Shown: piece by piece, positions 1 through 64,000 of the stretch | How positions within the stretch are numbered: the stretch's first letter is position 1 | How the letters are laid out: the number at the start of each line of letters is the position of its first letter | NCBI GenBank assembly: GCA_020631975.1 | Contig: JACKGO010000001.1 | Location: forward strand, 329,049-393,048 | Origin: Candidatus Nomurabacteria bacterium | GTDB taxonomy: Bacteria; Patescibacteriota; Saccharimonadia; Saccharimonadales; CAIOMD01 | DNA: 64,000 nucleotides | Reading direction: 5' to 3' | Notes under the pieces: model-generated | Seen by the model: the letters and a program-made list of their open reading frames with translations, nothing else | Told to the model about the DNA's origin: nothing | Database searches by the model: none | Translations under genes and position numbers: made by a program

Positions 1-1
1 T

Positions 2-1504
2 GGTGGGCGGGATTTTGAATACCCCGGATTTGGCCAAATAAATTACGCAACAACTCCGCGTAGCCCAGGCTCTACCTTCAAACCTTACGATTATGCCGCC
101 TTGATGACGAAGTCGCAAAACTGGGGCCCAGGTAGTATTTTGTATGACTTAAAAACTAATTTTGGTGGTGGTTATAGCCCAGACGACTATGATAAAAAAC
201 AGCCAGGTGCACTATCAATGCGTCAATCATTAGGTGGTTCTAGAAATATTCCTGCTATTAAAGCCATGTACATGGCAGGCATACCATACGTACACGATAC
301 AGCAAAAAAGATGGGGCTCACCAGCGGCGTAACGGGTTGTTACACGCCGGGCGTAGAAGACTGCCAAGAGATTTTATCTACTGCGATTGGTGATGGTGGT
401 CAAGTACGCTTAGATGAACATGTTAATGCCTTTGCTACGTTTTCACGTATGGGAAACTATAAACCGATTACATATTACACAAAGGTAGAGGACAACAAAG
501 GTAAAGTTATTTATGAATGGACCGATCCAGCCGGTGAACGTGCCCTAGACGAGCAAGTAGCATATTCTATCAACAACATACTTAGCGATGGCGCAGCACG
601 ATACGTAGGGTTAGATAACAGAGTAAGAATAAATGGTGTCACAACAGCGGTAAAGACTGGAACCACAAATAACTCTGATAACGGGTGGCTCATGGGCTTT
701 AATACGAAAATTGCAGCTGGAGTATGGGTTGGTCATCACGAAAATAAAACACTAAGCGGATTTATGGAACATAAAACCGCACCTATCTGGCGTGAGTTTT
801 TTGCAAAAGCCAACAAAGACCTAGCAGGAGCTGGCGATAAATGGACGCAGCCTGCTGGCATGAAACGAGTATGTCTTAGCCCAACGACAGGCTATGCTGC
901 AAAAAGCGGTGGTAAGTGCGATATCTTTCCAAGCTGGTATAAACCACAATACCCTGACTCAACAAAGTCAGCCACGATTGATTCTATTTCTAATAAACTC
1001 GCAACCGAGTGTACACCAGAACGTGCCAAACAAGCTATCACAAGTGGTGGTATACGCGCCGAGCTGCCCACGAGTGACCCAAACTACAATAATTGGATGA
1101 ACCCAATTAAAGCACGCTACGGAGGCGCTGGTGGTGGACTTATACCAACAGATAAAGATGATATTCATACCTGCGACCCTGCTGACAAACCAACGGTTAG
1201 CTTAAGCGAAGTACAAAAAAAGCCAGACGGTAGTTACAGCGTGACCGCCACGATTAAAAAAGGTAAATACCCGTTAACGAGCGTGAGCTTTTCTATTAAC
1301 GGTACTGTGCTTGAGGGCGGGTCTTATGACATTTCAGACAGCGTGTCTATTCCTTTTGTCTTTAGACCAAGTGGGTCTGGCACACAAACAATCACAGCTA
1401 ATGTTGTAGACTCTGTATTATATGATGCTAGTGATGCGACAAGCTTTACGGTGAGTGCTGCACCGAGTGCGAGTGATGATACTCCGTCACCAGTGCTGCC
1501 TTAG
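2..1504 (+). CDS. Class A penicillin-binding protein, C-terminal part (transpeptidase domain plus Ig-like tail); 5' end lies upstream of the window
   Basis: Frame 2 is open from the window edge. It contains SPGSTFKP (SxxK active-site motif, nt 62-85) and KTGTTNN (KTG motif). Same frame as ORF-track 101..1504. Confidence 0.85.
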   Translation, partial: GGRDFEYPGFGQINYATTPRSPGSTFKPYDYAALMTKSQNWGPGSILYDLKTNFGGGYSPDDYDKKQPGALSMRQSLGGSRNIPAIKAMYMAGIPYVHDTAKKMGLTSGVTGCYTPGVEDCQEILSTAIGDGGQVRLDEHVNAFATFSRMGNYKPITYYTKVEDNKGKVIYEWTDPAGERALDEQVAYSINNILSDGAARYVGLDNRVRINGVTTAVKTGTTNNSDNGWLMGFNTKIAAGVWVGHHENKTLSGFMEHKTAPIWREFFAKANKDLAGAGDKWTQPAGMKRVCLSPTTGYAAKSGGKCDIFPSWYKPQYPDSTKSATIDSISNKLATECTPERAKQAITSGGIRAELPTSDPNYNNWMNPIKARYGGAGGGLIPTDKDDIHTCDPADKPTVSLSEVQKKPDGSYSVTATIKKGKYPLTSVSFSINGTVLEGGSYDISDSVSIPFVFRPSGSGTQTITANVVDSVLYDASDATSFTVSAAPSASDDTPSPVLP

Positions 1505-1573
1505 CACTATTAGCGTACAACTAGTGCTTGTGTAATCAATCTGAAATACACGTCATAAATGTTTTAAAAGTAG

Positions 1574-2386
1574 CTACCGTGTAGTTGTATGGCTATTGAT
1601 TATATGTGAGCGCTTCTTAGTATTATTTGTGCGCTTTTGCTGAAACGGACGTTGTTTTATATCTTTAGATGCTACTGTTTGATTCTTAGCCTTAATGGTT
1701 GGTTGAGAAACCTTTTTCGCAAATAGCATTTTTCCTGCTACGGTTTGATGCGATTTATTTATCGTTACCTGTATTGATTTACCAATGTCTTTAATTGCCC
1801 CATCAACAACGACCATAGTACCGTCGTCTAGGTAGCCGACCCCTTGATCACGGTTGGTACCAGATTGCAAAATTGTCACATGCGCAGTTTCTCCCGGCAA
1901 CGCTACTGGTCGGACAGCGTGGGCGAGCTCATTAACATTAAGCACGGTGACACCTTCTATGGTTGCTACCTGATTGAGATTGTAATCGGTGGTAAATAAC
2001 TCAGCAGATGTCAATTTGGCAAGTGCTACAAGGTTTTCATCAGTTGTTACCTTGCCCGGTTGTGTTTCGTCTATTGTGACGTCTAGCTCAGCGTCATTTT
2101 GTAATTGCTGCACGACATTCAAGCCAAAGCGAGCGCGCTCACGTTTATAGCTATCACGGCCGTCAGCCAATAATTGTAGTTCTTTAACAATAAATTGTGG
2201 AACAATGATTTTTTTAGGCATAAACCCTATTTTGGCGAGCTCAATGACCCTTCCATCTATCAGCGCACAGCTGTCCAAAATAACACTACTTGCACCACCA
2301 GTAGGTTGCGTGATTTTTTTACGTGGTTTTTTATATACTAAAACTACTATTAATAAGAGAAGTCCAATAATTATTATATCTGTCAT
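1574..2386 (-). CDS. PIN/TRAM domain-containing protein (YacL-like), N-terminal TM helix
   Basis: ILDSCALIDGR...ELQLLADGRD is PIN-like and the C-terminal region is TRAM-like. It is adjacent to radA, as yacL is in Firmicutes. Confidence 0.7.
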   Translation of the reverse strand: MTDIIIIGLLLLIVVLVYKKPRKKITQPTGGASSVILDSCALIDGRVIELAKIGFMPKKIIVPQFIVKELQLLADGRDSYKRERARFGLNVVQQLQNDAELDVTIDETQPGKVTTDENLVALAKLTSAELFTTDYNLNQVATIEGVTVLNVNELAHAVRPVALPGETAHVTILQSGTNRDQGVGYLDDGTMVVVDGAIKDIGKSIQVTINKSHQTVAGKMLFAKKVSQPTIKAKNQTVASKDIKQRPFQQKRTNNTKKRSHIINSHTTTR

Positions 2387-2388
2387 GG

Positions 2389-3756
2389 TTAGCCTTTCAT
2401 CAGCGTGTCGTTAAGGATTGTTTTTATGTTTTTTGCTTCTTTATATTGTAGACCAGAATTTGTTTGCGACTTTTGTAATCGTGGACCAATAACACTTGTG
2501 AAACCCATTTTTTGGGCCTCTTGAATGCGTTTTTCTAGCCATGGTACATGTCGCACCTCTCCACTTAAACCTACTTCGCCAAACACCACAGCATCTGTAC
2601 TTAGTTGCATGCCTTTCGCTGCTGAAGCAATCGCCATGCATATAGCCAAATCGGCAGCGTTTTCAGTTATTTTTATGCCTCCAACTATATTGATATAAAT
2701 GTCTTTGTCAGAAAGCTTCAGCTTGGTTCGGCGCTCAAGCATTGCAACAAGCAAATTAAGTCGGTTTAGATCAAACCCAGATGCTGCACGCTTAGGATAG
2801 CCGTAGCTTGTTGTATTAACGAGTGCTTGTACTTCTACTAGTATTGGCCTTGTGCCTTCTAGGGTTGCGAGCACGATAGAACCGTCACTGATTTGTCGCT
2901 CTGAAAGTAATGCTGCTGATGGATTTGTAACGACATGCAGACCCTTATCGGACATCTCTAGAATGACTGCTTCGTTTGTAGAGCCGAACCTATTTTTTAT
3001 GCCTCTTAAGACGCGAAATCCTGCATATCGGTCACCCTCTAGCTGCAATACGACATCCACTAAGTGTTCAAGAACTTTTGGGCCTGCGATAGAACCTTCT
3101 TTTGTAACGTGCCCCACCAAGATAACCGCAGTATTGGACTGTTTAGCTGCCAGCGTAATCAGTTGAGCACTGTTCGTAACTTGGCTGACTGAGCCGGGCA
3201 CACCAGTGATTTCATCTGTTGCTAATGTTTGCACTGAATCGACAATAACCACATTGTATTCACCAGAAACAATCGTAGTAGCAATGTCGTTTGCGCTGTT
3301 ACTGGTTGCTATAACTACGTTTTTATCTATTGCACTGCTAATACGCTTGCCTCTCATGGCGACTTGTTCTGCTGACTCTTCACCACTTACGTATAGAAGC
3401 GAGCTAGTCTGTGCAATTGCATACGCAAGTTGTAGTAGTAACGTGCTCTTTCCTATACCAGGTTGTCCAGCTAGCAGTGTCACGCTACCATGTACTAAAC
3501 CACCACCTAACACCTTGTCTACATCAGCCACACCAACAGGTATTCTGTCTGAATGGCTGACTGCGGTCTGCTCATTGATAGTTGTTGCTTTAAGCACGCT
3601 TCCGCTATGGACTGCTTGTTGGCCTTTTGTGCTGCCACGAACGTCTAGCACTTGCTGGATAGTGTTCCAGGCGCCACACGTAGCACACTTACCACTCCAG
3701 GATCCGTATGCTTCTCCACAATCACTGCAAACATATTTTGTCTTAGCCTTTGGCAT
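2389..3756 (-). CDS. radA: DNA repair protein RadA/Sms
   Basis: N-terminal zinc ribbon CSDCGE...CATCGAWNT, Walker A GQPGIGKST, Lon-like C-terminal domain, 455 aa. Confidence 0.95.
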   Translation of the reverse strand: MPKAKTKYVCSDCGEAYGSWSGKCATCGAWNTIQQVLDVRGSTKGQQAVHSGSVLKATTINEQTAVSHSDRIPVGVADVDKVLGGGLVHGSVTLLAGQPGIGKSTLLLQLAYAIAQTSSLLYVSGEESAEQVAMRGKRISSAIDKNVVIATSNSANDIATTIVSGEYNVVIVDSVQTLATDEITGVPGSVSQVTNSAQLITLAAKQSNTAVILVGHVTKEGSIAGPKVLEHLVDVVLQLEGDRYAGFRVLRGIKNRFGSTNEAVILEMSDKGLHVVTNPSAALLSERQISDGSIVLATLEGTRPILVEVQALVNTTSYGYPKRAASGFDLNRLNLLVAMLERRTKLKLSDKDIYINIVGGIKITENAADLAICMAIASAAKGMQLSTDAVVFGEVGLSGEVRHVPWLEKRIQEAQKMGFTSVIGPRLQKSQTNSGLQYKEAKNIKTILNDTLMKG

Positions 3757-3775
3757 AACGATTAGTGTACCATTT

Positions 3776-4756
3776 TCATTCGTAGTATTGATATTTACTA
3801 TCGATACTATTTACCAGGTCTTGTTGCCTGTCTACTGTGCTATTGTACTCTTGAACCAGTTTATTATACTCTGCGATTAACTGTTTAAGACTGCTTATTT
3901 TTTGATTATATGCCTCAACTTGTTGATTGTAGCTAGGCACCAATGCGTTATATTCTGCGAATTTTTTTTGGGAACGGTATGCTTCTAGTTGGCGTTTTGT
4001 TTCTAGTAGCGCTGCTTCATCTTCACCTATTTGAGCTTCTTGCTGCGAGATTTCTGATTTACGTAAGGCTAAATCACCATTGATGCGCTGTGTGTCACTT
4101 TTTGCTGTATCAAACACAGCTTCGTAACTTTCTGAAAGTGCTACAACTTTCTGTCTATCAGAAAAATACGTACGATAATACTGCTCTAATTGTGGGTCTA
4201 GTGAGGCAACTTCTGTGCCTAAAATAGAATGCATCTCGTTTGGTACGACGGACGGGTCTTTATCTTGGTATCCTTTTATGAGCTGCAGTATTCTTGGATT
4301 GTTGATTTTCGTAACCATAGTCGCCGTCATTTCATCTACTTGTTGGCGCTGCTTGGGGCTTAGTCTGTCGTATGCAGCATGGAGCATTTCGTGCGAAGCA
4401 GTTACCTCTTTAATGCCTGCGAGCTCCGGTTTTTGCACATTATAAATGTATATATCGGTGTCTTTATTAAAATCAAATCCTGTATAGCACCCTAGTACAA
4501 TTGTTGCTTCGCTTGATGTACAAACGCTATTAAACTCAGCCTGCTCAGTTATTTTAGGCACATGTGAGTAAAATATCTCTGCGCCCGTTTCGTTCATGCC
4601 GCTATCTTTTGCTAATTGTACGATTTCTGGGCTAGGTGTGTAAGAACGGAGTACATACGCATCAAATATTGTAAACCGGTTAAACCACACAAACACAATA
4701 GACACTACCATAGCGATAAAAACTGTTGTCCATAGCCATTTAACTGTCCGTGTCAT
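3776..4756 (-). CDS. Hypothetical membrane-anchored protein with HEMLH (HExxH) motif and long C-terminal coiled coil
   Basis: 326-aa ORF with an N-terminal TM helix, the motif TASHEMLHAAY, and a Q/E/K-rich heptad-like C-terminus. I recognise no family. Confidence 0.6.
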   Translation of the reverse strand: MTRTVKWLWTTVFIAMVVSIVFVWFNRFTIFDAYVLRSYTPSPEIVQLAKDSGMNETGAEIFYSHVPKITEQAEFNSVCTSSEATIVLGCYTGFDFNKDTDIYIYNVQKPELAGIKEVTASHEMLHAAYDRLSPKQRQQVDEMTATMVTKINNPRILQLIKGYQDKDPSVVPNEMHSILGTEVASLDPQLEQYYRTYFSDRQKVVALSESYEAVFDTAKSDTQRINGDLALRKSEISQQEAQIGEDEAALLETKRQLEAYRSQKKFAEYNALVPSYNQQVEAYNQKISSLKQLIAEYNKLVQEYNSTVDRQQDLVNSIDSKYQYYE

Positions 4757-4777
4757 CGTATATATAAGTATACCGAA

Positions 4778-7249
4778 TTATTCGTGGATTACACTAAACG
4801 TAAGTAGTTTTTTATCTGTAGTAACAGTTATTACGTCACCTGCCGTAAAAGTTCCGTCTAATATATTATCCGCCACTGGATCTTCGATTTCATCTTGAAT
4901 GGCTCTGCGCATAGGGCGTACTCCGTTGTGTACATCGTAGCCTTTTTTTAGTAGCCAGTTTTTGGCAGCTGCGCTTAAGTGTATGCCAATTTTTTGGCGC
5001 TGCAAACGTTGGGCTAATTCATTAATTTGAACATCAATAATTTTACGCACAGCTTGTTTGTTGAGCGCTTTAAAGACGATTATTTTATCTATACGATTAA
5101 TAAGCTCTGGACGCATATGCTTTTTCAGTTCTTCTTTTACTTTTTCGCTATTTTCGGCATGGAGTTCATCGACAGATTTATCATTTGCCTTGCTGGCAAA
5201 GCCAAGGTTAACCTCTTTTTGCAACAACTTAGCACCAATATTACTCGTAAGCATGATAATCGTATTCCTAAAGCTCACCTTACGACCTTTTGCATCTGTG
5301 AGTTCGCCGTCTTCAAAAATCTGCAGAAGCATATTAAATACTTCAGGGTGCGCTTTTTCTATCTCATCAAATAACACAAGGCTATACGGTTGGCGACGAA
5401 TTTTATCAGTTAACTGACCACCTTCTTCGTACCCTACATAACCAGCTGGGGCGCCAACTAAACGTGCCACTGTGTGGCGCTCACCAAATTCACTCATATC
5501 AATTTTAATCAGTGCATCTTCTTTCCCAAAAAACTCTCGTGCCAGGACACGCGCAAGCTCAGTTTTCCCTACACCTGTTGGACCCATGCACATAAATGTA
5601 CCGATTGGTCTTTTTTCACTCCCTACACCAGAACGATTTCTTCGTATAGCCCGTGCAATAGCATTAATTGCCTCTTCTTGCCCAATTACATAGCGGCCGA
5701 GGTGTGATTCTAATTTTAGAAGATTTTTCGCCTCTTGACGCATGAGTTTTGTAAGCGGAATCGACGTTGCTTGATGTACTACCCTCGCAATGTCATCACC
5801 GCTAAGTTCTAGTCGCTTATGCTTGCCCAGCTTGCTTTTTAGTTCATCAAGACGTGCCTGTGCCGCACTAATACGTTGTTTATATTTTGCGGCTTTTTCG
5901 TAATCTTCTTGCTCTACTGCATCATCACGACGAACAGTAAATAAGCGTATTTCTTTTATAAGTTGACGATATTCTTTAGGTGTTTTGCCTTTATCTACGC
6001 GCAATAATGCGGCTGCTTCATCAAGCAAATCAATTGCCTTATCCGGCATATAGCGATCACTTATGTATCTATCGGCAAAATATACCGCGTCTTCTATCGT
6101 TGCATCAGAAATACGAACACCATGGTAATCTTCGTAGTGTTTTTTAAGCCCTTTTAAGATTGCGAGCGTTTCTGTGGTAGTGGTCGGTGGTATAACGACA
6201 GGTTGAAAACGTCGTTCGAGCGCAGCATCTTTTTCTATATGTTTATGATACTCGCTCGTCGTCGTGGCGCCGATGACTTGTATTTTGGCACGCGCAAGCG
6301 CAGGTTTAAGTATATTCCCTGCATCAATAGCTCCTTCTGCCGCCCCAGCGCCAACGAGAAGGTGCATCTCATCAATAAATATAATAATTTTTCTATCTGC
6401 CATTAGCTCGTCCATAACCTTTTTTAGGCGCTCTTCAAACTCACCACGGTATTTGGTACCGGCAATCATGGCAGCTAAGTCTAATACAACAATGCGTTTT
6501 TCTAGTAAGCTGTCAGGTACCTCTTCTGCAACAATTCTTTGAGCAAGGCCTTCTACGACGGCTGTTTTACCAACCCCAGGTTCTCCAATCAAAACAGGGT
6601 TATTTTTACTCCTGCGGTTTAATATCGTGATGGTACGTTTTATAGCGTCTTCTCTACCAACAACCGGATCTAGCTTATCTTCAGCTGCGAGAGCCGTCAG
6701 GTCACTCCCAAATACATCGAGAACACTTTTACCACCTTTGCGACGTGACTTAGTTGCCGTGCGTTTGCGAGATTGGTCTGAATCAAACTGCTGCTTCTGC
6801 AAAAAGTCATCAAAAGAATTCAACAATTTATCAGTATTGATATTCATATCTCTAAGCAGTACTGTCGCACGTGAATTTTTTTGTTGCAAAATACTAAACA
6901 CAATGTGCTCGGTCCCACACATGTCTTGGCCGTAATCTTGTGCGTAATCCCAGCTCACCTTGAGTGCTAATTTAGCGGTTTCGCTGAGACCTTTCGCACC
7001 AAGATTAATGACGAGATTTTTAGGAGTTAGGTTAAGGGCTAGCTGGGCTCTCTCATAGGAAACGCCTGCTGTGGTGAGTATTTTAGAAGCTACTGAATTG
7101 TCTTGAGCCAATACTCCCAGAAGTATGTGTTCAGTGCCGACATATGCCGAACCTTGCGTACGTGCAACATGATCAGCATGTTTTAGGCTCATAAGGGCAT
7201 TATCAGTCAGGTGGTTCAGAAATTCTTGCATATCTTGTGACTCATTCAT
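4778..7249 (-). CDS. clpC: ATP-dependent Clp protease ATP-binding subunit ClpC
   Basis: 823 aa with two Clp_N repeats, two AAA+ modules (GEPGVGKT, GPTGVGKT), a short UVR-like linker (EQEDYEKAAKYKQR) and an LGF loop. Confidence 0.92.
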   Translation of the reverse strand: MNESQDMQEFLNHLTDNALMSLKHADHVARTQGSAYVGTEHILLGVLAQDNSVASKILTTAGVSYERAQLALNLTPKNLVINLGAKGLSETAKLALKVSWDYAQDYGQDMCGTEHIVFSILQQKNSRATVLLRDMNINTDKLLNSFDDFLQKQQFDSDQSRKRTATKSRRKGGKSVLDVFGSDLTALAAEDKLDPVVGREDAIKRTITILNRRSKNNPVLIGEPGVGKTAVVEGLAQRIVAEEVPDSLLEKRIVVLDLAAMIAGTKYRGEFEERLKKVMDELMADRKIIIFIDEMHLLVGAGAAEGAIDAGNILKPALARAKIQVIGATTTSEYHKHIEKDAALERRFQPVVIPPTTTTETLAILKGLKKHYEDYHGVRISDATIEDAVYFADRYISDRYMPDKAIDLLDEAAALLRVDKGKTPKEYRQLIKEIRLFTVRRDDAVEQEDYEKAAKYKQRISAAQARLDELKSKLGKHKRLELSGDDIARVVHQATSIPLTKLMRQEAKNLLKLESHLGRYVIGQEEAINAIARAIRRNRSGVGSEKRPIGTFMCMGPTGVGKTELARVLAREFFGKEDALIKIDMSEFGERHTVARLVGAPAGYVGYEEGGQLTDKIRRQPYSLVLFDEIEKAHPEVFNMLLQIFEDGELTDAKGRKVSFRNTIIMLTSNIGAKLLQKEVNLGFASKANDKSVDELHAENSEKVKEELKKHMRPELINRIDKIIVFKALNKQAVRKIIDVQINELAQRLQRQKIGIHLSAAAKNWLLKKGYDVHNGVRPMRRAIQDEIEDPVADNILDGTFTAGDVITVTTDKKLLTFSVIHE

Positions 7250-7304
7250 GACAATACCCTTATTCTTTCTCTAGATATTAATAGTGTAGCAATCATACCA
7301 TTTA

Positions 7305-7333
7305 ATTATATGAAATTAGCACTCATTAATCAA
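7305..7333 (-). promoter_or_regulatory. Sigma-70-type promoter of clpC (-35 TTGATT, 17-nt spacer, -10 TATAAT)
   Basis: On the minus strand the -10 TATAAT is at 7310..7305 and the -35 TTGATT is at 7333..7328. The -10 lies about 55 nt upstream of the clpC ATG (7249). Confidence 0.65.
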
Positions 7334-7342
7334 GAGTGCTAA
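7316..7342. promoter_or_regulatory. CIRCE operator (HrcA binding site), perfect consensus TTAGCACTC-N9-GAGTGCTAA
   Basis: TTAGCACTC is at 7316-7324, the spacer attaatcaa at 7325-7333 and GAGTGCTAA at 7334-7342. The site overlaps the -35 and spacer of the clpC promoter. Confidence 0.9.
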
Positions 7343-7376
7343 TTACAATCTCGTATACGTCTAATACAGACCTCTT

Positions 7377-8540
7377 TTATTCGCCGTGTTCTTCGATTGC
7401 CTCAAGGAGACTAGACTCTAAATCACTTTTTTTCTTGAGTTTAGGAGCGTTAGAGGCTCCGACGACAGTGTCTTTCTTTTCTGGTACTTCAGCAGCTGCT
7501 GGCTTATCTCCTACAACATCAATATCATACCCAGTGAGCCTACTGGCAAGTCGTACGTTTTGGCCACTTCTGCCAATCGCTATCGATAGTTGGTCTTCTT
7601 CTACAGTTACTTTGGCCTTTTTCGCATTTTCGTTAAGTTCAACGCTTACGACTTTGGTTGGGCTAAGAGCATTAATAATGTACTCCTTGGTATCGCTTGC
7701 AAAAACTACGATATCAATTTTTTCTTGTTCACCAATTTCACTCATAACTGCTTGTACACGCGTCCCATGACCACCAACAAAAGTTCCCACTGGGTCAACA
7801 CCTGGCAAATTACTGGCAACGGCTATTTTAGTTCGTACACCTGCTTCGCGAGCTATGCCTTTAATTTCTACAGCGCCACCTTCCATTTCAGGTACTTCGT
7901 TCCGAAACAAATGTTCAATAAATTCAGGACAACCACGGCTTACTACCAGTTGGGCACCTTTAAAACCACGCTCAACGTCTTTTAGATACACCTTCAGACG
8001 TTGGCCCGGATGGTAACGCTCTCCTTGTATTTGTTCGCTCGGTGGTAAGATTCCCTGAGCACGATTAATCTCAATTCGAACCATCCGACCCTCAATGCGA
8101 GTTACGATAGCATTTAGAACGGTGTGGATTTTGTCTTCGAATTCAGCCAATACAACTTCTCGCTCGGCTTCACGTAATCGTTGTAGTATGACTTGTTTTG
8201 CCGTTTGGGCAGCCACCCGTCCAAAGTTTTCTACCTTTTCTTCTATCTCTACCGTTTCATCAAGAGCGACATCTTTACGAATTGCCTGTGCGTCTTTGAG
8301 TGAAATTTCTAAGTGCTCATTCGTTACATTATCTACTACAGTTTTTGTAATAAATACTGTTACGGAACCATCATTGATATTAATCACAGACCGCACTTCT
8401 TGGTCTTTGTCACCAAAATCTCGGCGCCATGCAGCTGCTAATGCTTGTTCTATAGCCTCTTGTACGACATCTTCTGGTAAGTTCTTTTCTTCGGCAATTG
8501 TTCGAACTGCCATCACTAATTGTTTTGTCTCGATATCCAT
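7377..8540 (-). CDS. nusA: Transcription termination/antitermination factor NusA
   Basis: S1 and KH domains are recognisable. I prefer the ATG at 8540 (SD AAGGGAG about 11 nt upstream) over the ORF-track TTG at 8579, which lies inside a hairpin. Confidence 0.9.
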   Translation of the reverse strand: MDIETKQLVMAVRTIAEEKNLPEDVVQEAIEQALAAAWRRDFGDKDQEVRSVININDGSVTVFITKTVVDNVTNEHLEISLKDAQAIRKDVALDETVEIEEKVENFGRVAAQTAKQVILQRLREAEREVVLAEFEDKIHTVLNAIVTRIEGRMVRIEINRAQGILPPSEQIQGERYHPGQRLKVYLKDVERGFKGAQLVVSRGCPEFIEHLFRNEVPEMEGGAVEIKGIAREAGVRTKIAVASNLPGVDPVGTFVGGHGTRVQAVMSEIGEQEKIDIVVFASDTKEYIINALSPTKVVSVELNENAKKAKVTVEEDQLSIAIGRSGQNVRLASRLTGYDIDVVGDKPAAAEVPEKKDTVVGASNAPKLKKKSDLESSLLEAIEEHGE

Positions 8541-8564
8541 TTTATTTCTACTCCCTTCTTCAGT

Positions 8565-8589
8565 AAAAAATCCGACCAATATGGTCGGA
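8565..8589 (-). terminator. Intrinsic-terminator-like hairpin plus U6 in the nusA 5' leader (candidate attenuator)
   Basis: The minus strand reads TCCGACC-ATATT-GGTCGGA (7-bp stem, 5 GC pairs) followed by TTTTTT. The T-tract ends 24 nt before the nusA ATG. Confidence 0.6.
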
Positions 8590-8603
8590 ACGGTGTACTT
8601 CGT

Positions 8604-8632
8604 ATGATACCATAGAGTGGCAGCTAAAACAA
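8604..8632 (-). promoter_or_regulatory. Candidate nusA promoter (-35 TTGTTT, 17 nt, extended -10 TGgTATCAT)
   Basis: On the minus strand TATCAT is at 8609..8604, with TG at 8612..8611 and TTGTTT at 8632..8627. The predicted transcription start is only about 8 nt upstream of the leader hairpin. Confidence 0.4.
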
Positions 8633-8659
8633 CCTAATTAAAGCAAAAAGGAGAAACCC

Positions 8660-11173
8660 TTGACTGATGTAGCCCGACTATATCGTGAATTTACCCCAAC
8701 TCATTATGATGTTCATTTAACTCTAGATGCGACACTCCTAAGATTTAGTGGCACCGTTACCGTATTTGGTGATAGAAAAAAAAGTTCGCCCCATATACGG
8801 CTTCATGTGAAAGATTTGCAAATCATAGGTGTAACAGTTGATAGTACCGCCTGCGATTTTTCTATCAACGAAGACATTCTAGATATTCACATACCAAACA
8901 TTAAAAAAACAAGTATATCTGCGACAGTACATTTTAGCGGCACTATAACAAAAGCAATGCACGGTATTTACCCAGCATACACAAATGATGGTTCGGTTAT
9001 CCTCGGCACCCAGTTTGAAAGCCACCATGCACGTGAAGCGTTCCCTTGTATAGATGAACCAGAAGCTAAAGCTACGTTCGCATTACAAATAACGACACAT
9101 GAACCAATTGTGCTGAGTAATATGCCCCAGCAAACAAGTCATCAGAATACAGATGATTCAACAACCTTTATTTTTGAAACGACTCCAGTGATGAGTAGTT
9201 ACTTAGTTGCATTTGTGTGTGGTAATCTGCAGAAAGTTTCTACACAAACAGAAAACGGCACAGAAATTACAGTTTGGTCTAGTAAAGATCACGACATAGA
9301 ATCACTGGTCTTCCCACTAGAAGTAGCGGTAAAAACCACCGAGTTTTTTAATGAATATTTTGGGGTGGCATATCCGTTACCAAAATGTGATCATGTGGCG
9401 CTTCCGGATTTTAGTAGTGGCGCCATGGAAAATTGGGGTCTCATCACCTACCGTGAAATCGCCCTTATTGCTGACCCAGACACCATATCAACCTCAGCTA
9501 AAGAATATATAGCAACGGTGATTGCACATGAAATATCGCATCAGTGGTTTGGTAATCTCGTGACGATGCAGTGGTGGGATGATCTGTGGCTGAACGAAAG
9601 TTTTGCCACACTTATGGAGTACTTAGTGATAGACGCTATATACCCAGAGTGGAACGTTATGTTAAGCTTTGCTGCCCACGATGCTCTGAGCGCATTTAGA
9701 CGCGACGTATTGCCTGGTGTGCAACCAGTAGCCACACCTGTACACCACCCCGATGCAATTAGCACACTTTTTGACCCTTCTATCGTATATGCCAAGGGCG
9801 CACGATTGTTATATATGGCCTATCACGTTGTGGGCGATCGTAATTTTAAAAAAGGTCTACGAAACTATTTTAAACATCATGCCTACCAAAACACTGTTGG
9901 CGCAGACCTGTGGAATGCGCTCGGCGCTGCAAGTGGTATAGATGTTGCTTCCATTATGCACGGTTGGATTACCCAGTCAGGATTCCCGTACATAAAAATT
10001 ACACCGGTAGATGATACCACACTCAGTGTAGAACAACATCAGCTGACAACCACAATGCATACATCTGAAAAACTGTGGTCAATACCGCTATGGTCTTCAG
10101 ACAACTCAGCGCTCGATATTCTCGATACAAAACGCAAACTGGTGCATGTACAAAAACCACATACTCGGTTTAACATATACGGTGGACATTATGTGCCATA
10201 CTACACGTCTGATGCAACAAGATTGGCAATTTATGACGATGTCAAACATCATCGCATCTCACCAGATGCACGTTTATTGTTATTGCATGACCCACTACTA
10301 TTAGCCCGCTGTGGTGTTGGTTCACTTACAGATGCCTTGACTTCTCTGAGTTATTACGTAAACGAGACCGAACAGTCTGTGTGGAGTGTGATTAGTCTTG
10401 TTATCGGTGACACAAGACTCATGATAGAGGGTAACGAAACAGCAGAGTCGTCTCTAAAAAAACTTACATACCGTTTAATAGAGAAGCAGTATACTCGTTT
10501 AGGGCTCGTGTCTAAAGTAACCGATACCAATAATGACAAGAAACTTCGCAGCATTATTGCAGGCTTAGCTATATACTCAGAAGAACCTGATGTCATTAAA
10601 ACAGCAACGAAAATATTTAATGATTGCGATGATTTTGAAGCTCTACCAGTTGACACTCGATCAGCAATTCTAACAGCGGTTATTAAATCTGGTGACAAAG
10701 CGATGTTTGATTCATTCCTTACTGCCTACCCAGCAACTAAAAATGGTGATATACAACTTGATATTGCTGGTGCTCTATGTGCTACAAAAGATACCACTCG
10801 TATCAAAAAACTGATTAGCCGGCTTAAAGATCAGCAATTTGTTAGATTACAAGATCTTGATAGGTTTTTGGTATATCTTTTACGCAATCAGGCAAGCCGT
10901 GCCAGCGCATGGCAGTGGCTGGTTACCAACTGGCATTGGATTACAGAAGTATTCGCCCAAGATAAATCGTATGATAACTATCCACGTTACAGTGCTGCCG
11001 TCTTTTCTACACAAGAGTGGCTTAATACTTACGCTGAACACTTTACACCACTAGCGGATATCCCTTCATTGGCCCGTAATATAGATTTAGGCACCAAAGA
11101 TATTACTGCTAAAATAGAGTGGCGTCAGCGCGATCAAAAAGCAGTAGAGTCGTGGCTTTCTACAGCTCTATAA
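8660..11173 (+). CDS. pepN: Aminopeptidase N (M1 family metallopeptidase)
   Basis: GAMENWG exopeptidase motif and HEISHQWFGNLVT...WLNESFA zinc site. TTG start with SD AAAGGAG 6 nt upstream. Confidence 0.9.
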   Translation: MTDVARLYREFTPTHYDVHLTLDATLLRFSGTVTVFGDRKKSSPHIRLHVKDLQIIGVTVDSTACDFSINEDILDIHIPNIKKTSISATVHFSGTITKAMHGIYPAYTNDGSVILGTQFESHHAREAFPCIDEPEAKATFALQITTHEPIVLSNMPQQTSHQNTDDSTTFIFETTPVMSSYLVAFVCGNLQKVSTQTENGTEITVWSSKDHDIESLVFPLEVAVKTTEFFNEYFGVAYPLPKCDHVALPDFSSGAMENWGLITYREIALIADPDTISTSAKEYIATVIAHEISHQWFGNLVTMQWWDDLWLNESFATLMEYLVIDAIYPEWNVMLSFAAHDALSAFRRDVLPGVQPVATPVHHPDAISTLFDPSIVYAKGARLLYMAYHVVGDRNFKKGLRNYFKHHAYQNTVGADLWNALGAASGIDVASIMHGWITQSGFPYIKITPVDDTTLSVEQHQLTTTMHTSEKLWSIPLWSSDNSALDILDTKRKLVHVQKPHTRFNIYGGHYVPYYTSDATRLAIYDDVKHHRISPDARLLLLHDPLLLARCGVGSLTDALTSLSYYVNETEQSVWSVISLVIGDTRLMIEGNETAESSLKKLTYRLIEKQYTRLGLVSKVTDTNNDKKLRSIIAGLAIYSEEPDVIKTATKIFNDCDDFEALPVDTRSAILTAVIKSGDKAMFDSFLTAYPATKNGDIQLDIAGALCATKDTTRIKKLISRLKDQQFVRLQDLDRFLVYLLRNQASRASAWQWLVTNWHWITEVFAQDKSYDNYPRYSAAVFSTQEWLNTYAEHFTPLADIPSLARNIDLGTKDITAKIEWRQRDQKAVESWLSTAL

Positions 11174-11498
11174 AAGCACTGACTACGGGTGGCTGACCAG
11201 CCACCGCCATAGCGCATAACGATGCATCGTGACTCCACTTAGCCTGTGTTAACCAAAGCTCTGCTGCAAATTGCATTTGCTGCAATTTCCTAGGTGTGAT
11301 TGAGTCTATGCCATCGCCCCAAGCATCATTCCGACGATATCGTACTTCTACAAAAAATATAACGTTTGCTTTTTTAGTGATAATATCAATTTCACACCAA
11401 CGAGTTTGCCAGTTTTGATCAATTATTTGATACCCATTCTGCAGCAACCATTGTACGGCAGCCTGTTCAGCTTGGCGTCCTACTTGTGTCGTGTTCAT
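11160..11498 (-). CDS. YraN family endonuclease (UPF0102)
   Basis: 112 aa with the patterns GRQAEQAA..YL...GY and CEIDII...FVEVRYR. Its 3' end overlaps the pepN 3' end by 14 nt (convergent). Confidence 0.75.
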   Translation of the reverse strand: MNTTQVGRQAEQAAVQWLLQNGYQIIDQNWQTRWCEIDIITKKANVIFFVEVRYRRNDAWGDGIDSITPRKLQQMQFAAELWLTQAKWSHDASLCAMAVAGQPPVVSAFIEL

Positions 11499-11514
11499 CT
11501 TACTTAAAACTATA

Positions 11515-12060
11515 TCAGACGATTCTACTAGGTAGCGAAAATGAAGTTCTGTGCAAGGGTGTTATACCGTACTGTTCTATCGCTTTTCGATGCCTTAAGG
11601 TACCGTAACCTACATTGTGCCAAAAATCATACGCATCATAGATACTATCTTGAGAGCACATCCAGTTGTCTCTTATGACTTTTGCGTAAATACTCGCCGC
11701 ACTCACGGCTGGTACAGTGTTATCTGCCTTAATGCGCACCGTACTCGCTTCATAGGCTGGTAATAGCTGAATAGAACCGTCTATGACTACTTCTTCTGAT
11801 GTCGGGCTGAGCTCTGCTAAAGCGCACCCTGCAGCATAATATAACGCTGCGCTTAGCCCTATGTCATCAATTTCATCGGCTGATACCCAGCCTACACCAA
11901 TGTCACAGTTTTTTTCTATATGTACAAATAACTCTTCGCGGCGTTTTTTGCTAAGCAGCTTGGAGTCTTTAAGACCATTAATAGGCTTATTCAAACGGGC
12001 AGCACACACAACAAGAGGGCCAGCCCATGACCCTCTTCCCACTTCATCTATGCCTATCAT
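11515..12060 (-). CDS. rnhB: Ribonuclease HII
   Basis: GIDEVGRGSWAGPLVV N-terminal motif; 181 aa. Confidence 0.88.
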   Translation of the reverse strand: MIGIDEVGRGSWAGPLVVCAARLNKPINGLKDSKLLSKKRREELFVHIEKNCDIGVGWVSADEIDDIGLSAALYYAAGCALAELSPTSEEVVIDGSIQLLPAYEASTVRIKADNTVPAVSAASIYAKVIRDNWMCSQDSIYDAYDFWHNVGYGTLRHRKAIEQYGITPLHRTSFSLPSRIV

Positions 12061-12073
12061 TTATAAGTACGTA

Positions 12074-12592
12074 CTAGTCGTTAGCGCGATCTTTGGCTAC
12101 TTCTTCAAACTTCTTTGTCTCTGCTGTTGCTTCGGCGGCTTCGGCTTGTGCAGCTGCTTCGTGATCGGCTTCTGCTTCGGCATGTATTTTTGCCTCGGCA
12201 GCTTCTGCCTGTGCATCATGTATGGTATTGACCGCTCGTTTATCAAAATCTACACTTGTCAGTCTTGCAGATTTACCAGTACGAACACGCATGTAGCTTA
12301 AATAGTTACGACGTACTTTACTTCGTTTGGTGACCTCTACTTTTAAAACGTTTGGGCTGTGTATGATGAATGATTTTTCTACACCAATACCGCTCGCAAG
12401 CCTTCTTACAGTAATACTACTGGTGAGACTATTCTTACGATCAGTTCTTATGACAAGACCTTCAAATACCTGAACACGCTCTTTTGCGCCTTCTTTAATT
12501 TTTTGATGTACCTTAACACTGTCGCCGGTTCTTACGTCAACAACTTGGGGTTTTTTATACTTTGACTCAATAGCTTGTATGACACTTTGCAT
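12074..12592 (-). CDS. rplS: 50S ribosomal protein L19 with a ~55-aa Ala/Glu-rich C-terminal extension
   Basis: The L19 core (VRTGDSVKVHQKIKEG..ERVQVFEGLVI) is followed by the tail AQAEAAEAKIHAEAEADHEAAAQAEAAEATAE. Confidence 0.9.
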   Translation of the reverse strand: MQSVIQAIESKYKKPQVVDVRTGDSVKVHQKIKEGAKERVQVFEGLVIRTDRKNSLTSSITVRRLASGIGVEKSFIIHSPNVLKVEVTKRSKVRRNYLSYMRVRTGKSARLTSVDFDKRAVNTIHDAQAEAAEAKIHAEAEADHEAAAQAEAAEATAETKKFEEVAKDRAND

Positions 12593-12699
12593 GATTTATC
12601 CCAAAATTATTATTACAATCAGTGGTTTACTATAGCACATAAACCCACAATATAAAAGGCTAAAAAATACAAGATTAGATGTGTACAATAGATACAAGC

Positions 12700-13833
12700 A
12701 TGAACATATACGAAGAAGCACTCCGTGCGCATAAAAAAGCTCGTGGCAAACTCGCCATTGTATCTAAAGTACCATTAAAGTCACGGCACGATTTAAGCAT
12801 TTATTACAGCCCAGGTGTCGCTGCTGTTTCTGAAAGGTTAGCGAAGCATCCTTCAGAAACCCCACTGTATACCAATACTCATAACTCGGTCGCGGTCGTG
12901 TCAGATGGCACAAGTGTACTAGGACTTGGCAACATAGGACCCGAGGGTGCCCTGCCCGTTATGGAAGGAAAAGCTATCTTGTTTAAGCATTATGCAGGTA
13001 TCGATGCCATACCTATCGTGCTAAACACGCAAGACCCAGACGCAATTATAGAAACAGTCGTTGCCATAGCGCCAAGCTTTGGTGGTATAAATTTAGAAGA
13101 TATTGCTGCTCCACAGTGTTTTTATATAGAAGATGAACTTAAAAAGCGTCTTTCGATACCCATTATGCACGATGATCAACACGGTACTGCTGTAGTTGTG
13201 TTAGCTGGGCTCATTAATGCGACACGCTATGTTAAGAAAGACCTTAGTGCTTGTAAGGTTGTTCTTGTTGGTGCTGGAGCGGCTGGAATCGCTATTGCTA
13301 AACTGCTCACACAATACGCTCAACCAACAATTGTAGCGGTAGATAGCAAAGGAGTTATAACTACTTCTAGGTCAGACTTAACTCCAGAAAAACAGATGCT
13401 AGCACAATTATCTAAAAATGATGGATCTACTAGTTTAGAACAAGCTATTAAAGGCAGTGATATATTTATTGGCGTTTCACGCAGTGGTTTGTTAACTGAA
13501 GCTATGGTGCGTACTATGGCAGAGAATCCTATTATATTTGCACTTGCCAACCCAGAGCCAGAAATTTTACCTACTGTGGCAAAAGCCGCTGGAGCGGCTG
13601 TCGTGGCAACTGGGCGAAGCGACTACCCAAATCAAGTCAATAATGTCTTGGCATTTCCTGGCTTGTTCAGGGGAGCGTTAGACACACATAGTGCTATTAC
13701 AGATGCACATAAAATGGCGGCGGCCGAAGCATTAGCTGCACTGGTGACTCACCCTACTGCAGATGCCATTATTCCTAGCCCATTTGATCGCCATGTCGCC
13801 GATAATGTAGCGGCAGTATTTAAAAAGCGCTAG
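12700..13833 (+). CDS. NAD(P)-dependent malic enzyme (short, ~377 aa type)
   Basis: Malic-enzyme N-terminal and NAD-binding domains (VVSDGTSVLGLGNIGP, GAGAAGIA). I prefer the ATG at 12700 to the ORF-track start at 12679. Confidence 0.85.
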   Translation: MNIYEEALRAHKKARGKLAIVSKVPLKSRHDLSIYYSPGVAAVSERLAKHPSETPLYTNTHNSVAVVSDGTSVLGLGNIGPEGALPVMEGKAILFKHYAGIDAIPIVLNTQDPDAIIETVVAIAPSFGGINLEDIAAPQCFYIEDELKKRLSIPIMHDDQHGTAVVVLAGLINATRYVKKDLSACKVVLVGAGAAGIAIAKLLTQYAQPTIVAVDSKGVITTSRSDLTPEKQMLAQLSKNDGSTSLEQAIKGSDIFIGVSRSGLLTEAMVRTMAENPIIFALANPEPEILPTVAKAAGAAVVATGRSDYPNQVNNVLAFPGLFRGALDTHSAITDAHKMAAAEALAALVTHPTADAIIPSPFDRHVADNVAAVFKKR

Positions 13834-15434
13834 ACAAGTACGCGACTGATTTCTTCTATTGTAGTTTCGCCTGCAAGCGCTCGCAACACGCCCTCTTGTA
13901 GCATGGTGGTCATACCATCTTGGATAGCTACTTGCTGAATACTACGCTCTGTAATTTCTCTAATAGGCTTTTTTAGTTCAGCTTCGACTGTTGGGGTCAT
14001 GAGCAACAACTCTCTCACTGCAAATTGGCCGCTATACCCAAAAGGAGATGTAGCGCTTGGTACTGCTTTATATAGTTGCACATTGTCTAGATTTGGTTTT
14101 TCTATTCTAGTTGGTAATGTGTCAATAATTTTTTTCAACCATGCAATCGTAGACGCATCAGGTGTATATGGCTGTTTTGTTGTGTCGTCTAAGCGACGTA
14201 TGAGTCGTTGGGCCATAATTACTCGTATGGCAGAGGCAAATAGTGGGTTTTCTGAAATAGCGTCTAGCATGCGAGTAAGCGAGGCTGCAGCCGAACCAGC
14301 ATGGTAGGTAGAAAGCACTAAATGACCCGTTAAGGCCGATTGTAAAGCGGTTTTTGCTGTGTCATTATCACGAATTTCTCCAACCATAACAACATCTGGG
14401 TCGAGCCGTAGCACCGCCCGGAACTTTTCAGCAAAACCTGTTTTAACCTGCCGAGAATCAACCGGTATCTGGGTTACCCCTTTGATATTGTATTCAACTG
14501 GGTCTTCGAGTGTTATTAATTTCCGTTCAGTACTATTGAGTTCATTTAGAATGCTATACAACGTAGTAGTTTTACCTGAACCGGTTGGACCAACAATCAG
14601 TACAAGGCCATTAGGATGGCTAATTACTTCTTTGACTATATGTAGCTCGTCTGGTTGAAGGTTCAATTTATGCAATTGCATAAGGTCTGTATTTAACGTG
14701 AACAACCGCAGAACTGCGTCCATACCATGTACAGTCGGTACCGTTTCTACACGCAGGTTTACTTCTACATTAGAACCATCGGCAAGCATATAATTCTTAT
14801 TTATGTGTCCAGTTTGAGCATCTGCCGAACTGGTAGATATGTTTGCTGCTACAGCGAGACTTGATACTAATTGCCGATATTTTTCTATACTGAGCAAGGC
14901 AATTGGGTGCAACACGCCATCAACCCTAAACCGGATACGAACTTCATTTCGATCTGTCTCTAGATGTATATCAGACGCGTGAAGCTGATATGCTTGCTTT
15001 ACAACGTATGCGAGCATATCATCTGCCCGCACCGAGCCGAGTGTATGGGAAATTGTAGCTACTTGCTCAGTATTTGTAGTATTACCAATATTAATATCAT
15101 CGTAAATAACTTGTTTGGGTGGGTCGTATTTTCGTAATAAATCACGATACCCACTGTCAGAAATTAAGTAAAACTCTATTCTTTGGTCTAGATGATCTTG
15201 GCGCAGTTTTTGCAAAATAGCTTGAGGTGTCGTATTGGTAATACCAAAACGCATCGTATTCGCGTCTACATACAAGGGTACGAATTTATGTTTTTTTATG
15301 TCTTCTATACTGACTGCTTCTTTATAAATTGCAATATCTACATTTGAAGTATCAAAATATGGGACCCCAACGATATGTGCTTGGCGCTGTGCAGTCTGTT
15401 CGTCTAGACGTCTTGCTTGGTTTTCGTCTTGCAT
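13830..15434 (-). CDS. Type II/IV secretion-system ATPase (GspE/PilB family)
   Basis: Walker A GPTGSGKTTT plus Asp and His boxes. ATG at 15434 preferred (ORF-track TTG 15452). No other pilus genes are in the window. Confidence 0.85.
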   Translation of the reverse strand: MQDENQARRLDEQTAQRQAHIVGVPYFDTSNVDIAIYKEAVSIEDIKKHKFVPLYVDANTMRFGITNTTPQAILQKLRQDHLDQRIEFYLISDSGYRDLLRKYDPPKQVIYDDINIGNTTNTEQVATISHTLGSVRADDMLAYVVKQAYQLHASDIHLETDRNEVRIRFRVDGVLHPIALLSIEKYRQLVSSLAVAANISTSSADAQTGHINKNYMLADGSNVEVNLRVETVPTVHGMDAVLRLFTLNTDLMQLHKLNLQPDELHIVKEVISHPNGLVLIVGPTGSGKTTTLYSILNELNSTERKLITLEDPVEYNIKGVTQIPVDSRQVKTGFAEKFRAVLRLDPDVVMVGEIRDNDTAKTALQSALTGHLVLSTYHAGSAAASLTRMLDAISENPLFASAIRVIMAQRLIRRLDDTTKQPYTPDASTIAWLKKIIDTLPTRIEKPNLDNVQLYKAVPSATSPFGYSGQFAVRELLLMTPTVEAELKKPIREITERSIQQVAIQDGMTTMLQEGVLRALAGETTIEEISRVLV

Positions 15435-15496
15435 ACCCTTACATAGTAGCAAGCATAAGGAGTATAGGCTATATATAATTTGTTACTATAGAATAC

Positions 15497-15994
15497 ATGA
15501 TCCCTATTGCCCTTATATTGGATAATATTCGGAGTACCTACAATGTTGGGAGCATACTCCGTACAGCCGATTGCTTTGGCGTACAAGAAATCTTCTTTAG
15601 CGGCTATACTCCGTATCCTATCAGTAAGGCAGACCGGCGCATGCCTCATATAGCTAAAAAACTTCATGAGCAAATTGCAAAAACAGCACTCGGGGCTGAA
15701 TCTACACTGCCTTTTAGCGTATTTGATACGATAGCAACAGCCATCGACGCAGCCCAATCAGCCGGGTATAAGATTATTGGTATAGAACAAGATACAAACA
15801 GTATACCGTTAGATTCGTACAGCTTCACCCAGCCAAGTGCTCTTATCCTTGGGAATGAGCTTGATGGTGTTAATACATGGACGAAATCTCGCTGTGATGT
15901 CATACTAGAGATTGAGCAGTACGGTACAAAAGAATCACTTAACGTCGCAAACGCAGCCGCAATCGCACTGTATACGACACGAACAAAAACATAA
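15497..15994 (+). CDS. TrmH/SpoU-family RNA 2'-O-methyltransferase
   Basis: SpoU motifs NVGSILRTA, LILGNELDG and ESLNVANAAAIALY. Confidence 0.8.
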   Translation: MIPIALILDNIRSTYNVGSILRTADCFGVQEIFFSGYTPYPISKADRRMPHIAKKLHEQIAKTALGAESTLPFSVFDTIATAIDAAQSAGYKIIGIEQDTNSIPLDSYSFTQPSALILGNELDGVNTWTKSRCDVILEIEQYGTKESLNVANAAAIALYTTRTKT

Positions 15995-16001
15995 AATCAC
16001 C

Positions 16002-16688
16002 ATGCAATACCATTACAGCAATCATCATACGCTAGGCCACAGTTTATATACACTTGGGGCTTTTTTACTGCTTTTTGCTGTCACCTTATTTACTCCATTA
16101 AATCTACAAGCGAGCTACGCGATTGGTGCCGATACGATTATTACCCTCAGCAATCAAGCTCGTCAGCAAAATGGAGTACGTGAACTTTCAACCAATAGCC
16201 AGTTAATGAGCGCAGCGCAAGCCAAAGCAGAACACATGGTGCAGAATCAGTATTTTGCCCATTTTGCACCAGACGGGAAAACACCTTGGGATTTCTTTAA
16301 AGAAGCCGGCTATAGTTATAAAGTTGCCGGTGAAAACTTAGCGATTACAAACGAAGATGATGCAGCTGTCGTGAAGGGCTGGTTAAATAGCCCTACACAT
16401 AGGGAAAATTTATTGAGTACACAATATAATGAACTTGGTATTGGTATCGCTCGTTACGGGGATTACCAAGGTAGCAAAAATACGACCGTGGTAGTGGCTC
16501 TCTATGGTGCAGCCTTGCCCCAGCTAAGTGTTGGGGAACCGCAGCCTACCAACCCGGCTGGCACAATCGCAGTCTTACAACCTGCAATGTTTGGCACCAA
16601 GGCCTATGCTGTCATTGGTGTAGCAATATCACTCATTATTGCCGGTGCGCTCCTAGAGATACGGCACATTCGCAGACGTAACATATAA
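16002..16688 (+). CDS. CAP/SCP (YkwD-like) domain protein with N-terminal signal/TM and C-terminal TM anchor
   Basis: CAP-domain pattern (AQAKAEHM...YFAHF..DG, GENLA, GWLNSPTHRENLL). ATG at 16002 chosen; the ORF-track start 15912 lies inside trmH. Confidence 0.75.
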   Translation: MQYHYSNHHTLGHSLYTLGAFLLLFAVTLFTPLNLQASYAIGADTIITLSNQARQQNGVRELSTNSQLMSAAQAKAEHMVQNQYFAHFAPDGKTPWDFFKEAGYSYKVAGENLAITNEDDAAVVKGWLNSPTHRENLLSTQYNELGIGIARYGDYQGSKNTTVVVALYGAALPQLSVGEPQPTNPAGTIAVLQPAMFGTKAYAVIGVAISLIIAGALLEIRHIRRRNI

Positions 16689-16692
16689 CCTG

Positions 16693-19600
16693 TTAATGTA
16701 ATTTTACAGCGTCGTCGCCAACTACGTTGGCCAAGGCTTCATGGAACCCTTCACTGTACTTAATTTTCTGAGAAAGACGTATAGGACGTTTTTTATCACC
16801 CACCACCAGAACGGTTTCTGTATTACCCAGGTGTTGTTCTAGAATCACTTTGATATCTCGCAGCACATCGTCTGTATGATGAGTTTGCAAACGAATGTAA
16901 AGACGTTTTGTCTTGGGGAGGGGTGTATCTATTGGTGGACGTGACTGGGTTTTTTTAGGTTTACCAAGCGACGTTTTTACACCAGTCGGCTGATATGCTT
17001 TAGCCTCGTCCAAACTAAGTAACATAAATGTATCTGCAATTAATTTTGGCTCAGCCATAGCATTGCCTGCTTTGTCTTTACTGTTCACTCGCCCTTTAAC
17101 AAGTACAACTTTATCTTTCACTATACTTGCACTATTTGCTTCTAGTACTCGCGGAAACACAACAACTTCTATTTGATCGCCAACAATATCTTCTACTTGT
17201 ACAAAAGCCATCGCTTGTCCATTTTTGGTAGTTATTTGACGAAGATCACTAATACTGCCTCCAATAGTTGCCGTCTTACCATCATCATCTATCCGTATCG
17301 TGGCGAGTGGCACCGCTTTTTCGGTCAATATTACGTCGTATGATTCAAGCGGGTGACTAGATAAATATAGCCCAAGAAGTTCACGTTCCCATTGCAAATA
17401 TTCATGGGTCTGATACAGCCCAGTTGATACAATTTCTACCTCTGGCTTTACTTTTGCTATCTCACCAGCGCCAAACAGATCAACCTGCCCATCAAGCGCT
17501 TCTTTACTCAATTTTGATGATACCGCTACAATTGAGTCTATACTTTCTAGCAGCGCACTTCGATCACCAAACCGATCTAGTGCACCACTTTTTATGAGAC
17601 TTTCTAGCACTTTTTTATTAATTTGACGGGCATTAGTGTGTTCGAGAAAATCCGCTAATTCATTAAACTGACCGTGAGTTTCTCTTGCAACAATTATATT
17701 TTCTACTGCATTGTGCCCGACGTTTTTTATGGCATCCATGCCAAAGCGTATAGAAGGTGCTTCATCTTGCTTGTGAGGTACTACCGAAAACTCATGAAAC
17801 GATTCGTTAACATCTGGAGGCAAGACGGTAATACCCATATGTTTACATTCGGTAATTTCAATTGCCAATCGATCTATATCATCGTAATCGCTGGTCATGA
17901 GTGCCGCCATGAAAGCTGCTGGGTAGTGTGCTTTTAAATAAGCCGTCCAGTATGCAATTAGTGCGTAGCATGCGGAGTGAGATTTATTGAAAGCATAATC
18001 AGCAAATCCCATTAAATCATCCCAGAACTTTTCCATTACATCTTTGGGTACGCCGCTATGTTCAACACCACCATCTATAAACTTTTGCTGCATCTTGAGC
18101 ATAACTTCGCGTATTTTTTTGCCAATCGCTTTTCGTAACGTATCAGCTTCACCGCCACTAAAGCCACAGACTTCTTTACTAATCTGCATGACCTGCTCTT
18201 GATAAACAAGTGTGCCGTAGGTAGATGACAAAGCGTTTTCGAACTTTTTATGTGGCACGCTGACTGCTTCTTTACCGTTTTTTCGCCGGACAAACATATC
18301 TACGAGGCCTGCTTTTAAAGGTCCTGGGCGATACAAGGCGCACATGGCAATAATATCGTTAAATTCTGTGGGCTTCAGCTCTTTTAAGTATCGTTTCATA
18401 CCAGCCGATTCTAGCTGGAACACGCCGGTGGTGTCTCCTTTGCCTAGTAACTCATATGTTTTTTTGTCGTCTAACGGTAAGGTATTTATATCTATTGTTA
18501 CTCCGTAGACTTTTCTAATGATTCTTAGAGCATTTTTAATAGTCGTTAAATTAGAAAGCCCCAAAAAATCCATTTTTAGTAGGCCAAGCTCTTCAATAAT
18601 ACCCATTGGATATTGTGTAGATACAACCCCTTTCTGAGCCATTTCTAGTGGTACATAGGACACAATATCGTTTGGTGCAATCACTACACCGGCAGCGTGC
18701 ACGCCGTGGCTTCTAATGGTGCCTTCTAGGCGCACCGCCATGTCGTACACTTCTTTTGCCTGTGGGTTAGAAGTGTATTCTTTTTTTAAGTCGTTGTTTT
18801 CTTTGATTGAAGTAGCCAGTGGCAAGTGACGGCCTTGTTGTGGTGGAGGCACTAGTTTTGCCATACGGTCGGCGTCGGCATAGGGTACTTGTAAAACACG
18901 TGCTACGTCGCGGACAGCTGCCCTCGCTGCCATGCGTCCATATGTCACGATATTTGCTACTCTGTCATCACCATATTTAGCAACGCAATATTCAATTACT
19001 TCTCCGCGGCGATTATCTTGAATGTCAATATCTATATCTGGCATACTAATGCGATCAGGGTTTAAGAATCGCTCAAATAGCAAATCGTTTTTAATAGGAT
19101 CCAGATCTGTGATATGCAAGGCGTATGCAATAATTGAGCCAGCTGCCGAACCTCTGCCAGGTCCAAACATAATGCCTTGTTTTTTGCCCCAGGCGACAAA
19201 ATCCCAAATTATTAAGAAATAGCCATTAAATCCCATGGAATCAATAACATCTAGCTCATATTCGGCTCGCGAAATTACCTCTTTCGGCAGTTGATTTTTA
19301 GCTTCTTTATGGGAAGGCTTTTTGGGTGCGTATCTCTCGGCGAGACCTTTATAAACAAGCTCATGTAAATATGATTTTTCAGTGTACTTTTTTGGCACTG
19401 GGAACTGAGGAATAAGAATATTACCTAGTTCAATTTCTATATCGCAGCGTTCAGCGACTGCTTTTGTATTGGTAATAACCTCTGGATAGTCTTTCCCCCA
19501 CCTCTGAATTATTTCTGATGGTTTTTCTACGTGTAAAGGAAAATCTTTAAGTGACATCCTTTTCTCTTCGCTCACGTATGAACCTGTACCAACGCAGAGC

Positions 19601-20310
19601 AGTACTTCGTGTGCATCTTGATCTTCGTGTTTTAGGTAATGCGCGTCACAAGTTACAACGACTGGTATGTCTAGCTCTTTGGCAAGATCAAGAATTTTTG
19701 TATTAATATCCTCTTGTTCTTTGTTGGTGAGGGGATTATCAGGGTGGCCGTGGTCTTGAATTTCTAAATAATATCTATCACCAAAAGTTTTTTTATACCA
19801 CAATGCTACTTCTTTTGCCTGCTTACGTTGCCCATTTTTTAGGGCATTGGCTACTTCACCACTCATACACGCACTCAAGGCGATTACACCTTCATTATAC
19901 TTTTCTAACAAATCATGATCTATCCGAGGATGATAGTAAAAGCCTTCTAAGTTCGCAATAGTAGAAAGCCGCATTATATTTTTATACCCAGTGTTGTTCA
20001 TGGCGAGCAGCACCAAATGATATCGCTGTTTATCTTTTGCTGGGTCTTTGTCAGTGTGTTTGCGCATAGCAACGTATGTCTCTATGCCTATGATTGGTTT
20101 TATACCCTTTGCTTTGGCTTCCTTGTAAAATTCTACCGATCCACTTAAAGTGCCATGATCTGTTTTAGCTATCGCTTCCATACCCTGTTCTTTTGCAAAA
20201 TCAAGCAATGGTCCTAATTGTGTAAGACCATCTAATAAACTAAATTGCGTATGATTGTGCAAATGCACATAGTCACTAGGACGAAGCGTAGCGATAACAG
20301 CACCCCTCAC
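16693..20310 (-). CDS. dnaE: DNA polymerase III alpha subunit
   Basis: 1205 aa with an N-terminal PHP domain (VHLHNHTQFSLLDG), polymerase core and C-terminal OB fold. GTG start. Confidence 0.95.
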   Translation of the reverse strand: MRGAVIATLRPSDYVHLHNHTQFSLLDGLTQLGPLLDFAKEQGMEAIAKTDHGTLSGSVEFYKEAKAKGIKPIIGIETYVAMRKHTDKDPAKDKQRYHLVLLAMNNTGYKNIMRLSTIANLEGFYYHPRIDHDLLEKYNEGVIALSACMSGEVANALKNGQRKQAKEVALWYKKTFGDRYYLEIQDHGHPDNPLTNKEQEDINTKILDLAKELDIPVVVTCDAHYLKHEDQDAHEVLLCVGTGSYVSEEKRMSLKDFPLHVEKPSEIIQRWGKDYPEVITNTKAVAERCDIEIELGNILIPQFPVPKKYTEKSYLHELVYKGLAERYAPKKPSHKEAKNQLPKEVISRAEYELDVIDSMGFNGYFLIIWDFVAWGKKQGIMFGPGRGSAAGSIIAYALHITDLDPIKNDLLFERFLNPDRISMPDIDIDIQDNRRGEVIEYCVAKYGDDRVANIVTYGRMAARAAVRDVARVLQVPYADADRMAKLVPPPQQGRHLPLATSIKENNDLKKEYTSNPQAKEVYDMAVRLEGTIRSHGVHAAGVVIAPNDIVSYVPLEMAQKGVVSTQYPMGIIEELGLLKMDFLGLSNLTTIKNALRIIRKVYGVTIDINTLPLDDKKTYELLGKGDTTGVFQLESAGMKRYLKELKPTEFNDIIAMCALYRPGPLKAGLVDMFVRRKNGKEAVSVPHKKFENALSSTYGTLVYQEQVMQISKEVCGFSGGEADTLRKAIGKKIREVMLKMQQKFIDGGVEHSGVPKDVMEKFWDDLMGFADYAFNKSHSACYALIAYWTAYLKAHYPAAFMAALMTSDYDDIDRLAIEITECKHMGITVLPPDVNESFHEFSVVPHKQDEAPSIRFGMDAIKNVGHNAVENIIVARETHGQFNELADFLEHTNARQINKKVLESLIKSGALDRFGDRSALLESIDSIVAVSSKLSKEALDGQVDLFGAGEIAKVKPEVEIVSTGLYQTHEYLQWERELLGLYLSSHPLESYDVILTEKAVPLATIRIDDDGKTATIGGSISDLRQITTKNGQAMAFVQVEDIVGDQIEVVVFPRVLEANSASIVKDKVVLVKGRVNSKDKAGNAMAEPKLIADTFMLLSLDEAKAYQPTGVKTSLGKPKKTQSRPPIDTPLPKTKRLYIRLQTHHTDDVLRDIKVILEQHLGNTETVLVVGDKKRPIRLSQKIKYSEGFHEALANVVGDDAVKLH

Positions 20311-20340
20311 CGTTATGTAATGATTTATCTCTAATTATTA

Positions 20341-20371
20341 TAAAAGGGCCCGTGCAATATGTCACGGACCC
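20341..20371 (-). terminator. Rho-independent terminator downstream of the ytxH-like gene
   Basis: The minus strand reads GGGTCCGTG-ACATATTG-CACGGGCCC (9-bp stem with 1 mismatch) followed by TTTTAT. Confidence 0.55.
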
Positions 20372-20395
20372 TAGTAAATTACACTACAGTCTTAT

Positions 20396-20803
20396 CTAAG
20401 ATTTTTTTAAATAATCTATGAGATGTTGCTTTGCTTCGCTCGCTTCGGTGAGAGCCTTGTGCAAATCTTTATCTTGCGCTTCGCCTTGTTTAACAGCCTG
20501 CAAGACATCTTTAGCTTTCGTCTGTGCGACTTTTGCTTTCCCTACTAGTTCATGAACTTCTTTTTTACCCTTGTCAGAATAATATTTTGCTTTTTGGGTA
20601 GCTTCTTCTATTACTACATTAAGTTCATCACGGGCTGCTTGTAATCGCTTGCCAGCTTCTGCCGCGTACTTATCGGCTTTATCTTTAATATCCTTGCGTG
20701 TTTCTTTACCACTTTTAGGAGCGGTGAGTATACCCGTTACGTACCCTGCAACTGCTCCAACTACGACAGCAGTAACTACGTTTTTGCCACTTGCTTTTGC
20801 CAT
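20396..20803 (-). CDS. YtxH domain-containing protein
   Basis: N-terminal GAVAGYVTGILTAPKSGKETRKDIKDKA, then a helical K/E-rich region. Confidence 0.75.
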   Translation of the reverse strand: MAKASGKNVVTAVVVGAVAGYVTGILTAPKSGKETRKDIKDKADKYAAEAGKRLQAARDELNVVIEEATQKAKYYSDKGKKEVHELVGKAKVAQTKAKDVLQAVKQGEAQDKDLHKALTEASEAKQHLIDYLKKS

Positions 20804-20806
20804 GAC

Positions 20807-21058
20807 TTAGTCCCCTTTCGATTGCTTATATTGTGAAACGACTTTCGTAACCATAGACATGACAGCAGTAGGCAGTGCAAACTGTCTTATCTTATCAGAA
20901 AAGCTGTCTATGTTGGTTACTATAGATTCGGCATGTTCGGTAATGACATCTATGCGTTTTAATACACGCACCATCAATACCCCTACGACAATAGCTATAA
21001 TCAAAAATATTGCGAGTGTGATTGAAAGTATAATGACTAAAATTTCAAATGCATCCAT
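20807..21058 (-). CDS. DUF948-like small membrane protein
   Basis: 83 aa with one N-terminal TM helix and then a helical region. It pairs with a YtxH gene, as in Firmicutes. Confidence 0.55.
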   Translation of the reverse strand: MDAFEILVIILSITLAIFLIIAIVVGVLMVRVLKRIDVITEHAESIVTNIDSFSDKIRQFALPTAVMSMVTKVVSQYKQSKGD

Positions 21059-21077
21059 ATACTATATTTTACACACA

Positions 21078-21956
21078 TTACTTGTTAAGTCGAGCGACCA
21101 AATAATCTCTAAACTCTTTTCCAAGCGTTTTATCTGCGAGGGCGTGATCTACAATTGCCCTTAAGTAGCTGGCTTTGTCACCTGCGTCGTGATAAATACC
21201 TTCTATGAATTTACCATATACCTTACCCTGTTGGGCAAGCTCATTAATACTATCGGCAAGTACTATTTCTCCGCTGTGTCCAACGTTTTCTTGTGCTACC
21301 ACTGGCAGAATATCAGGAGTTAGTAAATAGCCACTCACTGCCGCAAATCTTGATGGTGCTGCATGTGGGCCAGGCTTTTCTACGAGCCTTTTTACTTGGG
21401 CATAGCCCTTTGATTGCTCGCCAACTATATCTGCGATACCGTATTTACTGGTATCTGCATCATTGACAGTAATAAGCGAGATGACAGACGCTCCTGTGGC
21501 TTCATATACCTTTAGCAGCTGAGTAGCTTGTGGTATTTTGCTTCTAAAAAAATCGTCGGCAAAAAACATAAAAAATGGTTCATCGTCATCAAGTAAATGG
21601 GATGCATTTAAAAGCGGCCGAGCGTTCCCTTTTGGCGTTCCCTTTTGGCGCACATAAATAAAATTTGCTAACTCTGCAATTTTTTTAATTTCGTCAGCCT
21701 GTTTAATTTTACCTTTATGGCGGAGCTCGTTTTCAAGCTCATCGCTTCTATCAAAATGGTCTTCGATCGCTCGTTTTGTACTACCTGTCACAATAATTAT
21801 ATCTGTTACACCAGATGCTACCAGCTGTTCTACGATTATTTGTATGACTGGCTTGTCTATGATGGGAAGCATTTCTTTTGGCATTGCTTTGGTTTGCGGT
21901 AAGAAACGTGTCCCCAAGCCTGCAGCCGCAATAATAGCTTTGGTTGGCTTTTTCAT
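21078..21956 (-). CDS. galU: UTP--glucose-1-phosphate uridylyltransferase
   Basis: AAGLGTRFLPQTKAMPKEMLPI nucleotidyltransferase motif; 292 aa. Confidence 0.88.
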   Translation of the reverse strand: MKKPTKAIIAAAGLGTRFLPQTKAMPKEMLPIIDKPVIQIIVEQLVASGVTDIIIVTGSTKRAIEDHFDRSDELENELRHKGKIKQADEIKKIAELANFIYVRQKGTPKGNARPLLNASHLLDDDEPFFMFFADDFFRSKIPQATQLLKVYEATGASVISLITVNDADTSKYGIADIVGEQSKGYAQVKRLVEKPGPHAAPSRFAAVSGYLLTPDILPVVAQENVGHSGEIVLADSINELAQQGKVYGKFIEGIYHDAGDKASYLRAIVDHALADKTLGKEFRDYLVARLNK

Positions 21957-21957
21957 G

Positions 21958-23421
21958 TTACTTTACTCCGAGTTGCTTTTTAATCAGCTGCTGCACAATT
22001 GCTGGGTTGGCTTTGCCAGCACTCGCTTTCATTACTTGGCCCACCAAAAAGCCTATTGCCTTAAGTTCGCCATTTCGTACATCTAGTGCAGCTTTTTGGT
22101 TCTCTGCGAGCACTCGTTCAACAACTAATACGAGCTCTCCTTCGTCAGACACTTGCAACAAATCATGTTTTTTAGCAACTTCCATAGGTTCTGTATTGGT
22201 TGTAATCATCTCTGTTAGTATGCCCTTAGCGGCACTGCTGCTCACTTTGTTGTCATTTTGCATAGAAGCCAATGCAACAAGCAGGGGTACAGCCGATTGC
22301 ACTTGTAGCCATGTCATTTTATTGTCTGCCACGAGCTTGGTTATTTCGCCGACACACCAGTGGGCAATAGTTTTCGCTGTGAGTGTATCGTGCTGCTCAA
22401 TTGTCACTCGAACAATATTGGCAATGATTGGTAATTCTATAATGGTTGAAATTTGTGTCGTATCTAAACCAAGTTCACCAAATTGTTCGCGGAGTGCAGC
22501 AGGTAGTAACGGCATAGTTTGAGCTTCATAGCTAATTGCCTCTTGGCTGACTGTAATGGGTGGAATATCAGGATCAGGAAAATACCTATAGTCATGTGCA
22601 TCTTCTTTGCTCCGCTGAGATACCGTTTGTTGTGTATCATCATCCCATCCACGTGTTTCTTGTACAATAGACTGGCCTTTTTCTAGTAAGCGTATTTGCC
22701 GTTTTATTTCGTACTCAACTGCTTTTTCTACACTCTTAAAACTATTTAAGTTTTTCGTTTCACTTCTGGTGCCTAATTTTTTTGGATCAGTGCTAACACT
22801 TACGTTCACATCAAAACGCATGTTGCCATGATATAGGTCTACATCGGAAACATCAGCGTATTTCATCAGAAGATACAATTCATGCACATACGCACGAGCT
22901 TCCTCAGCAGAATGCATATCAGGTGCCGATACAATTTCTAGTAGTGGGGTACCTGCGCGATTAAGATCTACCAGACTGTAGGTTTCGCCAGTTGGATGGC
23001 TGCTTTTACCTGCATCTTCTTCTAAGTGTGCCCGCTCGATACCTACCGTGACATACGAGCCATCTAGCATTGGCGCTTCTACCGTGCCGTCTACTACTAT
23101 AGGTCGTTCATATTGTGTAATTTGATAACCTTTTGGCAAATCTGGGTAAAAATAATGTTTTCTGTCAAAGTGACTGGTTGGCGAAATAGTAGCGCGTAGA
23201 GCTAAGCCTGCCCTAATAGACAACGGTATCACTGCTGCATTTAGTACCGGTAATGTACCCGGCATACCAATACACAAAGGGCTAATGAGTGTATTAGGCG
23301 AAGCCTCACGGGCATCGTTGTCTACACCAGCAAATAGCTTCGTCTTTGTTTTTAATTGCACATGACACTCTATCCCTATCGTAGGATAGTAGCGATTTTG
23401 TACGAGGTATTTCTTGTCCAT
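21958..23421 (-). CDS. gatB: Asp/Glu-tRNA amidotransferase subunit B
   Basis: IGIECHVQL, DLNRAGTPLLEIV and a GatB/YqeY C-terminus; 487 aa. Confidence 0.95.
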   Translation of the reverse strand: MDKKYLVQNRYYPTIGIECHVQLKTKTKLFAGVDNDAREASPNTLISPLCIGMPGTLPVLNAAVIPLSIRAGLALRATISPTSHFDRKHYFYPDLPKGYQITQYERPIVVDGTVEAPMLDGSYVTVGIERAHLEEDAGKSSHPTGETYSLVDLNRAGTPLLEIVSAPDMHSAEEARAYVHELYLLMKYADVSDVDLYHGNMRFDVNVSVSTDPKKLGTRSETKNLNSFKSVEKAVEYEIKRQIRLLEKGQSIVQETRGWDDDTQQTVSQRSKEDAHDYRYFPDPDIPPITVSQEAISYEAQTMPLLPAALREQFGELGLDTTQISTIIELPIIANIVRVTIEQHDTLTAKTIAHWCVGEITKLVADNKMTWLQVQSAVPLLVALASMQNDNKVSSSAAKGILTEMITTNTEPMEVAKKHDLLQVSDEGELVLVVERVLAENQKAALDVRNGELKAIGFLVGQVMKASAGKANPAIVQQLIKKQLGVK

Positions 23422-23422
23422 G

Positions 23423-23830
23423 TTACCAAACCCCTAAGTCTTTAAATGTCTTGTGGTATGCACTTAATGCAGACTTCACTTGCTTTTCACTCGGCTCAAA
23501 TGCGGTTTCGTGTACAATTTTGTTTCGTAACTTATGTGCTGTCCATATATCATCACGGTGCCGTAGTGCATTTTTGCCAGCTATCAGCCTTTCTGCCATT
23601 GTTTCACCTTTGTAACCCAGGCCTTTTAAAGCTTCATCTAGGAGCTTGTCGGCATGCACAATACTTAATGGCCGAGATTTAGCATCTTTACTTAAAGCAA
23701 CAATATCATTCCATTCATTAATAAAATGCGCTTTATCTATCCCCTTTGTGCTGGGTTTTGCCACCAGGTTTAAAAGCACGAGTATCACTACAGCGACGAC
23801 AATAATGCCAATAATTACACCAATGCTCAT
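23423..23830 (-). CDS. Hypothetical membrane-anchored protein with RNxxxH (HEPN-like) motif, embedded in the gatCAB operon
   Basis: 135 aa with an N-terminal TM helix and R102-N-K-I-V-H107. Its ATG overlaps the gatA stop (ATGA at 23830..23827), GGAGAA lies 7 nt upstream, and its stop is 1 nt before the gatB ATG. Confidence 0.7.
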   Translation of the reverse strand: MSIGVIIGIIVVAVVILVLLNLVAKPSTKGIDKAHFINEWNDIVALSKDAKSRPLSIVHADKLLDEALKGLGYKGETMAERLIAGKNALRHRDDIWTAHKLRNKIVHETAFEPSEKQVKSALSAYHKTFKDLGVW

Positions 23831-25254
23831 AGTAATTTCTCCGTTGCCTGGGCAATTCCGAGCAGTTGCCGATCGTGCAGTTGTGGTGCCATAAACTGAA
23901 TACCAATTGGTAATTTATTCACCTCTCCAGCCGGGATACTAATCGCCGGAATACCAACAAGGTTGGCTGCCACAGTCATAATGTCTGCTAAATACATCTG
24001 CAATGGGTCACCTACATTTTGGCCAAGCTTAAAAGCGGTAAAAGGTGCTGTTGGGCCAACCAAAAAATCTACAGATGTAAATACTTCTGCAAATTCATTA
24101 ATGAGTTTGGTGCGAACAGTTTGAGCACGTTTGTAATATGCATCGTAGTAGCCACTTGAAAGCACGTAGGTACCAATCATTATTCGCCGCTTATTTTCTG
24201 CTTCAAAACCACGCTCTCTGGCAATTTCATATGATTCTTCTAAATCCTGTGCGTCTGATGCAGCTAAACCATAGCGCTGGCCATCATAACGGCTCAAATT
24301 ACTACTCACTTCTGCCGGAACAATAATGTAATAACACGCTAGAGCAAGATCAATAGAAGGTAGTGATACCTGTTTGATCTCTGCACCAGCAGATTCTAGT
24401 TTTTTTATAGTAGCGAGTGTCGCATTTTTAATATCCGAATCTATACCGTCAGCATAAAATTCTTTAATTACACCGATCTTTTTACCCTTGAGTGAACTGT
24501 CTAGCTTAGTGTAACTTGTGGTGTCTCGCTGTATTGTTGTACCATCAAGCGGGTCACGTCCGCTCATGACGTCGAGTACCAGTGCTGCATCCTCGCTTGT
24601 TCTTGTAAGAGGACCAATGACGTCAGTAGAACTTGCCATTGCTACCACACCAAATCTAGACACCAACCCATAGGTAGGTTTTAAACCAACAATTCCACAA
24701 AAACTAGCTGGCAGACGTATAGAGCCACCTGTATCTGTACCTAGTGCAAAGGGGGCAATGTTGAGCGCAACCGCAGCACCAGAACCACCGCTAGACCCAC
24801 CGGGCACCCGGCTCGTGTCTATAGGGTTTTTGGTTGGACCAAACGCGCTGTTTTCTGTGCTAGAACCATGCGCAAATGCATCAAGGTTAGCTTTGGCAAT
24901 AACTATTGCGCCTGCGGCTTCTAGCTTTTGTATCGCTGTAGCCTGAAACGGTGCTTCAAACGGTTCTAGTATGTGGCTCGCTGCAGTCGTTGGTGTACCA
25001 AGCGTTAAAAAATTATCTTTTGCCACAAACGGTATACCCGCAAGATCGCCAACAGATTTACCTGCTTTTATGTCTGCATCTATTTGGCTGGCACGCTTCA
25101 ACGCCCGTTCTTCTGGTATAGATAAAATAGCATTGTAGTCTTTAGTAGCCTTGGCTCTTTTAATAGCCTCTGTAACAAGGCTAACAGCAGACGTTTTGCC
25201 AGACTGTACAGAAGCAACCAATTCACGTATCGGCAACCACTGATCAAACATCAT
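23827..25254 (-). CDS. gatA: Glu-tRNA(Gln) amidotransferase subunit A
   Basis: Amidase signature GGSSGGSGAAVA; 475 aa. Confidence 0.95.
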   Translation of the reverse strand: MMFDQWLPIRELVASVQSGKTSAVSLVTEAIKRAKATKDYNAILSIPEERALKRASQIDADIKAGKSVGDLAGIPFVAKDNFLTLGTPTTAASHILEPFEAPFQATAIQKLEAAGAIVIAKANLDAFAHGSSTENSAFGPTKNPIDTSRVPGGSSGGSGAAVALNIAPFALGTDTGGSIRLPASFCGIVGLKPTYGLVSRFGVVAMASSTDVIGPLTRTSEDAALVLDVMSGRDPLDGTTIQRDTTSYTKLDSSLKGKKIGVIKEFYADGIDSDIKNATLATIKKLESAGAEIKQVSLPSIDLALACYYIIVPAEVSSNLSRYDGQRYGLAASDAQDLEESYEIARERGFEAENKRRIMIGTYVLSSGYYDAYYKRAQTVRTKLINEFAEVFTSVDFLVGPTAPFTAFKLGQNVGDPLQMYLADIMTVAANLVGIPAISIPAGEVNKLPIGIQFMAPQLHDRQLLGIAQATEKLL

Positions 25255-25544
25255 CCCACCATCCTTTTTACCTTAAACCGATGGTCTTTTACCGCTGGTG
25301 CATTGGCCAGTAAAGCGTCGCTACTTACACCATAGTCTATTTCTACGTCTTTTCGCACAACATTGGTAAGACCAGTCACCTGACTGGTTGGTTCTAGCCC
25401 TGTAATATCAACATCTTGCAGGCGTTCAACATAGCCTACTATAGCCGTCAACTCTTCTTTAAATTGTGCTACCTCTTTTTTGGTTAGCTGCAGCTTACTT
25501 AGTTTTGCCAGCTTAATAATGTCTTCGTCACTAAATGTACTCAT
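25251..25544 (-). CDS. gatC: Asp/Glu-tRNA amidotransferase subunit C
   Basis: GatC-like (IIKLAKLSKLQLTKKEV). ATG at 25544 preferred over the ORF-track 25565 because a -10 box sits 7 nt upstream. 4-nt overlap with gatA. Confidence 0.85.
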   Translation of the reverse strand: MSTFSDEDIIKLAKLSKLQLTKKEVAQFKEELTAIVGYVERLQDVDITGLEPTSQVTGLTNVVRKDVEIDYGVSSDALLANAPAVKDHRFKVKRMVG

Positions 25545-25551
25545 TGTATTA

Positions 25552-25581
25552 AGTATACGCACCAACAGCTGAATGCCTCAA
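25552..25581 (-). promoter_or_regulatory. Candidate gatC promoter giving a leaderless mRNA (-35 TTGAGG, 18 nt, -10 TATACT, 7 nt to ATG)
   Basis: On the minus strand TATACT is at 25557..25552 and TTGAGG at 25581..25576. There is no SD before ATG 25544. Confidence 0.45.
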
Positions 25582-25592
25582 GGTGATTTTTG

Positions 25593-27566
25593 CTACATTT
25601 TCTTTTCTATGGCGGTAATGAGGTCACGTAAGTCGGCTGCTTTTTCAAATTCTAGGTTTTTAGCGGCGAGCTCCATCTGATTTGTAAGATCTTTTATAAT
25701 CAATGGGTATTCTTCTGCTGGGATTTTTGAGATATCTTTTTTAAGTGTTTTGGCTTCTTTTGTTTCAGATGAAAGTTCAGTGCGCATTGTTTCGGCAATG
25801 GCCTTTTGAATACCACGGGGTGTTATACCATGCTTCGTATTGTATGCTTCTTGAATACTACGGCGACGATTGGTCTCATCTATGGCACGCTTCATACTAC
25901 CTGTAATGGTATCTGCATACATAATGACCGTGCCCTCGATATGCCGCGCAGCACGCCCAATGGTTTGTATTAGGGCAGGCTCACTGCGCAAAAAACCTTC
26001 TTTATCGGCGTCTAGTATGGCAACAAGGCTTACTTCAGGTAAGTCTAAGCCTTCGCGGAGCAAATTAATACCAACAAGCACGTCATATATGCCTAAACGA
26101 AGATCACGCAAAATGTCTATACGGTCTAGCGTATCTACATCGCTATGTAGGTACTGCACTTTTACCCCTAACTCTTCTAAATATTCACTTAGGTCTTCTG
26201 CCATACGTTTTGTGAGCGTAGTTACTAGCACACGCTGATGTTTCGCAACGCGTTCTCTTACTTCTGCTAATAAATCGTCTACTTGGCCCGTTACGGGGCG
26301 TACAATAATTGTTGGGTCAAGCAAGCCTGTCGGCCGAATAACCTGCTGTACGGGCTCCGGTGAACGTGACAGTTCATATTCTGCCGGAGTAGCAGATACA
26401 TATACAACTTGCGATATATGCTGCTCAAACTCACTGAATGTCAATGGGCGATTATCTAGCGCGCTTGGTAAACGAAAGCCATAGTCTACTAACACCTCTT
26501 TGCGGGCTCGATCGCCGTTGTACATACCTCGCACCTGTGGTAGGGTCATGTGGCTTTCGTCAATCATCAATAAAAAATCGTCTGGATAGTAATCAAGAAG
26601 CGTCGCTGGTTGTTCACCAGGTTCACGGTTCGTTAAGTAGCGACTATAGTTTTCTATTCCTTTTACAAAACCAGTTTCTTCTAGCATTTCAAGGTCAAAT
26701 TTGGTGCGTTGAGCTAAGCGCTGGGCTTCTAAAAGTTGATTGTTCGCATTAAAGTACTGTAATCGTTGCTGTAATTCTGTTTGAATATTAGCGATTGCAC
26801 CTTTTAACTTTTGCTGGGGTGTTACGTAGTGTGACCCAGGATAAATAGTATATGATTCTAGCGATGCCTCTATTTCGCCTGTTAATGGGTTTATCTTGGT
26901 AATCCGGTCTACCTCGTCACCAAAAAAATCTATGCGATACGCCGATTCTTCACCTGCAGGGAACACATCAACAACATCACCACGTACTCGGAACGTACTT
27001 CTGGTAAAGGCAATATCGTTTCGGTGATATTGGATGTCTGTTAGTTGGCGCAAAAATTTATCGCGCAAGCGGCGTTCCCCAACAGCAACGCGAATAGCCA
27101 TTGTGCCGTAATCGTCTACAGACCCAATACCATAAATACAACTGACACTCGCAACAATTAAGACGTCACGGCGTGATAAAAGTGCACTGGTAGCAGCGTG
27201 ACGTAACCTATCTATTTCTTCATTAATTTGGCTATCTTTTTCTATATATGTATCACTCCGAGCAATATATGCTTCTGGTTGATAGTAGTCAAAGTAACTC
27301 ACAAAATAATGAACAGCATTATTAGGGAAAAAAACTTTGAATTCATTATACAACTGTGCAGCCAACGTCTTGTTATGAGCCAGCACTAACGTGGGTTTTT
27401 GGGTATTTTGCACGACGTTTGCCATTGTAAAGGTCTTACCAGAACCAGTAACACCGAGCAATGTCTGATGTTGCAGACCCTGTTGGATCCCTTTGGTTAG
27501 TGCAGCAATTGCCTTTGGCTGATCACCAGTCGGCTCGTATGAGGTTTGTAAATCAAAAGATGCCAT
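25593..27566 (-). CDS. uvrB: Excinuclease ABC subunit B
   Basis: [10 protein letters not shown] Walker A, helicase motifs and a C-terminal UVR domain (FEKAADLRD); 657 aa. Confidence 0.95.
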
Positions 27567-27602
27567 GTAAATACTAGTATACTACTCTTAGGATATAAAG
27601 TT

Positions 27603-28133
27603 TTACGGGTTGGGGTTTGTATATGTTACGAGCCCATCACGACACTGAGAGCTTAGCCCACGTGGAATATCAAACGCATTTACAGCATCACACGGCGGGA
27701 GGTCATTACCCGCATATATTACCGTCCATACGCCACTAATTTTAGATAGTAGCAACGTGTCTGCTCCATTGCAGTTTTTTTCTATCCGTGCAAATGAATC
27801 GTAGACAACATTGACAACCGTATACTGTAGCGTGCCAGCGAATTGCCCATTAATAATACAGCCTGTTTTGAGCTTTTTATAATCTTGTACCAAAAAATTC
27901 TGCAAATCTTGCGGAGCACTCTGATAATTAATAATTTCGTTTGGGTAGTTAGTGCCATCGCCAATGAGACGCATTTTTTCTACCATTTCTTTACTATACA
28001 ATGCGTCTGACGCTGATTCGTTAGCAGAACGCAGCGCATTGTATGCTTGGTACGCACGTACAAAAACAACACCACTCGCTAGTGTCGTAACGAATACTAT
28101 GATAACAATCGTAGCTACCCGGGGCAGCGACAT
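27603..28133 (-). CDS. Hypothetical membrane-anchored extracytoplasmic protein; the N-terminus is probably truncated by a frameshift (see finding 28134-28294)
   Basis: 176-aa ORF with a TM helix right after the ATG and 4 Cys in the C-terminal domain. 47 further in-frame sense codons lie upstream with no start codon among them. Confidence 0.65.
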   Translation of the reverse strand: MSLPRVATIVIIVFVTTLASGVVFVRAYQAYNALRSANESASDALYSKEMVEKMRLIGDGTNYPNEIINYQSAPQDLQNFLVQDYKKLKTGCIINGQFAGTLQYTVVNVVYDSFARIEKNCNGADTLLLSKISGVWTVIYAGNDLPPCDAVNAFDIPRGLSSQCRDGLVTYTNPNP

Positions 28134-28408
28134 AGATAGCAGCTGCTTGTGTTTATGGTGCCGACGTTTTATTTTTGGGCGGGGTTTTATTACTTGTTTT
28201 TTTGGTTTTACTTTATAGATACGCTCCGGCGTCTTGGTGCGCCGTTGCTGTGCTATGGTAGCGTTAGGGCTTTTTTAGTTGTAGACTTGGGCATAGTTAC
28301 CCAGCTCGTTTCGTTACCTCTTCATCACCATGCAAAAACCACTCGTTCGCAATAGCGGAAGTATCAATCTCTCAATTTCAACATCTAACTTTTCTATCAT
28401 CCTTCTAA

Positions 28409-28909
28409 CTAATGATTCTGGATCGCTATCAAAATTATGCTACTTTTGTGTGGTACTTCGAGCTTTTCTATTAAATCTGGCAATACATCTGCGGTGCCAC
28501 CTGTGCCAGTAAGAACACCGCACGGTGTACCATTTTCTATAGCGGTAGCAAACTCGTGCAAACTGCCAAATCTACCACCTATTGTGATAACTGCATCTGA
28601 TGATTGCACCATATATGTATCTCTACCTACATAGTTAAGCCCAGTAAAATTAATGAAGTCAAACATGCCTATAGGTAGTCGATATTTCATCACATGTTCC
28701 CTTAATGATGTGGCTGGTGAAAAACCTATACTAGCACCATGGGCCCTATGGGCTGCTCGTGCTGCGTAAAAAGGTAAGCCTACCGTAGCGCCTGTAGTGA
28801 TTATGTGGCCACTTTTTGCTATGGCCCGACCTACTTTTTCTGCGGCATATTTTGATTGCTCAACGGTTTTACCTGCAGCAGCACCAGAAACACAAATAGA
28901 ATACTTCAC
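28409..28909 (-). CDS. LOG/TIGR00725-like Rossmann-fold protein (putative nucleotide phosphoribohydrolase family)
   Basis: 166 aa. GGRFGSLHE resembles the LOG PGGxGTxxE motif. The GTG start overlaps the upstream stop by 1 nt (TAGTG). Confidence 0.65.
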   Translation of the reverse strand: MKYSICVSGAAAGKTVEQSKYAAEKVGRAIAKSGHIITTGATVGLPFYAARAAHRAHGASIGFSPATSLREHVMKYRLPIGMFDFINFTGLNYVGRDTYMVQSSDAVITIGGRFGSLHEFATAIENGTPCGVLTGTGGTADVLPDLIEKLEVPHKSSIILIAIQNH

Positions 28910-30168
28910 TAAAAACCCCTCCCTTTCACAGATGCATGAATGGTTTCTGGGGCAATTAAACTATTGTTTAGTTGACCCAGTACTTGCTGTTCGAGGGTTT
29001 TTTCGCCCATATAGCGCATAAATAATTCATTCCAAAGGGCTTCTCTAAAGTGAAATACTGCCCTTTTTGCGTATGGTGTGTTATTGCTATAGCTTAGGGC
29101 AATATCCATCAGGTTAAACGTGACTGGTCTACCAGCGTGCATAACACCAACATAATCTAAATCTCGCCACCAGCCTAGTTCTGGGTCTATTTGGTATAAT
29201 ATGTTTTCGGCTTTTCGCCAGTGTAAATCTTCTGGTTGAACGTGTGGTTCAAAAATTTCTGGATGATATTCGTTTTCAAGTTTACCAAAATATCGTTGAA
29301 TGACTCGCCAGTGAACAGCTTGACCCGCCATGACGGCAGCGTCACCCGGGTCGGCGATAAGCGTATTTATGACGATTTCAGCAAAGTTTGGCTTTACTTG
29401 CTGGAGTTTAAAAAATGAACTATACAAACGTATTTCGTTAATATAATGAAATAGTAGTGGCATCACGGTCATGGTAATACCAGGCATTTCAGTAGTTTTA
29501 ATAGGTAGCATTAGTATAATACCAAGCTCTTTTACATGGGTAATGTTGTGTCGTTTTTTGTGAACAAAAGGTTCAGCAATATCTGCCCAGCGATCAGCAG
29601 GCATTGGAACAATTTCTATATCACGCTCTTCAAAATCAGATGGTTTAATATCTGTATATTGTGCATCAAATGCATTAAGCCAGTCTGCACTTTCTGCAAA
29701 CCTAAGCGCACCATAAATTTCAAAAATATTTTCGTTTTTGAGCATACTATCAATGCTTCTGTAGCCAAGCTTTTTCATAATGTTAGGTGGTGGAGTTTTA
29801 CGAAGAAATTCCTTGGCAACACTCTTTTTTAGTACCCAACATTTTTTTGCTATTTTAACTTCTTCGGCTGCAGCCTTCATTTTAGGGAGTAAATCTTGAA
29901 CATCTGTTGCGTTATGGCCACCAATTTGTTTTGCTAAATGTTCATCGTCACGCTTAAACCTATGTAATAACGCAGCATAGAGCTCTTTACCTGTTGTGTC
30001 TTTGGGGTCAAGCCGCAAATCGGCTGTTTTTTGATGTATTTGCCCAATAATCTCGGCAGTTAATCGTACATCAACACCAGGTTTACCACTGGCTTGTTCG
30101 AGTTGTTGTACTGCAATAGTAAACATAGGCTCTGTAGCACCAAGTAATTGTGATATAAATCTAGACAT
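28909..30168 (-). CDS. Hypothetical protein, 419 aa, no family recognised
   Basis: Long ORF with SD GGGGGTGGG upstream of the ATG. It is sandwiched and translationally coupled between the PfkB kinase and LOG-like genes. Confidence 0.7.
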   Translation of the reverse strand: MSRFISQLLGATEPMFTIAVQQLEQASGKPGVDVRLTAEIIGQIHQKTADLRLDPKDTTGKELYAALLHRFKRDDEHLAKQIGGHNATDVQDLLPKMKAAAEEVKIAKKCWVLKKSVAKEFLRKTPPPNIMKKLGYRSIDSMLKNENIFEIYGALRFAESADWLNAFDAQYTDIKPSDFEERDIEIVPMPADRWADIAEPFVHKKRHNITHVKELGIILMLPIKTTEMPGITMTVMPLLFHYINEIRLYSSFFKLQQVKPNFAEIVINTLIADPGDAAVMAGQAVHWRVIQRYFGKLENEYHPEIFEPHVQPEDLHWRKAENILYQIDPELGWWRDLDYVGVMHAGRPVTFNLMDIALSYSNNTPYAKRAVFHFREALWNELFMRYMGEKTLEQQVLGQLNNSLIAPETIHASVKGRGF

Positions 30169-30183
30169 TACCCACCCCCATGT

Positions 30184-31170
30184 TTACATTTCTTTTACTT
30201 TTAGTGGCATCTCATGTACAACATCGTCAATATGTATTATACCTGCTTTAGCACCAATTTTACTTACAACCCGGGTAGAGTTTGCACTGGCGTAAGTCAC
30301 AGCCCATTCCAATGGTTCGCCTGCGGCTATCATCGCAGTAAATCCAGAGCTAAATGCATCACCGGCACCTGTTCTATCTACAACGGGGACGTTTTCATAC
30401 ATGCCCGCTTTGACAATGTGCCATCTATCGGCAGCCATAGCACCTTTGGGCCCATCTGTTACTACAACATAATGCACATCTTTATTCGCTGCTCTAACTA
30501 ATTCTTCTAGCGTTTCCCCTTTATATAAGCTTTGCATTTCTTGCTTATTCATAGACAAAATAGTGAGCTTAGGAATTAGTTTTTTAAGCTCTGCTTTTTG
30601 AGCGAGTTCTTTTTTGCCAGGGTTAAAAGCAATTTTTATATTATGTTGTTGTGCATATGCAAATACGGTATGTAGTACTTCAAAGTTACCATCTAAGCTT
30701 GTTAAATAGATCCATTCTGGTTTAGTGTCATGAAAATCTGCTGTTTTTATACTGTAGTGAGCGCTGGCACCCCTATAGGCTAAAATAGTCCGCTCGCCAC
30801 TTGGGGCTAATAATATACAACTAAAACCACTGCCATAGCCGTTGTTAGACAGCCCAACGAGGCTCGTGTCTACACCATCTTTGTGTAAATCATCCAGTAT
30901 CGCTCGCCCTGCAACATCATCACCTACCTTACCCAAATACATCGCGTGCAAGCCTTGGCGGGCAAATGTTACAGAGGCATTGGTTGCACCTCCGCCCGTA
31001 CTAAATATTACGCCGTCAATATCGTTTTTAGAACCGAGTTCGAACTCTTCTATCATATCGCCATCGCAGTCTTTGTGCGGTTTAAAGATTTTACCTTGCA
31101 AAAATACATCTTGCACAGCTGCTCCGACAGATAAGATTCGGGTATGTTTTCTATGTTCGTGTTTGCTCAT
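30184..31170 (-). CDS. PfkB-family carbohydrate/nucleoside kinase
   Basis: The PfkB signature DRTGAGDAFSSGF is present. The start is ambiguous (ATG 31170 or 31194). Confidence 0.8.
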   Translation of the reverse strand: MSKHEHRKHTRILSVGAAVQDVFLQGKIFKPHKDCDGDMIEEFELGSKNDIDGVIFSTGGGATNASVTFARQGLHAMYLGKVGDDVAGRAILDDLHKDGVDTSLVGLSNNGYGSGFSCILLAPSGERTILAYRGASAHYSIKTADFHDTKPEWIYLTSLDGNFEVLHTVFAYAQQHNIKIAFNPGKKELAQKAELKKLIPKLTILSMNKQEMQSLYKGETLEELVRAANKDVHYVVVTDGPKGAMAADRWHIVKAGMYENVPVVDRTGAGDAFSSGFTAMIAAGEPLEWAVTYASANSTRVVSKIGAKAGIIHIDDVVHEMPLKVKEM

Positions 31171-31276
31171 AATATACAGGGTCCAGTATACCATTTATGC
31201 TTATCGCCGCCTAGCCTGGTTGGTATATGAAACGTTTTTAATATAGGCTATAGACTGCTACAAACAAAACGAAACA

Positions 31277-32506
31277 CTAGCTATTGTTTTGCTCTTCGAA
31301 CTCAGCTGCCATCGTAGGGTTACCACGCGTGAGCTTCTTTACTGTTAACTCTTCTGCTTTATTGTTAGCAATGCGTAAATTATCTTCTGAGCGCAATAAG
31401 TTATCTTTGGTTTTTTGCAATTGAGCAATAGATTTATCGATACTATCGATGGCTGTTTTAAATTTCTCGGACGCGAGCCTATAGTTTCTGCCAAACGATT
31501 CACGAAAATCATTAAGCTGACCTTCAAAATTAGTGACATCAATGTTTTGGGCCTTAACAAGTGCTAATTCTGATTTATATGCAAGTGAATGTCGTGCAGC
31601 GTTACGCAATAAGGTAATGATGGGTATAAAAAATTGCGGCCGAATAACATACATTTTTTGGTATTTGTAAGAAACATCCACAATGCCGCTATTATACAAC
31701 TCGCTTTCGCTTTCTAGCAGCGTCACAAGCACAGCATACTCACATTTCTTTTCAGTGCGATCTTTGTCGAGTTCGCGCAGAAAATCCTCGTTTTTGTGTT
31801 TCGTGGCAGTCTCGTCACCTTCGTTCTTCATTTCGAACATTATCGAAATGATTTCAGTGCCATTTTCGTCAGAATCACGGTAGATGTAATCACCCTTGCT
31901 ACCACTTGAAACATCGTTATCTTTTTCAAAATAAGCGTTCTGGAACGCCGTTGCGCGGAGTTTATTAAATTCTGTTTCGCAGTGTTGTTCCAGCGTTTCT
32001 CCCACCATCTTAGTAGATAGTTTCGCTTTCATATCTTTATAGTAGGCAATCATTTCATCTTTGCTCTTAAGTTCGGATTCGTATTTATCTTTAAGCGAGG
32101 CTTTTAACAGCTGGGCTTCATGGTCTTTGCTTTTTAGTTGGTTTACAAGATCATCGCGCTGTTTTTCTATGGCGTGAACTGCGTCTGTTAGGGCAAGCTT
32201 TTTTTCTGTTTCAGTGTTTTCTAACTTTGCTTGCATACGGGTAATTTTCGCTTCTGCATCGGCTTTAAGTTTTGCTAGTTCGGCATCTTTTTTGGCAGAT
32301 TCTGCTATGAGAGCATTTTGTGCTTTTTGTTCTGCCAGCTTAACTGCATTTTCTTTTTCTTTTTCTAGCAGTGCTAAGCGTTCGTGTAGTTCTTTATTAA
32401 ATTCATGATTTCGGACTTGCTGCACAATATCAGCAAAACCTGCTTCATCTATGGTGAAGGCTTTTTTACAATGGGGGCAAATAATCTCATTCACTATATA
32501 CTCCAT
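31277..32506 (-). CDS. DUF2130-like protein: N-terminal zinc ribbon, long coiled coil, C-terminal nuclease-like domain
   Basis: CPHCKKAF at the N-terminus, then about 150 aa of K/E/A-rich coiled coil, then a C-terminal ...D...FEMKNE (D..ExK-like) motif. Confidence 0.7.
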
Positions 32507-32672
32507 TTCGTGTTACTCAATGTTTGCTACACAATGTCGTGGTACACAAACATTCTTCTATGTAGTATGGCATAGTTTGGGCGTGAATGTTTTATCAATG
32601 GTATCGTGTGCAACCTTTAACTTTTCTAGATAAACTGTGGCAGTGGGTACGAGTCGCATCGTCTAATCTTGC

Positions 32673-32708
32673 ACGCTATATGTAGCGTACCGACGCTACC
32701 TGTAGCGT
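32673..32708. promoter_or_regulatory. Tandem pair of 16-bp palindromes ACGCTA-N4-TAGCGT (candidate operator pair)
   Basis: ACGCTAtatgTAGCGT is at 32673-32688 and ACGCTAcctgTAGCGT at 32693-32708, with centres 20 bp apart. They lie just downstream of the fba stop (32717). Confidence 0.55.
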
Positions 32709-32716
32709 GGATGTAC

Positions 32717-33634
32717 TTAATAGTGGGCTTTGCCTATAGAATTGTAGCTCGCCAGTTTGGTTTCTACGACGGTCTGAACAGCACCATAAACTTCTGGCAT
32801 GAGTTTTACAACGGCGTATTCATCTGGATTTTCACGCAAGACCTTTTCTAAGGTGTCACGGAAGGCGCGGCGCATATCGCTGTTAACATTAATCTTCGTA
32901 ACTCCTGCCCGAACAGCTTCTTCGTAAAAATGAGCCGGCGTGCCACTGCCGCCATGTAAGCTAATGTTAGTGTTTCTTGGTAAGGCTTTTCTGATACGTT
33001 CTAGCAGAGCGATATCTAACGTTTTTGGTACCGGGTAACTGCCGTGTAAATTACCAATAGCAGCCGCATATGTGTCTATGCCAGTATCTTTTACAAACTT
33101 TTCGGCACCACGTGGTGTACTAAATGTTTTTTTAATATCAGCGTAATCAAAAGCCTCTTTGTGCACGTTACTGCTGCCACCAAAGTAATGGGGTTCGCTT
33201 TCTACAATTGCACCAGTGAAGGTTGCATAACGAACAACTTCCCTAGTAGCAATTATTATTTCATTATCTGTTGCGTTGTGATTAGCTTGGCTAACATCTA
33301 TATGAATAAATTCAAATCCGGCATCTATACCCGCTTTGGCAGTTTCTACAGATGGGCTATGATCTAGGTTAATATACATTTCTATGCCAAATTCTTGCTT
33401 GTAATTATCTACCATATCGCGCACGTTCATGAGCCCCATTGCTTCTACTTCGCCATGGCTGACCTCTACCATAAGTGGCGCTTGTAGTTTTTGAGCAGCT
33501 TTTGCAACCGCAATAAGCGTTTCTTGGTTATCTATATTAAACGCACCTACAGCAAATTTCTGGACTCGTGCATTGGCCATTGTTTCGCGTGCTTTAGTAC
33601 AGTTTTGTCTTATTTGTTGTATTGTATGTCCCAT
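32717..33634 (-). CDS. fba: Class II fructose-bisphosphate aldolase
   Basis: YAVGAFN-type N-terminus (FAVGAFNIDN) and the motifs HLDHS-like INLDHS, SLHGGSG and NVNSDMR. Confidence 0.88.
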   Translation of the reverse strand: MGHTIQQIRQNCTKARETMANARVQKFAVGAFNIDNQETLIAVAKAAQKLQAPLMVEVSHGEVEAMGLMNVRDMVDNYKQEFGIEMYINLDHSPSVETAKAGIDAGFEFIHIDVSQANHNATDNEIIIATREVVRYATFTGAIVESEPHYFGGSSNVHKEAFDYADIKKTFSTPRGAEKFVKDTGIDTYAAAIGNLHGSYPVPKTLDIALLERIRKALPRNTNISLHGGSGTPAHFYEEAVRAGVTKINVNSDMRRAFRDTLEKVLRENPDEYAVVKLMPEVYGAVQTVVETKLASYNSIGKAHY

Positions 33635-33676
33635 GTTTGCAACCTTTAGCGTTATGCTTGTTATTATACCCTATTA

Positions 33677-34555
33677 CTATGCAAATATTGCTAGTAATCC
33701 ACATACAGCGAGCGCCACAGCAGCGATTCGTTTGCCTAAATATGTACGTTCTTTTAAAAGCCAAAAAGCCAGCACAGACGTAAGAGTAATCTTTGCAGTA
33801 GAAGCGAGCACCACTGAACTCAGCATGCTTGTACTAAGCGCATAAATAAACAGTGACCCCGTAAGTGTAGTCAGTAAACCAGCTACAAGGGCGTAGCGCC
33901 AGAATCTAGCGGTGCGCTGCAGCCCGAGTTCCTGCCGGCCAAAAATACTAAATAGAATCACTGCGCCAGCTCCTTGTGCAGCCCACCCAAACATAGCATA
34001 ATCCCACACACCAATGCTGTTGATTGCCAATTTTTCAAATAGTAAGCCAATAGATAAAAGCAACGCGCTCATACATAATAAATAGAGTTTTTTGGTTAGA
34101 GTAACATTATTTTTTTTAACGTGCCGGCCATTCACACTAAGGGCTAAATATACACCAGAAAGCAATAGCAAAGCCCCAACAAATAATCCTACCGTCAGTG
34201 GCTCGTCAAGCAATAAGATACCTAAAGTGGCGGTTGTCAAAAAAATAAAAGACTGGGCAACCGCCATAGAAGAAGCGCCGATAATAGATAATAATCGGTA
34301 CGAAAAGTACCACGACATTGGTATAAACAAACCTTCGCCAATCAGGTACCAAACGACAGTGCCTGTTGGTAGCACTGGCAAAGTGCCACCAAAACGCACA
34401 ACACTAATTATAGAGCCGGCAACGGCAACAGTTAGGTATATTGTAAGAAATAAAGTAAAGGTGTGTTTACTATAGACAAGTGACACTTTTCTATACCATA
34501 ATGTCATGCTTGAACTAGCAATTATTTGTAGCACCATTACCTGTTGCCAGGTCAT
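33677..34555 (-). CDS. EamA/DMT-family transporter
   Basis: 292 aa with about 10 predicted TM helices in a duplicated EamA-like architecture. Confidence 0.7.
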   Translation of the reverse strand: MTWQQVMVLQIIASSSMTLWYRKVSLVYSKHTFTLFLTIYLTVAVAGSIISVVRFGGTLPVLPTGTVVWYLIGEGLFIPMSWYFSYRLLSIIGASSMAVAQSFIFLTTATLGILLLDEPLTVGLFVGALLLLSGVYLALSVNGRHVKKNNVTLTKKLYLLCMSALLLSIGLLFEKLAINSIGVWDYAMFGWAAQGAGAVILFSIFGRQELGLQRTARFWRYALVAGLLTTLTGSLFIYALSTSMLSSVVLASTAKITLTSVLAFWLLKERTYLGKRIAAVALAVCGLLAIFA

Positions 34556-34559
34556 AGAA

Positions 34560-35540
34560 CTATTGCTTTCCGGTTGCAGACAACAACTCGTGAGCTGTGA
34601 GCATAATATGCTTTGCTGTTAGGCCAAAGTGCTTTAAAAGTTCGTCTGGTGACCCACTTTCTCCGTACTTGTCCTTTACACCCAAACGGCGCATTGGCGT
34701 AGGGTGGTGTTCAGACAATACCTCTGCCACCGCACCGCCAAGTCCACCAGCAATTTGGGCTTCTTCTATAGTAATCACGGCACCTGTTTTTTTGGCACTT
34801 TGCAAAATAGTAACGGCGTCTAGTGGCTTAATCGTAGGTACGTGTACAACTTCGGCTGATATGCCATCTTTAAATAATGATTCTGCAGCCATCAAAGCTT
34901 GATATGTCATTGTGCCAGTACTGATAATCGTTATATCGTCGCCCGGCTCATACACATACGCTTTGCCAATTTCAAAAGGAGTCTTAGTAGTGCTTATTAC
35001 TGGTGTAGCCTCACGGGCAAGTCTTAGATAAGCTGGGCGTTTATCTTTAGCAATTGCTAAGGTAGCTTTTTCTGCTTCGATGGCGTCTGCAGGAACAATC
35101 ACAACCATGTTCGGCATCACACGCATAAGGGCAATATCTTCGAGCATTTGGTGTGTAGCACCGTCTGCTCCAGTGTACAAACCAGCATGTGAACCAACGA
35201 TTTTTACAGGTACATCGTTCAGTGCTACCGTGGTTTTAATTTGTTCCCAGTTGCGCCCTGGGCTAAAGGCTGCATAGCTACTAATAAACGGAATTTTGCC
35301 AGCAATTGCTAAGCCTGCGCCTACTGTTGCGAGGTTTTGTTCGGCGATGCCTACTTCAAAAAACCTATCGCTAAAAGCATCGCGAAACAAATGCATTTGA
35401 GTGCTTTCTGTTAAATCTGCACAAAGTGCCACTACGTTTTCATCAATTTCTGCCGCTTTAACAAGACCCGTACCAAACCCTTTACGAATCGGGGATTTTT
35501 CTATGTCTTTTTTGGTATAGTCATTTAAATATAAAATCAT
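34560..35540 (-). CDS. Transketolase, C-terminal (pyrimidine-binding) subunit
   Basis: GFGTGL..., EVGIAEQN and a C-terminal transketolase domain. The ATG at 35540 overlaps the upstream stop (ATGA). Confidence 0.9.
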   Translation of the reverse strand: MILYLNDYTKKDIEKSPIRKGFGTGLVKAAEIDENVVALCADLTESTQMHLFRDAFSDRFFEVGIAEQNLATVGAGLAIAGKIPFISSYAAFSPGRNWEQIKTTVALNDVPVKIVGSHAGLYTGADGATHQMLEDIALMRVMPNMVVIVPADAIEAEKATLAIAKDKRPAYLRLAREATPVISTTKTPFEIGKAYVYEPGDDITIISTGTMTYQALMAAESLFKDGISAEVVHVPTIKPLDAVTILQSAKKTGAVITIEEAQIAGGLGGAVAEVLSEHHPTPMRRLGVKDKYGESGSPDELLKHFGLTAKHIMLTAHELLSATGKQ

Positions 35541-35836
35541 TTTTTTACTTTCATAATTGCAAATATACTTAAATAGCCTACCGCAGACCATATAATAATA
35601 TCTGTAAGAAGCATTATTGGTTGCAAGCCTTGATTTTTTGAATGATTAGGCTCTATTAAATACGTAAATGGCAAACCATGATTATACATGGTAAGATTGC
35701 AATCAATAGTATAGTCTATATCTGTACCTGTACAATACTCTCCTTGGGTGGTGGGTGCGTACCAATATGTTAATGCAGTAATAGTTACGCCAACAATAAA
35801 AGATAGACTGATTTTTTTAGCAACATTACTACTCAT
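35537..35836 (-). CDS. Small two-TM membrane protein (100 aa) inserted between the transketolase halves
   Basis: ATG at 35836 with AGGAG 5 nt upstream. It overlaps the tktN 3' end by 8 nt and the tktC start by 4 nt, and has N- and C-terminal hydrophobic helices. Confidence 0.65.
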   Translation of the reverse strand: MSSNVAKKISLSFIVGVTITALTYWYAPTTQGEYCTGTDIDYTIDCNLTMYNHGLPFTYLIEPNHSKNQGLQPIMLLTDIIIWSAVGYLSIFAIMKVKK

Positions 35837-36689
35837 GTTCGCTCCTGATGCGGCCCTGTAGGGTACGGAGTTCTTGCAGCGCAAGCTTGGCTTGTGCGTG
35901 ATTAGGGGGCATACCATGCCAACGGAAATCGTATTCCATAAAATCTACCCCTTTACCCGGTATAGTATGGGCAATTATCATGACAGGTTTTTCTACCACT
36001 GCGCGAGCCATTGCACAGGCGTCTATAACAGCCTCTACATCGTTACCATCTATTTCAATCACATGCCAGCCAAAGGCTTCCCATTTAGCACGTAAATCTT
36101 CTAACGGCATGACTGTTTCTGTTGGGCCATCAATCTGTATATTGTTGCGATCTATAATACCAATGATATTGTGTAGTTTATGGCGCGGCGCCATCATAGC
36201 TGCTTCCCATATATTGCCTTCGTTTAGCTCACCGTCACCCATAACTACATACACCCAGCGATGATGCTGCTTATTAAGTCGTAACGCTAAGCCTATTCCG
36301 ATTGCCTGGCTAAGTCCACAGCCTAGAGGACCACTTGTAGATTCTACACCTGGTAGCTTCGTGCGTTCGGGGTGCCCCTGTAAGCGACTTCCATATTGCC
36401 GCAGTGTATGTAGCTCTTTTTTGTTAAAGTAGCCTGCTTCTGCCAAAGTAGCGTACAGCACCGGTGCACAGTGCCCATTACTTAATAGTAGATAATCTCT
36501 TTCGTCCCATTCTGGTTTTTTTGAATCATGTTTTAATATATCAAAATAAAGTGCTGTAAAAATATCAGCTAAGCCTAGCGGGCCAGCTGAATGGCCACTG
36601 CCTGCTGTTTCGAGCATCGTAATAATATCTTTTCTAATGGAATTTGCTTTTTTTTCTAAATCAGCAACCGATAGTTTTTTTGTACTCAT
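35829..36689 (-). CDS. Transketolase, N-terminal (TPP-binding) subunit
   Basis: GSGHSAGPLG, GDGELNEG and a TPP-binding fold; 286 aa. Confidence 0.9.
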   Translation of the reverse strand: MSTKKLSVADLEKKANSIRKDIITMLETAGSGHSAGPLGLADIFTALYFDILKHDSKKPEWDERDYLLLSNGHCAPVLYATLAEAGYFNKKELHTLRQYGSRLQGHPERTKLPGVESTSGPLGCGLSQAIGIGLALRLNKQHHRWVYVVMGDGELNEGNIWEAAMMAPRHKLHNIIGIIDRNNIQIDGPTETVMPLEDLRAKWEAFGWHVIEIDGNDVEAVIDACAMARAVVEKPVMIIAHTIPGKGVDFMEYDFRWHGMPPNHAQAKLALQELRTLQGRIRSEHE

Positions 36690-36736
36690 AAATATGTACC
36701 TATAATACCATAAGCGTTGCTACCACGAGAATAATA

Positions 36737-37366
36737 CTACGAAACAATATCTACAAGTTCTTTATAGCGCGATGCTGGATTATCGGCACTTTGAATGCCG
36801 CTACCAACATTAATAACGTCTATACCAGCATTTTTAATTGCTAGAACGTTCTGTGTGTTTGCACCGCCATCCCAGCCATATGTTAGGTGTCTACTATATT
36901 TTTTAGCTTCATGAACTTTTTGTAGCTGCTCCAAATCTGCATTGCCACCATGGAACCCTAGTTTACCGCCAAATATTAACAGATGCTGAACGTGTGGCAA
37001 CCACTGAGCAATACTATCAAGCGAAGTTTCGGGGAGGAGCGCTAGACCAGTTTGTATACCGTGTTCGCGCATTGCTGTAGCAAAGAGTGGAATATCGGTG
37101 TCAGATTCGGCATGAATAATAACCAGTTTAGGTTTTAGCGCCACTAATTCGCGTACGATTTCTTGTGGACGGCGATACATTACATGGATATCTAGTGCTT
37201 TATCTGATGGGAAATGCATGTCACGTAGTGTTGGCGAGCTTTTTGGTGTGAAATCACCATCCATAATGTCTATATGTAAACGTTCAGCAAAAGCGCTTAC
37301 CGCGCGCAACTGGCGATTAAAACTATGTGTATCGTAGGCTGTCACAGTTGGGCAGATAGTAATCAT
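36737..37366 (-). CDS. rpe: Ribulose-phosphate 3-epimerase
   Basis: TIM-barrel Rpe pattern (HIDIMDGDF, DIHVM); 209 aa. Confidence 0.8.
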   Translation of the reverse strand: MITICPTVTAYDTHSFNRQLRAVSAFAERLHIDIMDGDFTPKSSPTLRDMHFPSDKALDIHVMYRRPQEIVRELVALKPKLVIIHAESDTDIPLFATAMREHGIQTGLALLPETSLDSIAQWLPHVQHLLIFGGKLGFHGGNADLEQLQKVHEAKKYSRHLTYGWDGGANTQNVLAIKNAGIDVINVGSGIQSADNPASRYKELVDIVS

Positions 37367-37420
37367 ATAGGTATGGTAGCACAGACCACTGTATATATGG
37401 GGCGTTTTGCCAAAAAGACG

Positions 37421-37864
37421 CTACAGTGAATCTAGTTCTTTGTTGCGCCTAATAAAGCGCGGTGCATTCGCAAACGGTGTCGTCAGAAATTCGTCTATTA
37501 TTGCGTATACTTCTTGGGGATTGGTATCGTATAGTTCCGCAGGTATCGCGAGTACGTTCGCGTCTTCATCGTTACGAACGCCACGGGCTGCCGCGCGGCT
37601 CCAACCTAACCCTGCACGTATACCTTTAATACGATTTGCAGCCATAATCATTCCTTGACCACTACCACATAGTAAAATTGCTCGCGAATCGGTATTAGTC
37701 AGCACGCTACTTGTAGCCTTCGCTGCAAATACAGGAAAATCATCTGTAGGATCATATCTGTCATCACCACTATCGGTAGTGTCATAACCGCGTTTTTTTA
37801 GATATGTAATAATCGATTCCTTAGCGGTGAAGCCACGATGATCAGCTGCTACAAATAGCTTCAT
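37421..37864 (-). CDS. rpiB: Ribose-5-phosphate isomerase B
   Basis: RpiB/LacAB pattern (ADHRGF, LLCGSGQGM); 147 aa. Confidence 0.85.
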   Translation of the reverse strand: MKLFVAADHRGFTAKESIITYLKKRGYDTTDSGDDRYDPTDDFPVFAAKATSSVLTNTDSRAILLCGSGQGMIMAANRIKGIRAGLGWSRAAARGVRNDEDANVLAIPAELYDTNPQEVYAIIDEFLTTPFANAPRFIRRNKELDSL

Positions 37865-37869
37865 TGTAT

Positions 37870-38946
37870 TTAGCCTTCTAAGTGTGTTTCTTCGGGGCCT
37901 ACGTAGCTCGCGGCTGGCTCGTTGCTACTTTTACGTGCAACACTGCTACCGACGTCTGCTGTTAGCTCTACGAGACGGTTAGAGTACCCCCACTCGTTGT
38001 CATACCATGCTACAACTTTAAGCAGATTTCCACCAACAACGCTGGTAAGTGACAGATCTACCGTTGAGCTGTGGCTATTACCAATAAAATCAGATGATAC
38101 TAATGGCTCATTGGTTATCGCTAAAATGCCTTGGTAGTATGGTTCGCTAGCGGCTTTTTTAAAAGCATCGTTTACTGCTTCTACAGTTACCGTTTGCTTG
38201 GTGACAATAACAAAGTCAGACAAGCTGACGACAGGTGTCGGTACGCGCACACTTAACCCACCAAATACTCCAGCTATTTCTGGTAATGCTTGGCCAGCTG
38301 CAATTGATGCTCCAGTTGTAGTAGGTACAATGTTTTCGGCAGCATTGCGGGCTTCACGCAAATCTTTGGCCGGTGCATCTTGCAAACGTTGGCTTGCAGT
38401 ATAACTATGTACTGTTGTCATCATTGCTTTATCTATACCAAAGTTTTGGCTTATTACGTCCATTACTGGTGTAATGCAATTTGTCGTACAGCTTGCATTA
38501 CTTATGATGTCACTTGCACCTTCAAGCTTATCTTCGTTTACCCCTAAGACAATAGTGGTTGCGCCTTCACCTTTTGCCGGTGCACTAATCACTACTCGCT
38601 TTGCCCCAGCCTGATCTATGTGTGCGCGGGCTTTCGCAGGGTCAACAAAAAAGCCTGTACTTTCTATCACGACATCTACCTCGAGATCACCCCAAGGTAA
38701 AAGAGCGGGGTCAGTTTGCTTGTACACACGGACCGGTTTGCCATCAACAATGATATGTTCTTCATCGGACGCTACTTCGTGATGGTATGTACCATAGTTA
38801 CTATCATGTTTAAGTAGATGGGCAAGCGTTTTTGTATCTGTTAAATCATTAATTGCTACGATTTCAATATCTTTTCTTTCAAATGCTACCTTAAATGCAT
38901 TGCGCCCTATACGCCCAAAGCCATTAATTGCTACCTTTGTTACCAT
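37870..38946 (-). CDS. gap: Type I glyceraldehyde-3-phosphate dehydrogenase with ~20-aa C-terminal extension
   Basis: INGFGRIGR, SNASCTTN and WYDNEWGYS motifs. ATG at 38946 with SD AGGGAGGG; the ORF-track start 39012 is rejected. Confidence 0.92.
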   Translation of the reverse strand: MVTKVAINGFGRIGRNAFKVAFERKDIEIVAINDLTDTKTLAHLLKHDSNYGTYHHEVASDEEHIIVDGKPVRVYKQTDPALLPWGDLEVDVVIESTGFFVDPAKARAHIDQAGAKRVVISAPAKGEGATTIVLGVNEDKLEGASDIISNASCTTNCITPVMDVISQNFGIDKAMMTTVHSYTASQRLQDAPAKDLREARNAAENIVPTTTGASIAAGQALPEIAGVFGGLSVRVPTPVVSLSDFVIVTKQTVTVEAVNDAFKKAASEPYYQGILAITNEPLVSSDFIGNSHSSTVDLSLTSVVGGNLLKVVAWYDNEWGYSNRLVELTADVGSSVARKSSNEPAASYVGPEETHLEG

Positions 38947-39011
38947 GTGTCCCTCCCTGATTGTTGTACGTTTATGTTTATTGTATATGCTTATGGCATT
39001 CGCCTCAAGCA

Positions 39012-39539
39012 TTAGTTACTATATCGCTCTATACACTCTGAAATTATTGTTTTGGCTTCTGCCACGTCGCCCCAGCCAAGCACTTTGGTACTGCCAGGTT
39101 TTTTTAAATCTTTATAGTGGGTAAAGTGGTGTTCAATTTGTTGTTGCCACCGGGTGCCTAAATCTTCTAGGCTGTTAATGCTATCCCCTGTCTGACGATC
39201 ATCTGCAGGGACGCATACGATTTTGTAGTCCATTTCACCATCGTCTTCAAAATTTAATATGCCAATCACTTTTGCTTCTAGCCATATGCCCGTGGGCAGT
39301 GGTTCGTTCGTAACAACGAGGGTATCTAATTCATCGCCGTCTTCATCGAGCGTACCAGGAATAAAGCCATAGTTTACTGGTTTGGCAAAAATTGCTGGCT
39401 CTACACGGTCTAACATAAACGCGGCATGTTCACGATCCCACTCAATTTTGTGGGAACTCCCTTTCGGTATTTCAATTACAGTGTTTACGAGCGCTTTTTG
39501 CCAATCGCCTGGACTTAGTACTTTATTAAAATCAGCCAT
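39012..39539 (-). CDS. ppa: Inorganic pyrophosphatase (family I)
   Basis: IEIPKGS..K.E.D, YGFIPGTL..DGD.LD; SD AGGAG upstream. Confidence 0.9.
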   Translation of the reverse strand: MADFNKVLSPGDWQKALVNTVIEIPKGSSHKIEWDREHAAFMLDRVEPAIFAKPVNYGFIPGTLDEDGDELDTLVVTNEPLPTGIWLEAKVIGILNFEDDGEMDYKIVCVPADDRQTGDSINSLEDLGTRWQQQIEHHFTHYKDLKKPGSTKVLGWGDVAEAKTIISECIERYSN

Positions 39540-39583
39540 GTATTCTCCTAAATTATCTACCTATGTAGTATACAATAATTATT

Positions 39584-40231
39584 ATGCAAATTATTTCTCA
39601 TCGTTGCGAAACACTCAGCGCTATCCATGCTGCTGCTACGTACGATGTAGCGTATATAGAGTTTGATATCCGGTACACGAAAAATAATAAAATAGTTGTG
39701 TATCATAACGATAAAACACCATCTGGCAAAACTATTGCACATATAACCTTAAAAGCATTGCAGCGTGAAGTTGAAGATACCTGCGAGCTTGCTCCGGCCT
39801 TGGTTGCCTGCGGTAACAGGCCCGCTTTGGTAGAATCAAAGTCTAAAGGGACGATTGCTCGTTCTCTGCCCGAGCTTAAAAAAAACCATCGGGCAGCAGT
39901 AGCCAGCTTTCATGCAGATGAAATTTTAGCTGCGCGTATCAACTTGCCGTCACATAAAACATTTTTGCTGCAACGATACCATCCTTTTGGAATTATTCGC
40001 AAAGCATTGAATGTAGATGCGCACGGTATAGGGCTGAACAAAAACTGGATCTTGCTGTTCCCTTACTATTACAACCAAGCGCAAAAAAACGAACTAGCTA
40101 TCTATACCTACACTGTTAATAACCTATGGCTAGGGCGTCGTCTCCAGGCGTTATTCAAAAAATTGTTTATTTGTACTGACTATCCTCATAAGTTTACAAA
40201 AACCACCCCTGCGAGCAGCACTAAATCATGA
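39584..40231 (+). CDS. Glycerophosphodiester phosphodiesterase (GDPD)-family protein
   Basis: IISHRC...YIEFDIRYTKNNKIVVYHND matches the GDPD N-terminal pattern. Confidence 0.6.
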   Translation: MQIISHRCETLSAIHAAATYDVAYIEFDIRYTKNNKIVVYHNDKTPSGKTIAHITLKALQREVEDTCELAPALVACGNRPALVESKSKGTIARSLPELKKNHRAAVASFHADEILAARINLPSHKTFLLQRYHPFGIIRKALNVDAHGIGLNKNWILLFPYYYNQAQKNELAIYTYTVNNLWLGRRLQALFKKLFICTDYPHKFTKTTPASSTKS

Positions 40232-40614
40232 CTAAACGTTGGCGCATTATTGTTGTAATTACTATATTAGGGCTTATTATTGGCAGTACCACCGCTTACT
40301 TATTAATGAAAAAATCAGAATCTCGCCAAGATATACCGTTGCCTTCGTTGCAAAAAGAAATCACCTTGGCAGATATGCAAAACCATGCAAACGAAACAAG
40401 TTGCTGGACGTATATCGGAGGTCAAGTATTTGACGCTACAACTGTTATACGGGATTTTCCAGACTATAAAACAATTCTTTTACGCACTTGCGGTACAGAT
40501 GGTTCAGATGTGTTTGTCGTAAAAAAATACGAAACACAACAACTAACTAAAGAAACACTCACACAACTACGTCAGACACTGAACAATCACCAAATTGGTT
40601 TACTAATCCCTTAA
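40228..40614 (+). CDS. Membrane-anchored cytochrome b5-like domain protein lacking the canonical heme-ligand histidines
   Basis: N-terminal TM helix. ITLADMQNHANETSCWTYIGGQVFDAT is b5-like, but HPGG is replaced by FPDY and the second His region by GTDGSD. Confidence 0.55.
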   Translation: MTKRWRIIVVITILGLIIGSTTAYLLMKKSESRQDIPLPSLQKEITLADMQNHANETSCWTYIGGQVFDATTVIRDFPDYKTILLRTCGTDGSDVFVVKKYETQQLTKETLTQLRQTLNNHQIGLLIP

Positions 40615-40636
40615 TACCTACGGTTTTATTGCTTAG

Positions 40637-41212
40637 TTATTGTGGCAATAAGACCGCTGTTAAAATATGAATGGTACCATTAGACGCCGCGACATCTGCC
40701 GTTTTTATAAGGGCCTTGTTACCTTTCGCATCTACAAAGCTCGTTTTGCCATCACTTATTTCTATGATGATTTCTTGACCATTGACGGTTGGAAGCTTTT
40801 GACCGTTTTGCAAACTCTCTGCCGATAAATTACCTTTGACGATATGGTATTGCATTAATTTACGTAGATTGTCTTTATTTTCTGGTTTCTTAAGTGTATC
40901 TAGTAAACCCTCTGGCAGAGCTTTAAAGGCATCGTCGGTTGGCGCAAGTACTGTATACGGACCCTGCCCCTGTAACGTAGTTACCACATCGGCTTCTACG
41001 AGTAGTTCATTAAATATTTTAATCTGTTTTTGCTTTTTTAATATGCTGTCTAGGCTATCTTTTTGCTCTTGCGTGGTTGCATCGCTTTGCTGTGAATTGG
41101 TTGTAGCTGTATCATTTGCTGTTGTTTCATCTTTACCACCATATACAATGAACCATATACTTACACCAGCTATGGCGATCCCTAGTATAATAAAAAATAA
41201 TTTTTTCTTCAT
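40637..41212 (-). CDS. Fasciclin (FAS1) domain protein, membrane/secretion anchored
   Basis: YTVLAPTDDAFKALP...NGTIHILTAVLLP; N-terminal signal/TM. Confidence 0.8.
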   Translation of the reverse strand: MKKKLFFIILGIAIAGVSIWFIVYGGKDETTANDTATTNSQQSDATTQEQKDSLDSILKKQKQIKIFNELLVEADVVTTLQGQGPYTVLAPTDDAFKALPEGLLDTLKKPENKDNLRKLMQYHIVKGNLSAESLQNGQKLPTVNGQEIIIEISDGKTSFVDAKGNKALIKTADVAASNGTIHILTAVLLPQ

Positions 41213-41270
41213 GTAGACCTGCTCCTTGTATATACATTATGCCGTAAGCGGTTTACGCCTGCAACTATGC

Positions 41271-41732
41271 TTAAGATGGCATTTCTTTGTTAGACAGTGC
41301 AGTAATAACGCTATAATAACCTTGTATGGCAGCCTTATCGGTACCTGCTAGCCATGGAGCAGTCGCTTTTTTTAGTTCACCTTCAATAACGCACGCTTTT
41401 TCTAGACCATCACTCGTCATGAGTACTCGTCGTGCGCGCTTATCTTTTGGATCGTCTATGCGAATGAGCCAACCTGTATGTTCGGCTTTGTGTACTAAAT
41501 TAGTAATAACAGGCATTTCTACACCGAGCGTTTTTGCAAGCTCTGAAATTCTAATACCATCTTTACCTGCATCTATCGCCGTACCTATAATAAGCCACTC
41601 TGTAATGGTAATGGTGTACTTTTTGAGTGTACATTCCATAAAGGCACGTACTTTGCGATACGCCCGAGCTTGAGCAATAACTGTTTGGTAAGTAGTGATT
41701 TGTCTATAAGGCACTACTATATTATTTAACAT
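41271..41732 (-). CDS. MarR-family transcriptional regulator
   Basis: Winged-helix pattern (ISELAKTLGVEMPVITNLVHKAEHTGWLIRIDDPKDKRARRV). It is the last gene of the nrdH-like/trxB run. Confidence 0.8.
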   Translation of the reverse strand: MLNNIVVPYRQITTYQTVIAQARAYRKVRAFMECTLKKYTITITEWLIIGTAIDAGKDGIRISELAKTLGVEMPVITNLVHKAEHTGWLIRIDDPKDKRARRVLMTSDGLEKACVIEGELKKATAPWLAGTDKAAIQGYYSVITALSNKEMPS

Positions 41733-41771
41733 TATTAAGTAAATATTGCAACTAGTTACTGGGCTGAACGA

Positions 41772-42692
41772 TTATTTCTTAAGCGTTTCTAGGTATTCGC
41801 GAATACGCAGCGCCGCTGTTGCGCCTTCTCCGACGGCAGTAGCTATCTGCATGGTAGCCCCACTCCGTACGTCCCCTGCCGCAAATACACCAGGAAGTGA
41901 CGTTTCTAAACGGTCATTTGTCTTAACAAAACCAATCTCATCAAGCTCGATGTCTTTGCCTAAAAATTGAGTATTCGGCTTTAAGCCTACAAATACAAAT
42001 ACACCATCTGTCTGAAATGTCACTTGTTTATTTGCTTTTTTATCGGTGCCTTTAACGGCTGTTACTTTGCTGCCATCACCAATAATTTCATCTGTAGTTG
42101 TGTTCATGTGAACGGTAATCTGCTTATTTTTCTCTAGTTCGTGCAGCAGCACATCTGATGCCCTAAAGACATCGCTGCGTACCAATAGATCTATATGGCT
42201 CGCAAATTTAGTCAAAAACAGTGCTTCTTGTACGGCAGAATTACCACCGCCAACAACAATAATCTTTTTGTCGCGATAAAAAGCGCCATCACATGTTGCA
42301 CAATAATGAACACCCCGCGACAAGTACTCAGCCTCACCAGGTATACCAAGTTTTTTGTACTCGGTCCCAGTGGCTATCAAGACTGCCTTGGCGCGCCGCT
42401 CACCACTAAACGTATCGAGTACCACTACATCACCTTCTTTGCGTATGTTGCTGACCTCGTCTAGCTCTATTTTTGCACCAAAACGCTCGGCTTGTTTACG
42501 TAAATTTTCGGCTAAATCTAACCCACTTATGCCTTCTGGAAACCCCGGATAGTTGTCTATCCAGTCTGTCGTTGCGGCGAGCCCACCTATAACCGCTTTT
42601 TCTAATAATACTGTGTCAATATCTTCGCGGGTCGTGTATACAGCTGCAGTTAAAGCAGCTGGGCCGGCCCCAATCATGAGTATGTCTTGCAT
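41772..42692 (-). CDS. trxB: Thioredoxin-disulfide reductase
   Basis: GAGPAALTAA, the redox-active CATCDG motif and GGGNSAVQEA; 306 aa. Confidence 0.92.
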   Translation of the reverse strand: MQDILMIGAGPAALTAAVYTTREDIDTVLLEKAVIGGLAATTDWIDNYPGFPEGISGLDLAENLRKQAERFGAKIELDEVSNIRKEGDVVVLDTFSGERRAKAVLIATGTEYKKLGIPGEAEYLSRGVHYCATCDGAFYRDKKIIVVGGGNSAVQEALFLTKFASHIDLLVRSDVFRASDVLLHELEKNKQITVHMNTTTDEIIGDGSKVTAVKGTDKKANKQVTFQTDGVFVFVGLKPNTQFLGKDIELDEIGFVKTNDRLETSLPGVFAAGDVRSGATMQIATAVGEGATAALRIREYLETLKK

Positions 42693-42701
42693 GTGTTACC
42701 T

Positions 42702-42950
42702 CTACGCAACAGCTGGGGCTAGTTTGGCAATATTATAACCAACCACAACTTCTTGCGTGTCATCCTGTTTAGTTATTACGGTCACTGGTACCGCCATCTG
42801 ACCACTTATTGTAAACGCCTCTTGAGCTCTGTCTGGCTGTTCGTCGATATTTACTTCTGTATATGCAAGGTTTTTGCTTGCTAACCACTTTTTGACCATA
42901 ACGCAATAGGCGCAGGTAGTGGTTGTATAAATTGTAATTTCTTTTGGCAT
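42702..42950 (-). CDS. Glutaredoxin-like protein (NrdH/YruB-like), CAYC active site
   Basis: 82 aa; ITIYTTTTCAYCVMVKKWL thioredoxin-fold N-terminus. Confidence 0.75.
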   Translation of the reverse strand: MPKEITIYTTTTCAYCVMVKKWLASKNLAYTEVNIDEQPDRAQEAFTISGQMAVPVTVITKQDDTQEVVVGYNIAKLAPAVA

Positions 42951-42995
42951 AGGATCCTTTTTAAAATGCTAATTACTTTACTTTGTATAGTTAGT

Positions 42996-43024
42996 ACTAT
43001 AGCGCAGGCAAGGGGCGTTGTCAA
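42996..43024 (-). promoter_or_regulatory. Strong sigma-70-type promoter of the nrdH-like/trxB/marR operon (-35 TTGACA, 17 nt, -10 TATAGT)
   Basis: On the minus strand TTGACA is at 43024..43019 and TATAGT at 43001..42996. The SD AAAGGA precedes ATG 42950. Confidence 0.7.
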
Positions 43025-43040
43025 CGCTATATATAGCGTT
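43023..43040. promoter_or_regulatory. 18-bp perfect palindrome AACGCTA-TATA-TAGCGTT (same ACGCTA-N4-TAGCGT motif), abutting the -35 box
   Basis: Read directly from the sequence. It overlaps the -35 hexamer by 2 nt and starts at the last base of the FKBP stop codon. Confidence 0.6.
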
Positions 43041-43585
43041 TATTGGCCAACTTTTATAAGCGTAACGTCAAATACTAAGTCTGAATTTGCAGGGATGAGT
43101 GGGGATGGACTTTGTTCTCCGTATGCTTTTGCTGCCGGTATGTATAATCGGCGCTTGCCTCCCTCTTTCATGCCAGGAATTCCCTCTTGCCAGCCAACAA
43201 TCACTTGTCCGAGGCCAAATGTAGCTGGTTGACCACGATCTATGGAATTATCAAATCCAGCACCAGTTGCAGCTAGTACTCCTACATAGTCTACGGTGAC
43301 GGTATCACCTGGCTTAGCTTCTGCCCCTGTGCCAACAACAAGATCTTCTGTTTTTAGCTCTGGTACGCTCGCGACTGGTGAAAAGCCTTCAATTTGCCTT
43401 TGTTCTTGCACTTGTTGTTCCTCCTTAGATTGTTGAGTTAATTTATCTAGCTCTTCTTGGCTAATAGTCTGTGCATCGTCTTGACTAGAATTAGCATAGA
43501 TTGCATAGGCTGTTACACCAACAGTAGTCCCTACAAATAGTAGCGTAATGAGCAATATGCCGACCCTTTGGGCTGTTTCTGACAT
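43040..43585 (-). CDS. FKBP-type peptidyl-prolyl cis-trans isomerase, N-terminally membrane anchored
   Basis: FKBP_C pattern (GDTVTVDYVGVL..G..FDNS.......F.LG.VI.GW.EG..GMK.GG.R.L.IP); SD GAGGGAAGGA. Confidence 0.85.
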   Translation of the reverse strand: MSETAQRVGILLITLLFVGTTVGVTAYAIYANSSQDDAQTISQEELDKLTQQSKEEQQVQEQRQIEGFSPVASVPELKTEDLVVGTGAEAKPGDTVTVDYVGVLAATGAGFDNSIDRGQPATFGLGQVIVGWQEGIPGMKEGGKRRLYIPAAKAYGEQSPSPLIPANSDLVFDVTLIKVGQ

Positions 43586-43677
43586 AGTTTTAATGTGTCC
43601 TTCCCTCTTGTATTATCTTTTCTTATGTTTAGTATACCAATTACGCAATAGTATTTATATGGTAGTAATCACAATAC

Positions 43678-46464
43678 TTAGCCAAACAGTAGCCCAGCTG
43701 CAACCATACAAGCTACAAGAACACCCACGATAAGCAAACCTTTTTTCCGGCTAATTCTGGTACGGGTAAATTCAGCGCCAAGATAATAATAAGGGAACAC
43801 TGTAATAACCAGGAACGTGCTTGATAACAAGCCAAAAATAATCAACACTGCAAGTCCTTGCCAAAATGGGCTAAGAATAGCAAGTGGTGTGATTGCAACG
43901 ACCGCCGTAAGACTTGTCGCAATTAGTGGGCGAAAACGTTCTTGCAGGGCTTCGCTAATGGCATCTACCGCACCCTTGCCTGCCTTGCGAGCTTGGTTTG
44001 CATAGTCTGTTAGCAAAATAGTGTTTTTAATACTAAGCCCAATAAGCGCAAAGAAACCGAGCATCGCAAAGAAGCTGAATGGGTTATCTGTAAGATACAG
44101 GCTCAAGCTTATACCAAAGAAGCTGAATGGGAGTGCAAAAAAGATAAGCAGTGGCTGTAGTAGTGAGCGGAATTGCACCGCTAGTAAAATATAAATTGCA
44201 AGTAAAACAAACGGGAAGGCAATGCCTAGCGCCGCAAAACTATCTTGATTTTCTGCTTCTTGACCGAGGTCGTACTGCAACGCTTCATTGTTTAAACCAT
44301 ACGATGCTACTTTTTCAGGTGGGAATGCTTCATTTACAGCAGCCTCTGTAAGATTAAATAGTCGCGTTGTGTCGCTGCCGTCAAATTCGGCGCTAACAGG
44401 TACACGTAATGTACTATCTGCTCGGGTAAACGAACTAGGGTTGGGTGGCGAGACATTTGTTACACTTGCAGTCGTTCCATCTGGGCGCGTAACAGTGAGT
44501 GTTTCAAAAAAGGTAGCTACGTCTTGCGCCAGGGCAAGTGAAGCTTCACGGTTATCGTCCACGATAACAACTGTAAACGCCTGAGCTGGTGGGCCAGCAT
44601 CTACTTGTGCAGCCTTAGACTGGACCGTGGGTAATTGCTCGTCGAGGGCTGATTGCACTTGGCTCACGAGCTCTGGTGAACGGACATCTCTCTTAGAATA
44701 TGAGATCAGTTTTATAGAAAGCGTAGCGCTACGTTCATCGCCACTATTGTAAAGTGAGCCATATTCTAGGTTTTCGTCTAGGGTTGTATTAATGATTTGC
44801 GTTGCTTTATTGGTGTAGTCTTCTGCAGCCGTAAGGTCGGTGCCTGGTGCAAACGATAGAGTCACCTGCATATCATTAGCGTCTTTTGAAGCAGGAAAGA
44901 TATTAAACGCTACTTTTGTTGCAAAATAGCCCCCTGCTGCAATAAAGCCAAACCCAATAACAACCGCAGTGAGTCCAACTAACGTTAACCGTTTGAGTGA
45001 GTTTTTTGCCCACTGCATTGGTCTAGCTATAAACTCAGCCAGTTTATGCTCGAACCCTGCTGCAACCTCTTTAATGCCGTCTTCACCCATTGACTTTTTG
45101 TTTAAGAGCACGAATTTCGCTAGATACGGTATAAATATTAAAGATACTAACAGGCTAATAAGCAGTGCCGCAATAACTGTCGCCGGTATTGCCCGTATAA
45201 ATGTCCCTAGTATTCCACCAACGAATAACAGTGGCATAAAGCTTAACACTGCTACAAAAGTTGCGCTTAACATTGCACGGCTAATTTTACGCGTAGCCTC
45301 AGCGACTGCTTTTCTGGCACTCTTTTGCCGCCTACGCTGAGCGTCGATGGCTTCAATCATGATAATAGTGTCGTCAACAATGAGCGCTAAACTTAAGATA
45401 AGTGCAAATAGTGTTATGACATTGAGGGTGTAGCCAAGCACGTATAACAGTCCTATCACTCCAAAGATAATCACAATGAGGGCAATAACCGTTATAAAGG
45501 ATGCCCGTAATGCAATCACAAGTGCTCCCACAACCAACACGGCTACAAGTGCAATCAGTAGTTCACGCTGAAGTTCAGAAATATTATCTCTGATATCGGG
45601 TGCAAAACTGGCACTCACAACAGCACTTGTTGACGTGTCAGATTGATTGGCAACTATCTCACCTACAGCCGCATTTACTTCGTCATCAAATTGAAGCAAA
45701 TCGGCTGAATCTGTTTTAGTGACACCTACGAGTACCGATGGATACAGTGTACTTTGGTTTGCTTCTCTTTGGCTATATGCATCAAACGTCCTTTGAATGA
45801 TTTGCGATTGCCCTGTAAACGGATTGGTTGCTTGCTGGAAAGGATCTATGACGTAAGCTTTCTTAACTGTTGATAAGTTTTTTTGATTAAGTTCATCTGC
45901 AAATAGTTGGGCAGATGCAACCAACTGCTCTGTTGTTTGGTTAGCCTTACCATACACAGAAATACCAATATCCACAGGCTCTAGTTGTCTGCCGGCAGGG
46001 CTAATATACGGTGCACTTACCGTTACTTGCGCTTGCTCAGGAATTATATTCTCTGTCTTTAGTGTAGACTCTAGCTGTGCTGCGGCTTCTTGAGCATTCA
46101 CTGACTCTTCATACCGTACAAATACGTTAAAGAAGTTATCAAAGGCTTGTGATTGGACGGTTGCCACGCCTTGCTGTTTCATAGCAGCGTCAGAAATCGG
46201 TTTTGCAACAGAAGTGTCTACTTTTTCGGCATCACCAATGTAAGTACCATTAATGCTGGCGACCGGAAAATCAATACTTGGAAAGCCTTCACGTTTTAGA
46301 AGGGTAGTGTAACTTAGTACGCCAAAGGCGAAAATAAACAACAACAATGCCGCAGTAAATCGTGGCCTATCAAAAAAGAATAGGCTAAATTTTGGCAATA
46401 ATTTAGCATCATTTTTAGTAAAGGTCGTTTGCTTGACCTTTTTTGTCGTAGTTTTTTTTGCCAT
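43678..46464 (-). CDS. RND-superfamily efflux permease (AcrB-like), 928 aa
   Basis: 12-TM architecture with two large loops and an AcrB-like N-terminus (FFFDRPRFTAALLL). SD AAGGGGGAG. No adaptor or outer-membrane partner gene is adjacent. Confidence 0.8.
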   Translation of the reverse strand: MAKKTTTKKVKQTTFTKNDAKLLPKFSLFFFDRPRFTAALLLFIFAFGVLSYTTLLKREGFPSIDFPVASINGTYIGDAEKVDTSVAKPISDAAMKQQGVATVQSQAFDNFFNVFVRYEESVNAQEAAAQLESTLKTENIIPEQAQVTVSAPYISPAGRQLEPVDIGISVYGKANQTTEQLVASAQLFADELNQKNLSTVKKAYVIDPFQQATNPFTGQSQIIQRTFDAYSQREANQSTLYPSVLVGVTKTDSADLLQFDDEVNAAVGEIVANQSDTSTSAVVSASFAPDIRDNISELQRELLIALVAVLVVGALVIALRASFITVIALIVIIFGVIGLLYVLGYTLNVITLFALILSLALIVDDTIIMIEAIDAQRRRQKSARKAVAEATRKISRAMLSATFVAVLSFMPLLFVGGILGTFIRAIPATVIAALLISLLVSLIFIPYLAKFVLLNKKSMGEDGIKEVAAGFEHKLAEFIARPMQWAKNSLKRLTLVGLTAVVIGFGFIAAGGYFATKVAFNIFPASKDANDMQVTLSFAPGTDLTAAEDYTNKATQIINTTLDENLEYGSLYNSGDERSATLSIKLISYSKRDVRSPELVSQVQSALDEQLPTVQSKAAQVDAGPPAQAFTVVIVDDNREASLALAQDVATFFETLTVTRPDGTTASVTNVSPPNPSSFTRADSTLRVPVSAEFDGSDTTRLFNLTEAAVNEAFPPEKVASYGLNNEALQYDLGQEAENQDSFAALGIAFPFVLLAIYILLAVQFRSLLQPLLIFFALPFSFFGISLSLYLTDNPFSFFAMLGFFALIGLSIKNTILLTDYANQARKAGKGAVDAISEALQERFRPLIATSLTAVVAITPLAILSPFWQGLAVLIIFGLLSSTFLVITVFPYYYLGAEFTRTRISRKKGLLIVGVLVACMVAAGLLFG

Positions 46465-46497
46465 ACTCCCCCTTAATTACTTAACAATATTAACAAA

Positions 46498-48267
46498 TTA
46501 CATGGATAATTCAAAAGATTTTAATCGCTTTTTAGCGTTTTCGTCTTGGCGGTGGCTAATGGTTAATAGTTGTGCGTAAATACCATTCGTTTTACTAAGT
46601 TCTTGCGGTGTACCAATTTCGTCTACCTGCCCGTTCTTTAGCGTGATTATTAAATCAACATGGGCAATAGTCGTGAGCCGGTGAGCAATAATAATCGTCG
46701 TTCTACCTTTCATAAGTTTATCCATAGCTTGCTGTACGGCTACTTCACTCTTGCTATCTAGGCTGCTGGTTGCTTCGTCAAGTATCAGTATTGGGGCATT
46801 TTTTAAGAGTGCTCTTGCAATGGCTATGCGCTGCTTTTGACCACCGCTTAATTTTAAGCCACGTTCACCGATTTCTGTTTGGTACCCCTTTTCAAATTTA
46901 CTAATAAATTCGTGGGCATTGGCATTTTTAGCGGCTTTAATAATGTCTTCTTCTGTAGCATTTTGGTGAGCATACGCAATATTTTCTTTAATAGTGCCAC
47001 TAAATAAGGCAGGCTCCTGAAAAACTACACCAATATTTTTACGTAATGATTTTTGAGTAACACTACTTATGTCTTGGCCTGCTACTGTAATACACCCGCT
47101 CGATGGCTCGTAAAAGCGTAGTAGCAAATTTGTCAGTGTGGTCTTACCTTCGCCACTTTCGCCAACAAGGGCAACTTTTTGACCGTTTTGTATATGAAAA
47201 GAAATGTCTTTAAGCACCTGCTTATCGCCATAGCCAAAGCTCACGGAATCAAAAACAATGGTGGGTTTTTTACTGGTAAACACTTTTGCATCAGGTGCAT
47301 CTGTTATGTCTGATTGTATCGCCATAACTTCAAAGTAATCTTTACTGTCTGCAATAGCCCGTTGTGTGTTGTCTACCAAAAAACTAATTGTAAATATGGG
47401 GATCCTTATTTGCATCGCATACAATATAAGAGCGACCGCTTGGCCTGGAGTAAAAACCCCTTTAGCTCCTTGCACAAAAATAAATAAATACACCAAAAAG
47501 AAAATAATATTAAGTATCAGCCGCCGCTGGACGTCTTTGGTGTGCCAATATTTAGATTGAGGTACGTTAATTGCTACAGCTTTATCTATATACTTACTAA
47601 AAATACTAAGTTCGTACTTTTCTTGGATAAAGCTTTTAACAACTTTGATCTGCCCAACACTTTCGGCAAACCGACCGCTGGCAATATCGGCATTTAAATT
47701 TTTGTCTTTTTGGTAGTTTTGCCAGGTGTTACTGGTGCGCATTGTTAAGAATATATATATTGGGTATAACACACCTAAGAGTAATGCAACTTGCCAACTA
47801 TAATACGCTACAATGGCAAGGGCAAAAATTGTACTAAAAATAAACTGCAAAAAGTTATTACTAAGCATCTGCATAAAACTAGTAATTTGGTTTATCGAGC
47901 GATTAAGTCGATTGATGATTTTACCAGAAAGCTCCGTATCAAAGTACGTCTGTGGCAAATCTAGCAAATGCTGGTAATACCGAAAACTCAATATTTTATA
48001 TAATTTCATCGATAGCTGGTCGCCCCAGTAACCGCTGATATTATTGCCAATGGTTGCAACTACTTCGATAGCTAAAATACCCAATGCTAACATGACCATA
48101 TACTGCACATCGGCAGACGTGCCTTTTTGCATTTCGTCTATGGCCCAGCCAGAAAGCATTGGCATGGCGAGCCCAACTATACTCAGCACTACAGTGAAAA
48201 TACTAATCGCTACGTAGTAGCGCCATAGTTCTTTACTAAGGGTTATTATTCGCCAAATTGACTGCAT
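46498..48267 (-). CDS. ABC exporter, fused permease/ATPase half-transporter (MsbA-like)
   Basis: N-terminal 6-TM domain, Walker A GESGEGKTT, signature LSGGQKQR, Walker B ILILDEATS. Confidence 0.88.
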   Translation of the reverse strand: MQSIWRIITLSKELWRYYVAISIFTVVLSIVGLAMPMLSGWAIDEMQKGTSADVQYMVMLALGILAIEVVATIGNNISGYWGDQLSMKLYKILSFRYYQHLLDLPQTYFDTELSGKIINRLNRSINQITSFMQMLSNNFLQFIFSTIFALAIVAYYSWQVALLLGVLYPIYIFLTMRTSNTWQNYQKDKNLNADIASGRFAESVGQIKVVKSFIQEKYELSIFSKYIDKAVAINVPQSKYWHTKDVQRRLILNIIFFLVYLFIFVQGAKGVFTPGQAVALILYAMQIRIPIFTISFLVDNTQRAIADSKDYFEVMAIQSDITDAPDAKVFTSKKPTIVFDSVSFGYGDKQVLKDISFHIQNGQKVALVGESGEGKTTLTNLLLRFYEPSSGCITVAGQDISSVTQKSLRKNIGVVFQEPALFSGTIKENIAYAHQNATEEDIIKAAKNANAHEFISKFEKGYQTEIGERGLKLSGGQKQRIAIARALLKNAPILILDEATSSLDSKSEVAVQQAMDKLMKGRTTIIIAHRLTTIAHVDLIITLKNGQVDEIGTPQELSKTNGIYAQLLTISHRQDENAKKRLKSFELSM

Positions 48268-48308
48268 ATCTCATCATAGTATACGGCATCAATTTGCCGG
48301 CTTAAACG

Positions 48309-50093
48309 CTAATCCATAAAATCTTGTGCTTGTATTGTGTACAGTTCGGCGTAATGACCATTTTGCGCCATTAATTCCTTGTGTGTTCCCTGCTCTATTA
48401 TGTGTCCATCATCTACAACGTATATGTAGTCAGCTTTACGAACCGTCGCAAAACGATGCGACACAATGAGTACAGTGGCGCTGGCGCTTTTTTCAAAGAT
48501 ACTATTAAATATACTGCGCTCGGCTTTGGCATCTATTGCAGAGGTTGGTTCATCTAATATCAATAAATCAAACGGTTTTAACAATGTTCTAGCAATAGAT
48601 AAGCGTTGGCGTTGGCCACCAGATAAGTCTGCTCCGTCTTTGTATGATTTATCGAGCCGTGTATCGAGCTGATGTGGCAGGCTTAGAATCTTTTGTTTAA
48701 GATGCACAACATCAAGAGCTGCTAAAATATCATCTTTAGTGAGCGTCCTACCGGCCACTACTTCAAGATTTTGCTTTATGGTTAGATCATCAAACAAATA
48801 ATAATCTTGGCTAAGAACAGATGTGTGTTTATACAGGCTTTCGCGGCTCAGTTGCTTGGTTGCTATGCCATTGATTATTAGTGTTCCCTCAGTGGGTTCG
48901 TATTGTTTGGCAATAATCCGCAGTAGCGACGTCTTACCGGCACCGTTTTCACCCACAATAGCCACCTTTTGGCCTGCAGAAATGCTTAGTGTTACGTTTT
49001 TTAGAGCCTGTGTACCATTTTGATACTTCAGAGATATATCGCGTAGCTCTATTGCTATGCCACCGCCACCTATTTGAATCTTTTCGGTGCCATCTGGTGC
49101 ATCGGGGATATCCATAACATCTTTAAGGGCAGCCGTAGCAAGATATGTTTCTTGAGCCCGTGATATGTTATAGCCCAATATAAAGGTTTGCGAACTAGCT
49201 TGTTGTATGAGTCCAATCACAAATAAAAACTGGTCAAAGGCCAGTTTACCACCAGCCACAAGTAGTATTGCCCAGATTCTGGTGCCAACTTCTATAAGTG
49301 GAGAAGATATATCTTCAAATAAAGAAAAGAAGGCGTTTTTGCGGACAGCTTGCATCTCTATATCCATTTCTTTACGTAAGTGTTTTTCGCGTAGCTTTAA
49401 TATGCTGTCGCGGGCCCCCATAATACGTATCTCAAACAGTCGCAGCGGATCAGTAATATAATTAAATAATCCCCAAGATATACGCCAATGTATGGTACTT
49501 TCTTCCCACGATTTACGGCTACGTTTTGTTTGGTAATAATTACTAACCGCTAGTATTGGTATAAGGACAAAAAGTAGCACAGCTATACCCCATGCATACT
49601 GCCACACCACTACTACGGCGAGTATATACGCCGCAATGCTTGAAGCAATGTTTTGCAACGTATCGGCAGCTCCCTGCACGGTGTATAATTCCCTACTCGC
49701 CATGCTCAAAGAAGTTTGCAAATTCGGATTATCTAGTTGTTCTTGGGTAAACGAAGATACTTTACTGCTATACAGCGTGCTGACATAAATATTTACTTGC
49801 TCGGAAAACTTTCTGTCGTAGTAATAGGTAATACGCCGTATTACATCAAATAGTATTGTTACCGCTCCAAATAATAGTGCCCACACAACTGGCGTACGCA
49901 CCGTAACAGAACCGGTAGCAAGCAATGCAACCGATGCCGTTACCTGGGCCAGTAAGTAAGTTGTAATAATGCCACTAACACTGTTGGTAAGAAATGTACT
50001 AAGACTCGTAAAGGCAAAGATACGCTTGTTGGTACGCCAACTCAGGCCAACGGCCCACAAAAACGGTGATAGCACTTTCGTTATATTTTTCAT
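48309..50093 (-). CDS. ABC exporter, fused permease/ATPase half-transporter (probable heterodimer partner)
   Basis: Walker A GENGAGKTS, signature LSGGQRQR, Walker B LLILDEPTS. ATG at 50093 preferred over the ORF-track TTG at 50168. Confidence 0.85.
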   Translation of the reverse strand: MKNITKVLSPFLWAVGLSWRTNKRIFAFTSLSTFLTNSVSGIITTYLLAQVTASVALLATGSVTVRTPVVWALLFGAVTILFDVIRRITYYYDRKFSEQVNIYVSTLYSSKVSSFTQEQLDNPNLQTSLSMASRELYTVQGAADTLQNIASSIAAYILAVVVVWQYAWGIAVLLFVLIPILAVSNYYQTKRSRKSWEESTIHWRISWGLFNYITDPLRLFEIRIMGARDSILKLREKHLRKEMDIEMQAVRKNAFFSLFEDISSPLIEVGTRIWAILLVAGGKLAFDQFLFVIGLIQQASSQTFILGYNISRAQETYLATAALKDVMDIPDAPDGTEKIQIGGGGIAIELRDISLKYQNGTQALKNVTLSISAGQKVAIVGENGAGKTSLLRIIAKQYEPTEGTLIINGIATKQLSRESLYKHTSVLSQDYYLFDDLTIKQNLEVVAGRTLTKDDILAALDVVHLKQKILSLPHQLDTRLDKSYKDGADLSGGQRQRLSIARTLLKPFDLLILDEPTSAIDAKAERSIFNSIFEKSASATVLIVSHRFATVRKADYIYVVDDGHIIEQGTHKELMAQNGHYAELYTIQAQDFMD

Positions 50094-50125
50094 TGCAGTG
50101 TTTCTTATATTGTTTACACTGCAAT
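50092..50125 (-). promoter_or_regulatory. 10-bp perfect hairpin sequestering the ABC-exporter start codon
   Basis: The minus-strand RNA reads ATTGCAGTGT-(14 nt)-ACACTGCAAT, and the final AT are the first two bases of the ATG (50093..50091). An upstream ACACTG copy could pair with the 5' arm instead. Confidence 0.5.
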
Positions 50126-50278
50126 AATAGCACAGTGTAGCTAAGTGTAGCGTTGCCGCAGAGCACAAACAATTTAGTTTATGATCTATGGGAACGCAGG
50201 TGTTGTTGCATCCTGTCTTGACACATCGGGCATATACTTCATGCCTCTGAAGGTCAGTTCCCCCGGTTTTCTTTCCGG

Positions 50279-50410
50279 CTAGTGCTCGAGCGGGCAGATG
50301 TCGGGATCATGCCCGGTCGTTCCGCATCTTAAGCAGTTCAGCTTAATGCCTCCCATGCCCCGCTTCTTGCCCCCATTGCAATTGGGACAACAGCCTTTGC
50401 AGCTCGCCAT
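50279..50410 (-). CDS. Unannotated 43-aa Cys/His-rich micro-protein (MASCKGCCPNCNGGKKRGMGGIKLNCLRCGTTGHDPDICPLEH), zinc-knuckle-like
   Basis: ATG at 50410 and TAG at 50281..50279. GGAGGAGGTGA (50427..50417) ends 6 nt upstream of the ATG. The spacings CX2CCX2C and CX2CX4HX4C are both present. The ORF is below the ORF-track length cutoff. Confidence 0.5.
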   Translation of the reverse strand: MASCKGCCPNCNGGKKRGMGGIKLNCLRCGTTGHDPDICPLEH

Positions 50411-50613
50411 GTTACTTCACCTCCTCCAAGGTATAGTAGGTACGATAAGTAAGGGCTCGGTCGGGGGGTACGGGGGATGTGACCCCCGACCGAGCCTCTC
50501 TTGATAGCCTTTTCGGGCAGTCAAGAGGGAGGTGGTACGGAGGATCCTCGCTTGTGCGGGGCTTTTGCACGCGCTTTAGGCGTCCACTCCGTCCCCACTT
50601 GGTACAATAAACG
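50411..50613 (-). ncRNA. GC-rich, hairpin-dense segment between the tRNA-Pro 3' end and the micro-ORF (candidate cis-regulatory leader or small structured RNA; class unknown)
   Basis: Three consecutive stems are visible: 50537-42/50587-92, 50498-504/50521-27, and a perfect 14-bp stem 50454-67/50483-96. An anti-SD-like CACCTCC sits at 50534..50528. GC is about 50-65% by hand count. Confidence 0.4.
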
Positions 50614-50686
50614 TCGGGGTGGCAGGAATTGAACCTACGCTCCCGGCGCCCAACGCCAGAGCTCTACCAAACTGAGCTACACCCCG
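50614..50686 (-). tRNA. tRNA-Pro (anticodon UGG), CCA not encoded
   Basis: Hand-folded cloverleaf. Acceptor CGGGGTG/CACCCCG; D arm GCTC-AGTTTGGTA-GAGC; anticodon stem CTGGC/GCCGG with loop GTTGGGC (U33, UGG, G37); T arm GTAGG-TTCAATT-CCTGC; discriminator A. Confidence 0.92.
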
Positions 50687-50689
50687 TGT

Positions 50690-50770
50690 GATAGTGCCTA
50701 CGTTGGTGTGGTAGGCTATCTTTTTTACCGACTACGACAACAGCGCAATCAGCACAAAAGATAGTCTACC
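50690..50770 (-). promoter_or_regulatory. Three-arm alternative-pairing element immediately upstream of the tRNA-Pro 5' end
   Basis: In the minus-strand RNA, arm1 is GGTAGACTATCTTTT (50770..50756), arm2 is AAAAGATAGCCTACC (50724..50710) and arm3 is GTAGGCACTATC (50701..50690). Arm2 can pair with arm1 (14/15) or with arm3. Confidence 0.4.
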
Positions 50771-50871
50771 AAAAACCAGACCGATTCATACTTATTTTAG
50801 TTGCAACAACACCTGTTAATGTACTTGCCTATCATGGGCTAAATTTACAGCCTCACGGGCACAGCTATACC

Positions 50872-50900
50872 ATATTACAACGTTTCTACAATTTGGTCAA
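50872..50900 (-). promoter_or_regulatory. Strong sigma-70-type promoter downstream of pheT (-35 TTGACC, 17 nt, -10 TAATAT), ~180 nt upstream of tRNA-Pro
   Basis: On the minus strand TTGACC is at 50900..50895 and TAATAT at 50877..50872. Confidence 0.55.
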
Positions 50901-50915
50901 GCCTTATTACGCTTG

Positions 50916-53426
50916 CTATATACGTTTCGCGTTATACGCCTTGGCGACTTCTGACGTCGCTTTTTCTACTAAGCTAGTAAGTTCTTGGGTAGTCATAGTG
51001 CGCTCATGATTGCTCATACTAAGCCGGAACGTGTAGTTAATGTGACTATCTGTTTTATAACTATCTATGGCAATAAGTGAATAAATTGATTTTTCTGGAA
51101 TATGCTGGGCAATTGCTTTCTGAAGCGAAGTAGAAATCGTGGCAAAGAGCATACTACTATCTACCTGTAGGGTAATATCTTGGTTTATAGAGGGGTATTT
51201 TGGTAGCTGCACATACCGTTTAGGAGTGCCTAGCGAGTGTTGTAAAAGAGGCACAATATTCAGTTCAAAACCTGCACAATAGCTTGGGAGTTTAAGCTTT
51301 TTCATTGTTTTGGCTTGTAATTCACCTACTACACCCAATGTTTCGCCGTCATCAGTCGCAATGACTGCACTACGCGTTGCTAGGAAAGGTTGCGACATAT
51401 CATTAGCTGGCTGGTTTGGCACGTCTGTAAAAGGAGTAAATGTAGCTTTAATGCCGAGTTTTTGTAACACACCATTAAGATACTCTTTTGCATAGTAATA
51501 TGGTTCGCCTTCGTAGTTTTTACGTTTCTTTTCGTCAGCCGCAAATACAAAAGCGAGGTTTTCATGTTCTATTGGTAAACCATCTTCTGCCACATACTGC
51601 TTAGAATGGGCTTTACCTATTTCAAATAAAGCAAATTCACCATAACCAGCTTTTATGTTTAGGTGAACCTTTTCTAGCACACTTGGTAAAACGCTCAGGC
51701 GATAGTACTGCAAGCGGGGGCTTAGGGCATTACTTAGTTTGTACGCATTACTTATGTCTTGATTAGACGCTTCTATGAGATCGCTATGCACAAACGTATA
51801 GGTAAGAAGTTCATTTGCACCCATGGCTGCCAAGGTGTGCCGTAGAGTTTCTTTAAAGTGTATTGAAGTATTCTTTTTGGCAGGTTTAGCAATGCGGGTT
51901 GGCAAGGCAATAGGTAACTTTTCATAACCATAGAGCCTGCCGACTTCTTCTACAATGTCTTCTTGTAAACGAATATCCCGGCGCCAAAATGGTACATGTA
52001 TGGTAATTGCATCGCTATGAACATCTACCTTACATTCTACGTTCTCTAATAATTGTGCGATTTGCTGGGCGCTTAGTTGTGAGCCTAAGCGAGTGTTTAT
52101 AAACTCTGCAGTAGTGCTGACGGGAGCCAATGGCACTACGGTGTCATCTTTATAGTCAACTACCGAACTAGCCAGTTGACCCCCTGCAATGCTTTGGACC
52201 ATTTCTGTTGCTTTGTGTAATACTCGCAGATTTTGCAAAGGGCTTTGCCCTTTGTTAAAGCGTGTTACGGCGTCTGTGAATAAACCATATTTCATGGCTG
52301 TACGCCGTATGTTGTACATATCAAAATTAGCACATTCAAGAACGATGTTTTTGGTCGTTTTGTCTACTTCTGTTTCGCTCCCACCCATAACACCACCTAT
52401 ACCAATTGGTGTATCATCAGCGCAGATAATTACCGTAGCATCATCTTGCATCATCACATCTTTACCGTTTAATAGTGCAATTGATTCTCCCTTTTTAGAT
52501 AGGCGCGCTCTAATGACGGCTTTTTTGGTGCCACTCTTTGCAATCAGTTTATCGTAATCGTATGCGTGTAAGGGCTGCCCCGTTAAGTGCATCAACCAAT
52601 TAGTAATGTCTACAATATTATTAATTGGTCGCAAGCCCACCCTACTTAGATCGGACTGCATCTGCAAGGGGCTAGCAGCCACCTGCACGTTTTTTAAGAC
52701 TATCGCACTAAAGCGTGGCACCAGTGGTGTGTCTACTGCAACTTGTAGTGGTAGATCTGTAATATTATTGAAAGTAGGATCCTGGCTATACCACTGTGGG
52801 CTTATAAAAGCTTTCTGCTGAATACCGGCAAGTTCACGCGCAACACCAAGCACACCAAAACAATCAGGTCGGTGTGTAAACATTTTATTTTCGCAATCTA
52901 CAACATCATCATCTAAGTTATATAAGCTTACAAAAGGGGTACCAGCTGGGACGTCTTCTGTAATTACTAATATACCGTCATGATCGTCACTTAGCGCAAG
53001 CTCAGCAGGACTGGCGATCATACCATTGCTACGTAGACCACGTAGTTCACGTGCACCAAGTACAAATGGTTCTTTGTCGTCGGCGGTGCTCGGTACAATT
53101 ACCCCTGGGGGTAGCCACACGACGGTTTGGCCAGTGGCTATGTTTGGGGCTCCACACACGACCTGTATACGTCCGTCTTGGTCACGCTCGATATCTTTTA
53201 TGCTATTGCCGTCATCCACCAAGCAAACACTTAGCTTATCGGCGTTGGGGTGTTTAACGCAGCTCACCACCTTAACAACTACTACACCTTGGTATTTTTT
53301 ACCCCACTCTATAACGTCTTCTACTGCACCAAGTTGTGCACCTATTTTTTTAACGACTTCATCTGTTCCAATGCTGGTGATGTCTACGTTGCTGACTGAT
53401 TGCGCCCATTTTAAACTAACATTCAT
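50916..53426 (-). CDS. pheT: Phenylalanine--tRNA ligase beta subunit
   Basis: 836 aa with an N-terminal tRNA-binding OB domain and B3/4, B5 and FDX-ACB-like regions. 1-nt gap after pheS. Confidence 0.93.
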   Translation of the reverse strand: MNVSLKWAQSVSNVDITSIGTDEVVKKIGAQLGAVEDVIEWGKKYQGVVVVKVVSCVKHPNADKLSVCLVDDGNSIKDIERDQDGRIQVVCGAPNIATGQTVVWLPPGVIVPSTADDKEPFVLGARELRGLRSNGMIASPAELALSDDHDGILVITEDVPAGTPFVSLYNLDDDVVDCENKMFTHRPDCFGVLGVARELAGIQQKAFISPQWYSQDPTFNNITDLPLQVAVDTPLVPRFSAIVLKNVQVAASPLQMQSDLSRVGLRPINNIVDITNWLMHLTGQPLHAYDYDKLIAKSGTKKAVIRARLSKKGESIALLNGKDVMMQDDATVIICADDTPIGIGGVMGGSETEVDKTTKNIVLECANFDMYNIRRTAMKYGLFTDAVTRFNKGQSPLQNLRVLHKATEMVQSIAGGQLASSVVDYKDDTVVPLAPVSTTAEFINTRLGSQLSAQQIAQLLENVECKVDVHSDAITIHVPFWRRDIRLQEDIVEEVGRLYGYEKLPIALPTRIAKPAKKNTSIHFKETLRHTLAAMGANELLTYTFVHSDLIEASNQDISNAYKLSNALSPRLQYYRLSVLPSVLEKVHLNIKAGYGEFALFEIGKAHSKQYVAEDGLPIEHENLAFVFAADEKKRKNYEGEPYYYAKEYLNGVLQKLGIKATFTPFTDVPNQPANDMSQPFLATRSAVIATDDGETLGVVGELQAKTMKKLKLPSYCAGFELNIVPLLQHSLGTPKRYVQLPKYPSINQDITLQVDSSMLFATISTSLQKAIAQHIPEKSIYSLIAIDSYKTDSHINYTFRLSMSNHERTMTTQELTSLVEKATSEVAKAYNAKRI

Positions 53427-53427
53427 A

Positions 53428-54447
53428 TTAAAACTGCCTCAAAAAATCTAATTTACCGCTTAAAAAATGCCTGATATCTTCAACTTCATATTTCATCATA
53501 ACCAAACGTTCTACGCCCCCGCCCCATGCAAAACCCGTATATTCATTAGAGTCTATGCCCGCCATTTTAAGCACATTAGGATGTATCATACCGCAACCAA
53601 GTAATTCCAACCACATGTCTGCCTCTGTATTTCCTTTCCTTAATGTTTTTGGCCTCTCTATAGCAAACTCAAAACTAGGTTCGGTAAACGGAAAGTAAAA
53701 AGGTTGGATTTTTGCTTTTAAGTCTTGGCCATAATACTCACTCATAAATGCCCGCAATATAGCGATTAGGTTACCTACATTTATGCCTTTATCTACATAG
53801 ATGCCTTCTAGCTGATAGAATGCATGTTCATGTGTGGCGTCTAAGTCTTCGTTTCTAAATACTCTATCTGGGATTACAACAGCGATTGGTTCGCCGTTCA
53901 TTAAATTATTTTTGTATTGTATAAGCGCCCTATTTTGCATGGTGCTCGTATGTGCTGGCGCAATAAGACCTTCTGTGGTCATAAAGGTGTCGTAATCGTC
54001 GCGGGCTGGGTGGCCTTCTGGAAAATTAAGACTTTCAAACATATGGTAGTCATCATCAACTTGGCGCGATTCCATAGCAGTAAAACCCATCCGGTAAAAA
54101 ATATCTAAGATATATGTAATTTCTGACATCAAAGGATGCTCACTCCCTACACTAGAAGTAAACGTCTGTGGTCTTTTTGTGGTATTGGGTGCAAACGGCG
54201 CAGTGACGTCAATTGGTTGACGGTTGTCTTGTACTGCTTCTGTAGAAAACCACGATGTAACTTCCTTTTTTAGTGCATTTACTTCTGCGCCAAATAAAGG
54301 TTTTTGCTGACTATTTTTGTTTGGCAATTCTGCATAGAGCTGCTTAAACACAGGGCTGCGCACTATAGCTGTTTTATCACTGAGCTGGTTAAATTCTTGC
54401 TGCAATTTAGCTTTTGCAGACTGTACTTCTTGGAATGTATACGACAT
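53428..54447 (-). CDS. pheS: Phenylalanine--tRNA ligase alpha subunit
   Basis: Class II aaRS motifs (FRNEDLDATHEHAFYQLEG, GFAWGGGVERL); 339 aa. Confidence 0.95.
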   Translation of the reverse strand: MSYTFQEVQSAKAKLQQEFNQLSDKTAIVRSPVFKQLYAELPNKNSQQKPLFGAEVNALKKEVTSWFSTEAVQDNRQPIDVTAPFAPNTTKRPQTFTSSVGSEHPLMSEITYILDIFYRMGFTAMESRQVDDDYHMFESLNFPEGHPARDDYDTFMTTEGLIAPAHTSTMQNRALIQYKNNLMNGEPIAVVIPDRVFRNEDLDATHEHAFYQLEGIYVDKGINVGNLIAILRAFMSEYYGQDLKAKIQPFYFPFTEPSFEFAIERPKTLRKGNTEADMWLELLGCGMIHPNVLKMAGIDSNEYTGFAWGGGVERLVMMKYEVEDIRHFLSGKLDFLRQF

Positions 54448-54486
54448 ATGGCTTTCATTATACTACGTGTACAGATAGACATGCTA

Positions 54487-54514
54487 TTGACATTTTTAGC
54501 GAGACATATATATT
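54487..54514 (+). promoter_or_regulatory. Promoter (-35 TTGACA, 16 nt, -10 TATATT) placed 9 nt upstream of the 54524 ATG (leaderless configuration)
   Basis: TTGACA is at 54487-92 and TATATT at 54509-14. There is no SD before the ATG. Confidence 0.55.
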
Positions 54515-54523
54515 CAAATTACC

Positions 54524-54733
54524 ATGTCCAACCAAAAGCCACGTATTGGCGATCGGGTGTCTGCCAGCCATGCAGCTGGTAACGAGTTCTGCGCAAATGC
54601 CACATGTCGCACGTACGAAGGGTTCATAACAGATATTGTGCAAGATATCATAACAATATATGATGGACAGCACCATGTGCGGATAAAAAATACCGGTGCG
54701 TGGGTCTTAGAAATATACGATGAAGTAACATAA
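54524..54733 (+). CDS. Small hypothetical protein, 69 aa
   Basis: The ORF has a consensus -35 promoter directly upstream and is followed 17 nt later by yajQ. I recognise no family. Confidence 0.5.
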   Translation: MSNQKPRIGDRVSASHAAGNEFCANATCRTYEGFITDIVQDIITIYDGQHHVRIKNTGAWVLEIYDEVT

Positions 54734-54750
54734 AACGAAAGAAATGTACT

Positions 54751-55248
54751 ATGGCACTATTTAGTTTTGACCTTGAAAGTGAATACGATAAATCAGAAAT
54801 GAACAATGTCGTAGACCAAGCCCAGCGCGAGATTGCAAATAGGTATGATTTTAAAAATACCACTGCGCAGTTAAGCTGGAAAAACGATGATAAACAGGCA
54901 CTACTTATTAATGGTGATACCCAATTTCAGCTCGATGCAATTATAGAAATTATCCGTAAAAAACTTGCCCTTCGAGGTCAAAGCCAAAAATGTTTAGATG
55001 TAAGTGCTGAACCAACCACCAATAATTTGCGAATGAGTCTAACGGTGCCCTTGGTACGTGGTCTAGACCAAGCCAAAGCTAAAGCTATCACTTCACTCGT
55101 GAGAGAGCATTATCCAAAAGTAAAAACCCAGATACAGGGCGAAACAGTTCGTATTATGAGTGCAAAAAAAGATGAACTCCAAAACGTGATAACGCTATTA
55201 AAAACCCACGAATTTGATTTTCCGATTATATTTACCAATTATCGATAA
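54751..55248 (+). CDS. YajQ-family (UPF0234) nucleotide-binding protein
   Basis: SFDLESEYDKSEMNNVVDQAQREIANRYDFKNT matches the N-terminus of the YajQ family; 165 aa. Confidence 0.85.
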   Translation: MALFSFDLESEYDKSEMNNVVDQAQREIANRYDFKNTTAQLSWKNDDKQALLINGDTQFQLDAIIEIIRKKLALRGQSQKCLDVSAEPTTNNLRMSLTVPLVRGLDQAKAKAITSLVREHYPKVKTQIQGETVRIMSAKKDELQNVITLLKTHEFDFPIIFTNYR

Positions 55249-55268
55249 TAGAACTATACTAATAGTAT

Positions 55269-56579
55269 ATGAATACGTTGGCTGTCACATGCGAAGACGT
55301 TCTTAGAGCCAATGATAGGGGTACACATTCGGTGCCATCACCTGGCCTTTACCCTCATCAGTGGTTGTGGGATAGTTGTTTTGCGGCGATAGGCTGGTCA
55401 TATATTGACCCTCAACGGGCAAAACAAGAATTACTGAGTCTTATTCATGGCCAATGGCATAACGGTATGATGCCACATATGATATTTAGTGCCGATAAAC
55501 GCTATGCCCGCGATCGGAATATGTGGCGTAGCTGGGTGTCGCCAGAATCACCAAATGATGTAGCAACATCAGGCATCACTCAACCGCCAGTACTTGCAGA
55601 AGCAACCTGGCGTGTTGGCAATGCCCTACCCAACAACGAGCGAAAGCAGTTTTATACTAAAATGTACCCCGTACTCCTTGCGTATCATAGCTGGCTATAC
55701 GAAGAACGAGATCCACACAAGGAAGGCTTGACTATTCAGATCCATCCTTATGAAACAGGTCTCGATAATACCCCACCATGGGAACAACAACTACGTGAAC
55801 ACAGTCGGCCGATGTGGATTGCAGCAATAGAAAATAGTCGTCTAGAAAAATTCATTAATTTTGTGCGGCGTGATACGCGAAGCGTGCCTAAAGAACAACG
55901 TATGCGGAATATTGATGCACTCATGGCATGGGATGCTATATTACGCTTACGCCGTAAACATTATGATATAGACCTTATTCTGCACAGATCGTTATTTGCT
56001 ATAGAAGATGTAGGCTTTAATGCCATTTTCATTCGCAATAACCAAATACTAAGAGATATTGCTAAGACTATATATAGAAAACTGCCTAAAGAACTAGATG
56101 CTAACATGCAACAAAGCGAAATTGCCATAGAATCTCTGTGGGACGAAACTTACAGTATTTATTTTAGTCGTGATTTTATAACCAAAAAACTGCTTCGGCA
56201 GCCAACAATATCTAGTCTGTTGCCACTGTATAGTGGTGCTATAAGCAAAAAAAGAGCGGAAACACTTGTAAAAATATTAACCACTTCTTCTGCCTTTTGG
56301 ACGCAATTTCCGGTACCGTCTGTGCCTAAAAATAGTCGAATATTTGACGAGTGGCGGTACTGGCAAGGACCAAGTTGGCTCAATACAAACTGGCTCATCA
56401 TAGATGGCCTAGAGCGTTATGGTTTCACACAAGAATCTCAAGCGCTTGTCAGCCATACATTACAAATGGTGCGTAGCAGTGGCGTCTGGGAATACTATAA
56501 TCCAAACAACGGAGAGGGCTTAGGCAGTGCTGACTTTACCTGGACAGCAGCGCTTACGCTAGATTTATTACATAGATAA
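55269..56579 (+). CDS. (alpha/alpha)6-barrel glycoside hydrolase, GH63-like (glucosyl-/mannosylglycerate hydrolase or debranching-enzyme-like)
   Basis: YPHQWLWDSCFAAIG and later W/Y-rich motifs (GPSWLNTNWL) are typical of this fold. The assignment is by pattern memory only. Confidence 0.55.
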   Translation: MNTLAVTCEDVLRANDRGTHSVPSPGLYPHQWLWDSCFAAIGWSYIDPQRAKQELLSLIHGQWHNGMMPHMIFSADKRYARDRNMWRSWVSPESPNDVATSGITQPPVLAEATWRVGNALPNNERKQFYTKMYPVLLAYHSWLYEERDPHKEGLTIQIHPYETGLDNTPPWEQQLREHSRPMWIAAIENSRLEKFINFVRRDTRSVPKEQRMRNIDALMAWDAILRLRRKHYDIDLILHRSLFAIEDVGFNAIFIRNNQILRDIAKTIYRKLPKELDANMQQSEIAIESLWDETYSIYFSRDFITKKLLRQPTISSLLPLYSGAISKKRAETLVKILTTSSAFWTQFPVPSVPKNSRIFDEWRYWQGPSWLNTNWLIIDGLERYGFTQESQALVSHTLQMVRSSGVWEYYNPNNGEGLGSADFTWTAALTLDLLHR

Positions 56580-56599
56580 ACGCTACTAAATAGGCTAAG

Positions 56600-57670
56600 C
56601 TAGTCTTCTTTGGGCTTTTCAATAACAAGTGGTTCAACACTTGCGTCCGTGTGAGCTATTTTTATAACGTCTTTATCCATCTTTTTAAGTTCTTTATGCG
56701 CAGTGTTAAAATGATTTACGGTTGTCCCTAAACTTGTGCCAAGCTTCTGCATGTATGTTTCGTGCGTCGCAATATGTTTACCAAGCTCGCCTACCCTTTT
56801 TTGAATTTCTTTGGCTTGCTCCTCTATCTGCAAGCTCCGCAAGCCCTGCAATACTGTTTGCAAGTATGCGAGTAATGTCGTCGGGCTGACAATAATAACT
56901 TTTTTATCGATAAATGCATATTCTAGTAAATCTCTCGCAGACGTATTGGTCATACCTACCTGATTAATAAGTAGATCATAATAAATGGCTTCGCTCGGTA
57001 TAAACATAAATGCGTAATCTAGCGTGTTTTCTGCTGGCCGTATGTACTTAGCTGTTTCGTCTATCCTATTTTTTAAATCCGCTTTAAATAATTTTGCGAG
57101 TGCAACACGTTTAGTTTTATCGGTTTCTTCTACTAATCGGTTATAGTTTTCAAGGCTAAATTTACTATCAATTGCCAGAAGTCTGCCTTTATCTAGTTTA
57201 ATCACTGCATCGACTATTTCTCCGTCAGCAAATTTGTACTGTAATTGATATAGCTTACTTGGTAAAACATTTCCAAGAACCACGTCTAAATAATACTCAC
57301 CTATACCACCACGTTGTTTAGGGTTTTGGAGCACATTTTGCAGCATTTTAAGTTCATCTGCAACATCAACCACACGCTTATTCGTTTCGTCTAATTTTGT
57401 AAGTCTATTGGTGACGTCAGCAATTAGCTTTGCACTTTGGCTAAACTGCTGTTGCATAGTATCACTCATAAGCTTAGTGTTTTTGTCTAAGCGGTCGTTA
57501 ACAGTGATATTAAGACTGTCTTTAATTGCATCGAGGCGATTATTTAAGTTTTGTATCTCATTGTTGGTTATGGCAGGGGCAGCGCTACGTCTGAGCGCAT
57601 ACACTAAATACATAATGGTTGCCAACAAAACTATTGTCAGAACTATCAGAACAATGGTAATTACATCCAT
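56600..57670 (-). CDS. rmuC: DNA recombination protein RmuC
   Basis: N-terminal TM helix, a coiled coil and a C-terminal RmuC nuclease-like domain (DYAFMFIPSEAIY); 356 aa. Confidence 0.85.
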   Translation of the reverse strand: MDVITIVLIVLTIVLLATIMYLVYALRRSAAPAITNNEIQNLNNRLDAIKDSLNITVNDRLDKNTKLMSDTMQQQFSQSAKLIADVTNRLTKLDETNKRVVDVADELKMLQNVLQNPKQRGGIGEYYLDVVLGNVLPSKLYQLQYKFADGEIVDAVIKLDKGRLLAIDSKFSLENYNRLVEETDKTKRVALAKLFKADLKNRIDETAKYIRPAENTLDYAFMFIPSEAIYYDLLINQVGMTNTSARDLLEYAFIDKKVIIVSPTTLLAYLQTVLQGLRSLQIEEQAKEIQKRVGELGKHIATHETYMQKLGTSLGTTVNHFNTAHKELKKMDKDVIKIAHTDASVEPLVIEKPKED

Positions 57671-57759
57671 GTAAAACCTGCGTATAAAGTGCTGTTATCT
57701 ATTATCAATCTGTGCGCGCTTATGGTCATACCTTCTATGGTACATGCAATGCACCCATT

Positions 57760-57787
57760 AAAAAAGCCGGGATGTTTCACCCGGCTT
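57760..57787 (-). terminator. Rho-independent terminator downstream of the hdeD-like gene
   Basis: The minus strand reads AAGCCGGG-TGAAACAT-CCCGGCTT followed by TTTTTT. Confidence 0.7.
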
Positions 57788-57852
57788 TGGCGGAAGTTTA
57801 ACTTCCACTTTTAGTGTAGCGCTACAGCACGTTTATAGCAACTATACTCTAT

Positions 57853-58437
57853 TTATTTTTTACCTTTTTCTAGATGATCTTTAGCAGTAAAGCCAAGTCC
57901 AATTTGCATTGCGCCACTTACGAGGGCAAAGAAACCAATTACCCATACCCATGCCAATGTCGCTGCACTCGGATACCAAGCAACTACTAAACCAGCAAGT
58001 ACCGATAATGACCCAACAACGACATTAAGCCAGCGCGTAGCCCGATAGTCAGGATCTGCAAATGCTACGACGATTGCAACAACACCACGCACAATAAAAC
58101 TTAGCGCAATGAGTAGTACGAGTGTCATGACAGCTAAGCCAGAACCAATGTTACTTAGTAGGTAGACAGATACGCCCAAGAACAAAAGCCCAACCAATAG
58201 TGTAAGCGCGGCAGCAAAGAAGCCCGTGCTAAACTTTTTAATGCCACTGACAATATCAGCTATACCTGTAATTCCTATATACACTGCAAGTAGCAATGCT
58301 AGAACACCAATGGTAATACCCGGCCATATAATAGCCACAAAACCAAAGATGACTGATAATAGCCCTGTTAGGACTAACACCCACCACATGTTTTTCGTAT
58401 GTTCATCGAACATATACACCTCTGACTGCTTAGCCAT
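57853..58437 (-). CDS. HdeD-family (DUF308) membrane protein
   Basis: Six TM helices with the repeated DUF308 pattern (WWVLVLTGLLSVIFGFVAIIWPG). SD AAGGAGGA. Confidence 0.8.
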   Translation of the reverse strand: MAKQSEVYMFDEHTKNMWWVLVLTGLLSVIFGFVAIIWPGITIGVLALLLAVYIGITGIADIVSGIKKFSTGFFAAALTLLVGLLFLGVSVYLLSNIGSGLAVMTLVLLIALSFIVRGVVAIVVAFADPDYRATRWLNVVVGSLSVLAGLVVAWYPSAATLAWVWVIGFFALVSGAMQIGLGFTAKDHLEKGKK

Positions 58438-58486
58438 AGAGATCCTCCTTAAAGTTAGTACCTTTATACTAGCATACTTTTCATTA

Positions 58487-59599
58487 TTATGGCTTGGTTT
58501 TGTTTTTTAACACACTATCAGTTGTTGTTTCGGTAAGCTTAGATTCAATGACCTCATTCCTATTTAAGTATACAATGGCTATCTCTTGGAGCATTGCGGC
58601 AATTGGTAGCGCAACAAACGCACCAATAATTCCGCCGATGCTTGCGCCGGCTATCACCGCACCAAATGCAACAGCCGGGTGAAGTTCCATTGTATGTGCT
58701 GCTATCTTAGGTCCCAATATGTAGTTTTCTAGCTGTTGATACGCCACAATAAAGACCATCAACACAAGAGCATCTGTTGGGCTCTGTAATACCGCCACCA
58801 ATAACGGTAGTGCTGCTGCAATATACGTACCTATAATTGGTAAAAACTGGGATACAACCCCAACCCATATTGCCAGTGGTAAAGCAAATGGCACACCAAT
58901 TATAGTAAGTGCAATATAGTGTGCTACGGTTGATATTCCACCAAGAATAATCCGTGACACCATAAAGCCACCAGTTTTTTCTATGGCAATTTCCCAGGTA
59001 GTAAGCACGATTTTTTGTTGTCTTGGTGACAAGAAAGAACAAATCACCCTACGTAAATATGGTCCATCAGACACGAAATAAAACGTAAATAATAATATCG
59101 CTAGCACTTGTAACAATACATACAACAGTTGTCTTCCAAAGCCTAGCACATTGTTAGCTATGTTAGTTACATAATTCGTTACCGCCTGATCACTTAAAGA
59201 TAATTTATCTATTATGTCTGTTGATGAAATGTTCGTTCCTGCGACTGAATTAACAGTAGAAAGTAGAGAGGTAAGCCAGTCTGGTGATTGCTTTACTACC
59301 TCAGTCACTTGTTGAACGAATAGTGGTATCATCGCAGCAACTAGCACCACTGCCATACCTCCAAATGCCAGCAACACAACCGATGTTGCGATATTTCTTG
59401 ACCAGCCACGGTGAACCAGTTGGTTGACAATCGGCTCGAGTGCAAATGACAAAAATAGCGAAACAAGCAACCACGATAGTAAGTTAGATATTTGTAGCAA
59501 CACATAACCAGCAGCGATTGTAGCAACAATTGATGCGATGACAATACCAACGAGGCGCGGCGCCCAATTCGGAAGTGTGTGGCGTGATCTTCCTATCAT
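58487..59599 (-). CDS. AI-2E family transporter (PerM-like)
   Basis: 370 aa, multi-TM; the C-terminal half matches the AI-2E family pattern (LPIIGTYIAA...ENYILGPKI). Confidence 0.8.
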   Translation of the reverse strand: MIGRSRHTLPNWAPRLVGIVIASIVATIAAGYVLLQISNLLSWLLVSLFLSFALEPIVNQLVHRGWSRNIATSVVLLAFGGMAVVLVAAMIPLFVQQVTEVVKQSPDWLTSLLSTVNSVAGTNISSTDIIDKLSLSDQAVTNYVTNIANNVLGFGRQLLYVLLQVLAILLFTFYFVSDGPYLRRVICSFLSPRQQKIVLTTWEIAIEKTGGFMVSRIILGGISTVAHYIALTIIGVPFALPLAIWVGVVSQFLPIIGTYIAAALPLLVAVLQSPTDALVLMVFIVAYQQLENYILGPKIAAHTMELHPAVAFGAVIAGASIGGIIGAFVALPIAAMLQEIAIVYLNRNEVIESKLTETTTDSVLKNKTKP

Positions 59600-59614
59600 A
59601 GTTCTATAGTAACA

Positions 59615-60916
59615 CTACTGGGCTGATGGTCGATTCATTACACGAACACATACATGTACTATGTATAGCACAATGCTCGCAAAGGTAGCCCATGCGAATC
59701 CTGTAATGACTTGATTGTAATCAGGTGGAATCCGTACCCCTACAATAACAAACAATGCGATAAATAACGTCCAGCTTATTACACTGATGTACGCAGAAAA
59801 ATCTATTAACCAACGAGGCAGCGATACGGTCGGTAACAGCTTGGTGGCCAAGTGCACAATTGTTGTATCGACATACTGCCGGACGCGTTTAATCCAGGCA
59901 ATTGGCGCACTTACAATAGCAACAATAGTTATCGCAAATAACAGTGTACCGTAACTAATCGTCCTATTCTTGAGTGGTTCTGTAATTGTCGTATACACAG
60001 CTTGGGCGAGCCCTTTGTTTTCTGGATTCACACTATTGCCTAAATGCCAATTGCCCAGCGAAAGCGCAGCTATCGTTGCAAACATCATCACTAATGAGAG
60101 TACTAAAAATACGATAACTAAGCGTCGCTTTTTTACAGATAAAAGTACTGCACCGAGCAGGGTTACTAAACTAGTCGCTAAAAATACAGGGGGGGCAACA
60201 CTCAGCATATTAATGTAACTACGTGCTTGTGGAAGCCACTGAATTTCAGCGAGGGTGATTGTGCCTACCTTGGGGGGCAGTTGTCTATTAAACAGAAAAC
60301 TTAATTTATCGTCAGACGATACGTTTGCAGATATTTTCGTGTATACATCATTTACATCCACTACTCCGTCATTATTATCATTTTGAATATAGCCAACCAC
60401 AGCAGTCTGCGCTTTACCCAACGCTTCACCCCAAAGTGTATATACTTGTGGGCTACTAATAACTTTTTGAATGCGTCCTTCAGTTACTGATACCACTTGA
60501 TTAGCGAGCGGACCACTTAAAAAAGCCACTTGGTCTGGTAAGACATTTTCTAATTGTTCTTCTACATTTACGTTTTCAAACAATCTTGTTGATATTTCTT
60601 GCGTAATATTTTCTTGAACAGCCGGCTGACTAATAAGTGGCTGCATTGTTGCAACAAATGTATCAGTGTCTAGAATTGTGTTTTTTACCCAACTAGATAC
60701 ATTAAACAACATAAAACTAACAACAGACACAGTGAGTAATAACACTGTTAAAGCATTTTTATACCACTTGCGTGATTTTTTTGGCTTTTTAGATGTAATG
60801 GCAACCAACTGCTCTTTTAGAGCATCATTTTCTTGTTGTAATCTCTTTGACTCTGCCCTAAGAGATGCGATTTCTTGTGATTGTGGTGGTTTACGATTAC
60901 TTTTCTTGGTTGGCAT
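59615..60916 (-). CDS. Hypothetical integral membrane protein with N-terminal coiled coil, 433 aa
   Basis: Basic N-terminus, a heptad segment (LRAESKRLQQENDALKEQL), a large extracytoplasmic domain and then about 5 TM helices. Confidence 0.65.
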   Translation of the reverse strand: MPTKKSNRKPPQSQEIASLRAESKRLQQENDALKEQLVAITSKKPKKSRKWYKNALTVLLLTVSVVSFMLFNVSSWVKNTILDTDTFVATMQPLISQPAVQENITQEISTRLFENVNVEEQLENVLPDQVAFLSGPLANQVVSVTEGRIQKVISSPQVYTLWGEALGKAQTAVVGYIQNDNNDGVVDVNDVYTKISANVSSDDKLSFLFNRQLPPKVGTITLAEIQWLPQARSYINMLSVAPPVFLATSLVTLLGAVLLSVKKRRLVIVFLVLSLVMMFATIAALSLGNWHLGNSVNPENKGLAQAVYTTITEPLKNRTISYGTLLFAITIVAIVSAPIAWIKRVRQYVDTTIVHLATKLLPTVSLPRWLIDFSAYISVISWTLFIALFVIVGVRIPPDYNQVITGFAWATFASIVLYIVHVCVRVMNRPSAQ

Positions 60917-60955
60917 ATGGCACTACTTCTTGTAACTTAGCTATATTTAAAACAA

Positions 60956-60984
60956 ATTATACTACTTTTTTAATATTATTTCAA
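60956..60984 (-). promoter_or_regulatory. Promoter of the 433-aa membrane protein gene (-35 TTGAAA, 17 nt, -10 TATAAT)
   Basis: On the minus strand TTGAAA is at 60984..60979 and TATAAT at 60961..60956. Confidence 0.55.
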
Positions 60985-61014
60985 GTTTCTTTGCCAAAAA
61001 TGCTTATTTCTGTG

Positions 61015-61023
61015 TGGTATAGT
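61015..61023 (+). promoter_or_regulatory. Extended -10 promoter element TGgTATAGT, 7 nt upstream of ATG 61031 (leaderless configuration)
   Basis: TG is at 61015-16 and TATAGT at 61018-23. There is no SD. Confidence 0.45.
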
Positions 61024-61030
61024 TGTGCAT

Positions 61031-62110
61031 ATGAGTTCTAAAGTACAATCCTCACCCATAAATCAAAAAGTAATCATCACTGCCGTTATTATTAGCGTGA
61101 TATGCTTAATGCTATTTTTGCAAAACTATTTTATATTAATTACGCTTGCTGCAATTTTAGCCTTTTTATTTAACCCTATATATAGGTGGTTTTTAGTTAA
61201 GTTTAAGGACAGAAAAGGTAGCGCGGTGAGTATGACTGTAGTCGTAATGTTTATTACAGTTGCTATACCCGTTTCACTGCTCATCACGGTAACGGTAGCA
61301 CAGGCAATAGAGTTGGTAAATAATATACAATCTACTACTTCTACTGGTTCATTTTCTGATGCTGTAGACAATGCAGTCAATAGTTTAAACGATCAGGCTG
61401 CAAGATTACCATTTGTATCTACTAACCCTCTTAGCTCCGATAAGGTTATAAGTTGGCTGCAAGATAATGCATCGACAATTATTAATACTTCGGTAGACTT
61501 AATTAAAGGTTTCGCTGGAGGGATAGCAAACTTCTTTACCATGCTCATTATCTTTCTGTTTGTGTTTTCTTCTTTATTAAAAAACCAAAAGGAATTAATG
61601 AAGATGCTCAATGAAATTAACCCTCTAGGTGAAACACTCAATAAATTATACCTAAAAAGAATGGGAGACATGACCTCTGCAATGGTGAAAGGTCAGTTTG
61701 CCATAGCTGTAGCACAAGGTTTGTCTGGAACACTTTCTCTTTGGATAATTGGGTTTGACTACCTGGCATTTTGGTTCTTTTTATTAACGTTCCTTTCTAT
61801 CATTCCTTTAGGCGGGGGCATTATATTAATACCTTTAGGTATTGTTTTAATACTAACCGGTAATGTTTGGCAAGGGGTATTTCTCTTAGCATGGCACTTT
61901 ATCATTACGACAAATATCGATAATATAATGAGACCTAAATTTGTCCCTAAAAGTGCACGAATGGACCCGGCTCTTACAATATTATCTGTTTTTGCAGGAA
62001 TAGGTATATTTGGGTTTCTTGGTATTGTTATAGGTCCAGTTATTATGATTGTAATCTTATCAACAATTCAAATATACCTAGAATATAAGCGCAAGTATAT
62101 GAAAGCTTAA
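61031..62110 (+). CDS. AI-2E family transporter (second paralog)
   Basis: Multi-TM protein of the AI-2E family. ATG at 61031 preferred over the ORF-track GTG at 61025. Confidence 0.8.
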   Translation: MSSKVQSSPINQKVIITAVIISVICLMLFLQNYFILITLAAILAFLFNPIYRWFLVKFKDRKGSAVSMTVVVMFITVAIPVSLLITVTVAQAIELVNNIQSTTSTGSFSDAVDNAVNSLNDQAARLPFVSTNPLSSDKVISWLQDNASTIINTSVDLIKGFAGGIANFFTMLIIFLFVFSSLLKNQKELMKMLNEINPLGETLNKLYLKRMGDMTSAMVKGQFAIAVAQGLSGTLSLWIIGFDYLAFWFFLLTFLSIIPLGGGIILIPLGIVLILTGNVWQGVFLLAWHFIITTNIDNIMRPKFVPKSARMDPALTILSVFAGIGIFGFLGIVIGPVIMIVILSTIQIYLEYKRKYMKA

Positions 62111-62125
62111 GTTATATTATTTTGC

Positions 62126-62575
62126 TCAGTTAACTTTTTTATGCTGAATATAAATACTAATACCCGAAACTATTGTTAATGCTGTAAATGCCAAAAACGA
62201 TAAAAATGGTATTGTAATAAAGCCAAATATTTCAATTTCTGGCTTAGAGCAAGAAACGCCTGTGGCGGTGCAATCTAGTATATTCTTTTCTATAACACCC
62301 CATTGTAGTAATGAATGATAAAGACTAACAATAAAACCCAGGACACCAAAAGGTAGTACGTAATACATAAAGTTTTTATAATCTTTTCTAATAATTGCCA
62401 CTGTTGATATTATTGCCAGAGGGTAAATTAACAACCGTTGCCACCAACATAGATCACACGGAACAAACCCCTTAATTTCACTAAAATACAAACTGCCAAA
62501 TACACTAACCCAAGAAACGCCCCACACAAAATATGTTGCTAGTTCATTATAATTGTTTACTATTTTTTTGATCAT
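62126..62575 (-). CDS. Disulfide bond formation protein (DsbB/BdbC family)
   Basis: Four TM helices; CDLCWWQRLLIYPL and a second Cys pair (CTATGVSC). Confidence 0.8.
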   Translation of the reverse strand: MIKKIVNNYNELATYFVWGVSWVSVFGSLYFSEIKGFVPCDLCWWQRLLIYPLAIISTVAIIRKDYKNFMYYVLPFGVLGFIVSLYHSLLQWGVIEKNILDCTATGVSCSKPEIEIFGFITIPFLSFLAFTALTIVSGISIYIQHKKVN

Positions 62576-62636
62576 ATAGCTCTTATTATATACGAAAAGA
62601 CCATAATCACTATACGACTAAGATTATGCTAGTAAT

Positions 62637-62897
62637 CTATTGTAAATTGCTTAAATCGTTGTCCAGAGATGAGCCATCTAAGTCATTGTCTATATTGGTA
62701 GCATCTACCTGGCTCTCTAAGTCTGCCACATCTTTCGCGCTATTTACTGAAGTATCTACGGGTGGTTGTTGGGTGGTGCTGGTAGTTACGTCATTGGTTT
62801 TTTGTGTATTGTAGACTCGCCAACCAGCAAAACCTATTACGCCTATAAGAACTACGGCAATCATTACTATAATATGTAAAGATCCTTGTTGTTTCAT
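62637..62897 (-). CDS. Small membrane-anchored protein with acidic C-terminal tail, 86 aa
   Basis: One N-terminal TM helix followed by a T/Q/D-rich tail. It starts 2 nt after the upstream gene's stop. Confidence 0.5.
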   Translation of the reverse strand: MKQQGSLHIIVMIAVVLIGVIGFAGWRVYNTQKTNDVTTSTTQQPPVDTSVNSAKDVADLESQVDATNIDNDLDGSSLDNDLSNLQ

Positions 62898-62899
62898 AA

Positions 62900-63577
62900 T
62901 TAGTTAGCCCCTTCTGTTGCTTGTGTGTCTGTACTAGTTTCTTCGGCTAAGGCGCTTGCTTTAACGGCCACAAGATAGTTTTTTGTAGCAGTTCTATATG
63001 CTTTCAGTGCATCTTTAGCTGTATCTAAAGCTTCTTTGTAAGCTATGACGTTCTGGGTGACATCATCTATAGCGTTACAATCTATAGGCTCAGTAGAGAA
63101 AGTAGCTAATGCGTCTACGGCTTGCTGTGAGGCTGCACCGGCTTCTACAACAGTCATTTTAAGTGATGCACCATTCGTTAATTCTAAACTTCTCATTGAC
63201 ACAAAATTGTCAATTTTTTTGTTAAAATCGTTAAAAGTATTTTGATGTCTTTGGGCTGCAGTAATAGTAGATTTAAATTTATTCTGTAGTTCATTAGCTC
63301 TAGACTCACAATTTTTAACTCTTACTTCTACAGTTTTTGCTTCTTGCTTCTCTTTGGCTGCTTCTACTTGTTGTTTTGCCCGTTCTCTAGCCTCTTCTAT
63401 CTGTTTTTGATATTTTTCCTTTAATTCTTCGGCTTTTTTATTTCTCAATTCACTAATTGATTCCGCAGCGTTCTGCTCGGATTCTGCCTTGACGACAATA
63501 GGCATCGCTATTACTGATAGCGTAAGCAATAAAGCCATAAGTATTGATGTTACTGATACTTTTTTTGTCATATTCAC
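62900..63577 (-). CDS. Secreted/anchored coiled-coil protein, 225 aa
   Basis: Signal-peptide-like N-terminus (SILMALLLTLSVIAMPIVVKA) followed by E/K/A-rich helices. Confidence 0.6.
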   Translation of the reverse strand: MNMTKKVSVTSILMALLLTLSVIAMPIVVKAESEQNAAESISELRNKKAEELKEKYQKQIEEARERAKQQVEAAKEKQEAKTVEVRVKNCESRANELQNKFKSTITAAQRHQNTFNDFNKKIDNFVSMRSLELTNGASLKMTVVEAGAASQQAVDALATFSTEPIDCNAIDDVTQNVIAYKEALDTAKDALKAYRTATKNYLVAVKASALAEETSTDTQATEGAN

Positions 63578-63602
63578 ACGTTCCTTATTTAAGGTTATGC
63601 TT

Positions 63603-64000
63603 TTAGTGTACCAAATTAGTTAGTTTTTCCCATGGTAAGTTTTGCTTACCAAAGTGTCCATAGGTACTGGTTGCTTTATATATAGGTCTTCTTAAGTCCA
63701 GTTTTTCAATCACATTCTTAACAGAGCAATCTAAAAGATTATGCATCGCGTTACGTAAAGATTCTTCAGAAACGTGAGCAGTACCAAACGTATCAATTGT
63801 CTGAATAATTGGGGACTTCGCGCCAATATAATATGCTAAACACACTTCAGCCCTGTCGGCTAAGCCATTCGCAACTATGTTTTTGGCAATATATCTCGCT
63901 GCATACGCACCCGACCTATCGACTTTACTAGGATCTTTACCACTAAACGCTCCTCCGCCTACTTTTGCAGCACCACCATACGTATCTACGACTATTTTGC
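63603..64000 (-). CDS. metK: S-adenosylmethionine synthase, C-terminal part (5' end beyond the window)
   Basis: The frame is open to the window edge. It contains [36 protein letters not shown] and a C-terminal TSTYGHFG. Confidence 0.93.

Follow-up and report, generated by a model that had tools for sequence, protein, structure and literature searches.

A perfect inverted repeat of the CIRCE type stands directly in front of clpC in a bacterium of the order Saccharimonadales, and this raises the question of which regulator governs the gene in this lineage. The repeat could be a binding site for the repressor HrcA, but it could also be a hairpin in the transcript of the preceding gene nusA, a site for some other regulator, or an accident of sequence. 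The window examined here is the whole stretch of 64,000 nt that was analysed. Judged from sequence and its conservation, we put the probability at about 85% that the palindrome is a functional CIRCE, bound by an HrcA dimer and controlling a sigma-70-type promoter of the clpC operon. Saccharibacteria as a group very probably place clpC under HrcA and not under the CtsR system of Firmicutes, as comparison of the loci below suggests.

The operator and predicted promoter of clpC

The elements upstream of clpC are the following.

7316-7342, no strand assigned: CIRCE operator, a 9-bp inverted repeat with a 9-nt loop, identified by its consensus match and conserved arms
7342-7334, read on the minus strand: left arm of CIRCE, TTAGCACTC
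7333-7325, read on the minus strand: loop of CIRCE, TTGATTAAT
7324-7316, read on the minus strand: right arm of CIRCE, GAGTGCTAA
7328-7333, minus strand: predicted -35 hexamer TTGATT, within the CIRCE loop (promoter scan)
7305-7310, minus strand: predicted -10 hexamer TATAAT (promoter scan)
7292-7300, minus strand: possible second, extended -10, TGGTATGAT (direct reading of the sequence)

Compared with the CIRCE consensus as quoted in the literature, TTAGCACTC-N9-GAGTGCTAA (PMC3842655), the sequence at 7316-7342, which reads TTAGCACTCATTAATCAAGAGTGCTAA, matches at 18 of 18 positions and has a spacing of exactly 9 nt. It is the sole site in the window, no other match being found in the 64 kb even with 3 mismatches allowed. 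The number of perfect CIRCE sequences expected by chance in a window of this length, calculated from base composition, is 9.7e-7.

An independent consensus promoter scan returned TTGATT-17-TATAAT on the minus strand, with 10 of 12 matches. The -35 hexamer of this predicted clpC promoter lies in the loop of the repeat and the right arm fills the spacer between the -35 and the -10, leaving a gap of 5 nt (TTTCA on the minus strand) between the arm and TATAAT. The ATG of clpC (7249) follows 55 nt after TATAAT, with a Shine-Dalgarno-like TAAGGGT in between, and 66 nt downstream of the operator. The first-pass annotation had described a match to all 18 consensus positions at 7305-7342, overlapping the spacer and, through its loop, the -35 of a promoter about 55 nt upstream of clpC. 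Each of these statements agrees with the scans, and the coordinates correctly span the operator plus the -10. The possible second -10 is missing from the aligned relatives. Because the operator precedes the predicted start of transcription, it would act as a DNA element and not as an mRNA element for the predicted promoter. A terminator scan of 6900-7700 found no intrinsic terminator between nusA and the operator.

ClpC and its neighbouring genes

The genes next to the operator are all on the same strand.

7377-8579, minus strand: nusA, upstream and co-directional (NCBIfam TIGR01953 at 1e-109)
4778-7249, minus strand: clpC, encoding an 823-aa class I Hsp100/Clp ATPase, the first gene past the operator (NCBIfam and structure matches)
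3776-4756, minus strand: conserved hypothetical protein of 326 aa with an HExxH motif, 21 nt past clpC
2389-3756, minus strand: radA/sms, 19 nt past the 326-aa gene (Pfam Zn-ribbon, KaiC/AAA_25 and ChlI/Lon_C)
1574-2386, minus strand: PIN/TRAM protein, YacL-like, 2 nt past radA (Pfam TRAM at 1.5e-7 and PIN_9 at 6.7e-4)

The 823-aa product scores against all Clp/Hsp100 models of NCBIfam. Its best matches among solved structures are ClpC of S. aureus (6em8), ClpC of B. subtilis (3j3s) and ClpC1 of M. tuberculosis (8a8u). The alignments with these structures run through residues 12-820 in a single stretch, against ClpC chains of 810-856 aa. ClpB structures match the protein only as two separate stretches, as is expected from a short middle domain of the ClpC type. 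The architecture found is that of ClpC, with a Clp_N domain, two AAA+ modules, a short middle domain and no long ClpB M-domain. Furthermore, LGF in the segment QKEVNLGFASK is aligned with AGF in QDQRFAGFGGS of S. aureus ClpC; we take this segment to be the ClpP-docking loop of D2, which is not found in ClpB. The earlier naming of the gene as clpC is thus supported by a full-length match to three ClpC structures together with LGF at the position of the docking loop. Homologs of the protein carry the label ClpC at JGI, and identical copies of it occur on metagenome contigs of up to 75 kb. At NCBI, homologs with 67-78% identity bear the names Candidatus Saccharimonadales, Saccharibacteria or Patescibacteria, which places the window in a Saccharibacterium (TM7, CPR).

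The GTEH(I/L) motif is kept in both Clp_N repeats, at protein positions 45-47 and 113-115. In B. subtilis ClpC this motif presumably helps to form the pockets for phospho-arginine, and it is retained here although the gene tables of ML1 (Southlakia epibionticum, a cultured Saccharibacterium) annotate no McsB arginine kinase. The peptidase gene clpP is not in the 64-kb window; it is present in ML1 (SEML1_0493, PMC10633639 supplement) and, according to published work, in TM7x (TM7x_02110).

The gaps between clpC, the HExxH gene, radA and the PIN/TRAM gene are so short that the four, with the PIN/TRAM gene as the last, are probably co-transcribed as an operon. The synteny with radA is conserved in the relatives. 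At the other end of the window the G+C content drops to 0.36 (60001-64000) against 0.41-0.43 in the remaining window; this low-G+C region holds two ORFs without a Pfam match (59615-60916 and 62900-63577), a DsbB-like gene and a gene for an AI-2E transporter.

The 326-aa protein is a member of a large family found only in Saccharibacteria and Patescibacteria; its more than 1200 homologs are all about 320 aa long. The family has no consistent assignment in Pfam, and the member in the window has no significant Pfam match. The HExxH motif is invariant (H122, E123 and H126), as are E174, H176 and E182. The protein starts with a hydrophobic helix, and its AlphaFold2 model (pLDDT 92.5) shows a globular domain followed by a long antiparallel coiled-coil hairpin at 201-318. 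A fold search of the PDB gave nothing significant, the hits being coiled-coil noise and anthrax lethal factor at E = 0.32. The gene occupies the same position in all relatives, and the ortholog in the ML1 study is given as zincin-like (PMC10633639). The protein may be a membrane-anchored metallopeptidase or a partner of ClpC, and its place behind clpC marks it as a likely member of the heat-shock regulon.

Conservation of the operator across Saccharibacteria

The footprint for clpC was made from the window and the loci L046, L047, L048, L030, L049, L050, L032, L062 and L061, the last of which was reached via the 326-aa neighbour protein. ClpC of the nine relatives is about 65-87% identical to ClpC of the window, so that all ten cover a range of 65-100%. 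The footprint for hsp20 consists of L051, which is from the same genome as the window, and L058, L059 and L060. With up to 2 mismatches allowed, 14 CIRCE sites are present in the 326 kb of DNA from these 14 Saccharibacterial loci. They are found upstream of clpC in 10 of 10 loci and upstream of hsp20 in 4 of 4, and none occurs elsewhere in the 326 kb. The association of CIRCE with clpC, first proposed from the window, is therefore kept in all nine relatives examined. Their sites have 0-2 mismatches, five of the nine being perfect, and are located 51-88 nt before the clpC start. This range leaves out L049, where the called start lies 16 nt past the start of CIRCE (10001) and is for that reason probably about 10 codons too early. 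In the same locus both radA and the TRAM gene are fragmented (13528-15750), which suggests frameshifts or assembly errors.

In an operator-anchored comparison the information content of the two arms is 1.86 and 1.84 bits per position, against 0.34 (30-nt) and 0.38 (45-nt) bits per position in the flanks. A MAFFT alignment confines the invariant columns to the arms and the first three bases of the loop, TTG. The loop starts with TTG at 13 of the 14 Saccharibacterial sites (as TTGACN, TTGCAT or TTGATT), and nearly all sites have a -10-like hexamer 5-9 nt past the right arm, at most of them 5-6 nt. Together these two features indicate that the position of the -35 within the loop belongs to a design that has been conserved. 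The -35 of L061 (TTGACg) is shifted to the end of the loop, still inside the operator, and both arms are perfect, so the arms are conserved in their own right and not because they form promoter hexamers.

These data bear on the notion that the palindrome is due to chance or is a by-product of promoter sequence. Some conservation would be expected anyway, since loop and spacer carry promoter elements. However, the conserved bases are those of the arms and not of the promoter hexamers, also where the register of the -35 has changed (L061), the chance expectation is about 1e-6 per window, and all 14 sites precede just two heat-shock gene families. There is next to no likelihood left for this notion, and the conservation data effectively refute a chance origin of the CIRCE match.

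The gene upstream of clpC is nusA in most relatives. The operator stays with clpC in L048, where the upstream gene differs. In L046 an extra ORF of 139 aa without a Pfam match (9490-9909) is inserted between nusA and clpC, and CIRCE is found after this ORF, directly before clpC. Outside Saccharibacteria, no CIRCE with up to 3 mismatches was detected in 31 loci that encode Clp homologs and come from Ruminococcus, Treponema and members of other phyla. These negative-control loci stem from contig searches with ClpC, which yielded mostly distant Clp homologs of 43-47% identity; two loci from these searches, L030 and L032, proved useful for the footprint instead.

A symmetric variant of the operator, TTGGCACTC...GAGTGCCAA, carries a change at position 3 of each arm, which leaves the palindrome intact. 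It occurs at the clpC site of L030 (5843-5869) and at the hsp20 site of L060 (9915-9941), with partial versions in L032, L058, L049 and L062. The variant may reflect a lineage-specific specificity of HrcA or simply a tolerated position.

A second operator upstream of hsp20

The first-pass annotation had proposed a search for further CIRCE copies in the genome. The flanks of the window were walked for about 8 kb to the left (L019) and 8.6 kb to the right, the latter through L051, which overlaps the window at 52126-64000 with 4 mismatches in 11,875 nt. A second perfect CIRCE of the same design was found there, at L051 816-842, equivalent to window positions 71734-71760 and thus 7.7 kb past the end of the window. 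The site reads TTAGCACTC TTGACAGCA GAGTGCTAA TTTTTG TATACT, again with the -35 within the loop, and it ends 92 nt before a gene for an Hsp20/alpha-crystallin protein (L051 935-1360). Orthologs of this hsp20 in L058, L059 and L060 (72-88% identity) have the same arrangement of CIRCE.

Scanning IMG/VR for a TTG-loop version of the operator yielded 5 contigs, none of them Saccharibacterial. In three of the IMG/VR sequences, L053, L054 and L055, which are near-identical and have a GC content of about 47-48%, a TTG-loop CIRCE lies about 130 nt before the start of an Hsp20-like ORF.

The hsp20 sites are of importance for a different interpretation, in which the inverted repeat acts mainly as RNA, i.e. 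as a hairpin that forms an intrinsic terminator or attenuator of the nusA transcript and is not a protein operator. Such a hairpin, of 9-10 bp, would fold at -20 kcal/mol (z = -2.7), the end of nusA is 34 nt upstream of the repeat with no other terminator predicted, and in L046, L047 and L030 the right arm is followed by 4-6 consecutive T. Yet the hairpin is not called by the terminator scan, and the T-run is missing at 6 of the 10 clpC sites (L048, L050, L032, L049, L061 and L062). The arms are kept in sequence, not merely in pairing or covariation, and their sequence is that of the HrcA consensus. The CIRCE site has no match among the families of Rfam. Moreover, the same element precedes hsp20 in L051 and L059, where the upstream gene is divergent so that there is nothing to terminate. 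We regard a terminator or attenuator as very unlikely, and the reading of the repeat as an HrcA operator is the one pursued below.

The presumed repressor

A site for HrcA requires a repressor, and candidates were sought both in the DNA at hand and in published gene tables. None of hrcA, grpE, dnaK, groEL and ctsR is present among the approximately 55 genes of the window, as searched with Pfam and NCBIfam, or in about 18 kb of flanks. The cultured ML1, in contrast, has an HrcA, SEML1_0720, assigned to K03705 and carrying PF01628 and PF03444 (PMC10633639 supplement). It is encoded by 729 bp, has 242 aa, is annotated as 'transcriptional regulator' and has ECOD matches to two domains of T. maritima HrcA (1stz); a winged helix and a sensor domain are listed, whereas the inserted dimerising domain is not (PMC10633639 supplement). 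The gene lies directly upstream of grpE and dnaK, in the order hrcA-grpE-dnaK, and was scored essential in Tn-seq (PMC10633639 supplement). Its essentiality may stem from a polar effect on grpE-dnaK or from toxic derepression.

The ML1 genome also has the gene order of the window, nusA, Clp ATPase, hypothetical protein and radA; the Clp ATPase gene is 2472 bp long and non-essential (PMC10633639 supplement). The tables further include groES-groEL and hsp20, but neither CtsR (K03708/PF05848) nor McsB ('arginine kinase') nor RpoH (K03089) (PMC10633639 supplement). The phylum thus has HrcA and, by annotation, is without CtsR and RpoH. A weak hint of a shared regulon comes from expression tables of TM7x, in which radA and the gene for a Clp ATPase, two locus tags from it, shift the same way as groES, groEL, dnaK, dnaJ and grpE (PMC10768705 supplement). 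The supplement of one paper on Saccharimonadia metabolism contains no KO entries for hrcA, clpC or groEL, and full-text literature on HrcA in combination with Saccharibacteria, Patescibacteria, candidate phyla radiation, TM7x or Nanosynbacter gave nothing relevant.

The sequence around the clpC promoter points in the same direction. No CtsR-type repeat had been seen there in the first inspection, and with up to 3 mismatches allowed the CtsR-box-like repeat RGTCAAANANRGTCAAA is indeed not found in 7250-7400. Matches elsewhere in the window are at chance level, with 11 found and 7.6 expected. The clpC promoter is thus without the tandem heptad box of the CtsR (class III) regulon, (A/G)GTCAAANAN(A/G)GTCAAA. 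The genes ctsR-mcsA-mcsB are not present upstream of clpC, where nusA is found instead.

One may still ask whether the operator is real but bound by a regulator other than HrcA, or whether it is a relic that remained after loss of hrcA from this genome. Such a scenario would be compatible with the lack of hrcA in the window and in about 18 kb of flanks, and with the atypically short length (242 aa) of the ML1 protein, the sole Saccharibacterial HrcA considered. To our knowledge, however, HrcA is the only protein that binds CIRCE. The protein of ML1 has both HrcA Pfam domains and its gene adjoins grpE-dnaK, and a relic would not stay at 16-18 of 18 positions while ClpC diverges to 65% identity and the flanks are randomised. 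We consider this scenario improbable and HrcA the most plausible ligand of the site.

Proposed mechanism

In view of the above, a mechanism can be proposed in which an HrcA dimer would bind both arms of CIRCE and thereby cover the -35 and the spacer. With the -35 in the loop and the right arm in the spacer, bound HrcA would keep RNA polymerase off the promoter by occlusion. In the Bacillus model of Mogk and colleagues from 1997, the activity of HrcA is said to be controlled by titration of GroEL. Such titration has been shown for Bacillus and was invoked for M. pneumoniae (PMC7737663). If it also operates in Saccharibacteria, accumulation of unfolded proteins, for instance upon heat, would titrate GroEL/ES away, HrcA would lose activity and the promoter would open. 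The resulting derepression would raise expression of clpC and, through the short gaps, probably also that of the HExxH gene, radA and the PIN/TRAM gene. Since no terminator is predicted after nusA, read-through may add to clpC expression. On transcripts that enter from upstream, bound HrcA would be at most a roadblock.

A more far-reaching proposal is that an HrcA of about 240 aa, with the inserted dimerising domain not listed, is the only dedicated proteostasis regulator in Saccharibacteria. The regulon would then have been rebuilt around promoters with the -35 in the CIRCE loop, i.e. those of the clpC operon and hsp20, and the essentiality of hrcA in Southlakia would be due to toxic derepression, for example by unrestrained ClpC, and not to polarity on grpE-dnaK. 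We find this extension doubtful.

If the basic mechanism is right, it offers an initial and testable view of how stress genes are regulated in Saccharibacteria, a lineage within the CPR for which transcriptional control has hardly been described. The compact design with the operator inside the promoter, of which 14 natural variants are at hand, could also provide a stress-responsive or repressible promoter for Saccharibacteria, which have recently become genetically tractable.

Comparison with known systems

The arrangement described here shares with classic CIRCE/HrcA systems the operator sequence, the sigma-70-type promoter of a proteostasis gene and, presumably, HrcA and GroEL titration. 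It differs in its targets, which are groE and dnaK in the classic systems and the clpC operon and hsp20 in the Saccharibacterial loci, and in its host, a CPR bacterium. It also differs in layout. In B. subtilis, CIRCE is located at the transcription start or downstream of it and has an additional effect on the stability of the mRNA, whereas the Saccharibacterial element covers the -35 and the spacer and thus would not be transcribed from the predicted promoter. The operator itself is textbook CIRCE; what is unusual is that it serves clpC and hsp20, that it is laid out around the -35, and that it occurs in this phylum.

With respect to gene content, the closest comparison is with the class III operon of B. 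subtilis, which has the order ctsR-mcsA-mcsB-clpC-radA-disA-yacL and is controlled by CtsR. The order clpC, radA, PIN/TRAM (yacL-like) is common to both, and ClpC is an ortholog-grade match. The window differs by having no ctsR, mcsA, mcsB or CtsR box, by the presence of nusA upstream and by control through CIRCE, and an unrelated HExxH/coiled-coil gene is located between clpC and radA. The clpC-radA-PIN/TRAM cluster looks ancient, to judge from these sequences, and seems to have been kept under different regulators, CIRCE here and CtsR in Firmicutes.

That CIRCE can serve genes of small heat-shock proteins, and can occur in one promoter together with a different stress operator, is known from hsp1 of Lactobacillus plantarum, a small heat-shock gene under dual control by CtsR and HrcA (PMC3842655). 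In contrast to hsp1, the Saccharibacterial CIRCE stands alone, without a second operator.

Mycoplasmas offer a further parallel. The first-pass annotation had mentioned HrcA/CIRCE control of Clp and Lon genes in these organisms, and the published Mycoplasma regulon does include clpB and lon, as well as pepA and pip, in addition to dnaK, dnaJ and groESL (PMC7737663). As in Saccharibacteria the host is genome-reduced, and HrcA/CIRCE appears to be the chief regulator of heat-shock genes there, with an Hsp100 ATPase and proteases among its targets (PMC7737663). The targets differ in kind: in mycoplasmas they are Lon and the disaggregase ClpB, which does not dock to ClpP, whereas the unrelated phylum studied here has as its target an unfoldase of the ClpC type that carries an LGF loop. 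By analogy, it looks as if the HrcA regulon was consolidated independently in mycoplasmas and in Saccharibacteria, and the parallel with the enlarged mycoplasma regulon suggests convergence of reduced genomes on one repressor. To a specialist in heat-shock regulation, the link between CIRCE and clpC will appear solid and useful yet unsurprising. In function it comes nearest to the HrcA regulon of mycoplasmas, and in genomic context to the clpC operon of Firmicutes, which CtsR controls.

Follow-up and report, generated by a model that had tools for sequence, protein, structure and literature searches.

A small gene lying directly behind gatA, here called X, encodes what we read as a CPR-specific housekeeping protein of the HEPN type, tethered to the membrane and facing the cytoplasm, which would bind or cleave RNA as a partner of the amidotransferase GatCAB. 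We put the probability of this reading at roughly 0.45 and offer it as tentative. What is new is that a gatC-gatA-X module is conserved across CPR classes and that X, as a HEPN protein, has a housekeeping character. The gene was studied in a 64,000-nucleotide stretch of Candidatus Nomurabacteria DNA (the window), where the locus has the following features.

25251..25565, minus strand: gatC, 104 aa, TTG start, 4-nt overlap with gatA (TIGR00135, 71.7 bits)
23827..25254, minus strand: gatA, glutaminase subunit of 475 aa, with a TGA stop that overlaps the start of X (TIGR00132, 567 bits)
23837..23842, minus strand: GGAGAA Shine-Dalgarno of X, inside the 3' end of gatA and 6 nt before the ATG (sequence)
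23423..23830, minus strand: X, 135 aa, ATG start (open reading frame list)
23423..23830, minus strand: product of X, predicted to be a single-pass membrane protein with a cytoplasmic HEPN-fold domain (homologues, models, Foldseek)
23762..23824, minus strand: N-terminal TM helix of X, residues 3-23, predicted N-out/C-in (model helix, hydropathy 3.4)
23426..23746, minus strand: HEPN-like four-helix domain of X, residues 29-135 (models, Foldseek)
23636..23653, minus strand: A60-D61-K62-L63-L64-D65 of X, in helix 2, with D61 and D65 as invariant acidic residues (alignments)
23510..23527, minus strand: R102-N103-K-I-V-H107 (Rx4H) of X, at the C-terminal end of helix 3 (alignments, model)
21958..23421, minus strand: gatB, 487 aa, its ATG 1 nt past the stop of X (NF004012, 560 bits)

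An initial annotation of this DNA had described a 135-aa ORF between gatA and gatB, with an ATGA overlap, a GGAGAA Shine-Dalgarno, and a 1-nt gap to the gatB ATG. The ORF is real and all three junction elements can be read in the sequence; the strand, which the annotation omitted, is minus. In the reverse complement, the gatA/X junction reads ...CAACGGAGAAATTACTATGA..., the ATG of X (23830-23828) and the TGA of gatA (23829-23827) forming a 4-nt ATGA overlap, while at the other end the TAA of X (23425-23423) and the ATG of gatB (23421-23419) are separated by the single base 23422. The identities of gatC, gatA, and gatB came from NCBIfam equivalog models, against which all three products are full length in the window. 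The G+C content of X is the same as that of the adjoining genes, with no compositional anomaly. Inside the operon, a scan for promoters and terminators gave no signal above shuffled expectation, and the sole find of Rfam and tRNA scans across the window was a distant tRNA-Pro.

Past gatB and an NTP-transferase gene lie an 83-aa single-TM ORF (20807-21058, minus strand) and a 135-aa YtxH-like gene (20396-20803, minus strand), which recur downstream of the gat operon in 37/62 and 45/62 Saccharibacteria loci, respectively, and whose counterparts in Southlakia are non-essential in Tn-seq. Directly after the YtxH gene is a strong hairpin followed by a T-run (20337-20372, minus strand; a 10-bp stem with 7 GC pairs), and a sigma-70-like site matching at 11/12 positions (GTGACA-17-TATAAT) overlaps this terminator just upstream of dnaE. 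The two together suggest that the block running from uvrB through gatCA-X-B to YtxH may end there and that dnaE may have a promoter of its own.

Of 267 relatives, 255 have a single strongly hydrophobic segment. The N-terminal TM helix named in the initial annotation is borne out in the window protein, residues 5-23 having a Kyte-Doolittle value of 3.4 and being helical in the model. On average, the 15 residues after this helix held 3.85 lysines or arginines versus 0.06 before it, an excess that, by the positive-inside rule, places the globular domain in the cytoplasm.

The full-length AlphaFold2 model of X, built on a 44-sequence alignment, reached a pLDDT of 88.9, and that of the soluble domain (98 sequences) a pLDDT of 94.1 and a pTM of 0.86. 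The models show an up-down bundle of helices H1 (33-47), H2 (50-70), H3 (92-107), and H4 (115-132), with an insert between H2 and H3 (residues 71-91) that includes a short helix (78-84). In the published anatomy of HEPN domains, an Rx4-6H motif is found where helix 3 ends or the H3-H4 loop begins, helix 2 carries a conserved acidic residue, and an insert separates helices 2 and 3 (PMC3710099). All four published features are seen in the X model, namely the bundle, an Rx4H motif ending H3, D61 and D65 on H2, and the insert. Foldseek searches of the PDB returned HEPN proteins as 15/17 top matches to the full-length model and 17/17 to the soluble domain, among them AF_0298, HepT of MntA-HepT, TTHA/1wty, 4nqf, and ST0689, with Csm6 and AbiV lower down. 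Probabilities rose to 0.99 and query-normalised TM-scores ranged from 0.54 to 0.66, with E-values of just 0.1-1, so that these matches count as ranking evidence for HEPN rather than as formally significant. Matches of the model to a Foldseek viral library were weak and uninformative.

Profile searches of the window protein against Pfam and NCBIfam gave nothing usable. Among its relatives, HEPN_Swt1 was the commonest Pfam match (12/44 and 6/48 members, below threshold); the best match to this family (PF18731), with an E-value of 1.6e-4, spanned profile positions 19-113 of 115 and scored 22.4 bits, short of the 27.5-bit cutoff. Further sub-threshold matches of the relatives were to HEPN_RiboL-PSP, HEPN_Cthe2314, HEPN_DZIP3, HEPN_Apea, and Hypoth_Ymh, which we take to be a HEPN-related family. 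No match of the X family to a Pfam profile, whether from the window protein, the members, or the consensus, reached the curated threshold. DUF4145 (PF13643) gave no match to window X at E<=10 and was absent from the families listed for the member and consensus scans, a listing that for the two alignment scans covers the top 25 families.

One fold assignment is already known. The X ortholog of Southlakia epibionticum, SEML1_0535, has residues 26-135 placed by DPAM in ECOD e1wtyA1 with a score of 0.99 (PMC10633639 Table S2), an assignment that stands uncommented in this supplementary table. ProtNLM, which predicts names, calls the same protein a ‘DUF4145 domain-containing protein’ (PMC10633639 Table S2), and the main text of that paper mentions neither HEPN nor gat genes (PMC10633639). 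As judged from predicted structure, X is very probably a member of the HEPN superfamily, closest to the Swt1/Abi2 type, and the HEPN-like reading of the initial annotation is to that extent supported by a modelled four-helix bundle and by PDB matches that are nearly all HEPN. Four-helix bundles are a common fold, and X could instead be a generic helical bundle in which RNxxxH is a lineage-specific coincidence, with a role away from nucleic acids such as membrane organisation. All the HEPN matches do fall under formal significance, and PDB sequence searches with the X protein and the family profile returned no HEPN protein (RanGAP1 matches in such a search were weak and were rejected as spurious). 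Such a bundle is nonetheless very unlikely, since the position of the motif, the helix-2 acidic residues, the H2-H3 insert, the structural ranking, several HEPN Pfam families, and the published DPAM call all agree.

A hypothetical protein from a Candidatus Saccharibacteria MAG shares 99% identity with the window protein. Homologues of the window protein formed 148 clusters at 90% identity (E<=1e-3), and a HMMER search of 1.84 billion cluster representatives (50% identity) recovered 2106 relatives at E<=1e-3, with 378 remaining at E<=1e-10; with 148 and 2106 homologous clusters, the ORF is not a product of chance. Taking one genome per GTDB species, a relative was present in at least 582 genomes, and nearly all of the best 80 bore a Saccharibacteria or Saccharimonadia label. 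A second subfamily, distinguished by a longer N-terminus (165-200 aa), contributed 3150 additional clusters when its profile was searched; their named members are Parcubacteria/Paceibacteria (Portnoybacteria, Wolfebacteria, Liptonbacteria, and ‘Parcubacteria group’). The X family spans at least two major CPR groups. The full uvrB-gatC-gatA-X-gatB synteny of the Saccharibacteria type also appears on a contig labelled Woesebacteria (L066) and on another labelled Dormiibacterota (L078), which suggests that these MAG contigs are mislabelled or mis-binned.

Across 80 Saccharibacteria loci, which cover X identities of 32-68%, gatA was directly upstream in every case (80/80) and gatB directly downstream in 79/80; the lone exception, labelled Uhrbacteria, reads ligA-gatC-gatA-X-trxB. 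The gatA-X junction measured -4 or -1 nt in 60/80 loci and the X-gatB junction did so in 51/80, counts in which the choice of start codon favours small gaps. Flanking synteny was lower in the fully covered loci (uvrB upstream in 79%, the NTP-transferase gene downstream in 69%). General synteny is high in Saccharibacteria, so the fixed position of X there is partial evidence of shared function only. At two loci the neighbouring subunits were matched in part, GatA across residues 142-291 in L037 (CP064992.1; tblastn) and GatB across residues 24-238 in L027, for which frameshifts, assembly errors, or pseudogenes are possible.

In the long-N-terminus subfamily, gatA lay directly upstream of X in 73/80 metagenome loci, with gatC also visible in 39 of these. 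Truncated contigs account for four of the seven exceptions, leaving the pair intact in 73/76 assessable loci. Junctions between gatA and X were here mostly -20 to +28 nt. No gatB was found within 5-8 kb of X at any of the 80 loci, and the genes downstream of X varied, with no dominant family. In Wolfebacteria LCAK01000003.1 and Liptonbacteria MHLF01000028.1, for example, gatA and X of the gatC-gatA-X unit overlap by 4 nt, and gatB does not occur within 8 kb. Across this subfamily (L093-L174) the module often lies a few genes downstream of ligA. Adjacency in both subfamilies, with gatB elsewhere in one of them, indicates that the conserved unit is gatC-gatA-X and that Saccharibacteria keep gatB behind it. 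The initial description of X as inserted between gatA and gatB therefore holds for the window and for the 79 Saccharibacteria loci but not for the second subfamily, where gatB is not adjacent, and ‘coupled to gatA’ describes the gene better. The coupling to gatA that the initial annotation had claimed is conserved, -4 or -1 nt overlaps predominating. Going by gene arrangement, X is probably translationally coupled to gatA across deep CPR lineages, and the data show co-transcription of the two genes in these lineages to be obligatory.

True exceptions, with X away from gatA, were confined to three or four loci (L086, L149, and L160/L165). In L086, X is flanked on one side by an unannotated protein with a length of at least 426 aa and on the other by a fragment of a HerA/VirD4-like ATPase, and L160 and L165 have a common 508-aa gene downstream of X. 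Copies of this kind could be paralogs with another role.

Residues D61, D65, G75, W96, H99, R102, N103, and H107 were invariant in 98 sequences that cover both subfamilies down to ~30% identity, and R102-x4-H107 was invariant in both alignments A1 and A5. The stretch around the motif runs L101 R102 N103 K104 I105 V106 H107 E108, so the initial numbering of R102, N103, and H107 was correct, and the conservation of R and H, on which that annotation had let its HEPN reading depend, was found across the 98 sequences and, as an intact RNxxxH, in 361/384 relatives. The Rx4H site is, by the evidence of these alignments, under strong selection in most lineages. R and/or H have been lost in ~6% of relatives in several ways (AHNLCKKSIG, AHKLVNAIRQ, GHKLARQLQE, and others). 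These variants retain ADKLLD, G75, MGERL, and W-x-A-H, and all three that were looked up remain between gatA and gatB with overlapping junctions. Since they keep their operon position, catalysis by X is not universally required and some role outlasts loss of the site. One clade with a degenerate W-x-[AS]-H-N-L-x-K-K... motif comprises P0140, P0160, and P0190 (L089-L092), which have short extra C-terminal tails and lie between gatA and gatB, and the motif is also found in P0242 and P0267; further independent R/H losses differ from this clade in sequence.

The losses bear on a purely structural reading, in which X is a fourth component that tethers or scaffolds GatA or GatCAB at the membrane and RNxxxH serves binding or stability, not RNA cleavage. 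Several lineages lost R or H independently while keeping ADKLLD, G75, M78-E80-R81, W96-x-A-H99, and the place between gatA and gatB; translational coupling suggests matched stoichiometry; and non-catalytic HEPN domains exist, for example in Swt1 (PMC3710099). Against this, R, N, and H are invariant in ~94% of relatives across ~30% identity, the pattern expected of an active site, and GatA, GatB, and GatC are full length, leaving nothing for X to replace. We regard a purely structural role as unlikely.

A second alternative detaches X from GatCAB altogether. It would be a general membrane endoribonuclease, serving mRNA or rRNA turnover or the processing of its own operon transcript, and would lie behind gatA only for constitutive, matched expression. 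RNase Y offers a model, being a cytoplasmic RNase behind an N-terminal membrane anchor in a monoderm-type cell. X shares this architecture of anchor plus cytoplasmic domain; RNase Y differs in its unrelated KH/HD fold and co-occurs with X in Southlakia, whose genome encodes RNase Y and also RNase J. Because both enzymes are present, the idea that X substitutes for RNase Y was rejected. The general-RNase reading gains from the conserved RNase-type site, from this resemblance, from the few members found away from gatA, and from the habit of unrelated housekeeping genes in small genomes of sharing operons. It is weakened by the persistence of gatA-X adjacency over two deep CPR classes while the surroundings change, by the presence of RNase Y and RNase J already in Southlakia, and by motif-dead variants that hold their operon position. 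On balance it seems to us somewhat unlikely, and we keep to a GatCAB partner that binds or cleaves RNA as the preferred reading.

Fitness data come from Southlakia, where SEML1_0535 encodes 139 aa, with overlaps of 4 nt to gatA and 1 nt to gatB (PMC10633639 Table S1), in a locus whose synteny from uvrB to YtxH matches the window. The gene is flagged there as core and Patescibacteria-enriched, and its successive Tn-seq calls were GD, GD, and ES, with normalised reads falling from 127 to 5.9 to 2.8, whereas neutral genes nearby keep hundreds to thousands of reads (PMC10633639 Table S1). This depletion may be a polar effect on essential gatB; X is probably needed for growth. Among SEML1_0534-0537, the GatB and GatC families are also marked ‘Patescibacteria enriched’ and GatA is not (PMC10633639 Table S1), a hint that GatB and GatC have diverged far enough in CPR bacteria to count as families of their own; this divergence may be connected with the presence of X.

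In the PROKKA annotation of Southlakia, the word ‘asparagine’ is absent and ‘glutamine’ occurs only in a release-factor methyltransferase (PMC10633639 Table S1), and the best matches of its AspRS are non-discriminating enzymes. With apparently no AsnRS or GlnRS annotated, GatCAB looks to be the sole route to Asn-tRNA and Gln-tRNA and hence indispensable.

X occupies a fixed position in hundreds of species genomes as a single-copy gene, and the data show it to be fitness-relevant, non-mobile, and single-copy. It adjoins gatA and gatB both in the window and at 79/80 Saccharibacteria loci, with no MNT or other antitoxin gene beside it; PADLOC defence models gave no relevant match to X, and no relatives were found in 2.9 million viral contigs. 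These results bear on the toxin-like option raised in the initial annotation, taken here to mean a HEPN RNase from an abortive-infection or toxin-antitoxin system that has come to lie in the gat operon by chance. Toxins and defence effectors make up most of the characterised prokaryotic HEPN proteins (PMC3710099), and HepT toxins are the best structural matches of X. A toxin is disfavoured by the missing antitoxin partner, defence-model match, and viral copies in a gene that is single-copy in minimal genomes, as well as by its fixed position and by Tn-seq insertions that are depleted, not neutral. We hold this origin to be extremely improbable.

Comparison with HepT/MntA (DUF86 HEPN-MNT) shows what X shares with such toxins and what it lacks. 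The closest solved structures to X belong here (7bxo, 8xeh, 8xdj, and 7ae6/7ae8; TM-score 0.58-0.66), with an Rx4H-type site, but X lacks an MNT partner, gives no indication of mobility or toxicity, is membrane anchored, and is just 11-16% identical. One HepT was reportedly found by Songailiene in 2020 to cut tRNA acceptor ends. With the HEPN_Swt1/Abi2-like clade (PF18731), X has in common the four-helix up-down bundle, RNxxxH ending helix 3, the helix-2 acidic residue, and the H2-H3 insert; it differs in falling below the gathering threshold and in being a stand-alone 110-aa domain behind a TM helix. The settings of Swt1/Abi2-like HEPN domains are restriction-modification, Abi, and PIN fusions, whereas that of X is a housekeeping operon.

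Membrane-associated bacterial HEPN proteins have been described, comprising DUF4145 proteins with a WP-signature TM segment and STY4199-type Abi2/Swt1 HEPN domains behind a TM helix (PMC3710099, Anantharaman et al. 2013), and were proposed to act on RNA at the inner membrane face (PMC3710099). X resembles them in having a TM segment and a cytoplasmic, apparently active HEPN domain, and differs in that it has no WP signature and, in Saccharibacteria, no extra N-terminal globular domain. Additions to the amidotransferase have precedents of other kinds. Mycobacterium carries pfkA between gatA and gatB, functionally unrelated to the amidotransferase; it is likewise an extra gene in the AdT operon, but is neither a HEPN nor a membrane protein. 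Yeast GatF replaces GatC (PMC4027206). It is a precedent for a lineage-specific GatAB-associated addition and, unlike X, is neither HEPN nor a membrane protein. In the literature searched there was no paper linking a HEPN protein to GatCAB and no prior description of X, and the 2013 HEPN survey mentions amidotransferases 0 times (PMC3710099).

Under the preferred reading, X would be produced in step with GatA and would act with GatCAB at the inner face of the membrane, possibly in physical association with it. Metal-independent endoribonuclease activity, usually of a dimer with a composite site, is characteristic of the HEPN superfamily. The ligand of X would be RNA, most plausibly tRNA, which X may cleave in most lineages, with Rx4H providing either catalysis or phosphate binding. 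A second conserved surface (ADKLLD / G-x-x-M-x-E-R-L / W-x-A-H) could give a motif-independent role. A stronger form of this proposal makes X a fourth component of CPR transamidation, namely a HEPN RNase, anchored in the membrane and co-translated with GatA, by which GatCAB is docked there; taken this far, we think the proposal quite doubtful.

What is known of HEPN RNases concerns almost exclusively toxins, defence effectors, and eukaryotic RNA-processing enzymes, whereas X is a fixed, single-copy housekeeping gene, strongly depleted in the only CPR bacterium for which Tn-seq data are available. Since Southlakia epibionticum takes up DNA by natural transformation, the role of X is directly testable. 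If our reading is true, one ‘Patescibacteria-enriched’ family of unknown function gains a role. Because Asn-tRNA and Gln-tRNA are apparently made through GatCAB alone, an RNA-directed partner tethered to the membrane would extend a core translation pathway in a lineage-specific way, and were X indeed a fourth component, a fold usual in toxins would serve as an essential translation-fidelity factor where the indirect pathway is wholly relied on.

Follow-up and report, generated by a model that had tools for sequence, protein, structure and literature searches.

A PfkB-type kinase, an orphan 419-aa protein and a LOG-superfamily protein at the distal end of a CPR sugar-phosphate operon

The three-gene cassette described here encodes a PfkB-type kinase, an orphan protein of 419 aa (unk419) and a LOG-superfamily protein, and lies in a 64,000-nt stretch of DNA from Candidatus Nomurabacteria bacterium, hereafter the window. 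It is the distal part of a CPR sugar-phosphate operon, to which the LOG-type gene has been added only in Saccharibacteria. Across CPR, the constant partners of the kinase are unk419 and a class II fructose-bisphosphate aldolase (FBA). For the cassette as a whole, we see about an even chance that it is best explained as the downstream end of this operon, and not as a self-contained nucleoside shunt.

In metabolic reconstructions of CPR/Patescibacteria, phosphofructokinase (PFK) and transaldolase have been called missing for a decade, and both have been reported absent from CPR (PMC6031116, PMC7143001). A PfkB-type kinase and a class II aldolase, in most cases accompanied by an orphan 400-aa protein that sits between or beside them, form a widespread module that could close this gap. 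Moreover, unk419 belongs to the better-defined "dark matter" of CPR genomes: about 800 clusters, enzyme-like conservation, a fixed place in a central carbon operon and, in Saccharibacteria, a lasting fusion to a nucleotide N-glycosidase. With Saccharibacteria that can now be cultivated and genetically manipulated, the roles of unk419 and the kinase are directly testable.

The cassette and its genomic neighbourhood

All three cassette genes are real and tightly linked (Table 1). The PfkB reading frame as read runs from 30184 to 31194 on the minus strand, with the ATG at 31170 as the likely start. Its TAA occupies 30186–30184, the ATG of unk419 stands at 30168, and the TAG of unk419 shares one nucleotide with the GTG of the third reading frame (TAGTG). 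This is the linkage that the earlier note had described, with a 15-nt gap bearing a Shine-Dalgarno sequence and a 1-nt TAG/GTG overlap, and the two motifs that it listed, DRTGAGDAF (the PfkB signature) in the kinase and GGRFGSLHE in the third protein, were both found. The third gene, which as assembled spans 28409–28909, is present, but its stop comes too early: one single-base indel near 28430 and another near 28371 cut the protein to 166 aa. This form occurs on one contig only and an otherwise identical 204-aa form on 43 contigs, and both frameshifts are assembly-specific; the intact reading needs two single-base corrections and would end at 28297. Scanning 27.5–33.8 kb for promoters and terminators gave no signal above shuffled expectation.

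Table 1. Features of the cassette and its operon in the window
Feature	Position	Strand	Details
PfkB-family kinase, CPR type	30184..31170	minus	328 aa; start ATG at 31170 in the NCBI record
Intergenic spacer ACATGGGGGTGGGTA	30169..30183	minus	exactly 15 nt; Shine-Dalgarno-like GGGGGTGGG upstream of unk419
unk419, orphan 419-aa protein	28909..30168	minus	ORF; CPR (Saccharibacteria, Parcubacteria)
SLOG-cluster-4 (LOG-superfamily) gene	28297..28909 intact; 28409..28909 as assembled	minus	PF18306
Class II ketose-bisphosphate (FBP-type) aldolase, FBA	32717..33634	minus	NCBIfam TIGR01859 1e-56, TIGR00167 2e-53
Transketolase (Tkt), split	34560-35591 + 35829-36689	minus	ORF list, Pfam
Rpe	36737-37366	minus	ORF list, Pfam
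RpiB	37421-37864	minus	ORF list, Pfam
GAPDH	37870-39012	minus	ORF list, Pfam
Inorganic pyrophosphatase (PPase)	39012-39539	minus	ORF list, Pfam

The conserved gene order is PPase-GAPDH-RpiB-Rpe-Tkt-FBA-PfkB-unk419-SLOG4, with the cassette at its distal end. The tie to an rpiB/rpe/transketolase block, proposed earlier as a region 4–9 kb off, is therefore closer than supposed, since both belong to one conserved operon. The string GAPDH-RpiB-Rpe-TktN-TktC-FBA-PfkB-unk419-SLOG4-UvrB recurs across 80 Saccharibacteria species loci, and FBA adjoins PfkB in the majority of them. PfkB was found upstream of unk419 in all 72 Saccharibacteria loci with enough upstream flank (directly adjacent in 58), while a LOG/SLOG gene follows unk419 in 75 of 78, often with an overlap of 1–4 nt. 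Spacing between PfkB and unk419 in relatives is −4 to about +100 nt at most loci.

Gene order is highly collinear among Saccharibacteria, with even UvrB kept next door, and synteny seen only within this phylum counts for little as evidence. There UvrB and GatCAB are just as "conserved" beside the cassette, as would be expected if reduced genomes that rearrange slowly had simply inherited their gene order, with no functional link. Such an explanation is strongly disfavoured and has very little probability: the PfkB-unk419 pair persists in Parcubacteria amid several different surroundings, the LOG partner survives inversion, replacement of SLOG4 by a canonical LOG and fusion to unk419, and overlapping stop and start codons are frequent in the loci of relatives.

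Among Parcubacteria loci centred on unk419, PfkB lies immediately upstream in all eight, with spacing from a 1–4-nt overlap up to a few tens of nucleotides. The arrangement is mostly Tkt-PfkB-unk419-FBA with gene overlaps; one locus reads PPDK-Eno-PfkB-unk419-FBA and another holds the PfkB-unk419 pair alone. The pair is also kept in distant Saccharimonadia (29% identity), where a canonical LOG sits on the opposite strand. In the reciprocal test, metagenome loci were centred on the CPR-type PfkB and gene order was scored in 70. PfkB is followed by unk419 in 56 of them and directly by FBA in seven, the other seven being arranged otherwise; FBA comes after unk419 in 30 of 43. LOG was found in none of the eight unk419-centred Parcubacteria loci and in none of the 80 kinase-centred metagenome loci, indicating that the conserved unit is the PfkB-unk419 pair and not a three-gene "shunt". 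Synteny of all three genes, which the earlier note had put forward as a check, is thus kept within Saccharibacteria but does not extend to these two sets.

The kinase occurs without unk419, whereas unk419 was never seen without the kinase at loci with enough upstream flank. The framework PTAC-AckA-PPDK-PfkB-FBA-L25-SLT is common to loci with and without unk419, and where unk419 is missing the kinase and aldolase genes overlap directly. In some lineages, unk419 is thus dispensable to the kinase-aldolase pair. PPDK-PfkB-FBA operons exist without LOG and without pentose genes. One lineage has both unk419 and a transaldolase gene, which is evidence against a role confined to replacing transaldolase.

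The kinase and its likely reaction

Membership of the kinase in the PfkB/ribokinase superfamily is clear from Pfam PF00294 (E = 4e-39, 135 bits against a cut-off of 25.8 bits). GXGD, NXXE and the catalytic Asp are kept, and D (RbsK D255/Pfk-2 D256), N187 and E190 are invariant in the alignment. The kinase falls under every NCBIfam equivalog cut-off, with ribokinase as the best match (121 against 300 bits). The RbsK equivalog models TIGR02152 and PRK11142 gave 121 against 299.65 and 75 against 341 bits, TIGR03828 gave 53.8 against 292 bits, and weak matches were also obtained to archaeal nucleoside and ribose-1-phosphate kinases. Against the proposed phosphofructokinase role, ribokinase models score the kinase highest, though far below their cut-offs.

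Nucleoside kinases of the PfkB family, too, are known to have lost the motif-I Lys. In the aligned CPR PfkBs, ribokinase motif-I K43 is replaced by G/N and N14 by V/T, and E143 is variable; all 14 carry a Lys at the Pfk-2 K27 column together with G/N at the K43 column (residue roles for both enzymes, including the motif-I Lys and the trans Lys27, from PMC6429617). Lacking the ribokinase motif-I Lys and retaining the trans-acting Lys27 of E. coli Pfk-2, the kinase is most likely a CPR phosphofructokinase and not a nucleoside kinase. Its probable activity is that of a ketose-phosphate 1-kinase resembling phosphofructokinase, and possibly it also acts as a sedoheptulose-7-phosphate kinase. The Pfk-2 ligands of the 6-phosphate and 1-phosphate, R29, R90 and R105, are not kept (columns D/E/P, G/I/T and I, in variable regions where the alignment is uncertain), so that phosphosugar specificity remains putative. 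A paper of 2025 predicted the TM7x orthologue TM7x_02415, encoded in an operon with FBA, to be a pfkB-type phosphofructokinase, and it is glucose-induced (PMC12815258).

The kinase would therefore be a substitute for the "missing" 6-phosphofructokinase of the lineage, working in a Pfk-2-like mode in which a Lys from the beta-clasp of the partner subunit would stand in for the motif-I Lys. It would phosphorylate fructose-6-phosphate at C1 and supply the adjacent class II aldolase. The kinase may also phosphorylate sedoheptulose-7-phosphate, and cleavage of sedoheptulose-1,7-bisphosphate would then bypass the missing transaldolase. As for the aldolase, the window protein scores 181.5 bits against a cut-off of 215.6 and its Parcubacterial orthologue 228.6 bits in the TIGR00167/TIGR01859 test, and PF01116 matches are on record for homologues.

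The earlier note had instead envisaged a nucleoside shunt, in which PfkB makes nucleoside monophosphates (NMPs), the LOG-like protein yields base and ribose-5-phosphate, and unk419 serves as a third catalytic or specificity subunit. Saccharibacteria do rely on scavenged nucleotides (PMC6031116), RpiB, Rpe and Tkt are in the operon, the LOG-superfamily protein keeps its catalytic residues, and the PfkB family includes nucleoside kinases, to archaeal members of which the weak NCBIfam matches point. Nevertheless, we regard this shunt as very unlikely. Scavenged nucleic acid gives NMPs directly, so the kinase step is unneeded for feeding LOG; Parcubacteria keep PfkB-unk419 beside FBA without LOG; and neither the PPDK-PfkB-FBA operons nor the glucose response of the TM7x orthologue (PMC12815258) fits it. 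What survives of the proposal is the coupled unit in Saccharibacteria and a plausible LOG step, while the assignment as a nucleoside kinase gives way before the constant partners unk419 and FBA, the Pfk-2-type trans Lys and the induction by glucose.

unk419 and the LOG-type protein

unk419 is restricted to CPR (Saccharibacteria and Parcubacteria), with 2954 relatives, and 803 clusters at 50% identity. As had been observed before, it carries no recognisable motif: the single sequence has no match in Pfam, NCBIfam, PADLOC or PHROGs, 52 diverse members have none in Pfam even at E<=5, and neither phmmer nor a 149-sequence profile matched any PDB sequence. Structure prediction, suggested in the earlier note, gave two AF2 models of the family (pLDDT 78.8/pTM 0.79 and the more confident pLDDT 83.8/pTM 0.83), for which Foldseek found no fold match in the PDB (best E 0.6, TM<0.2). 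Recurrent Foldseek matches to a TUTase, Cas1 and an (alpha/alpha)6-isomerase were judged noise. A ketose-3-epimerase-like metal site (E146/D178/H207/E245) was discarded, the model having no TIM-barrel fold, and PD-(D/E)xK or nucleotidyltransferase motifs misfit in spacing and topology. A 582-aa protein (P0121) considered as a fusion proved to be only a partial N-terminal duplication of unk419.

P127, Y171, F179, E180, H207, E214, W334 and D355 are invariant across 149 sequences of 28–89% identity, and K114, D178, N208, H309 and E313 are near-invariant. The invariant Asp, Glu, His and Trp residues are placed at predicted strand ends and loops, suggesting a catalytic or metabolite-binding auxiliary and not an inert scaffold. 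From conservation and the models, unk419 probably serves the kinase-aldolase module as an auxiliary, either catalytic or ligand-binding, whose function would depend on the kinase. Ordinary glycolysis has nothing between PFK and aldolase, and the pathway itself does not explain the role of unk419. It is conceivable, though doubtful, that unk419, as an enzyme of novel fold or an obligate catalytic partner of PfkB, supplies a "missing" CPR central-carbon step. Candidates for this step would be one on sedoheptulose phosphate in place of transaldolase, or one that brings scavenged nucleoside or nucleotide ribose into the pentose-phosphate/glycolytic stream. If unk419 were catalytic, the kinase-unk419-aldolase(-LOG) module would be a CPR-specific answer to the PFK/transaldolase gap.

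Alternatively, unk419 could be non-catalytic, a stabilising or regulatory subunit or a scaffold (similar to GatZ/KbaZ or the PpnN flanks) that ties the kinase, the aldolase and LOG together. The unk419 gene invariably accompanies that of the kinase and shows translational coupling to both neighbours, its loss leaves kinase or aldolase in place, it is fused to LOG in some genomes, its large N-terminal helical domain is less conserved, and its size of about 410–420 aa equals that of GatZ. This is unlikely, as E180, H207, E214, D355 and the near-invariant residues resemble an active or ligand site more than an interface, and no GatZ or PpnN-domain similarity was found by sequence or fold.

A further possibility is that unk419 is a new N-glycosidase or phosphorylase freeing ribose (phosphate) from nucleosides, with PfkB as a non-canonical ribokinase and LOG acting likewise on nucleotides, all providing ribose-5-phosphate for the pentose-phosphate genes. 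Invariant carboxylates, His and Trp are typical of sugar- or base-binding sites, the fusion partner LOG is an N-glycosidase, and ribokinase is the best NCBIfam match of the kinase. One database record also labels a Wolfebacteria homologue of unk419 "glycosidase related". PfkB-centred loci with unk419 have mostly Tkt or Rpe upstream and those without it PPDK, an association that is confounded by phylogeny. Ribose harvest of this kind is quite unlikely: of the ribokinase residues, the kinase has neither the motif-I Lys nor N14 nor E143, the genes for kinase and aldolase overlap each other directly in the absence of unk419, and no glycosidase similarity of unk419 was found by sequence or fold search.

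The third protein belongs to SLOG cluster 4 (PF18306; E = 2.4e-28, 99.1 bits against a cut-off of 26.3), of which we know of no characterised member. The earlier TIGR00725/LOG label has to be replaced accordingly, as the protein scores 58.1 against 106.9 bits with TIGR00725, 18.2 against 27 with PF03641 and 35.8 against 96.35 with TIGR00730. Its motif IGGRFGSLHE differs from PGGxGTxxE by P to I and T to S. R96/D97 and H118/E119 are invariant in 74 SLOG4 orthologues; the catalytic Arg (R96) and the motif Glu (E119) match the equivalent positions of 1rcu, which together with LOG-like proteins is the nearest structure. The LOG of the distant Saccharimonadia (L082) reaches 126 against 96 bits with TIGR00730, and two unk419-LOG fusions (P0076 and P0122) share 57% identity over 658 aa, their LOG domains being canonical (GGGxGxME/RK/PGGFGTxDE). 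With the catalytic Arg and Glu kept, and a canonical LOG as replacement or fusion elsewhere, conversion of NMPs to ribose-5-phosphate and base is plausible.

In the proposed operon-end explanation, the LOG-superfamily protein would have been added downstream in Saccharibacteria, sometimes fused to unk419. By family chemistry, it would most likely split scavenged nucleoside 5'-monophosphates, the ribose-5-phosphate released would enter the RpiB/Rpe/transketolase part of the same operon, and unk419 may couple or regulate this entry.

Comparison with known systems

One close parallel is E. coli Pfk-2 (PfkB) with class II FBP aldolase. The CPR kinase shares its PfkB/ribokinase fold family, the GXGD and NXXE motifs and the catalytic Asp, the replacement of the motif-I Lys by Gly (G/N) and the Lys at the Lys27 trans beta-clasp position (PMC6429617), and would likewise supply a class II aldolase. 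Unlike Pfk-2, to which it is ~20% identical, it lies far under the pfkB/1-PFK model cut-offs, does not keep R29, R90 and R105, has a longer lid insertion and an invariant DR[TS]GAGD, and is encoded with an extra 400-aa partner.

In GatY-GatZ and KbaY-KbaZ, a class II aldolase of ~285 aa stands beside a non-catalytic partner of ~420 aa on which full activity and stability depend, and the pathway has a PfkB-type kinase step upstream. unk419 shows no homology to this accessory subunit, with no PF08013 or other Pfam match (52 members, E<=5) and no Foldseek match in the PDB for two models. Unlike the TIM-barrel GatZ/KbaZ (PF08013), its tightest linkage is to the kinase and not to the aldolase.

Archaeal NMP shunt and pentose-bisphosphate routes bring nucleotide ribose to central carbon through a PfkB-family ribose-1-phosphate kinase, and the haloarchaeal version uses a class II aldolase (PMC9700705). 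By contrast, the CPR cluster is without genes for AMP phosphorylase, ribose-1,5-bisphosphate isomerase and RuBisCO, its aldolase is of FBP and not fuculose-1-phosphate type, and its kinase is far below the ribose-1-phosphate kinase cut-offs.

In PpnN, a LOG domain is joined to additional regulatory domains, and the enzyme delivers ribose-5-phosphate to the pentose-phosphate pathway. Like LOG/PpnN, the third protein is a SLOG-superfamily member in which the Arg and the Glu of GGxxG[ST]xxE are retained, and a true TIGR00730 LOG occupies the same place in other Saccharimonadia. Unlike them, the window protein is of SLOG cluster 4 and its partner unk419 bears no relation to the domains that flank LOG in PpnN.

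The sedoheptulose-1,7-bisphosphate bypass through PFK and FBA with transketolase is established in clostridia and E. coli (PMC7029132, PMC2758719), the named systems being Clostridium thermocellum, E. coli tal mutants and Entamoeba. These cases use a PfkA-type or PPi-dependent PFK and no unk419-like component, whereas the sedoheptulose-7-phosphate activity of the CPR kinase is putative. In common with the bypass organisms, CPR bacteria hold transketolase, kinase and aldolase, here in one operon, in lineages reported to be without PFK and transaldolase (PMC6031116, PMC7143001).

Composition of the cassette and its LOG-type protein

The cassette consists of three co-directional ORFs encoding a PfkB kinase, an orphan 419-aa protein (unk419) and a LOG-superfamily protein of SLOG cluster 4 (SLOG4). 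Exactly 15 nt, ACATGGGGGTGGGTA, separate the kinase stop codon from the unk419 ATG, and the unk419 stop and the start of the third ORF share one base (TAGTG). Both the gap and the 1-nt overlap reported in an earlier note on this DNA were thereby confirmed, and the motifs DRTGAGDAF and GGRFGSLHE named in it were found.

Features of the window at and near the cassette
Feature	Position	Strand	Type
PfkB kinase (NCBI start, ATG at 31170)	30184..31194	minus	ORF
unk419, 419 aa	28909..30168	minus	ORF
Third ORF (SLOG4), 166 aa, GTG start	28409..28909	minus	ORF
DUF2130 protein, 409 aa	31277-32506	minus	
126-aa ORF between transketolase halves	35537-35917	minus	ORF
Truncated-looking GDPD-family protein and cytochrome b5-like protein	39584-40614	plus	

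Pfam matched the kinase to PfkB (E=4e-39) and placed the third ORF in SLOG cluster 4 (PF18306, E=2.4e-28). In NCBIfam, the kinase fell under all equivalog cut-offs, the top match being ribokinase (121 vs 300 bits), and the third protein fell under the cut-offs of TIGR00725 (58 vs 107 bits) and TIGR00730. The earlier label LOG/TIGR00725-like is thus right as to the LOG superfamily but not as to TIGR00725. As for unk419, in which no motif had been recognised by eye, searches of Pfam, NCBIfam, PADLOC, PHROGs and PDB sequences returned zero matches.

The window copy of SLOG4 carries two single-base frameshifts after ...PHKSSII, near 28430 (T-run) and near 28371 (window 28297-28453). This truncated form is recorded on one 409-kb contig only, and an otherwise identical intact form of 204 aa (P0525), which equals the two-frameshift reconstruction at every residue, is present on 43 contigs. 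Most likely the frameshifts are assembly indels, and they may signal further indels in the assembly. One protein of the 409-kb contig matching the window (records MCB9817277-79) is labelled 'Candidatus Nomurabacteria bacterium', likely a taxonomic mislabel since identical proteins elsewhere carry a Saccharibacteria label. P0317 ('Verrucomicrobiae') and P0458 ('Nanoarchaeota') appear to be mis-binned too.

The structures nearest to SLOG4 are 1rcu (Thermotoga VT76), 6y01 (LOG-like), the Moco carrier protein and LOG enzymes. Its motifs TGATxGLP, Y-x-GRD, GGRxG[ST]LHEF and GTGG are invariant in 74 Saccharibacterial orthologues and include the Arg and Glu equivalent to those that are catalytic in LOG enzymes. 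In other genomes canonical LOG replaces SLOG4, or is fused, at that position. For instance, P0076 and P0122 are unk419 proteins fused to a canonical LOG domain, and their 57% identity over all 658 residues rules out an artefact and indicates that the fusion is maintained. Because the LOG Arg and Glu are invariant and canonical LOG takes the same position, it is reasonable to suppose that SLOG4 may perform N-glycosidic cleavage of NMPs to base and ribose-5-P. The ribose-5-P would then enter the RpiB, Rpe and transketolase (Tkt) steps of the same operon.

Operon context and identity of the kinase

Across 80 species-level Saccharibacteria genomes the gene order is GAPDH-RpiB-Rpe-TktN-TktC-(EamA)-FBA-PfkB-unk419-SLOG4-UvrB, in which TktN and TktC are transketolase halves and FBA is a probable class II ketose-bisphosphate (FBP-type) aldolase; the window carries this string with an inorganic pyrophosphatase at its head. 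PfkB precedes unk419 in 72/72 loci whose flank is long enough, 58 of them with the two genes directly adjacent, and a LOG-superfamily gene lies downstream in 75/78, adjacent in 70 of these with a typical spacing of -4 to 0 nt. Nevertheless, synteny in Saccharibacteria is by itself weak evidence, because the genomes are collinear and also keep UvrB and GatCAB as neighbours. Stronger evidence of linkage comes from the unk419-LOG fusions, from two PfkB types occupying one slot, and from lineages at just 29% identity, in which PfkB-unk419 persists and the opposite strand carries a canonical TIGR00730 LOG (126 bits, the cut-off being 96).

Several additional genes were observed around the operon. 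The DUF2130 protein (Pfam E=6e-90; weak JetC/MukB-like PADLOC match) sits between FBA and PfkB in the window, unlike many related genomes in which these two are adjacent or nearly so. The two transketolase halves stand 237 nt apart, and in that gap lies the 126-aa ORF, whose C-terminus is hydrophobic and which matched nothing in Pfam; Parcubacteria loci L086, L089 and L090 have unrelated small genes between TktN and TktC (GIY-YIG, acetyltransferase, DUF5671). Immediately upstream of the operon, the other strand carries the GDPD-family and cytochrome b5-like genes, and Brennerbacteria contig L086 has a Cyt-b5 gene and a ferric reductase gene near the module (10095-11998).

Fourteen CPR PfkBs were aligned with E. 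coli RbsK and Pfk-2 (from NC_000913.3), the numbering being verified against published residues. GXGD with the catalytic Asp and NXXE are invariant. Where ribokinase has its motif-I lysine (K43, XGKG), all 14 CPR kinases have G or N, ribokinase N14 and E143 are unconserved, and the position of Pfk-2 Lys27 is Lys in all 14. In Pfk-2, Gly in place of the motif-I Lys gives room for the substrate OH2, and Lys27 of the partner chain assumes the role of that Lys, touching the 1- and 6-phosphates (PMC6429617). Phosphosugar specificity is only suggested, because Pfk-2 arginines R29, R90 and R105 are unconserved at the aligned columns of the CPR kinases.

Saccharibacteria and other CPR were reported to be without 6-phosphofructokinase and usually without transaldolase (PMC6031116, PMC7143001), and transaldolase can be replaced by PFK and FBP aldolase via sedoheptulose-1,7-bisphosphate (PMC7029132, PMC2758719). 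The Tkt-kinase-aldolase operon fits this bypass. In a 2025 study TM7x_02415, annotated as ribokinase and in an operon with FBA, was predicted to be a pfkB-type PFK and was glucose-induced (PMC12815258), so that independent literature agrees with a phosphofructokinase reading. The kinase is fairly probably an F6P (perhaps also S7P) 1-kinase, and a classical ribokinase is unlikely. The earlier proposal of a nucleoside to NMP to ribose-5-P plus base shunt had made it a nucleoside kinase, which is unlikely given the Pfk-2-type Lys27, the FBA partner and the glucose induction of the TM7x orthologue (PMC12815258).

In Saccharibacteria two PfkB paralogue types, 55-75% vs 31-34% identical to the window kinase, were found at the one operon slot (observed at loci L029, L054, L082 and L084), and a few genomes have both in tandem, as in loci L048 (3780-5986) and L049 (3972-5938). 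The tandem pairs suggest a duplication after which one copy or the other was lost, and the two types may differ in their sugar-phosphate substrates. In type 2 the GGGATN motif is replaced by VGNAANA.

Dependence of unk419 on the kinase

Outside Saccharibacteria, PfkB lies immediately upstream of unk419 in 8/8 unk419-centred Parcubacteria loci, the two genes overlapping by 1-4 nt or standing up to a few tens of nt apart. Six have the order (GAPDH-RpiB-Rpe-)TktN-TktC-PfkB-unk419; in four of these (L085, L087, L090, L174) FBA is immediately or one gene downstream, in L086 it is about 5 kb downstream, and in L089 no FBA is in range. The remaining two are PTAC-AckA-PPDK-Eno-PfkB-unk419-FBA and a PfkB-unk419 pair alone beside type-II secretion genes. 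In the reciprocal test, metagenomes were scanned with the CPR-type kinase, giving 80 loci, 70 of them with enough downstream flank. Directly after the kinase came unk419 in 56, aldolase in 7 (sometimes overlapping) and unrelated genes in 7, and FBA followed unk419 in 30/43 kinase-centred loci.

Loci without unk419 share the framework PTAC-AckA-PPDK-PfkB-FBA-L25-SLT with loci that have it, so that the difference is a clean presence or absence of unk419. A parcubacterial lineage (L144, L150, L152, L155, L162, L167, L168) has this arrangement with overlapping kinase and aldolase genes; it otherwise matches L088 and L174 and offers a natural 'knock-out' for comparison. Taken together, the unk419-centred and kinase-centred loci reveal an asymmetric dependence: no sampled locus has unk419 without the kinase, whereas kinase and aldolase can exist without unk419. 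LOG was absent from all eight unk419-centred Parcubacteria loci and all 80 kinase-centred metagenome loci, and is a Saccharibacteria-specific addition to the module. Synteny of the whole cassette across CPR, considered in the earlier note, therefore holds for PfkB-unk419 in Saccharibacteria and Parcubacteria but not for LOG.

Conservation, predicted fold and role of unk419

A search of a 90%-clustered database gave 2954 unk419 relatives at E<=1e-3, and the family has 803 clusters at 50% identity. Named members belong to Saccharibacteria/Saccharimonadia and to a second branch in Parcubacteria (Wolfe-, Brenner-, Azam-, Colwell- and Portnoybacteria); this orphan family is confined to CPR, large and well conserved. 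In Nanosynbacter lyticus TM7x its orthologue may be the gene beside TM7x_02415. Mean column identity is 75% in 50 Saccharibacterial sequences. Among 149 sequences of 28-89% identity, P127, Y171, F179, E180, H207, E214, W334 and D355 are invariant, and conservation is 90% or more at K114, Y136, E146, E159, W163, D178, W194, N208, W287, Q291, H309, E313, W317, N352 and Y386.

Structure prediction, recommended as a check in the earlier note, yielded two AlphaFold2 models, from 50 sequences (pLDDT 78.8, pTM 0.79) and 149 sequences (pLDDT 83.8, pTM 0.83). Both have a helical N-terminal domain followed by an alpha/beta region, and most conserved polar residues are predicted to lie at strand ends or in loops. 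Confidence is low at 273-280, 303-315 and 398-419, the second segment still including part of the conserved FEPHVQPEDLHW motif. Foldseek found no fold match for the models among 350,542 PDB chains (best E 0.6, TM<0.2). The homologue P0121 (582 aa) has at its N-terminus an additional copy of some 75 residues from the start of the helical domain, together with a linker, a partial internal duplication rather than a fusion to another domain.

The conserved carboxylates, His, Asn and many Trp/Tyr look like a catalytic or sugar/nucleotide-binding site, and unk419 has a substantial chance of being a new enzyme; one rival reading makes it a new ribose-releasing glycosidase. Translational coupling often ties unk419 to the kinase, and to aldolase or LOG; unk419 needs the kinase and is dispensable in some lineages. 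A second rival reading is a non-catalytic subunit, GatZ- or PpnN-like. A third is a function of the transaldolase/SBPase type. In PfkB-centred loci unk419 is present with Tkt or Rpe upstream (24) and absent with PPDK upstream (5), a pattern confounded by phylogeny. One lineage has unk419 alongside a transaldolase gene. The best reading is that unk419 would serve the kinase-aldolase module as a catalytic or ligand-binding auxiliary and, in Saccharibacteria, would couple to LOG as well.

Published discussion was not found of unk419 as a near-universal third component of a central carbon operon in two CPR classes, of the way it stays fused to or paired with LOG, or of its asymmetric dependence on the kinase. 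LOG chemistry is already known, and the kinase-aldolase pair as the CPR phosphofructokinase solution has been proposed before, for TM7x (PMC12815258).

Follow-up and report, generated by a model that had tools for sequence, protein, structure and literature searches.

Putative NrdR boxes in tandem, two helical turns apart, at the edge of a variable gene slot downstream of fba in a Saccharibacteria genome

The tandem pair of 16-bp palindromes located directly downstream of fba in the 64-kb stretch of DNA analysed here (the window), together with a third copy of the same motif, very probably corresponds to boxes of the NrdR type, as judged from sequence comparisons, and we consider it reasonably likely that the pair functions as tandem NrdR boxes with a regulatory effect on the gene downstream. 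NrdR is a Zn-ribbon/ATP-cone repressor, regarded as dedicated to ribonucleotide reductase (RNR) genes. Because of the spacing, the AT centre, the neighbouring genes and the rarity of the motif at 50 loci of Saccharibacteria or other Patescibacteria, we conclude that ACGCTA-tATa-TAGCGT appears to be the Saccharibacteria form of the NrdR box.

The motif ACGCTAnnnnTAGCGT is present in three exact copies in the window, at 32673, 32693 and 43024, and the exact matches to the pattern ACGCTANNNNTAGCGT fall on the same three sites, namely ACGCTATATGTAGCGT, ACGCTACCTGTAGCGT and ACGCTATATATAGCGT (Table 1). None of 100 dinucleotide-preserving shuffles of the window contained any exact match to ACGCTANNNNTAGCGT, and when up to two mismatches were allowed, 9 sites were found in the window versus 3.15 expected. 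The two exact matches downstream of fba lie 20 bp apart from start to start, and all three exact copies (3/3) are located outside genes. These measurements agree with an earlier note on this DNA, which had described the same palindrome in tandem at a distance of 20 bp, three exact copies per 64 kb as a number above chance, and an intergenic position for all of them. Two further sites were discarded: the one at 37704, within rpiB (11/12, one mismatch), is not kept in five relatives and is probably a product of chance, and the one at 61173, inside a membrane-protein ORF, is regarded as chance too.

All genes in the region of the pair are encoded on the minus strand, and the operon upstream of the pair is organized as gap-rpiB-rpe-tkt-EamA-fba. 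The nearer box is separated by 8 nt from the fba stop codon (32717-32719), and the proximal edge of the pair by 166 nt from the annotated ATG of the DUF2130 gene (32506), values that sharpen the position previously given as just after fba and approximately 170-200 nt ahead of DUF2130. In a consensus scan of both strands, no sigma-70-like promoter was detected closer to the pair than about 150 nt, in line with the previous statement that no convincing promoter lies near it; the sole promoter match in the region, TTGAGT-16-TATAGT at 32520-32493, was rejected, as it extends over the start codon of DUF2130, so that none would remain available. Furthermore, no known RNA family was matched at 32450-32760 in Rfam, even at E<=1, the 166-nt leader displayed no homologue in other species among the loci fetched, and a search for an additional weaker box, phased with these two, yielded nothing above background within +/-160 nt. 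The window contains no nrdR or RNR gene, and neither nrdR/nrdD nor synteny leading to either of them was found from it. Over the window as a whole, the only Rfam match was a tRNA at 50614-50686.

Table 1. Coordinates of the putative NrdR-type boxes and of neighbouring features in the window.
Feature	Position	Strand	Remarks
NrdR-type box ACGCTATATGTAGCGT	32673..32688	minus strand: ACGCTACATATAGCGT	exact match; promoter-distal, downstream box on the coding (minus) strand
Linker ACCG, 4 bp	32689..32692	minus strand: CGGT	gives 20 bp centre to centre
NrdR-type box ACGCTACCTGTAGCGT	32693..32708	minus strand: ACGCTACAGGTAGCGT	exact match
fba, class II fructose-bisphosphate aldolase	32717..33634	-	Pfam PF01116, E=3e-59
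Non-coding stretch between pair and DUF2130 start, 166 nt	32507..32672	-	
DUF2130 gene	31277..32506	-	Pfam PF09903, E=6e-90; PD-(D/E)XK superfamily
Extended -10 element TGGTATACT of the pfkB promoter	31185..31193	-	pfkB's own promoter; right-hand edge of the variable slot
pfkB-type kinase gene	30184..31194	-	
NrdR-type box ACGCTATATATAGCGT	43024..43039		abuts FKBP stop codon 43040-42; one-base overlap with the -35 hexamer
Sigma-70-type promoter TTGACA, 17 nt, TATAGT	42996..43024	-	11/12 consensus; conserved in relatives
Half-box GCGCTA over the -10 element	42990..43005	-	its start lies 34 bp from that of the full box
Glutaredoxin-like gene (NrdH/YruB-like)	42702-42950	-	Pfam; below all NCBIfam cutoffs
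Thioredoxin reductase trxB	41772-42692	-	Pfam; NCBIfam TIGR01292, 353.8 bits versus cutoff 343.45
MarR-family regulator	41271-41732	-	Pfam; last gene of operon 41271..42950
FKBP isomerase	43040-43585	-	

The NrdR box has been described as a 16-bp partial palindrome with highly conserved C4, A6, A8, T9, T11 and G13, and mutagenesis defined C4, A6, (A8, T9), T11 and G13 as its conserved positions (PMC13584703). Two boxes, usually 15-16 bp apart, are required by NrdR (PMC13584703; PMC12051234). All six conserved positions are found in the boxes at 32673 and 43024, and five of the six in the box at 32693, whose CAGG centre is also that of box 2 of E. coli nrdAB, the functional box GTACTACAGGTAGTCT (PMC13584703, Table 1 therein). 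The arms of the window boxes are fixed as ACGCTA/TAGCGT, with G3/C14, whereas the general NrdR consensus is ACAC(T/A)A, with A3/T14.

The distribution of the motif was assessed by searching a single genome from each of 185,579 species for two exact boxes with 0-30 bp between them, an arrangement with a chance expectation far below one. Exact tandem pairs were identified at 55 loci, 50 of which correspond to Saccharibacteria or other Patescibacteria, a set that integrates genomes labelled Saccharibacteria, Saccharimonadia and other Patescibacteria as well as the unnamed MAGs grouped with them; the remaining five comprise two proteobacterial loci, one from Bacteroidota, one unclassified, and a 24-bp tandem repeat in a spirochaete. 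Among the 50 loci, the start-to-start spacings were 20-21 bp (n=9), 30-33 bp (n=27) and 39-43 bp (n=14), that is, two, three and four helical turns, and no other spacing within the allowed range of 16-46 bp was observed. The two-turn class thus accounts for 9 of the 50 exact pairs, to which the pairs of two relatives of the window species (L143 and L147, described below) are added. Furthermore, the unconstrained centre of the box (positions 8-9) is AT in 85 of 102 boxes (83%), with approximately 6% expected by chance. Outside the selected pairs, boxes matching at least 11 of the 12 specified positions were found once in 340 kb of Patescibacteria DNA and never in 524 kb of control loci; boxes are therefore rare enough to denote a small regulon, and not a REP-, MITE- or uptake-sequence-like repeat. 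The idea of a dispersed extragenic palindrome or DNA-uptake sequence was rejected by this copy number, and the linkers and flanks vary between copies.

RNR-type genes are estimated to represent well below 1% of the roughly 1000 genes in such a genome. At the pair loci, ribonucleotide reductase genes form the dominant cluster among the neighbours by a wide margin, and an RNR-related gene lies 36-170 nt downstream of the pair at 10 of the 50 loci. A full-length NrdD is encoded beside the pair at L018, L030, L043, L050 and L055 (NCBIfam NF005497, 1078 bits for L030), and a 147-aa protein comprising little beyond the glycyl-radical C-terminus of NrdD at L007, L010, L012 and L029; in a Saccharimonadia MAG (L004), NrdR itself is encoded 59 nt from the pair (TIGR00244, 191 bits versus a cutoff of 125; Pfam Zn_ribbon_NrdR and ATP-cone). 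The proteobacterial pairs are located upstream of nrdD (L008) and upstream of the gene for the class I RNR large subunit (L033). Two-turn pairs are present in nrdD promoters, with further boxes in phase 40-95 bp away (L018, L043), and additional weaker in-phase boxes were recognised both in these two nrdD promoters and in the mnmA genes of L039 and L026. Phased pairs also occur in other Saccharibacteria at genes unrelated to RNR, namely mnmA/alaS, queA, rnhA and rpsL. Those at mnmA lie in frame within the 3' end of the gene, upstream of alaS or ftsA, with the boxes 90-150 nt ahead of the stop codon.

The same palindromes could be read at the level of RNA, their four arms folding as hairpins that end or 3'-stabilise the fba mRNA, in which case the NrdR likeness would be irrelevant here. 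The closeness of the pair to the fba stop codon (8 nt), the abutment of the box at 43024 to the FKBP stop codon and the nested 7-bp stems predicted over 91 nt, with a minimum free energy of -22.8 kcal/mol, are all in keeping with such an element, as are about seven of the 50 pairs that lie, in other genomes, between convergent genes, where a promoter is not expected, and one locus (L042) at which a box extended by its flanking bases and followed by TTTTTT resembles a genuine intrinsic terminator stem. Intrinsic terminators and REP-like palindromes are likewise G+C-containing palindromes positioned right after stop codons; however, the window boxes differ from them in having no T tract, a very low copy number, strict phasing and a conserved AT centre. 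The earlier note had remarked that hairpins could form with no U-tract after them, and both remarks stand, as folding predicted the 7-bp stems and a scan for T-tract terminators was empty at the pair. Nevertheless, the folding energy is unremarkable versus shuffled sequences (z = -0.99), hairpins account neither for the spacing of two, three or four turns nor for the AT centre, termination at the in-frame mnmA boxes would truncate the mRNA before its stop codon, and the relatives that carry no cargo after fba have no hairpin there either. Moreover, the variation of the pairs in L147 and L143 preserves C4, A6, T11 and G13 and not the hairpin pairing; for instance, the first box of L147, GCACTA...TAGCGT, breaks the stem by an A-C mismatch and keeps the NrdR contact positions, its change being a shift towards the universal NrdR consensus. 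We regard an RNA element as quite unlikely and retain the NrdR operator as the preferred reading.

The genomic context of the pair varies between species. In contigs of the same species, the arrangement of pair, fba and DUF2130 is identical. Among the related species compared at fba (84-91% fba identity), fba is followed directly by pfkB in L142, L144, L145 and L146, with no DUF2130 and no box, and cargo genes are found between fba and pfkB, or after fba, in L143, L147 and L148: L143 carries a 156-aa ORF among others, L147 a DUF1861-like gene with NmrA, and L148 a 213-aa ORF together with an LPG synthase gene. The pair of L147, GCACTACCTGTAGCGT-CGGT-ACGCTAGATCTAGCGT, lies 8 nt past the fba stop and has the CGGT linker of the window pair; that of L143, ACGCTACAGGTAGCGC-TACT-ACGCTATGGCTAGTGC, has a 20-bp spacing and lies right after the fba stop; and L148 retains a decayed remnant of the pair after fba. 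At the opposite edge of the slot, the element TGGTATACT upstream of pfkB is conserved in the window, L142, L144, L146, L147 and L148. In 80 metagenomic DUF2130 loci (56-71% identity, mixed G+C), no exact box was found at any position, nor any phased pair within 500 nt upstream, and DUF2130 was rejected on this basis as a conserved NrdR target. Since the boxes follow the 3' flank of fba, and DUF2130 loci elsewhere are without boxes, the pair appears to be tied to its position at the left edge of a variable slot rather than to DUF2130, which comparison of these loci indicates to be a lineage-specific insertion, this species' cargo of the slot.

The DUF2130 protein, which is uncharacterised, belongs to the PD-(D/E)XK superfamily and is listed in a survey of that superfamily (PMC3424549). 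The possibility of defence or mobile-element cargo was rejected, as PADLOC returned no match for DUF2130 or for any other cargo and Pfam only DUF1861, for L147; a foreign composition of DUF2130 was rejected as well, its G+C (0.39) and GC3 (0.37) not being distinctive.

With such a changing content of the slot, a structural or recombinational explanation has to be weighed, according to which close palindromes, which might form a cruciform, would be the landmark or the cause of a hot spot for cassette exchange, and NrdR binding would be incidental or a relic. In the alignment of the window with L147 and L143, homology covers the 3' end of fba together with the two boxes and breaks off directly after the second one, in keeping with this explanation; the four different cargoes, the four relatives having neither cargo nor pair, and the decayed remnant in L148 point in the same direction. 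However, the other border, which is the pfkB promoter, has no repeated copy of the pair and neither an integrase nor a transposase, boxes are rare in the genome, and in this species both boxes still match 12/12 positions, an argument that their sequence remains under selection. This explanation is, in our assessment, unlikely, and it can coexist with an NrdR operator.

As for the way in which an NrdR operator would work at this position, NrdR loaded with dATP and ATP assembles into a tetramer, which occupies two boxes and blocks RNA polymerase, and with ATP alone it forms oligomers that do not bind DNA (PMC9110341). High dATP would thus lead NrdR to occupy the fba pair, and the bound repressor would limit transcription into the slot gene, here DUF2130; the transcription to be repressed might arise from an unrecognised promoter at the pair or from read-through of the fba operon, NrdR acting in the latter case as a roadblock. 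We infer the binding of NrdR to the fba pair, the mode of this binding at a 4-bp linker and the transcript affected. The 166-nt gap ahead of DUF2130 is not disqualifying, because at a genuine NrdR site, that of L. monocytogenes nrdAB, approximately 157 bp separate box 2 from the start codon (PMC12051234).

The short linker sets limits to this mechanism. NrdR binding has been shown for linkers of 14-18 and 24-27 bp, corresponding to three-turn and four-turn spacings, within a tested range of 12-27 bp (PMC12051234), and the 4-bp linker of the window is outside the ranges with demonstrated binding. Because 20 bp of straight B-DNA extend over about 68 A by our own arithmetic, versus the 80 A between the DNA-binding sites of the NrdR tetramer, a distance suited to three turns (PMC9110341), the published tetramer probably cannot touch both boxes of a two-turn pair. 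A spacing of an integer number of turns (PMC12051234; bioRxiv 10.1101/2025.03.28.645925) and an overlap of the boxes with an RNR or nrdR promoter are features of NrdR operators; the window pair, with 20 bp or about two turns, displays the former and not the latter. Proximity to RNR or nrdR genes is found elsewhere in the phylum, where nrdD, an nrdD-like gene or nrdR accompanies the pair at 10 of the 50 loci.

Compared with the pairs of known RNR operons (E. coli nrdAB, nrdHIEF and nrdDG; S. coelicolor nrdRJ and nrdAB; L. monocytogenes nrdDG), the window pair shares the 16-bp partial palindrome with C4/A6/A8/T9/T11/G13 and the location of two boxes on one face of the helix. In contrast, the linker is 15-16 bp (three turns) in the RNR operons and 4 bp (two turns) in the window, where neither a nearby RNR gene nor an overlapping promoter is present. 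NrdR sites of Streptococcus with a 25-26 bp linker show that a departure from the canonical site by one whole turn is possible (PMC12051234), and a four-turn class is also found in Patescibacteria (14 of the 50 pairs); the Streptococcus sites are one turn longer, whereas the window pair is one turn shorter and falls outside the 12-27 bp range of the binding assays. Single NrdR-type boxes outside RNR operons, at topA in Pseudomonas and dnaA in Shewanella, are cited in a preprint (bioRxiv 10.1101/2025.03.28.645925) and are of doubtful function, and the lone box at 43024 is of the same type. Unlike these single sites, the fba pair of the window is a perfect phased one that occupies a non-RNR position; a regulon study of E. 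coli and P. aeruginosa detected phased pairs at RNR operons alone and no non-RNR gene with more than one box (bioRxiv 10.1101/2025.03.28.645925).

The NrdR box family is already well known; what extends the knowledge of NrdR is how the boxes are spaced, where they lie and how they are distributed across the phylum. No work on NrdR together with Saccharibacteria or Patescibacteria was found in the paper library searched. The fba pair and the in-frame mnmA pairs suggest a wider NrdR regulon in Patescibacteria, and we propose, tentatively and with more doubt than confidence, that NrdR has been recruited beyond RNR in Saccharibacteria, also at the glutaredoxin-like/trxB operon, with two-turn sites (4-5 bp linker) that need a different binding mode. 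If this were true, two-turn pairs would imply a mode such as binding by a pair of tetramers or by a larger oligomer, or action as a roadblock, and one nucleotide-sensing repressor would constitute a broader growth regulator in minimal, host-dependent genomes. The two-turn pair represents a natural test case for the readout of spacing by NrdR oligomers, and ACGCTA-tATa-TAGCGT could be used as a sharply defined operator motif for annotating regulation in Patescibacteria.

The third box provides a further instance of the motif at a promoter. Read on the minus strand (43039-43024), it runs directly into the TTGACA-17-TATAGT promoter of the glutaredoxin-like/trxB/marR operon. In the orthologous regions of L149, L150 and L151, whose TrxB proteins are 88, 88 and 78% identical to that of the window, the box is kept in the same place, overlapping the FKBP stop codon and abutting TGACA, with the sequences ACGCTACATATAGCGT in L149, GCGCTATATATAGCGT in L150 and ACACTATATATAGTGT in L151. 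The earlier suggestion that the pair possibly belongs to the same regulon as nrdH/trxB gains from this, as the same motif abuts the promoter there and is kept in three relatives. The box of L151 equals the universal NrdR consensus, owing to the symmetric substitutions G3A/C14T. Over the -10 element lies a half-box that reads GCGCTA/ACGCTA in the window and in L149 and L150; its sequence in L151 is GCACTA, matching the G3->A change of the full box. This half-box is probably a degenerate second box, and the variation of the third site across relatives fits an operator co-evolving with one protein.

MarR proteins bind palindromes of roughly the size of the 16-bp box, and the earlier note had pointed to the MarR-family protein of the window as the candidate regulator; in this reading, it would act on its own operon through the box at 43024 and on the fba/DUF2130 junction through the pair. 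The marR gene is indeed the last of the operon headed by that box, and box and marR are found together in all four related species examined. This co-occurrence with the motif is, however, seen in close relatives alone, at their glutaredoxin-like/trxB/marR operon, and none of the 55 pair loci (0/55) has a homologue of the window MarR. In addition, the motif is the universal NrdR box, literally ACACTATATATAGTGT in L151, in Proteobacteria this exact pattern is located ahead of nrdD (L008) and of a class I RNR gene (L033), and the pairs follow helical phasing of the NrdR type. We consider MarR highly improbable as the cognate regulator. What stands of the earlier proposal is a protein operator; its regulator would be NrdR, in view of the six conserved positions and the enrichment of phased pairs near nrdD/nrdR.

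With NrdR as the repressor, the lone box at 43024 would belong to the same regulon and would repress the glutaredoxin-like/trxB/marR promoter by occupying its -35 region. A thioredoxin/glutaredoxin system is a plausible reductant of RNR, so that its membership in an NrdR regulon would make sense. Several relatives encode the glutaredoxin domain and TrxB as a single fusion protein of 387-402 aa.

NrdR-type boxes were also found within genes. In eight species, the 3' coding region of mnmA carries two or three in-frame NrdR boxes, which encode the C-terminal barrel strands T-L-(H/Q)-(I/V)-A of MnmA; their spacing of 20, 30-31 or 42 bp is maintained by a loop of variable length (see the table, where L numbers denote loci with exact box pairs). 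The gene that follows the box-bearing mnmA is alaS at 7 of the 8 loci, and ftsA at L049. A perfect box pair with 20-bp spacing is likewise in frame within an RlmD/TrmA-like methyltransferase gene (L041 1023-1058), lying deep in this gene, 415 nt from its start and 920 nt from its stop, and no downstream gene is nearby at this locus.

Three pairs located between convergent genes (L003 5906-5954, L005 7089-7147 and L036 927-974) display common, conserved extra flanks: ...gttcgg..tgttcgg precedes the pair, which is followed by ccacc/cactATATATTATAT(A/G)TA. The shared flanks suggest that a promoter or a small transcript under NrdR control has gone unannotated here. At another locus, an NrdR-type box is lengthened by its flanking bases (L042 507-522 plus flanks, aaaaacgACGCTAGCAGTAGCGTcgtttttt), and the extended element looks like a bidirectional intrinsic terminator.

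Coordinates of the L004 NrdR, the NrdD-C-terminus-like proteins and the boxes embedded in mnmA
Feature	Locus	Position	Strand
NrdR (Saccharimonadia)	L004	6584-7078	-
NrdD-C-terminus-like protein	L007	901-1344	+
NrdD-C-terminus-like protein	L010	1670-2128	+
NrdD-C-terminus-like protein	L012	4562-5011	+
NrdD-C-terminus-like protein	L029	5788-6222	+
mnmA-embedded boxes	L011	3941-3976	
mnmA-embedded boxes	L016	4069-4114	
mnmA-embedded boxes	L019	4455-4512	
mnmA-embedded boxes	L023	2445-2502	
mnmA-embedded boxes	L026	243-289	
mnmA-embedded boxes	L039	2709-2775	
mnmA-embedded boxes	L048	1824-1881	
mnmA-embedded boxes	L049	6026-6072	

Four loci (L007, L010, L012 and L029) encode small proteins of ~147 aa in which nothing is recognisable apart from NrdD's C-terminal glycyl-radical segment (RITGY...). 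A 3-turn NrdR box pair precedes each of these genes, 36-60 nt upstream. The proteins resemble a spare radical domain in the style of GrcA/YfiD that would serve class III RNR in Saccharibacteria. Regarding thioredoxin reductase, this enzyme bears an N-terminal glutaredoxin domain in many close relatives, with lengths of 387-402 aa (P0130, P0134, P0136 and P0137, among others), and one relative's trxB locus harbors both such a fused protein (L149 2501-3697) and a separate small glutaredoxin gene upstream.

In the NrdR of L004, by-eye alignment places a glutamate at the position of S. coelicolor D15 and shows R17 as retained. This glutamate might be related to the G3/C14 box preference of the phylum. 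In S. coelicolor NrdR, D15 is one of the two base-reading residues (PMC9110341).

The interval between fba and pfkB constitutes a gene-turnover hot spot in closely related Saccharibacteria (window 31195-32716; downstream of fba in the relatives' loci L142-L148), containing four different cargoes, or none. Its borders are the box pair at the fba end and, at the opposite end, the conserved extended -10 element of pfkB (TGGTATACT). In the window (31170-31194), this element is read as codons in a long pfkB ORF starting at 31194; since the pfkB proteins of relatives begin at MSKHEH, the true start is probably 31170, with a predicted product of 328 aa.
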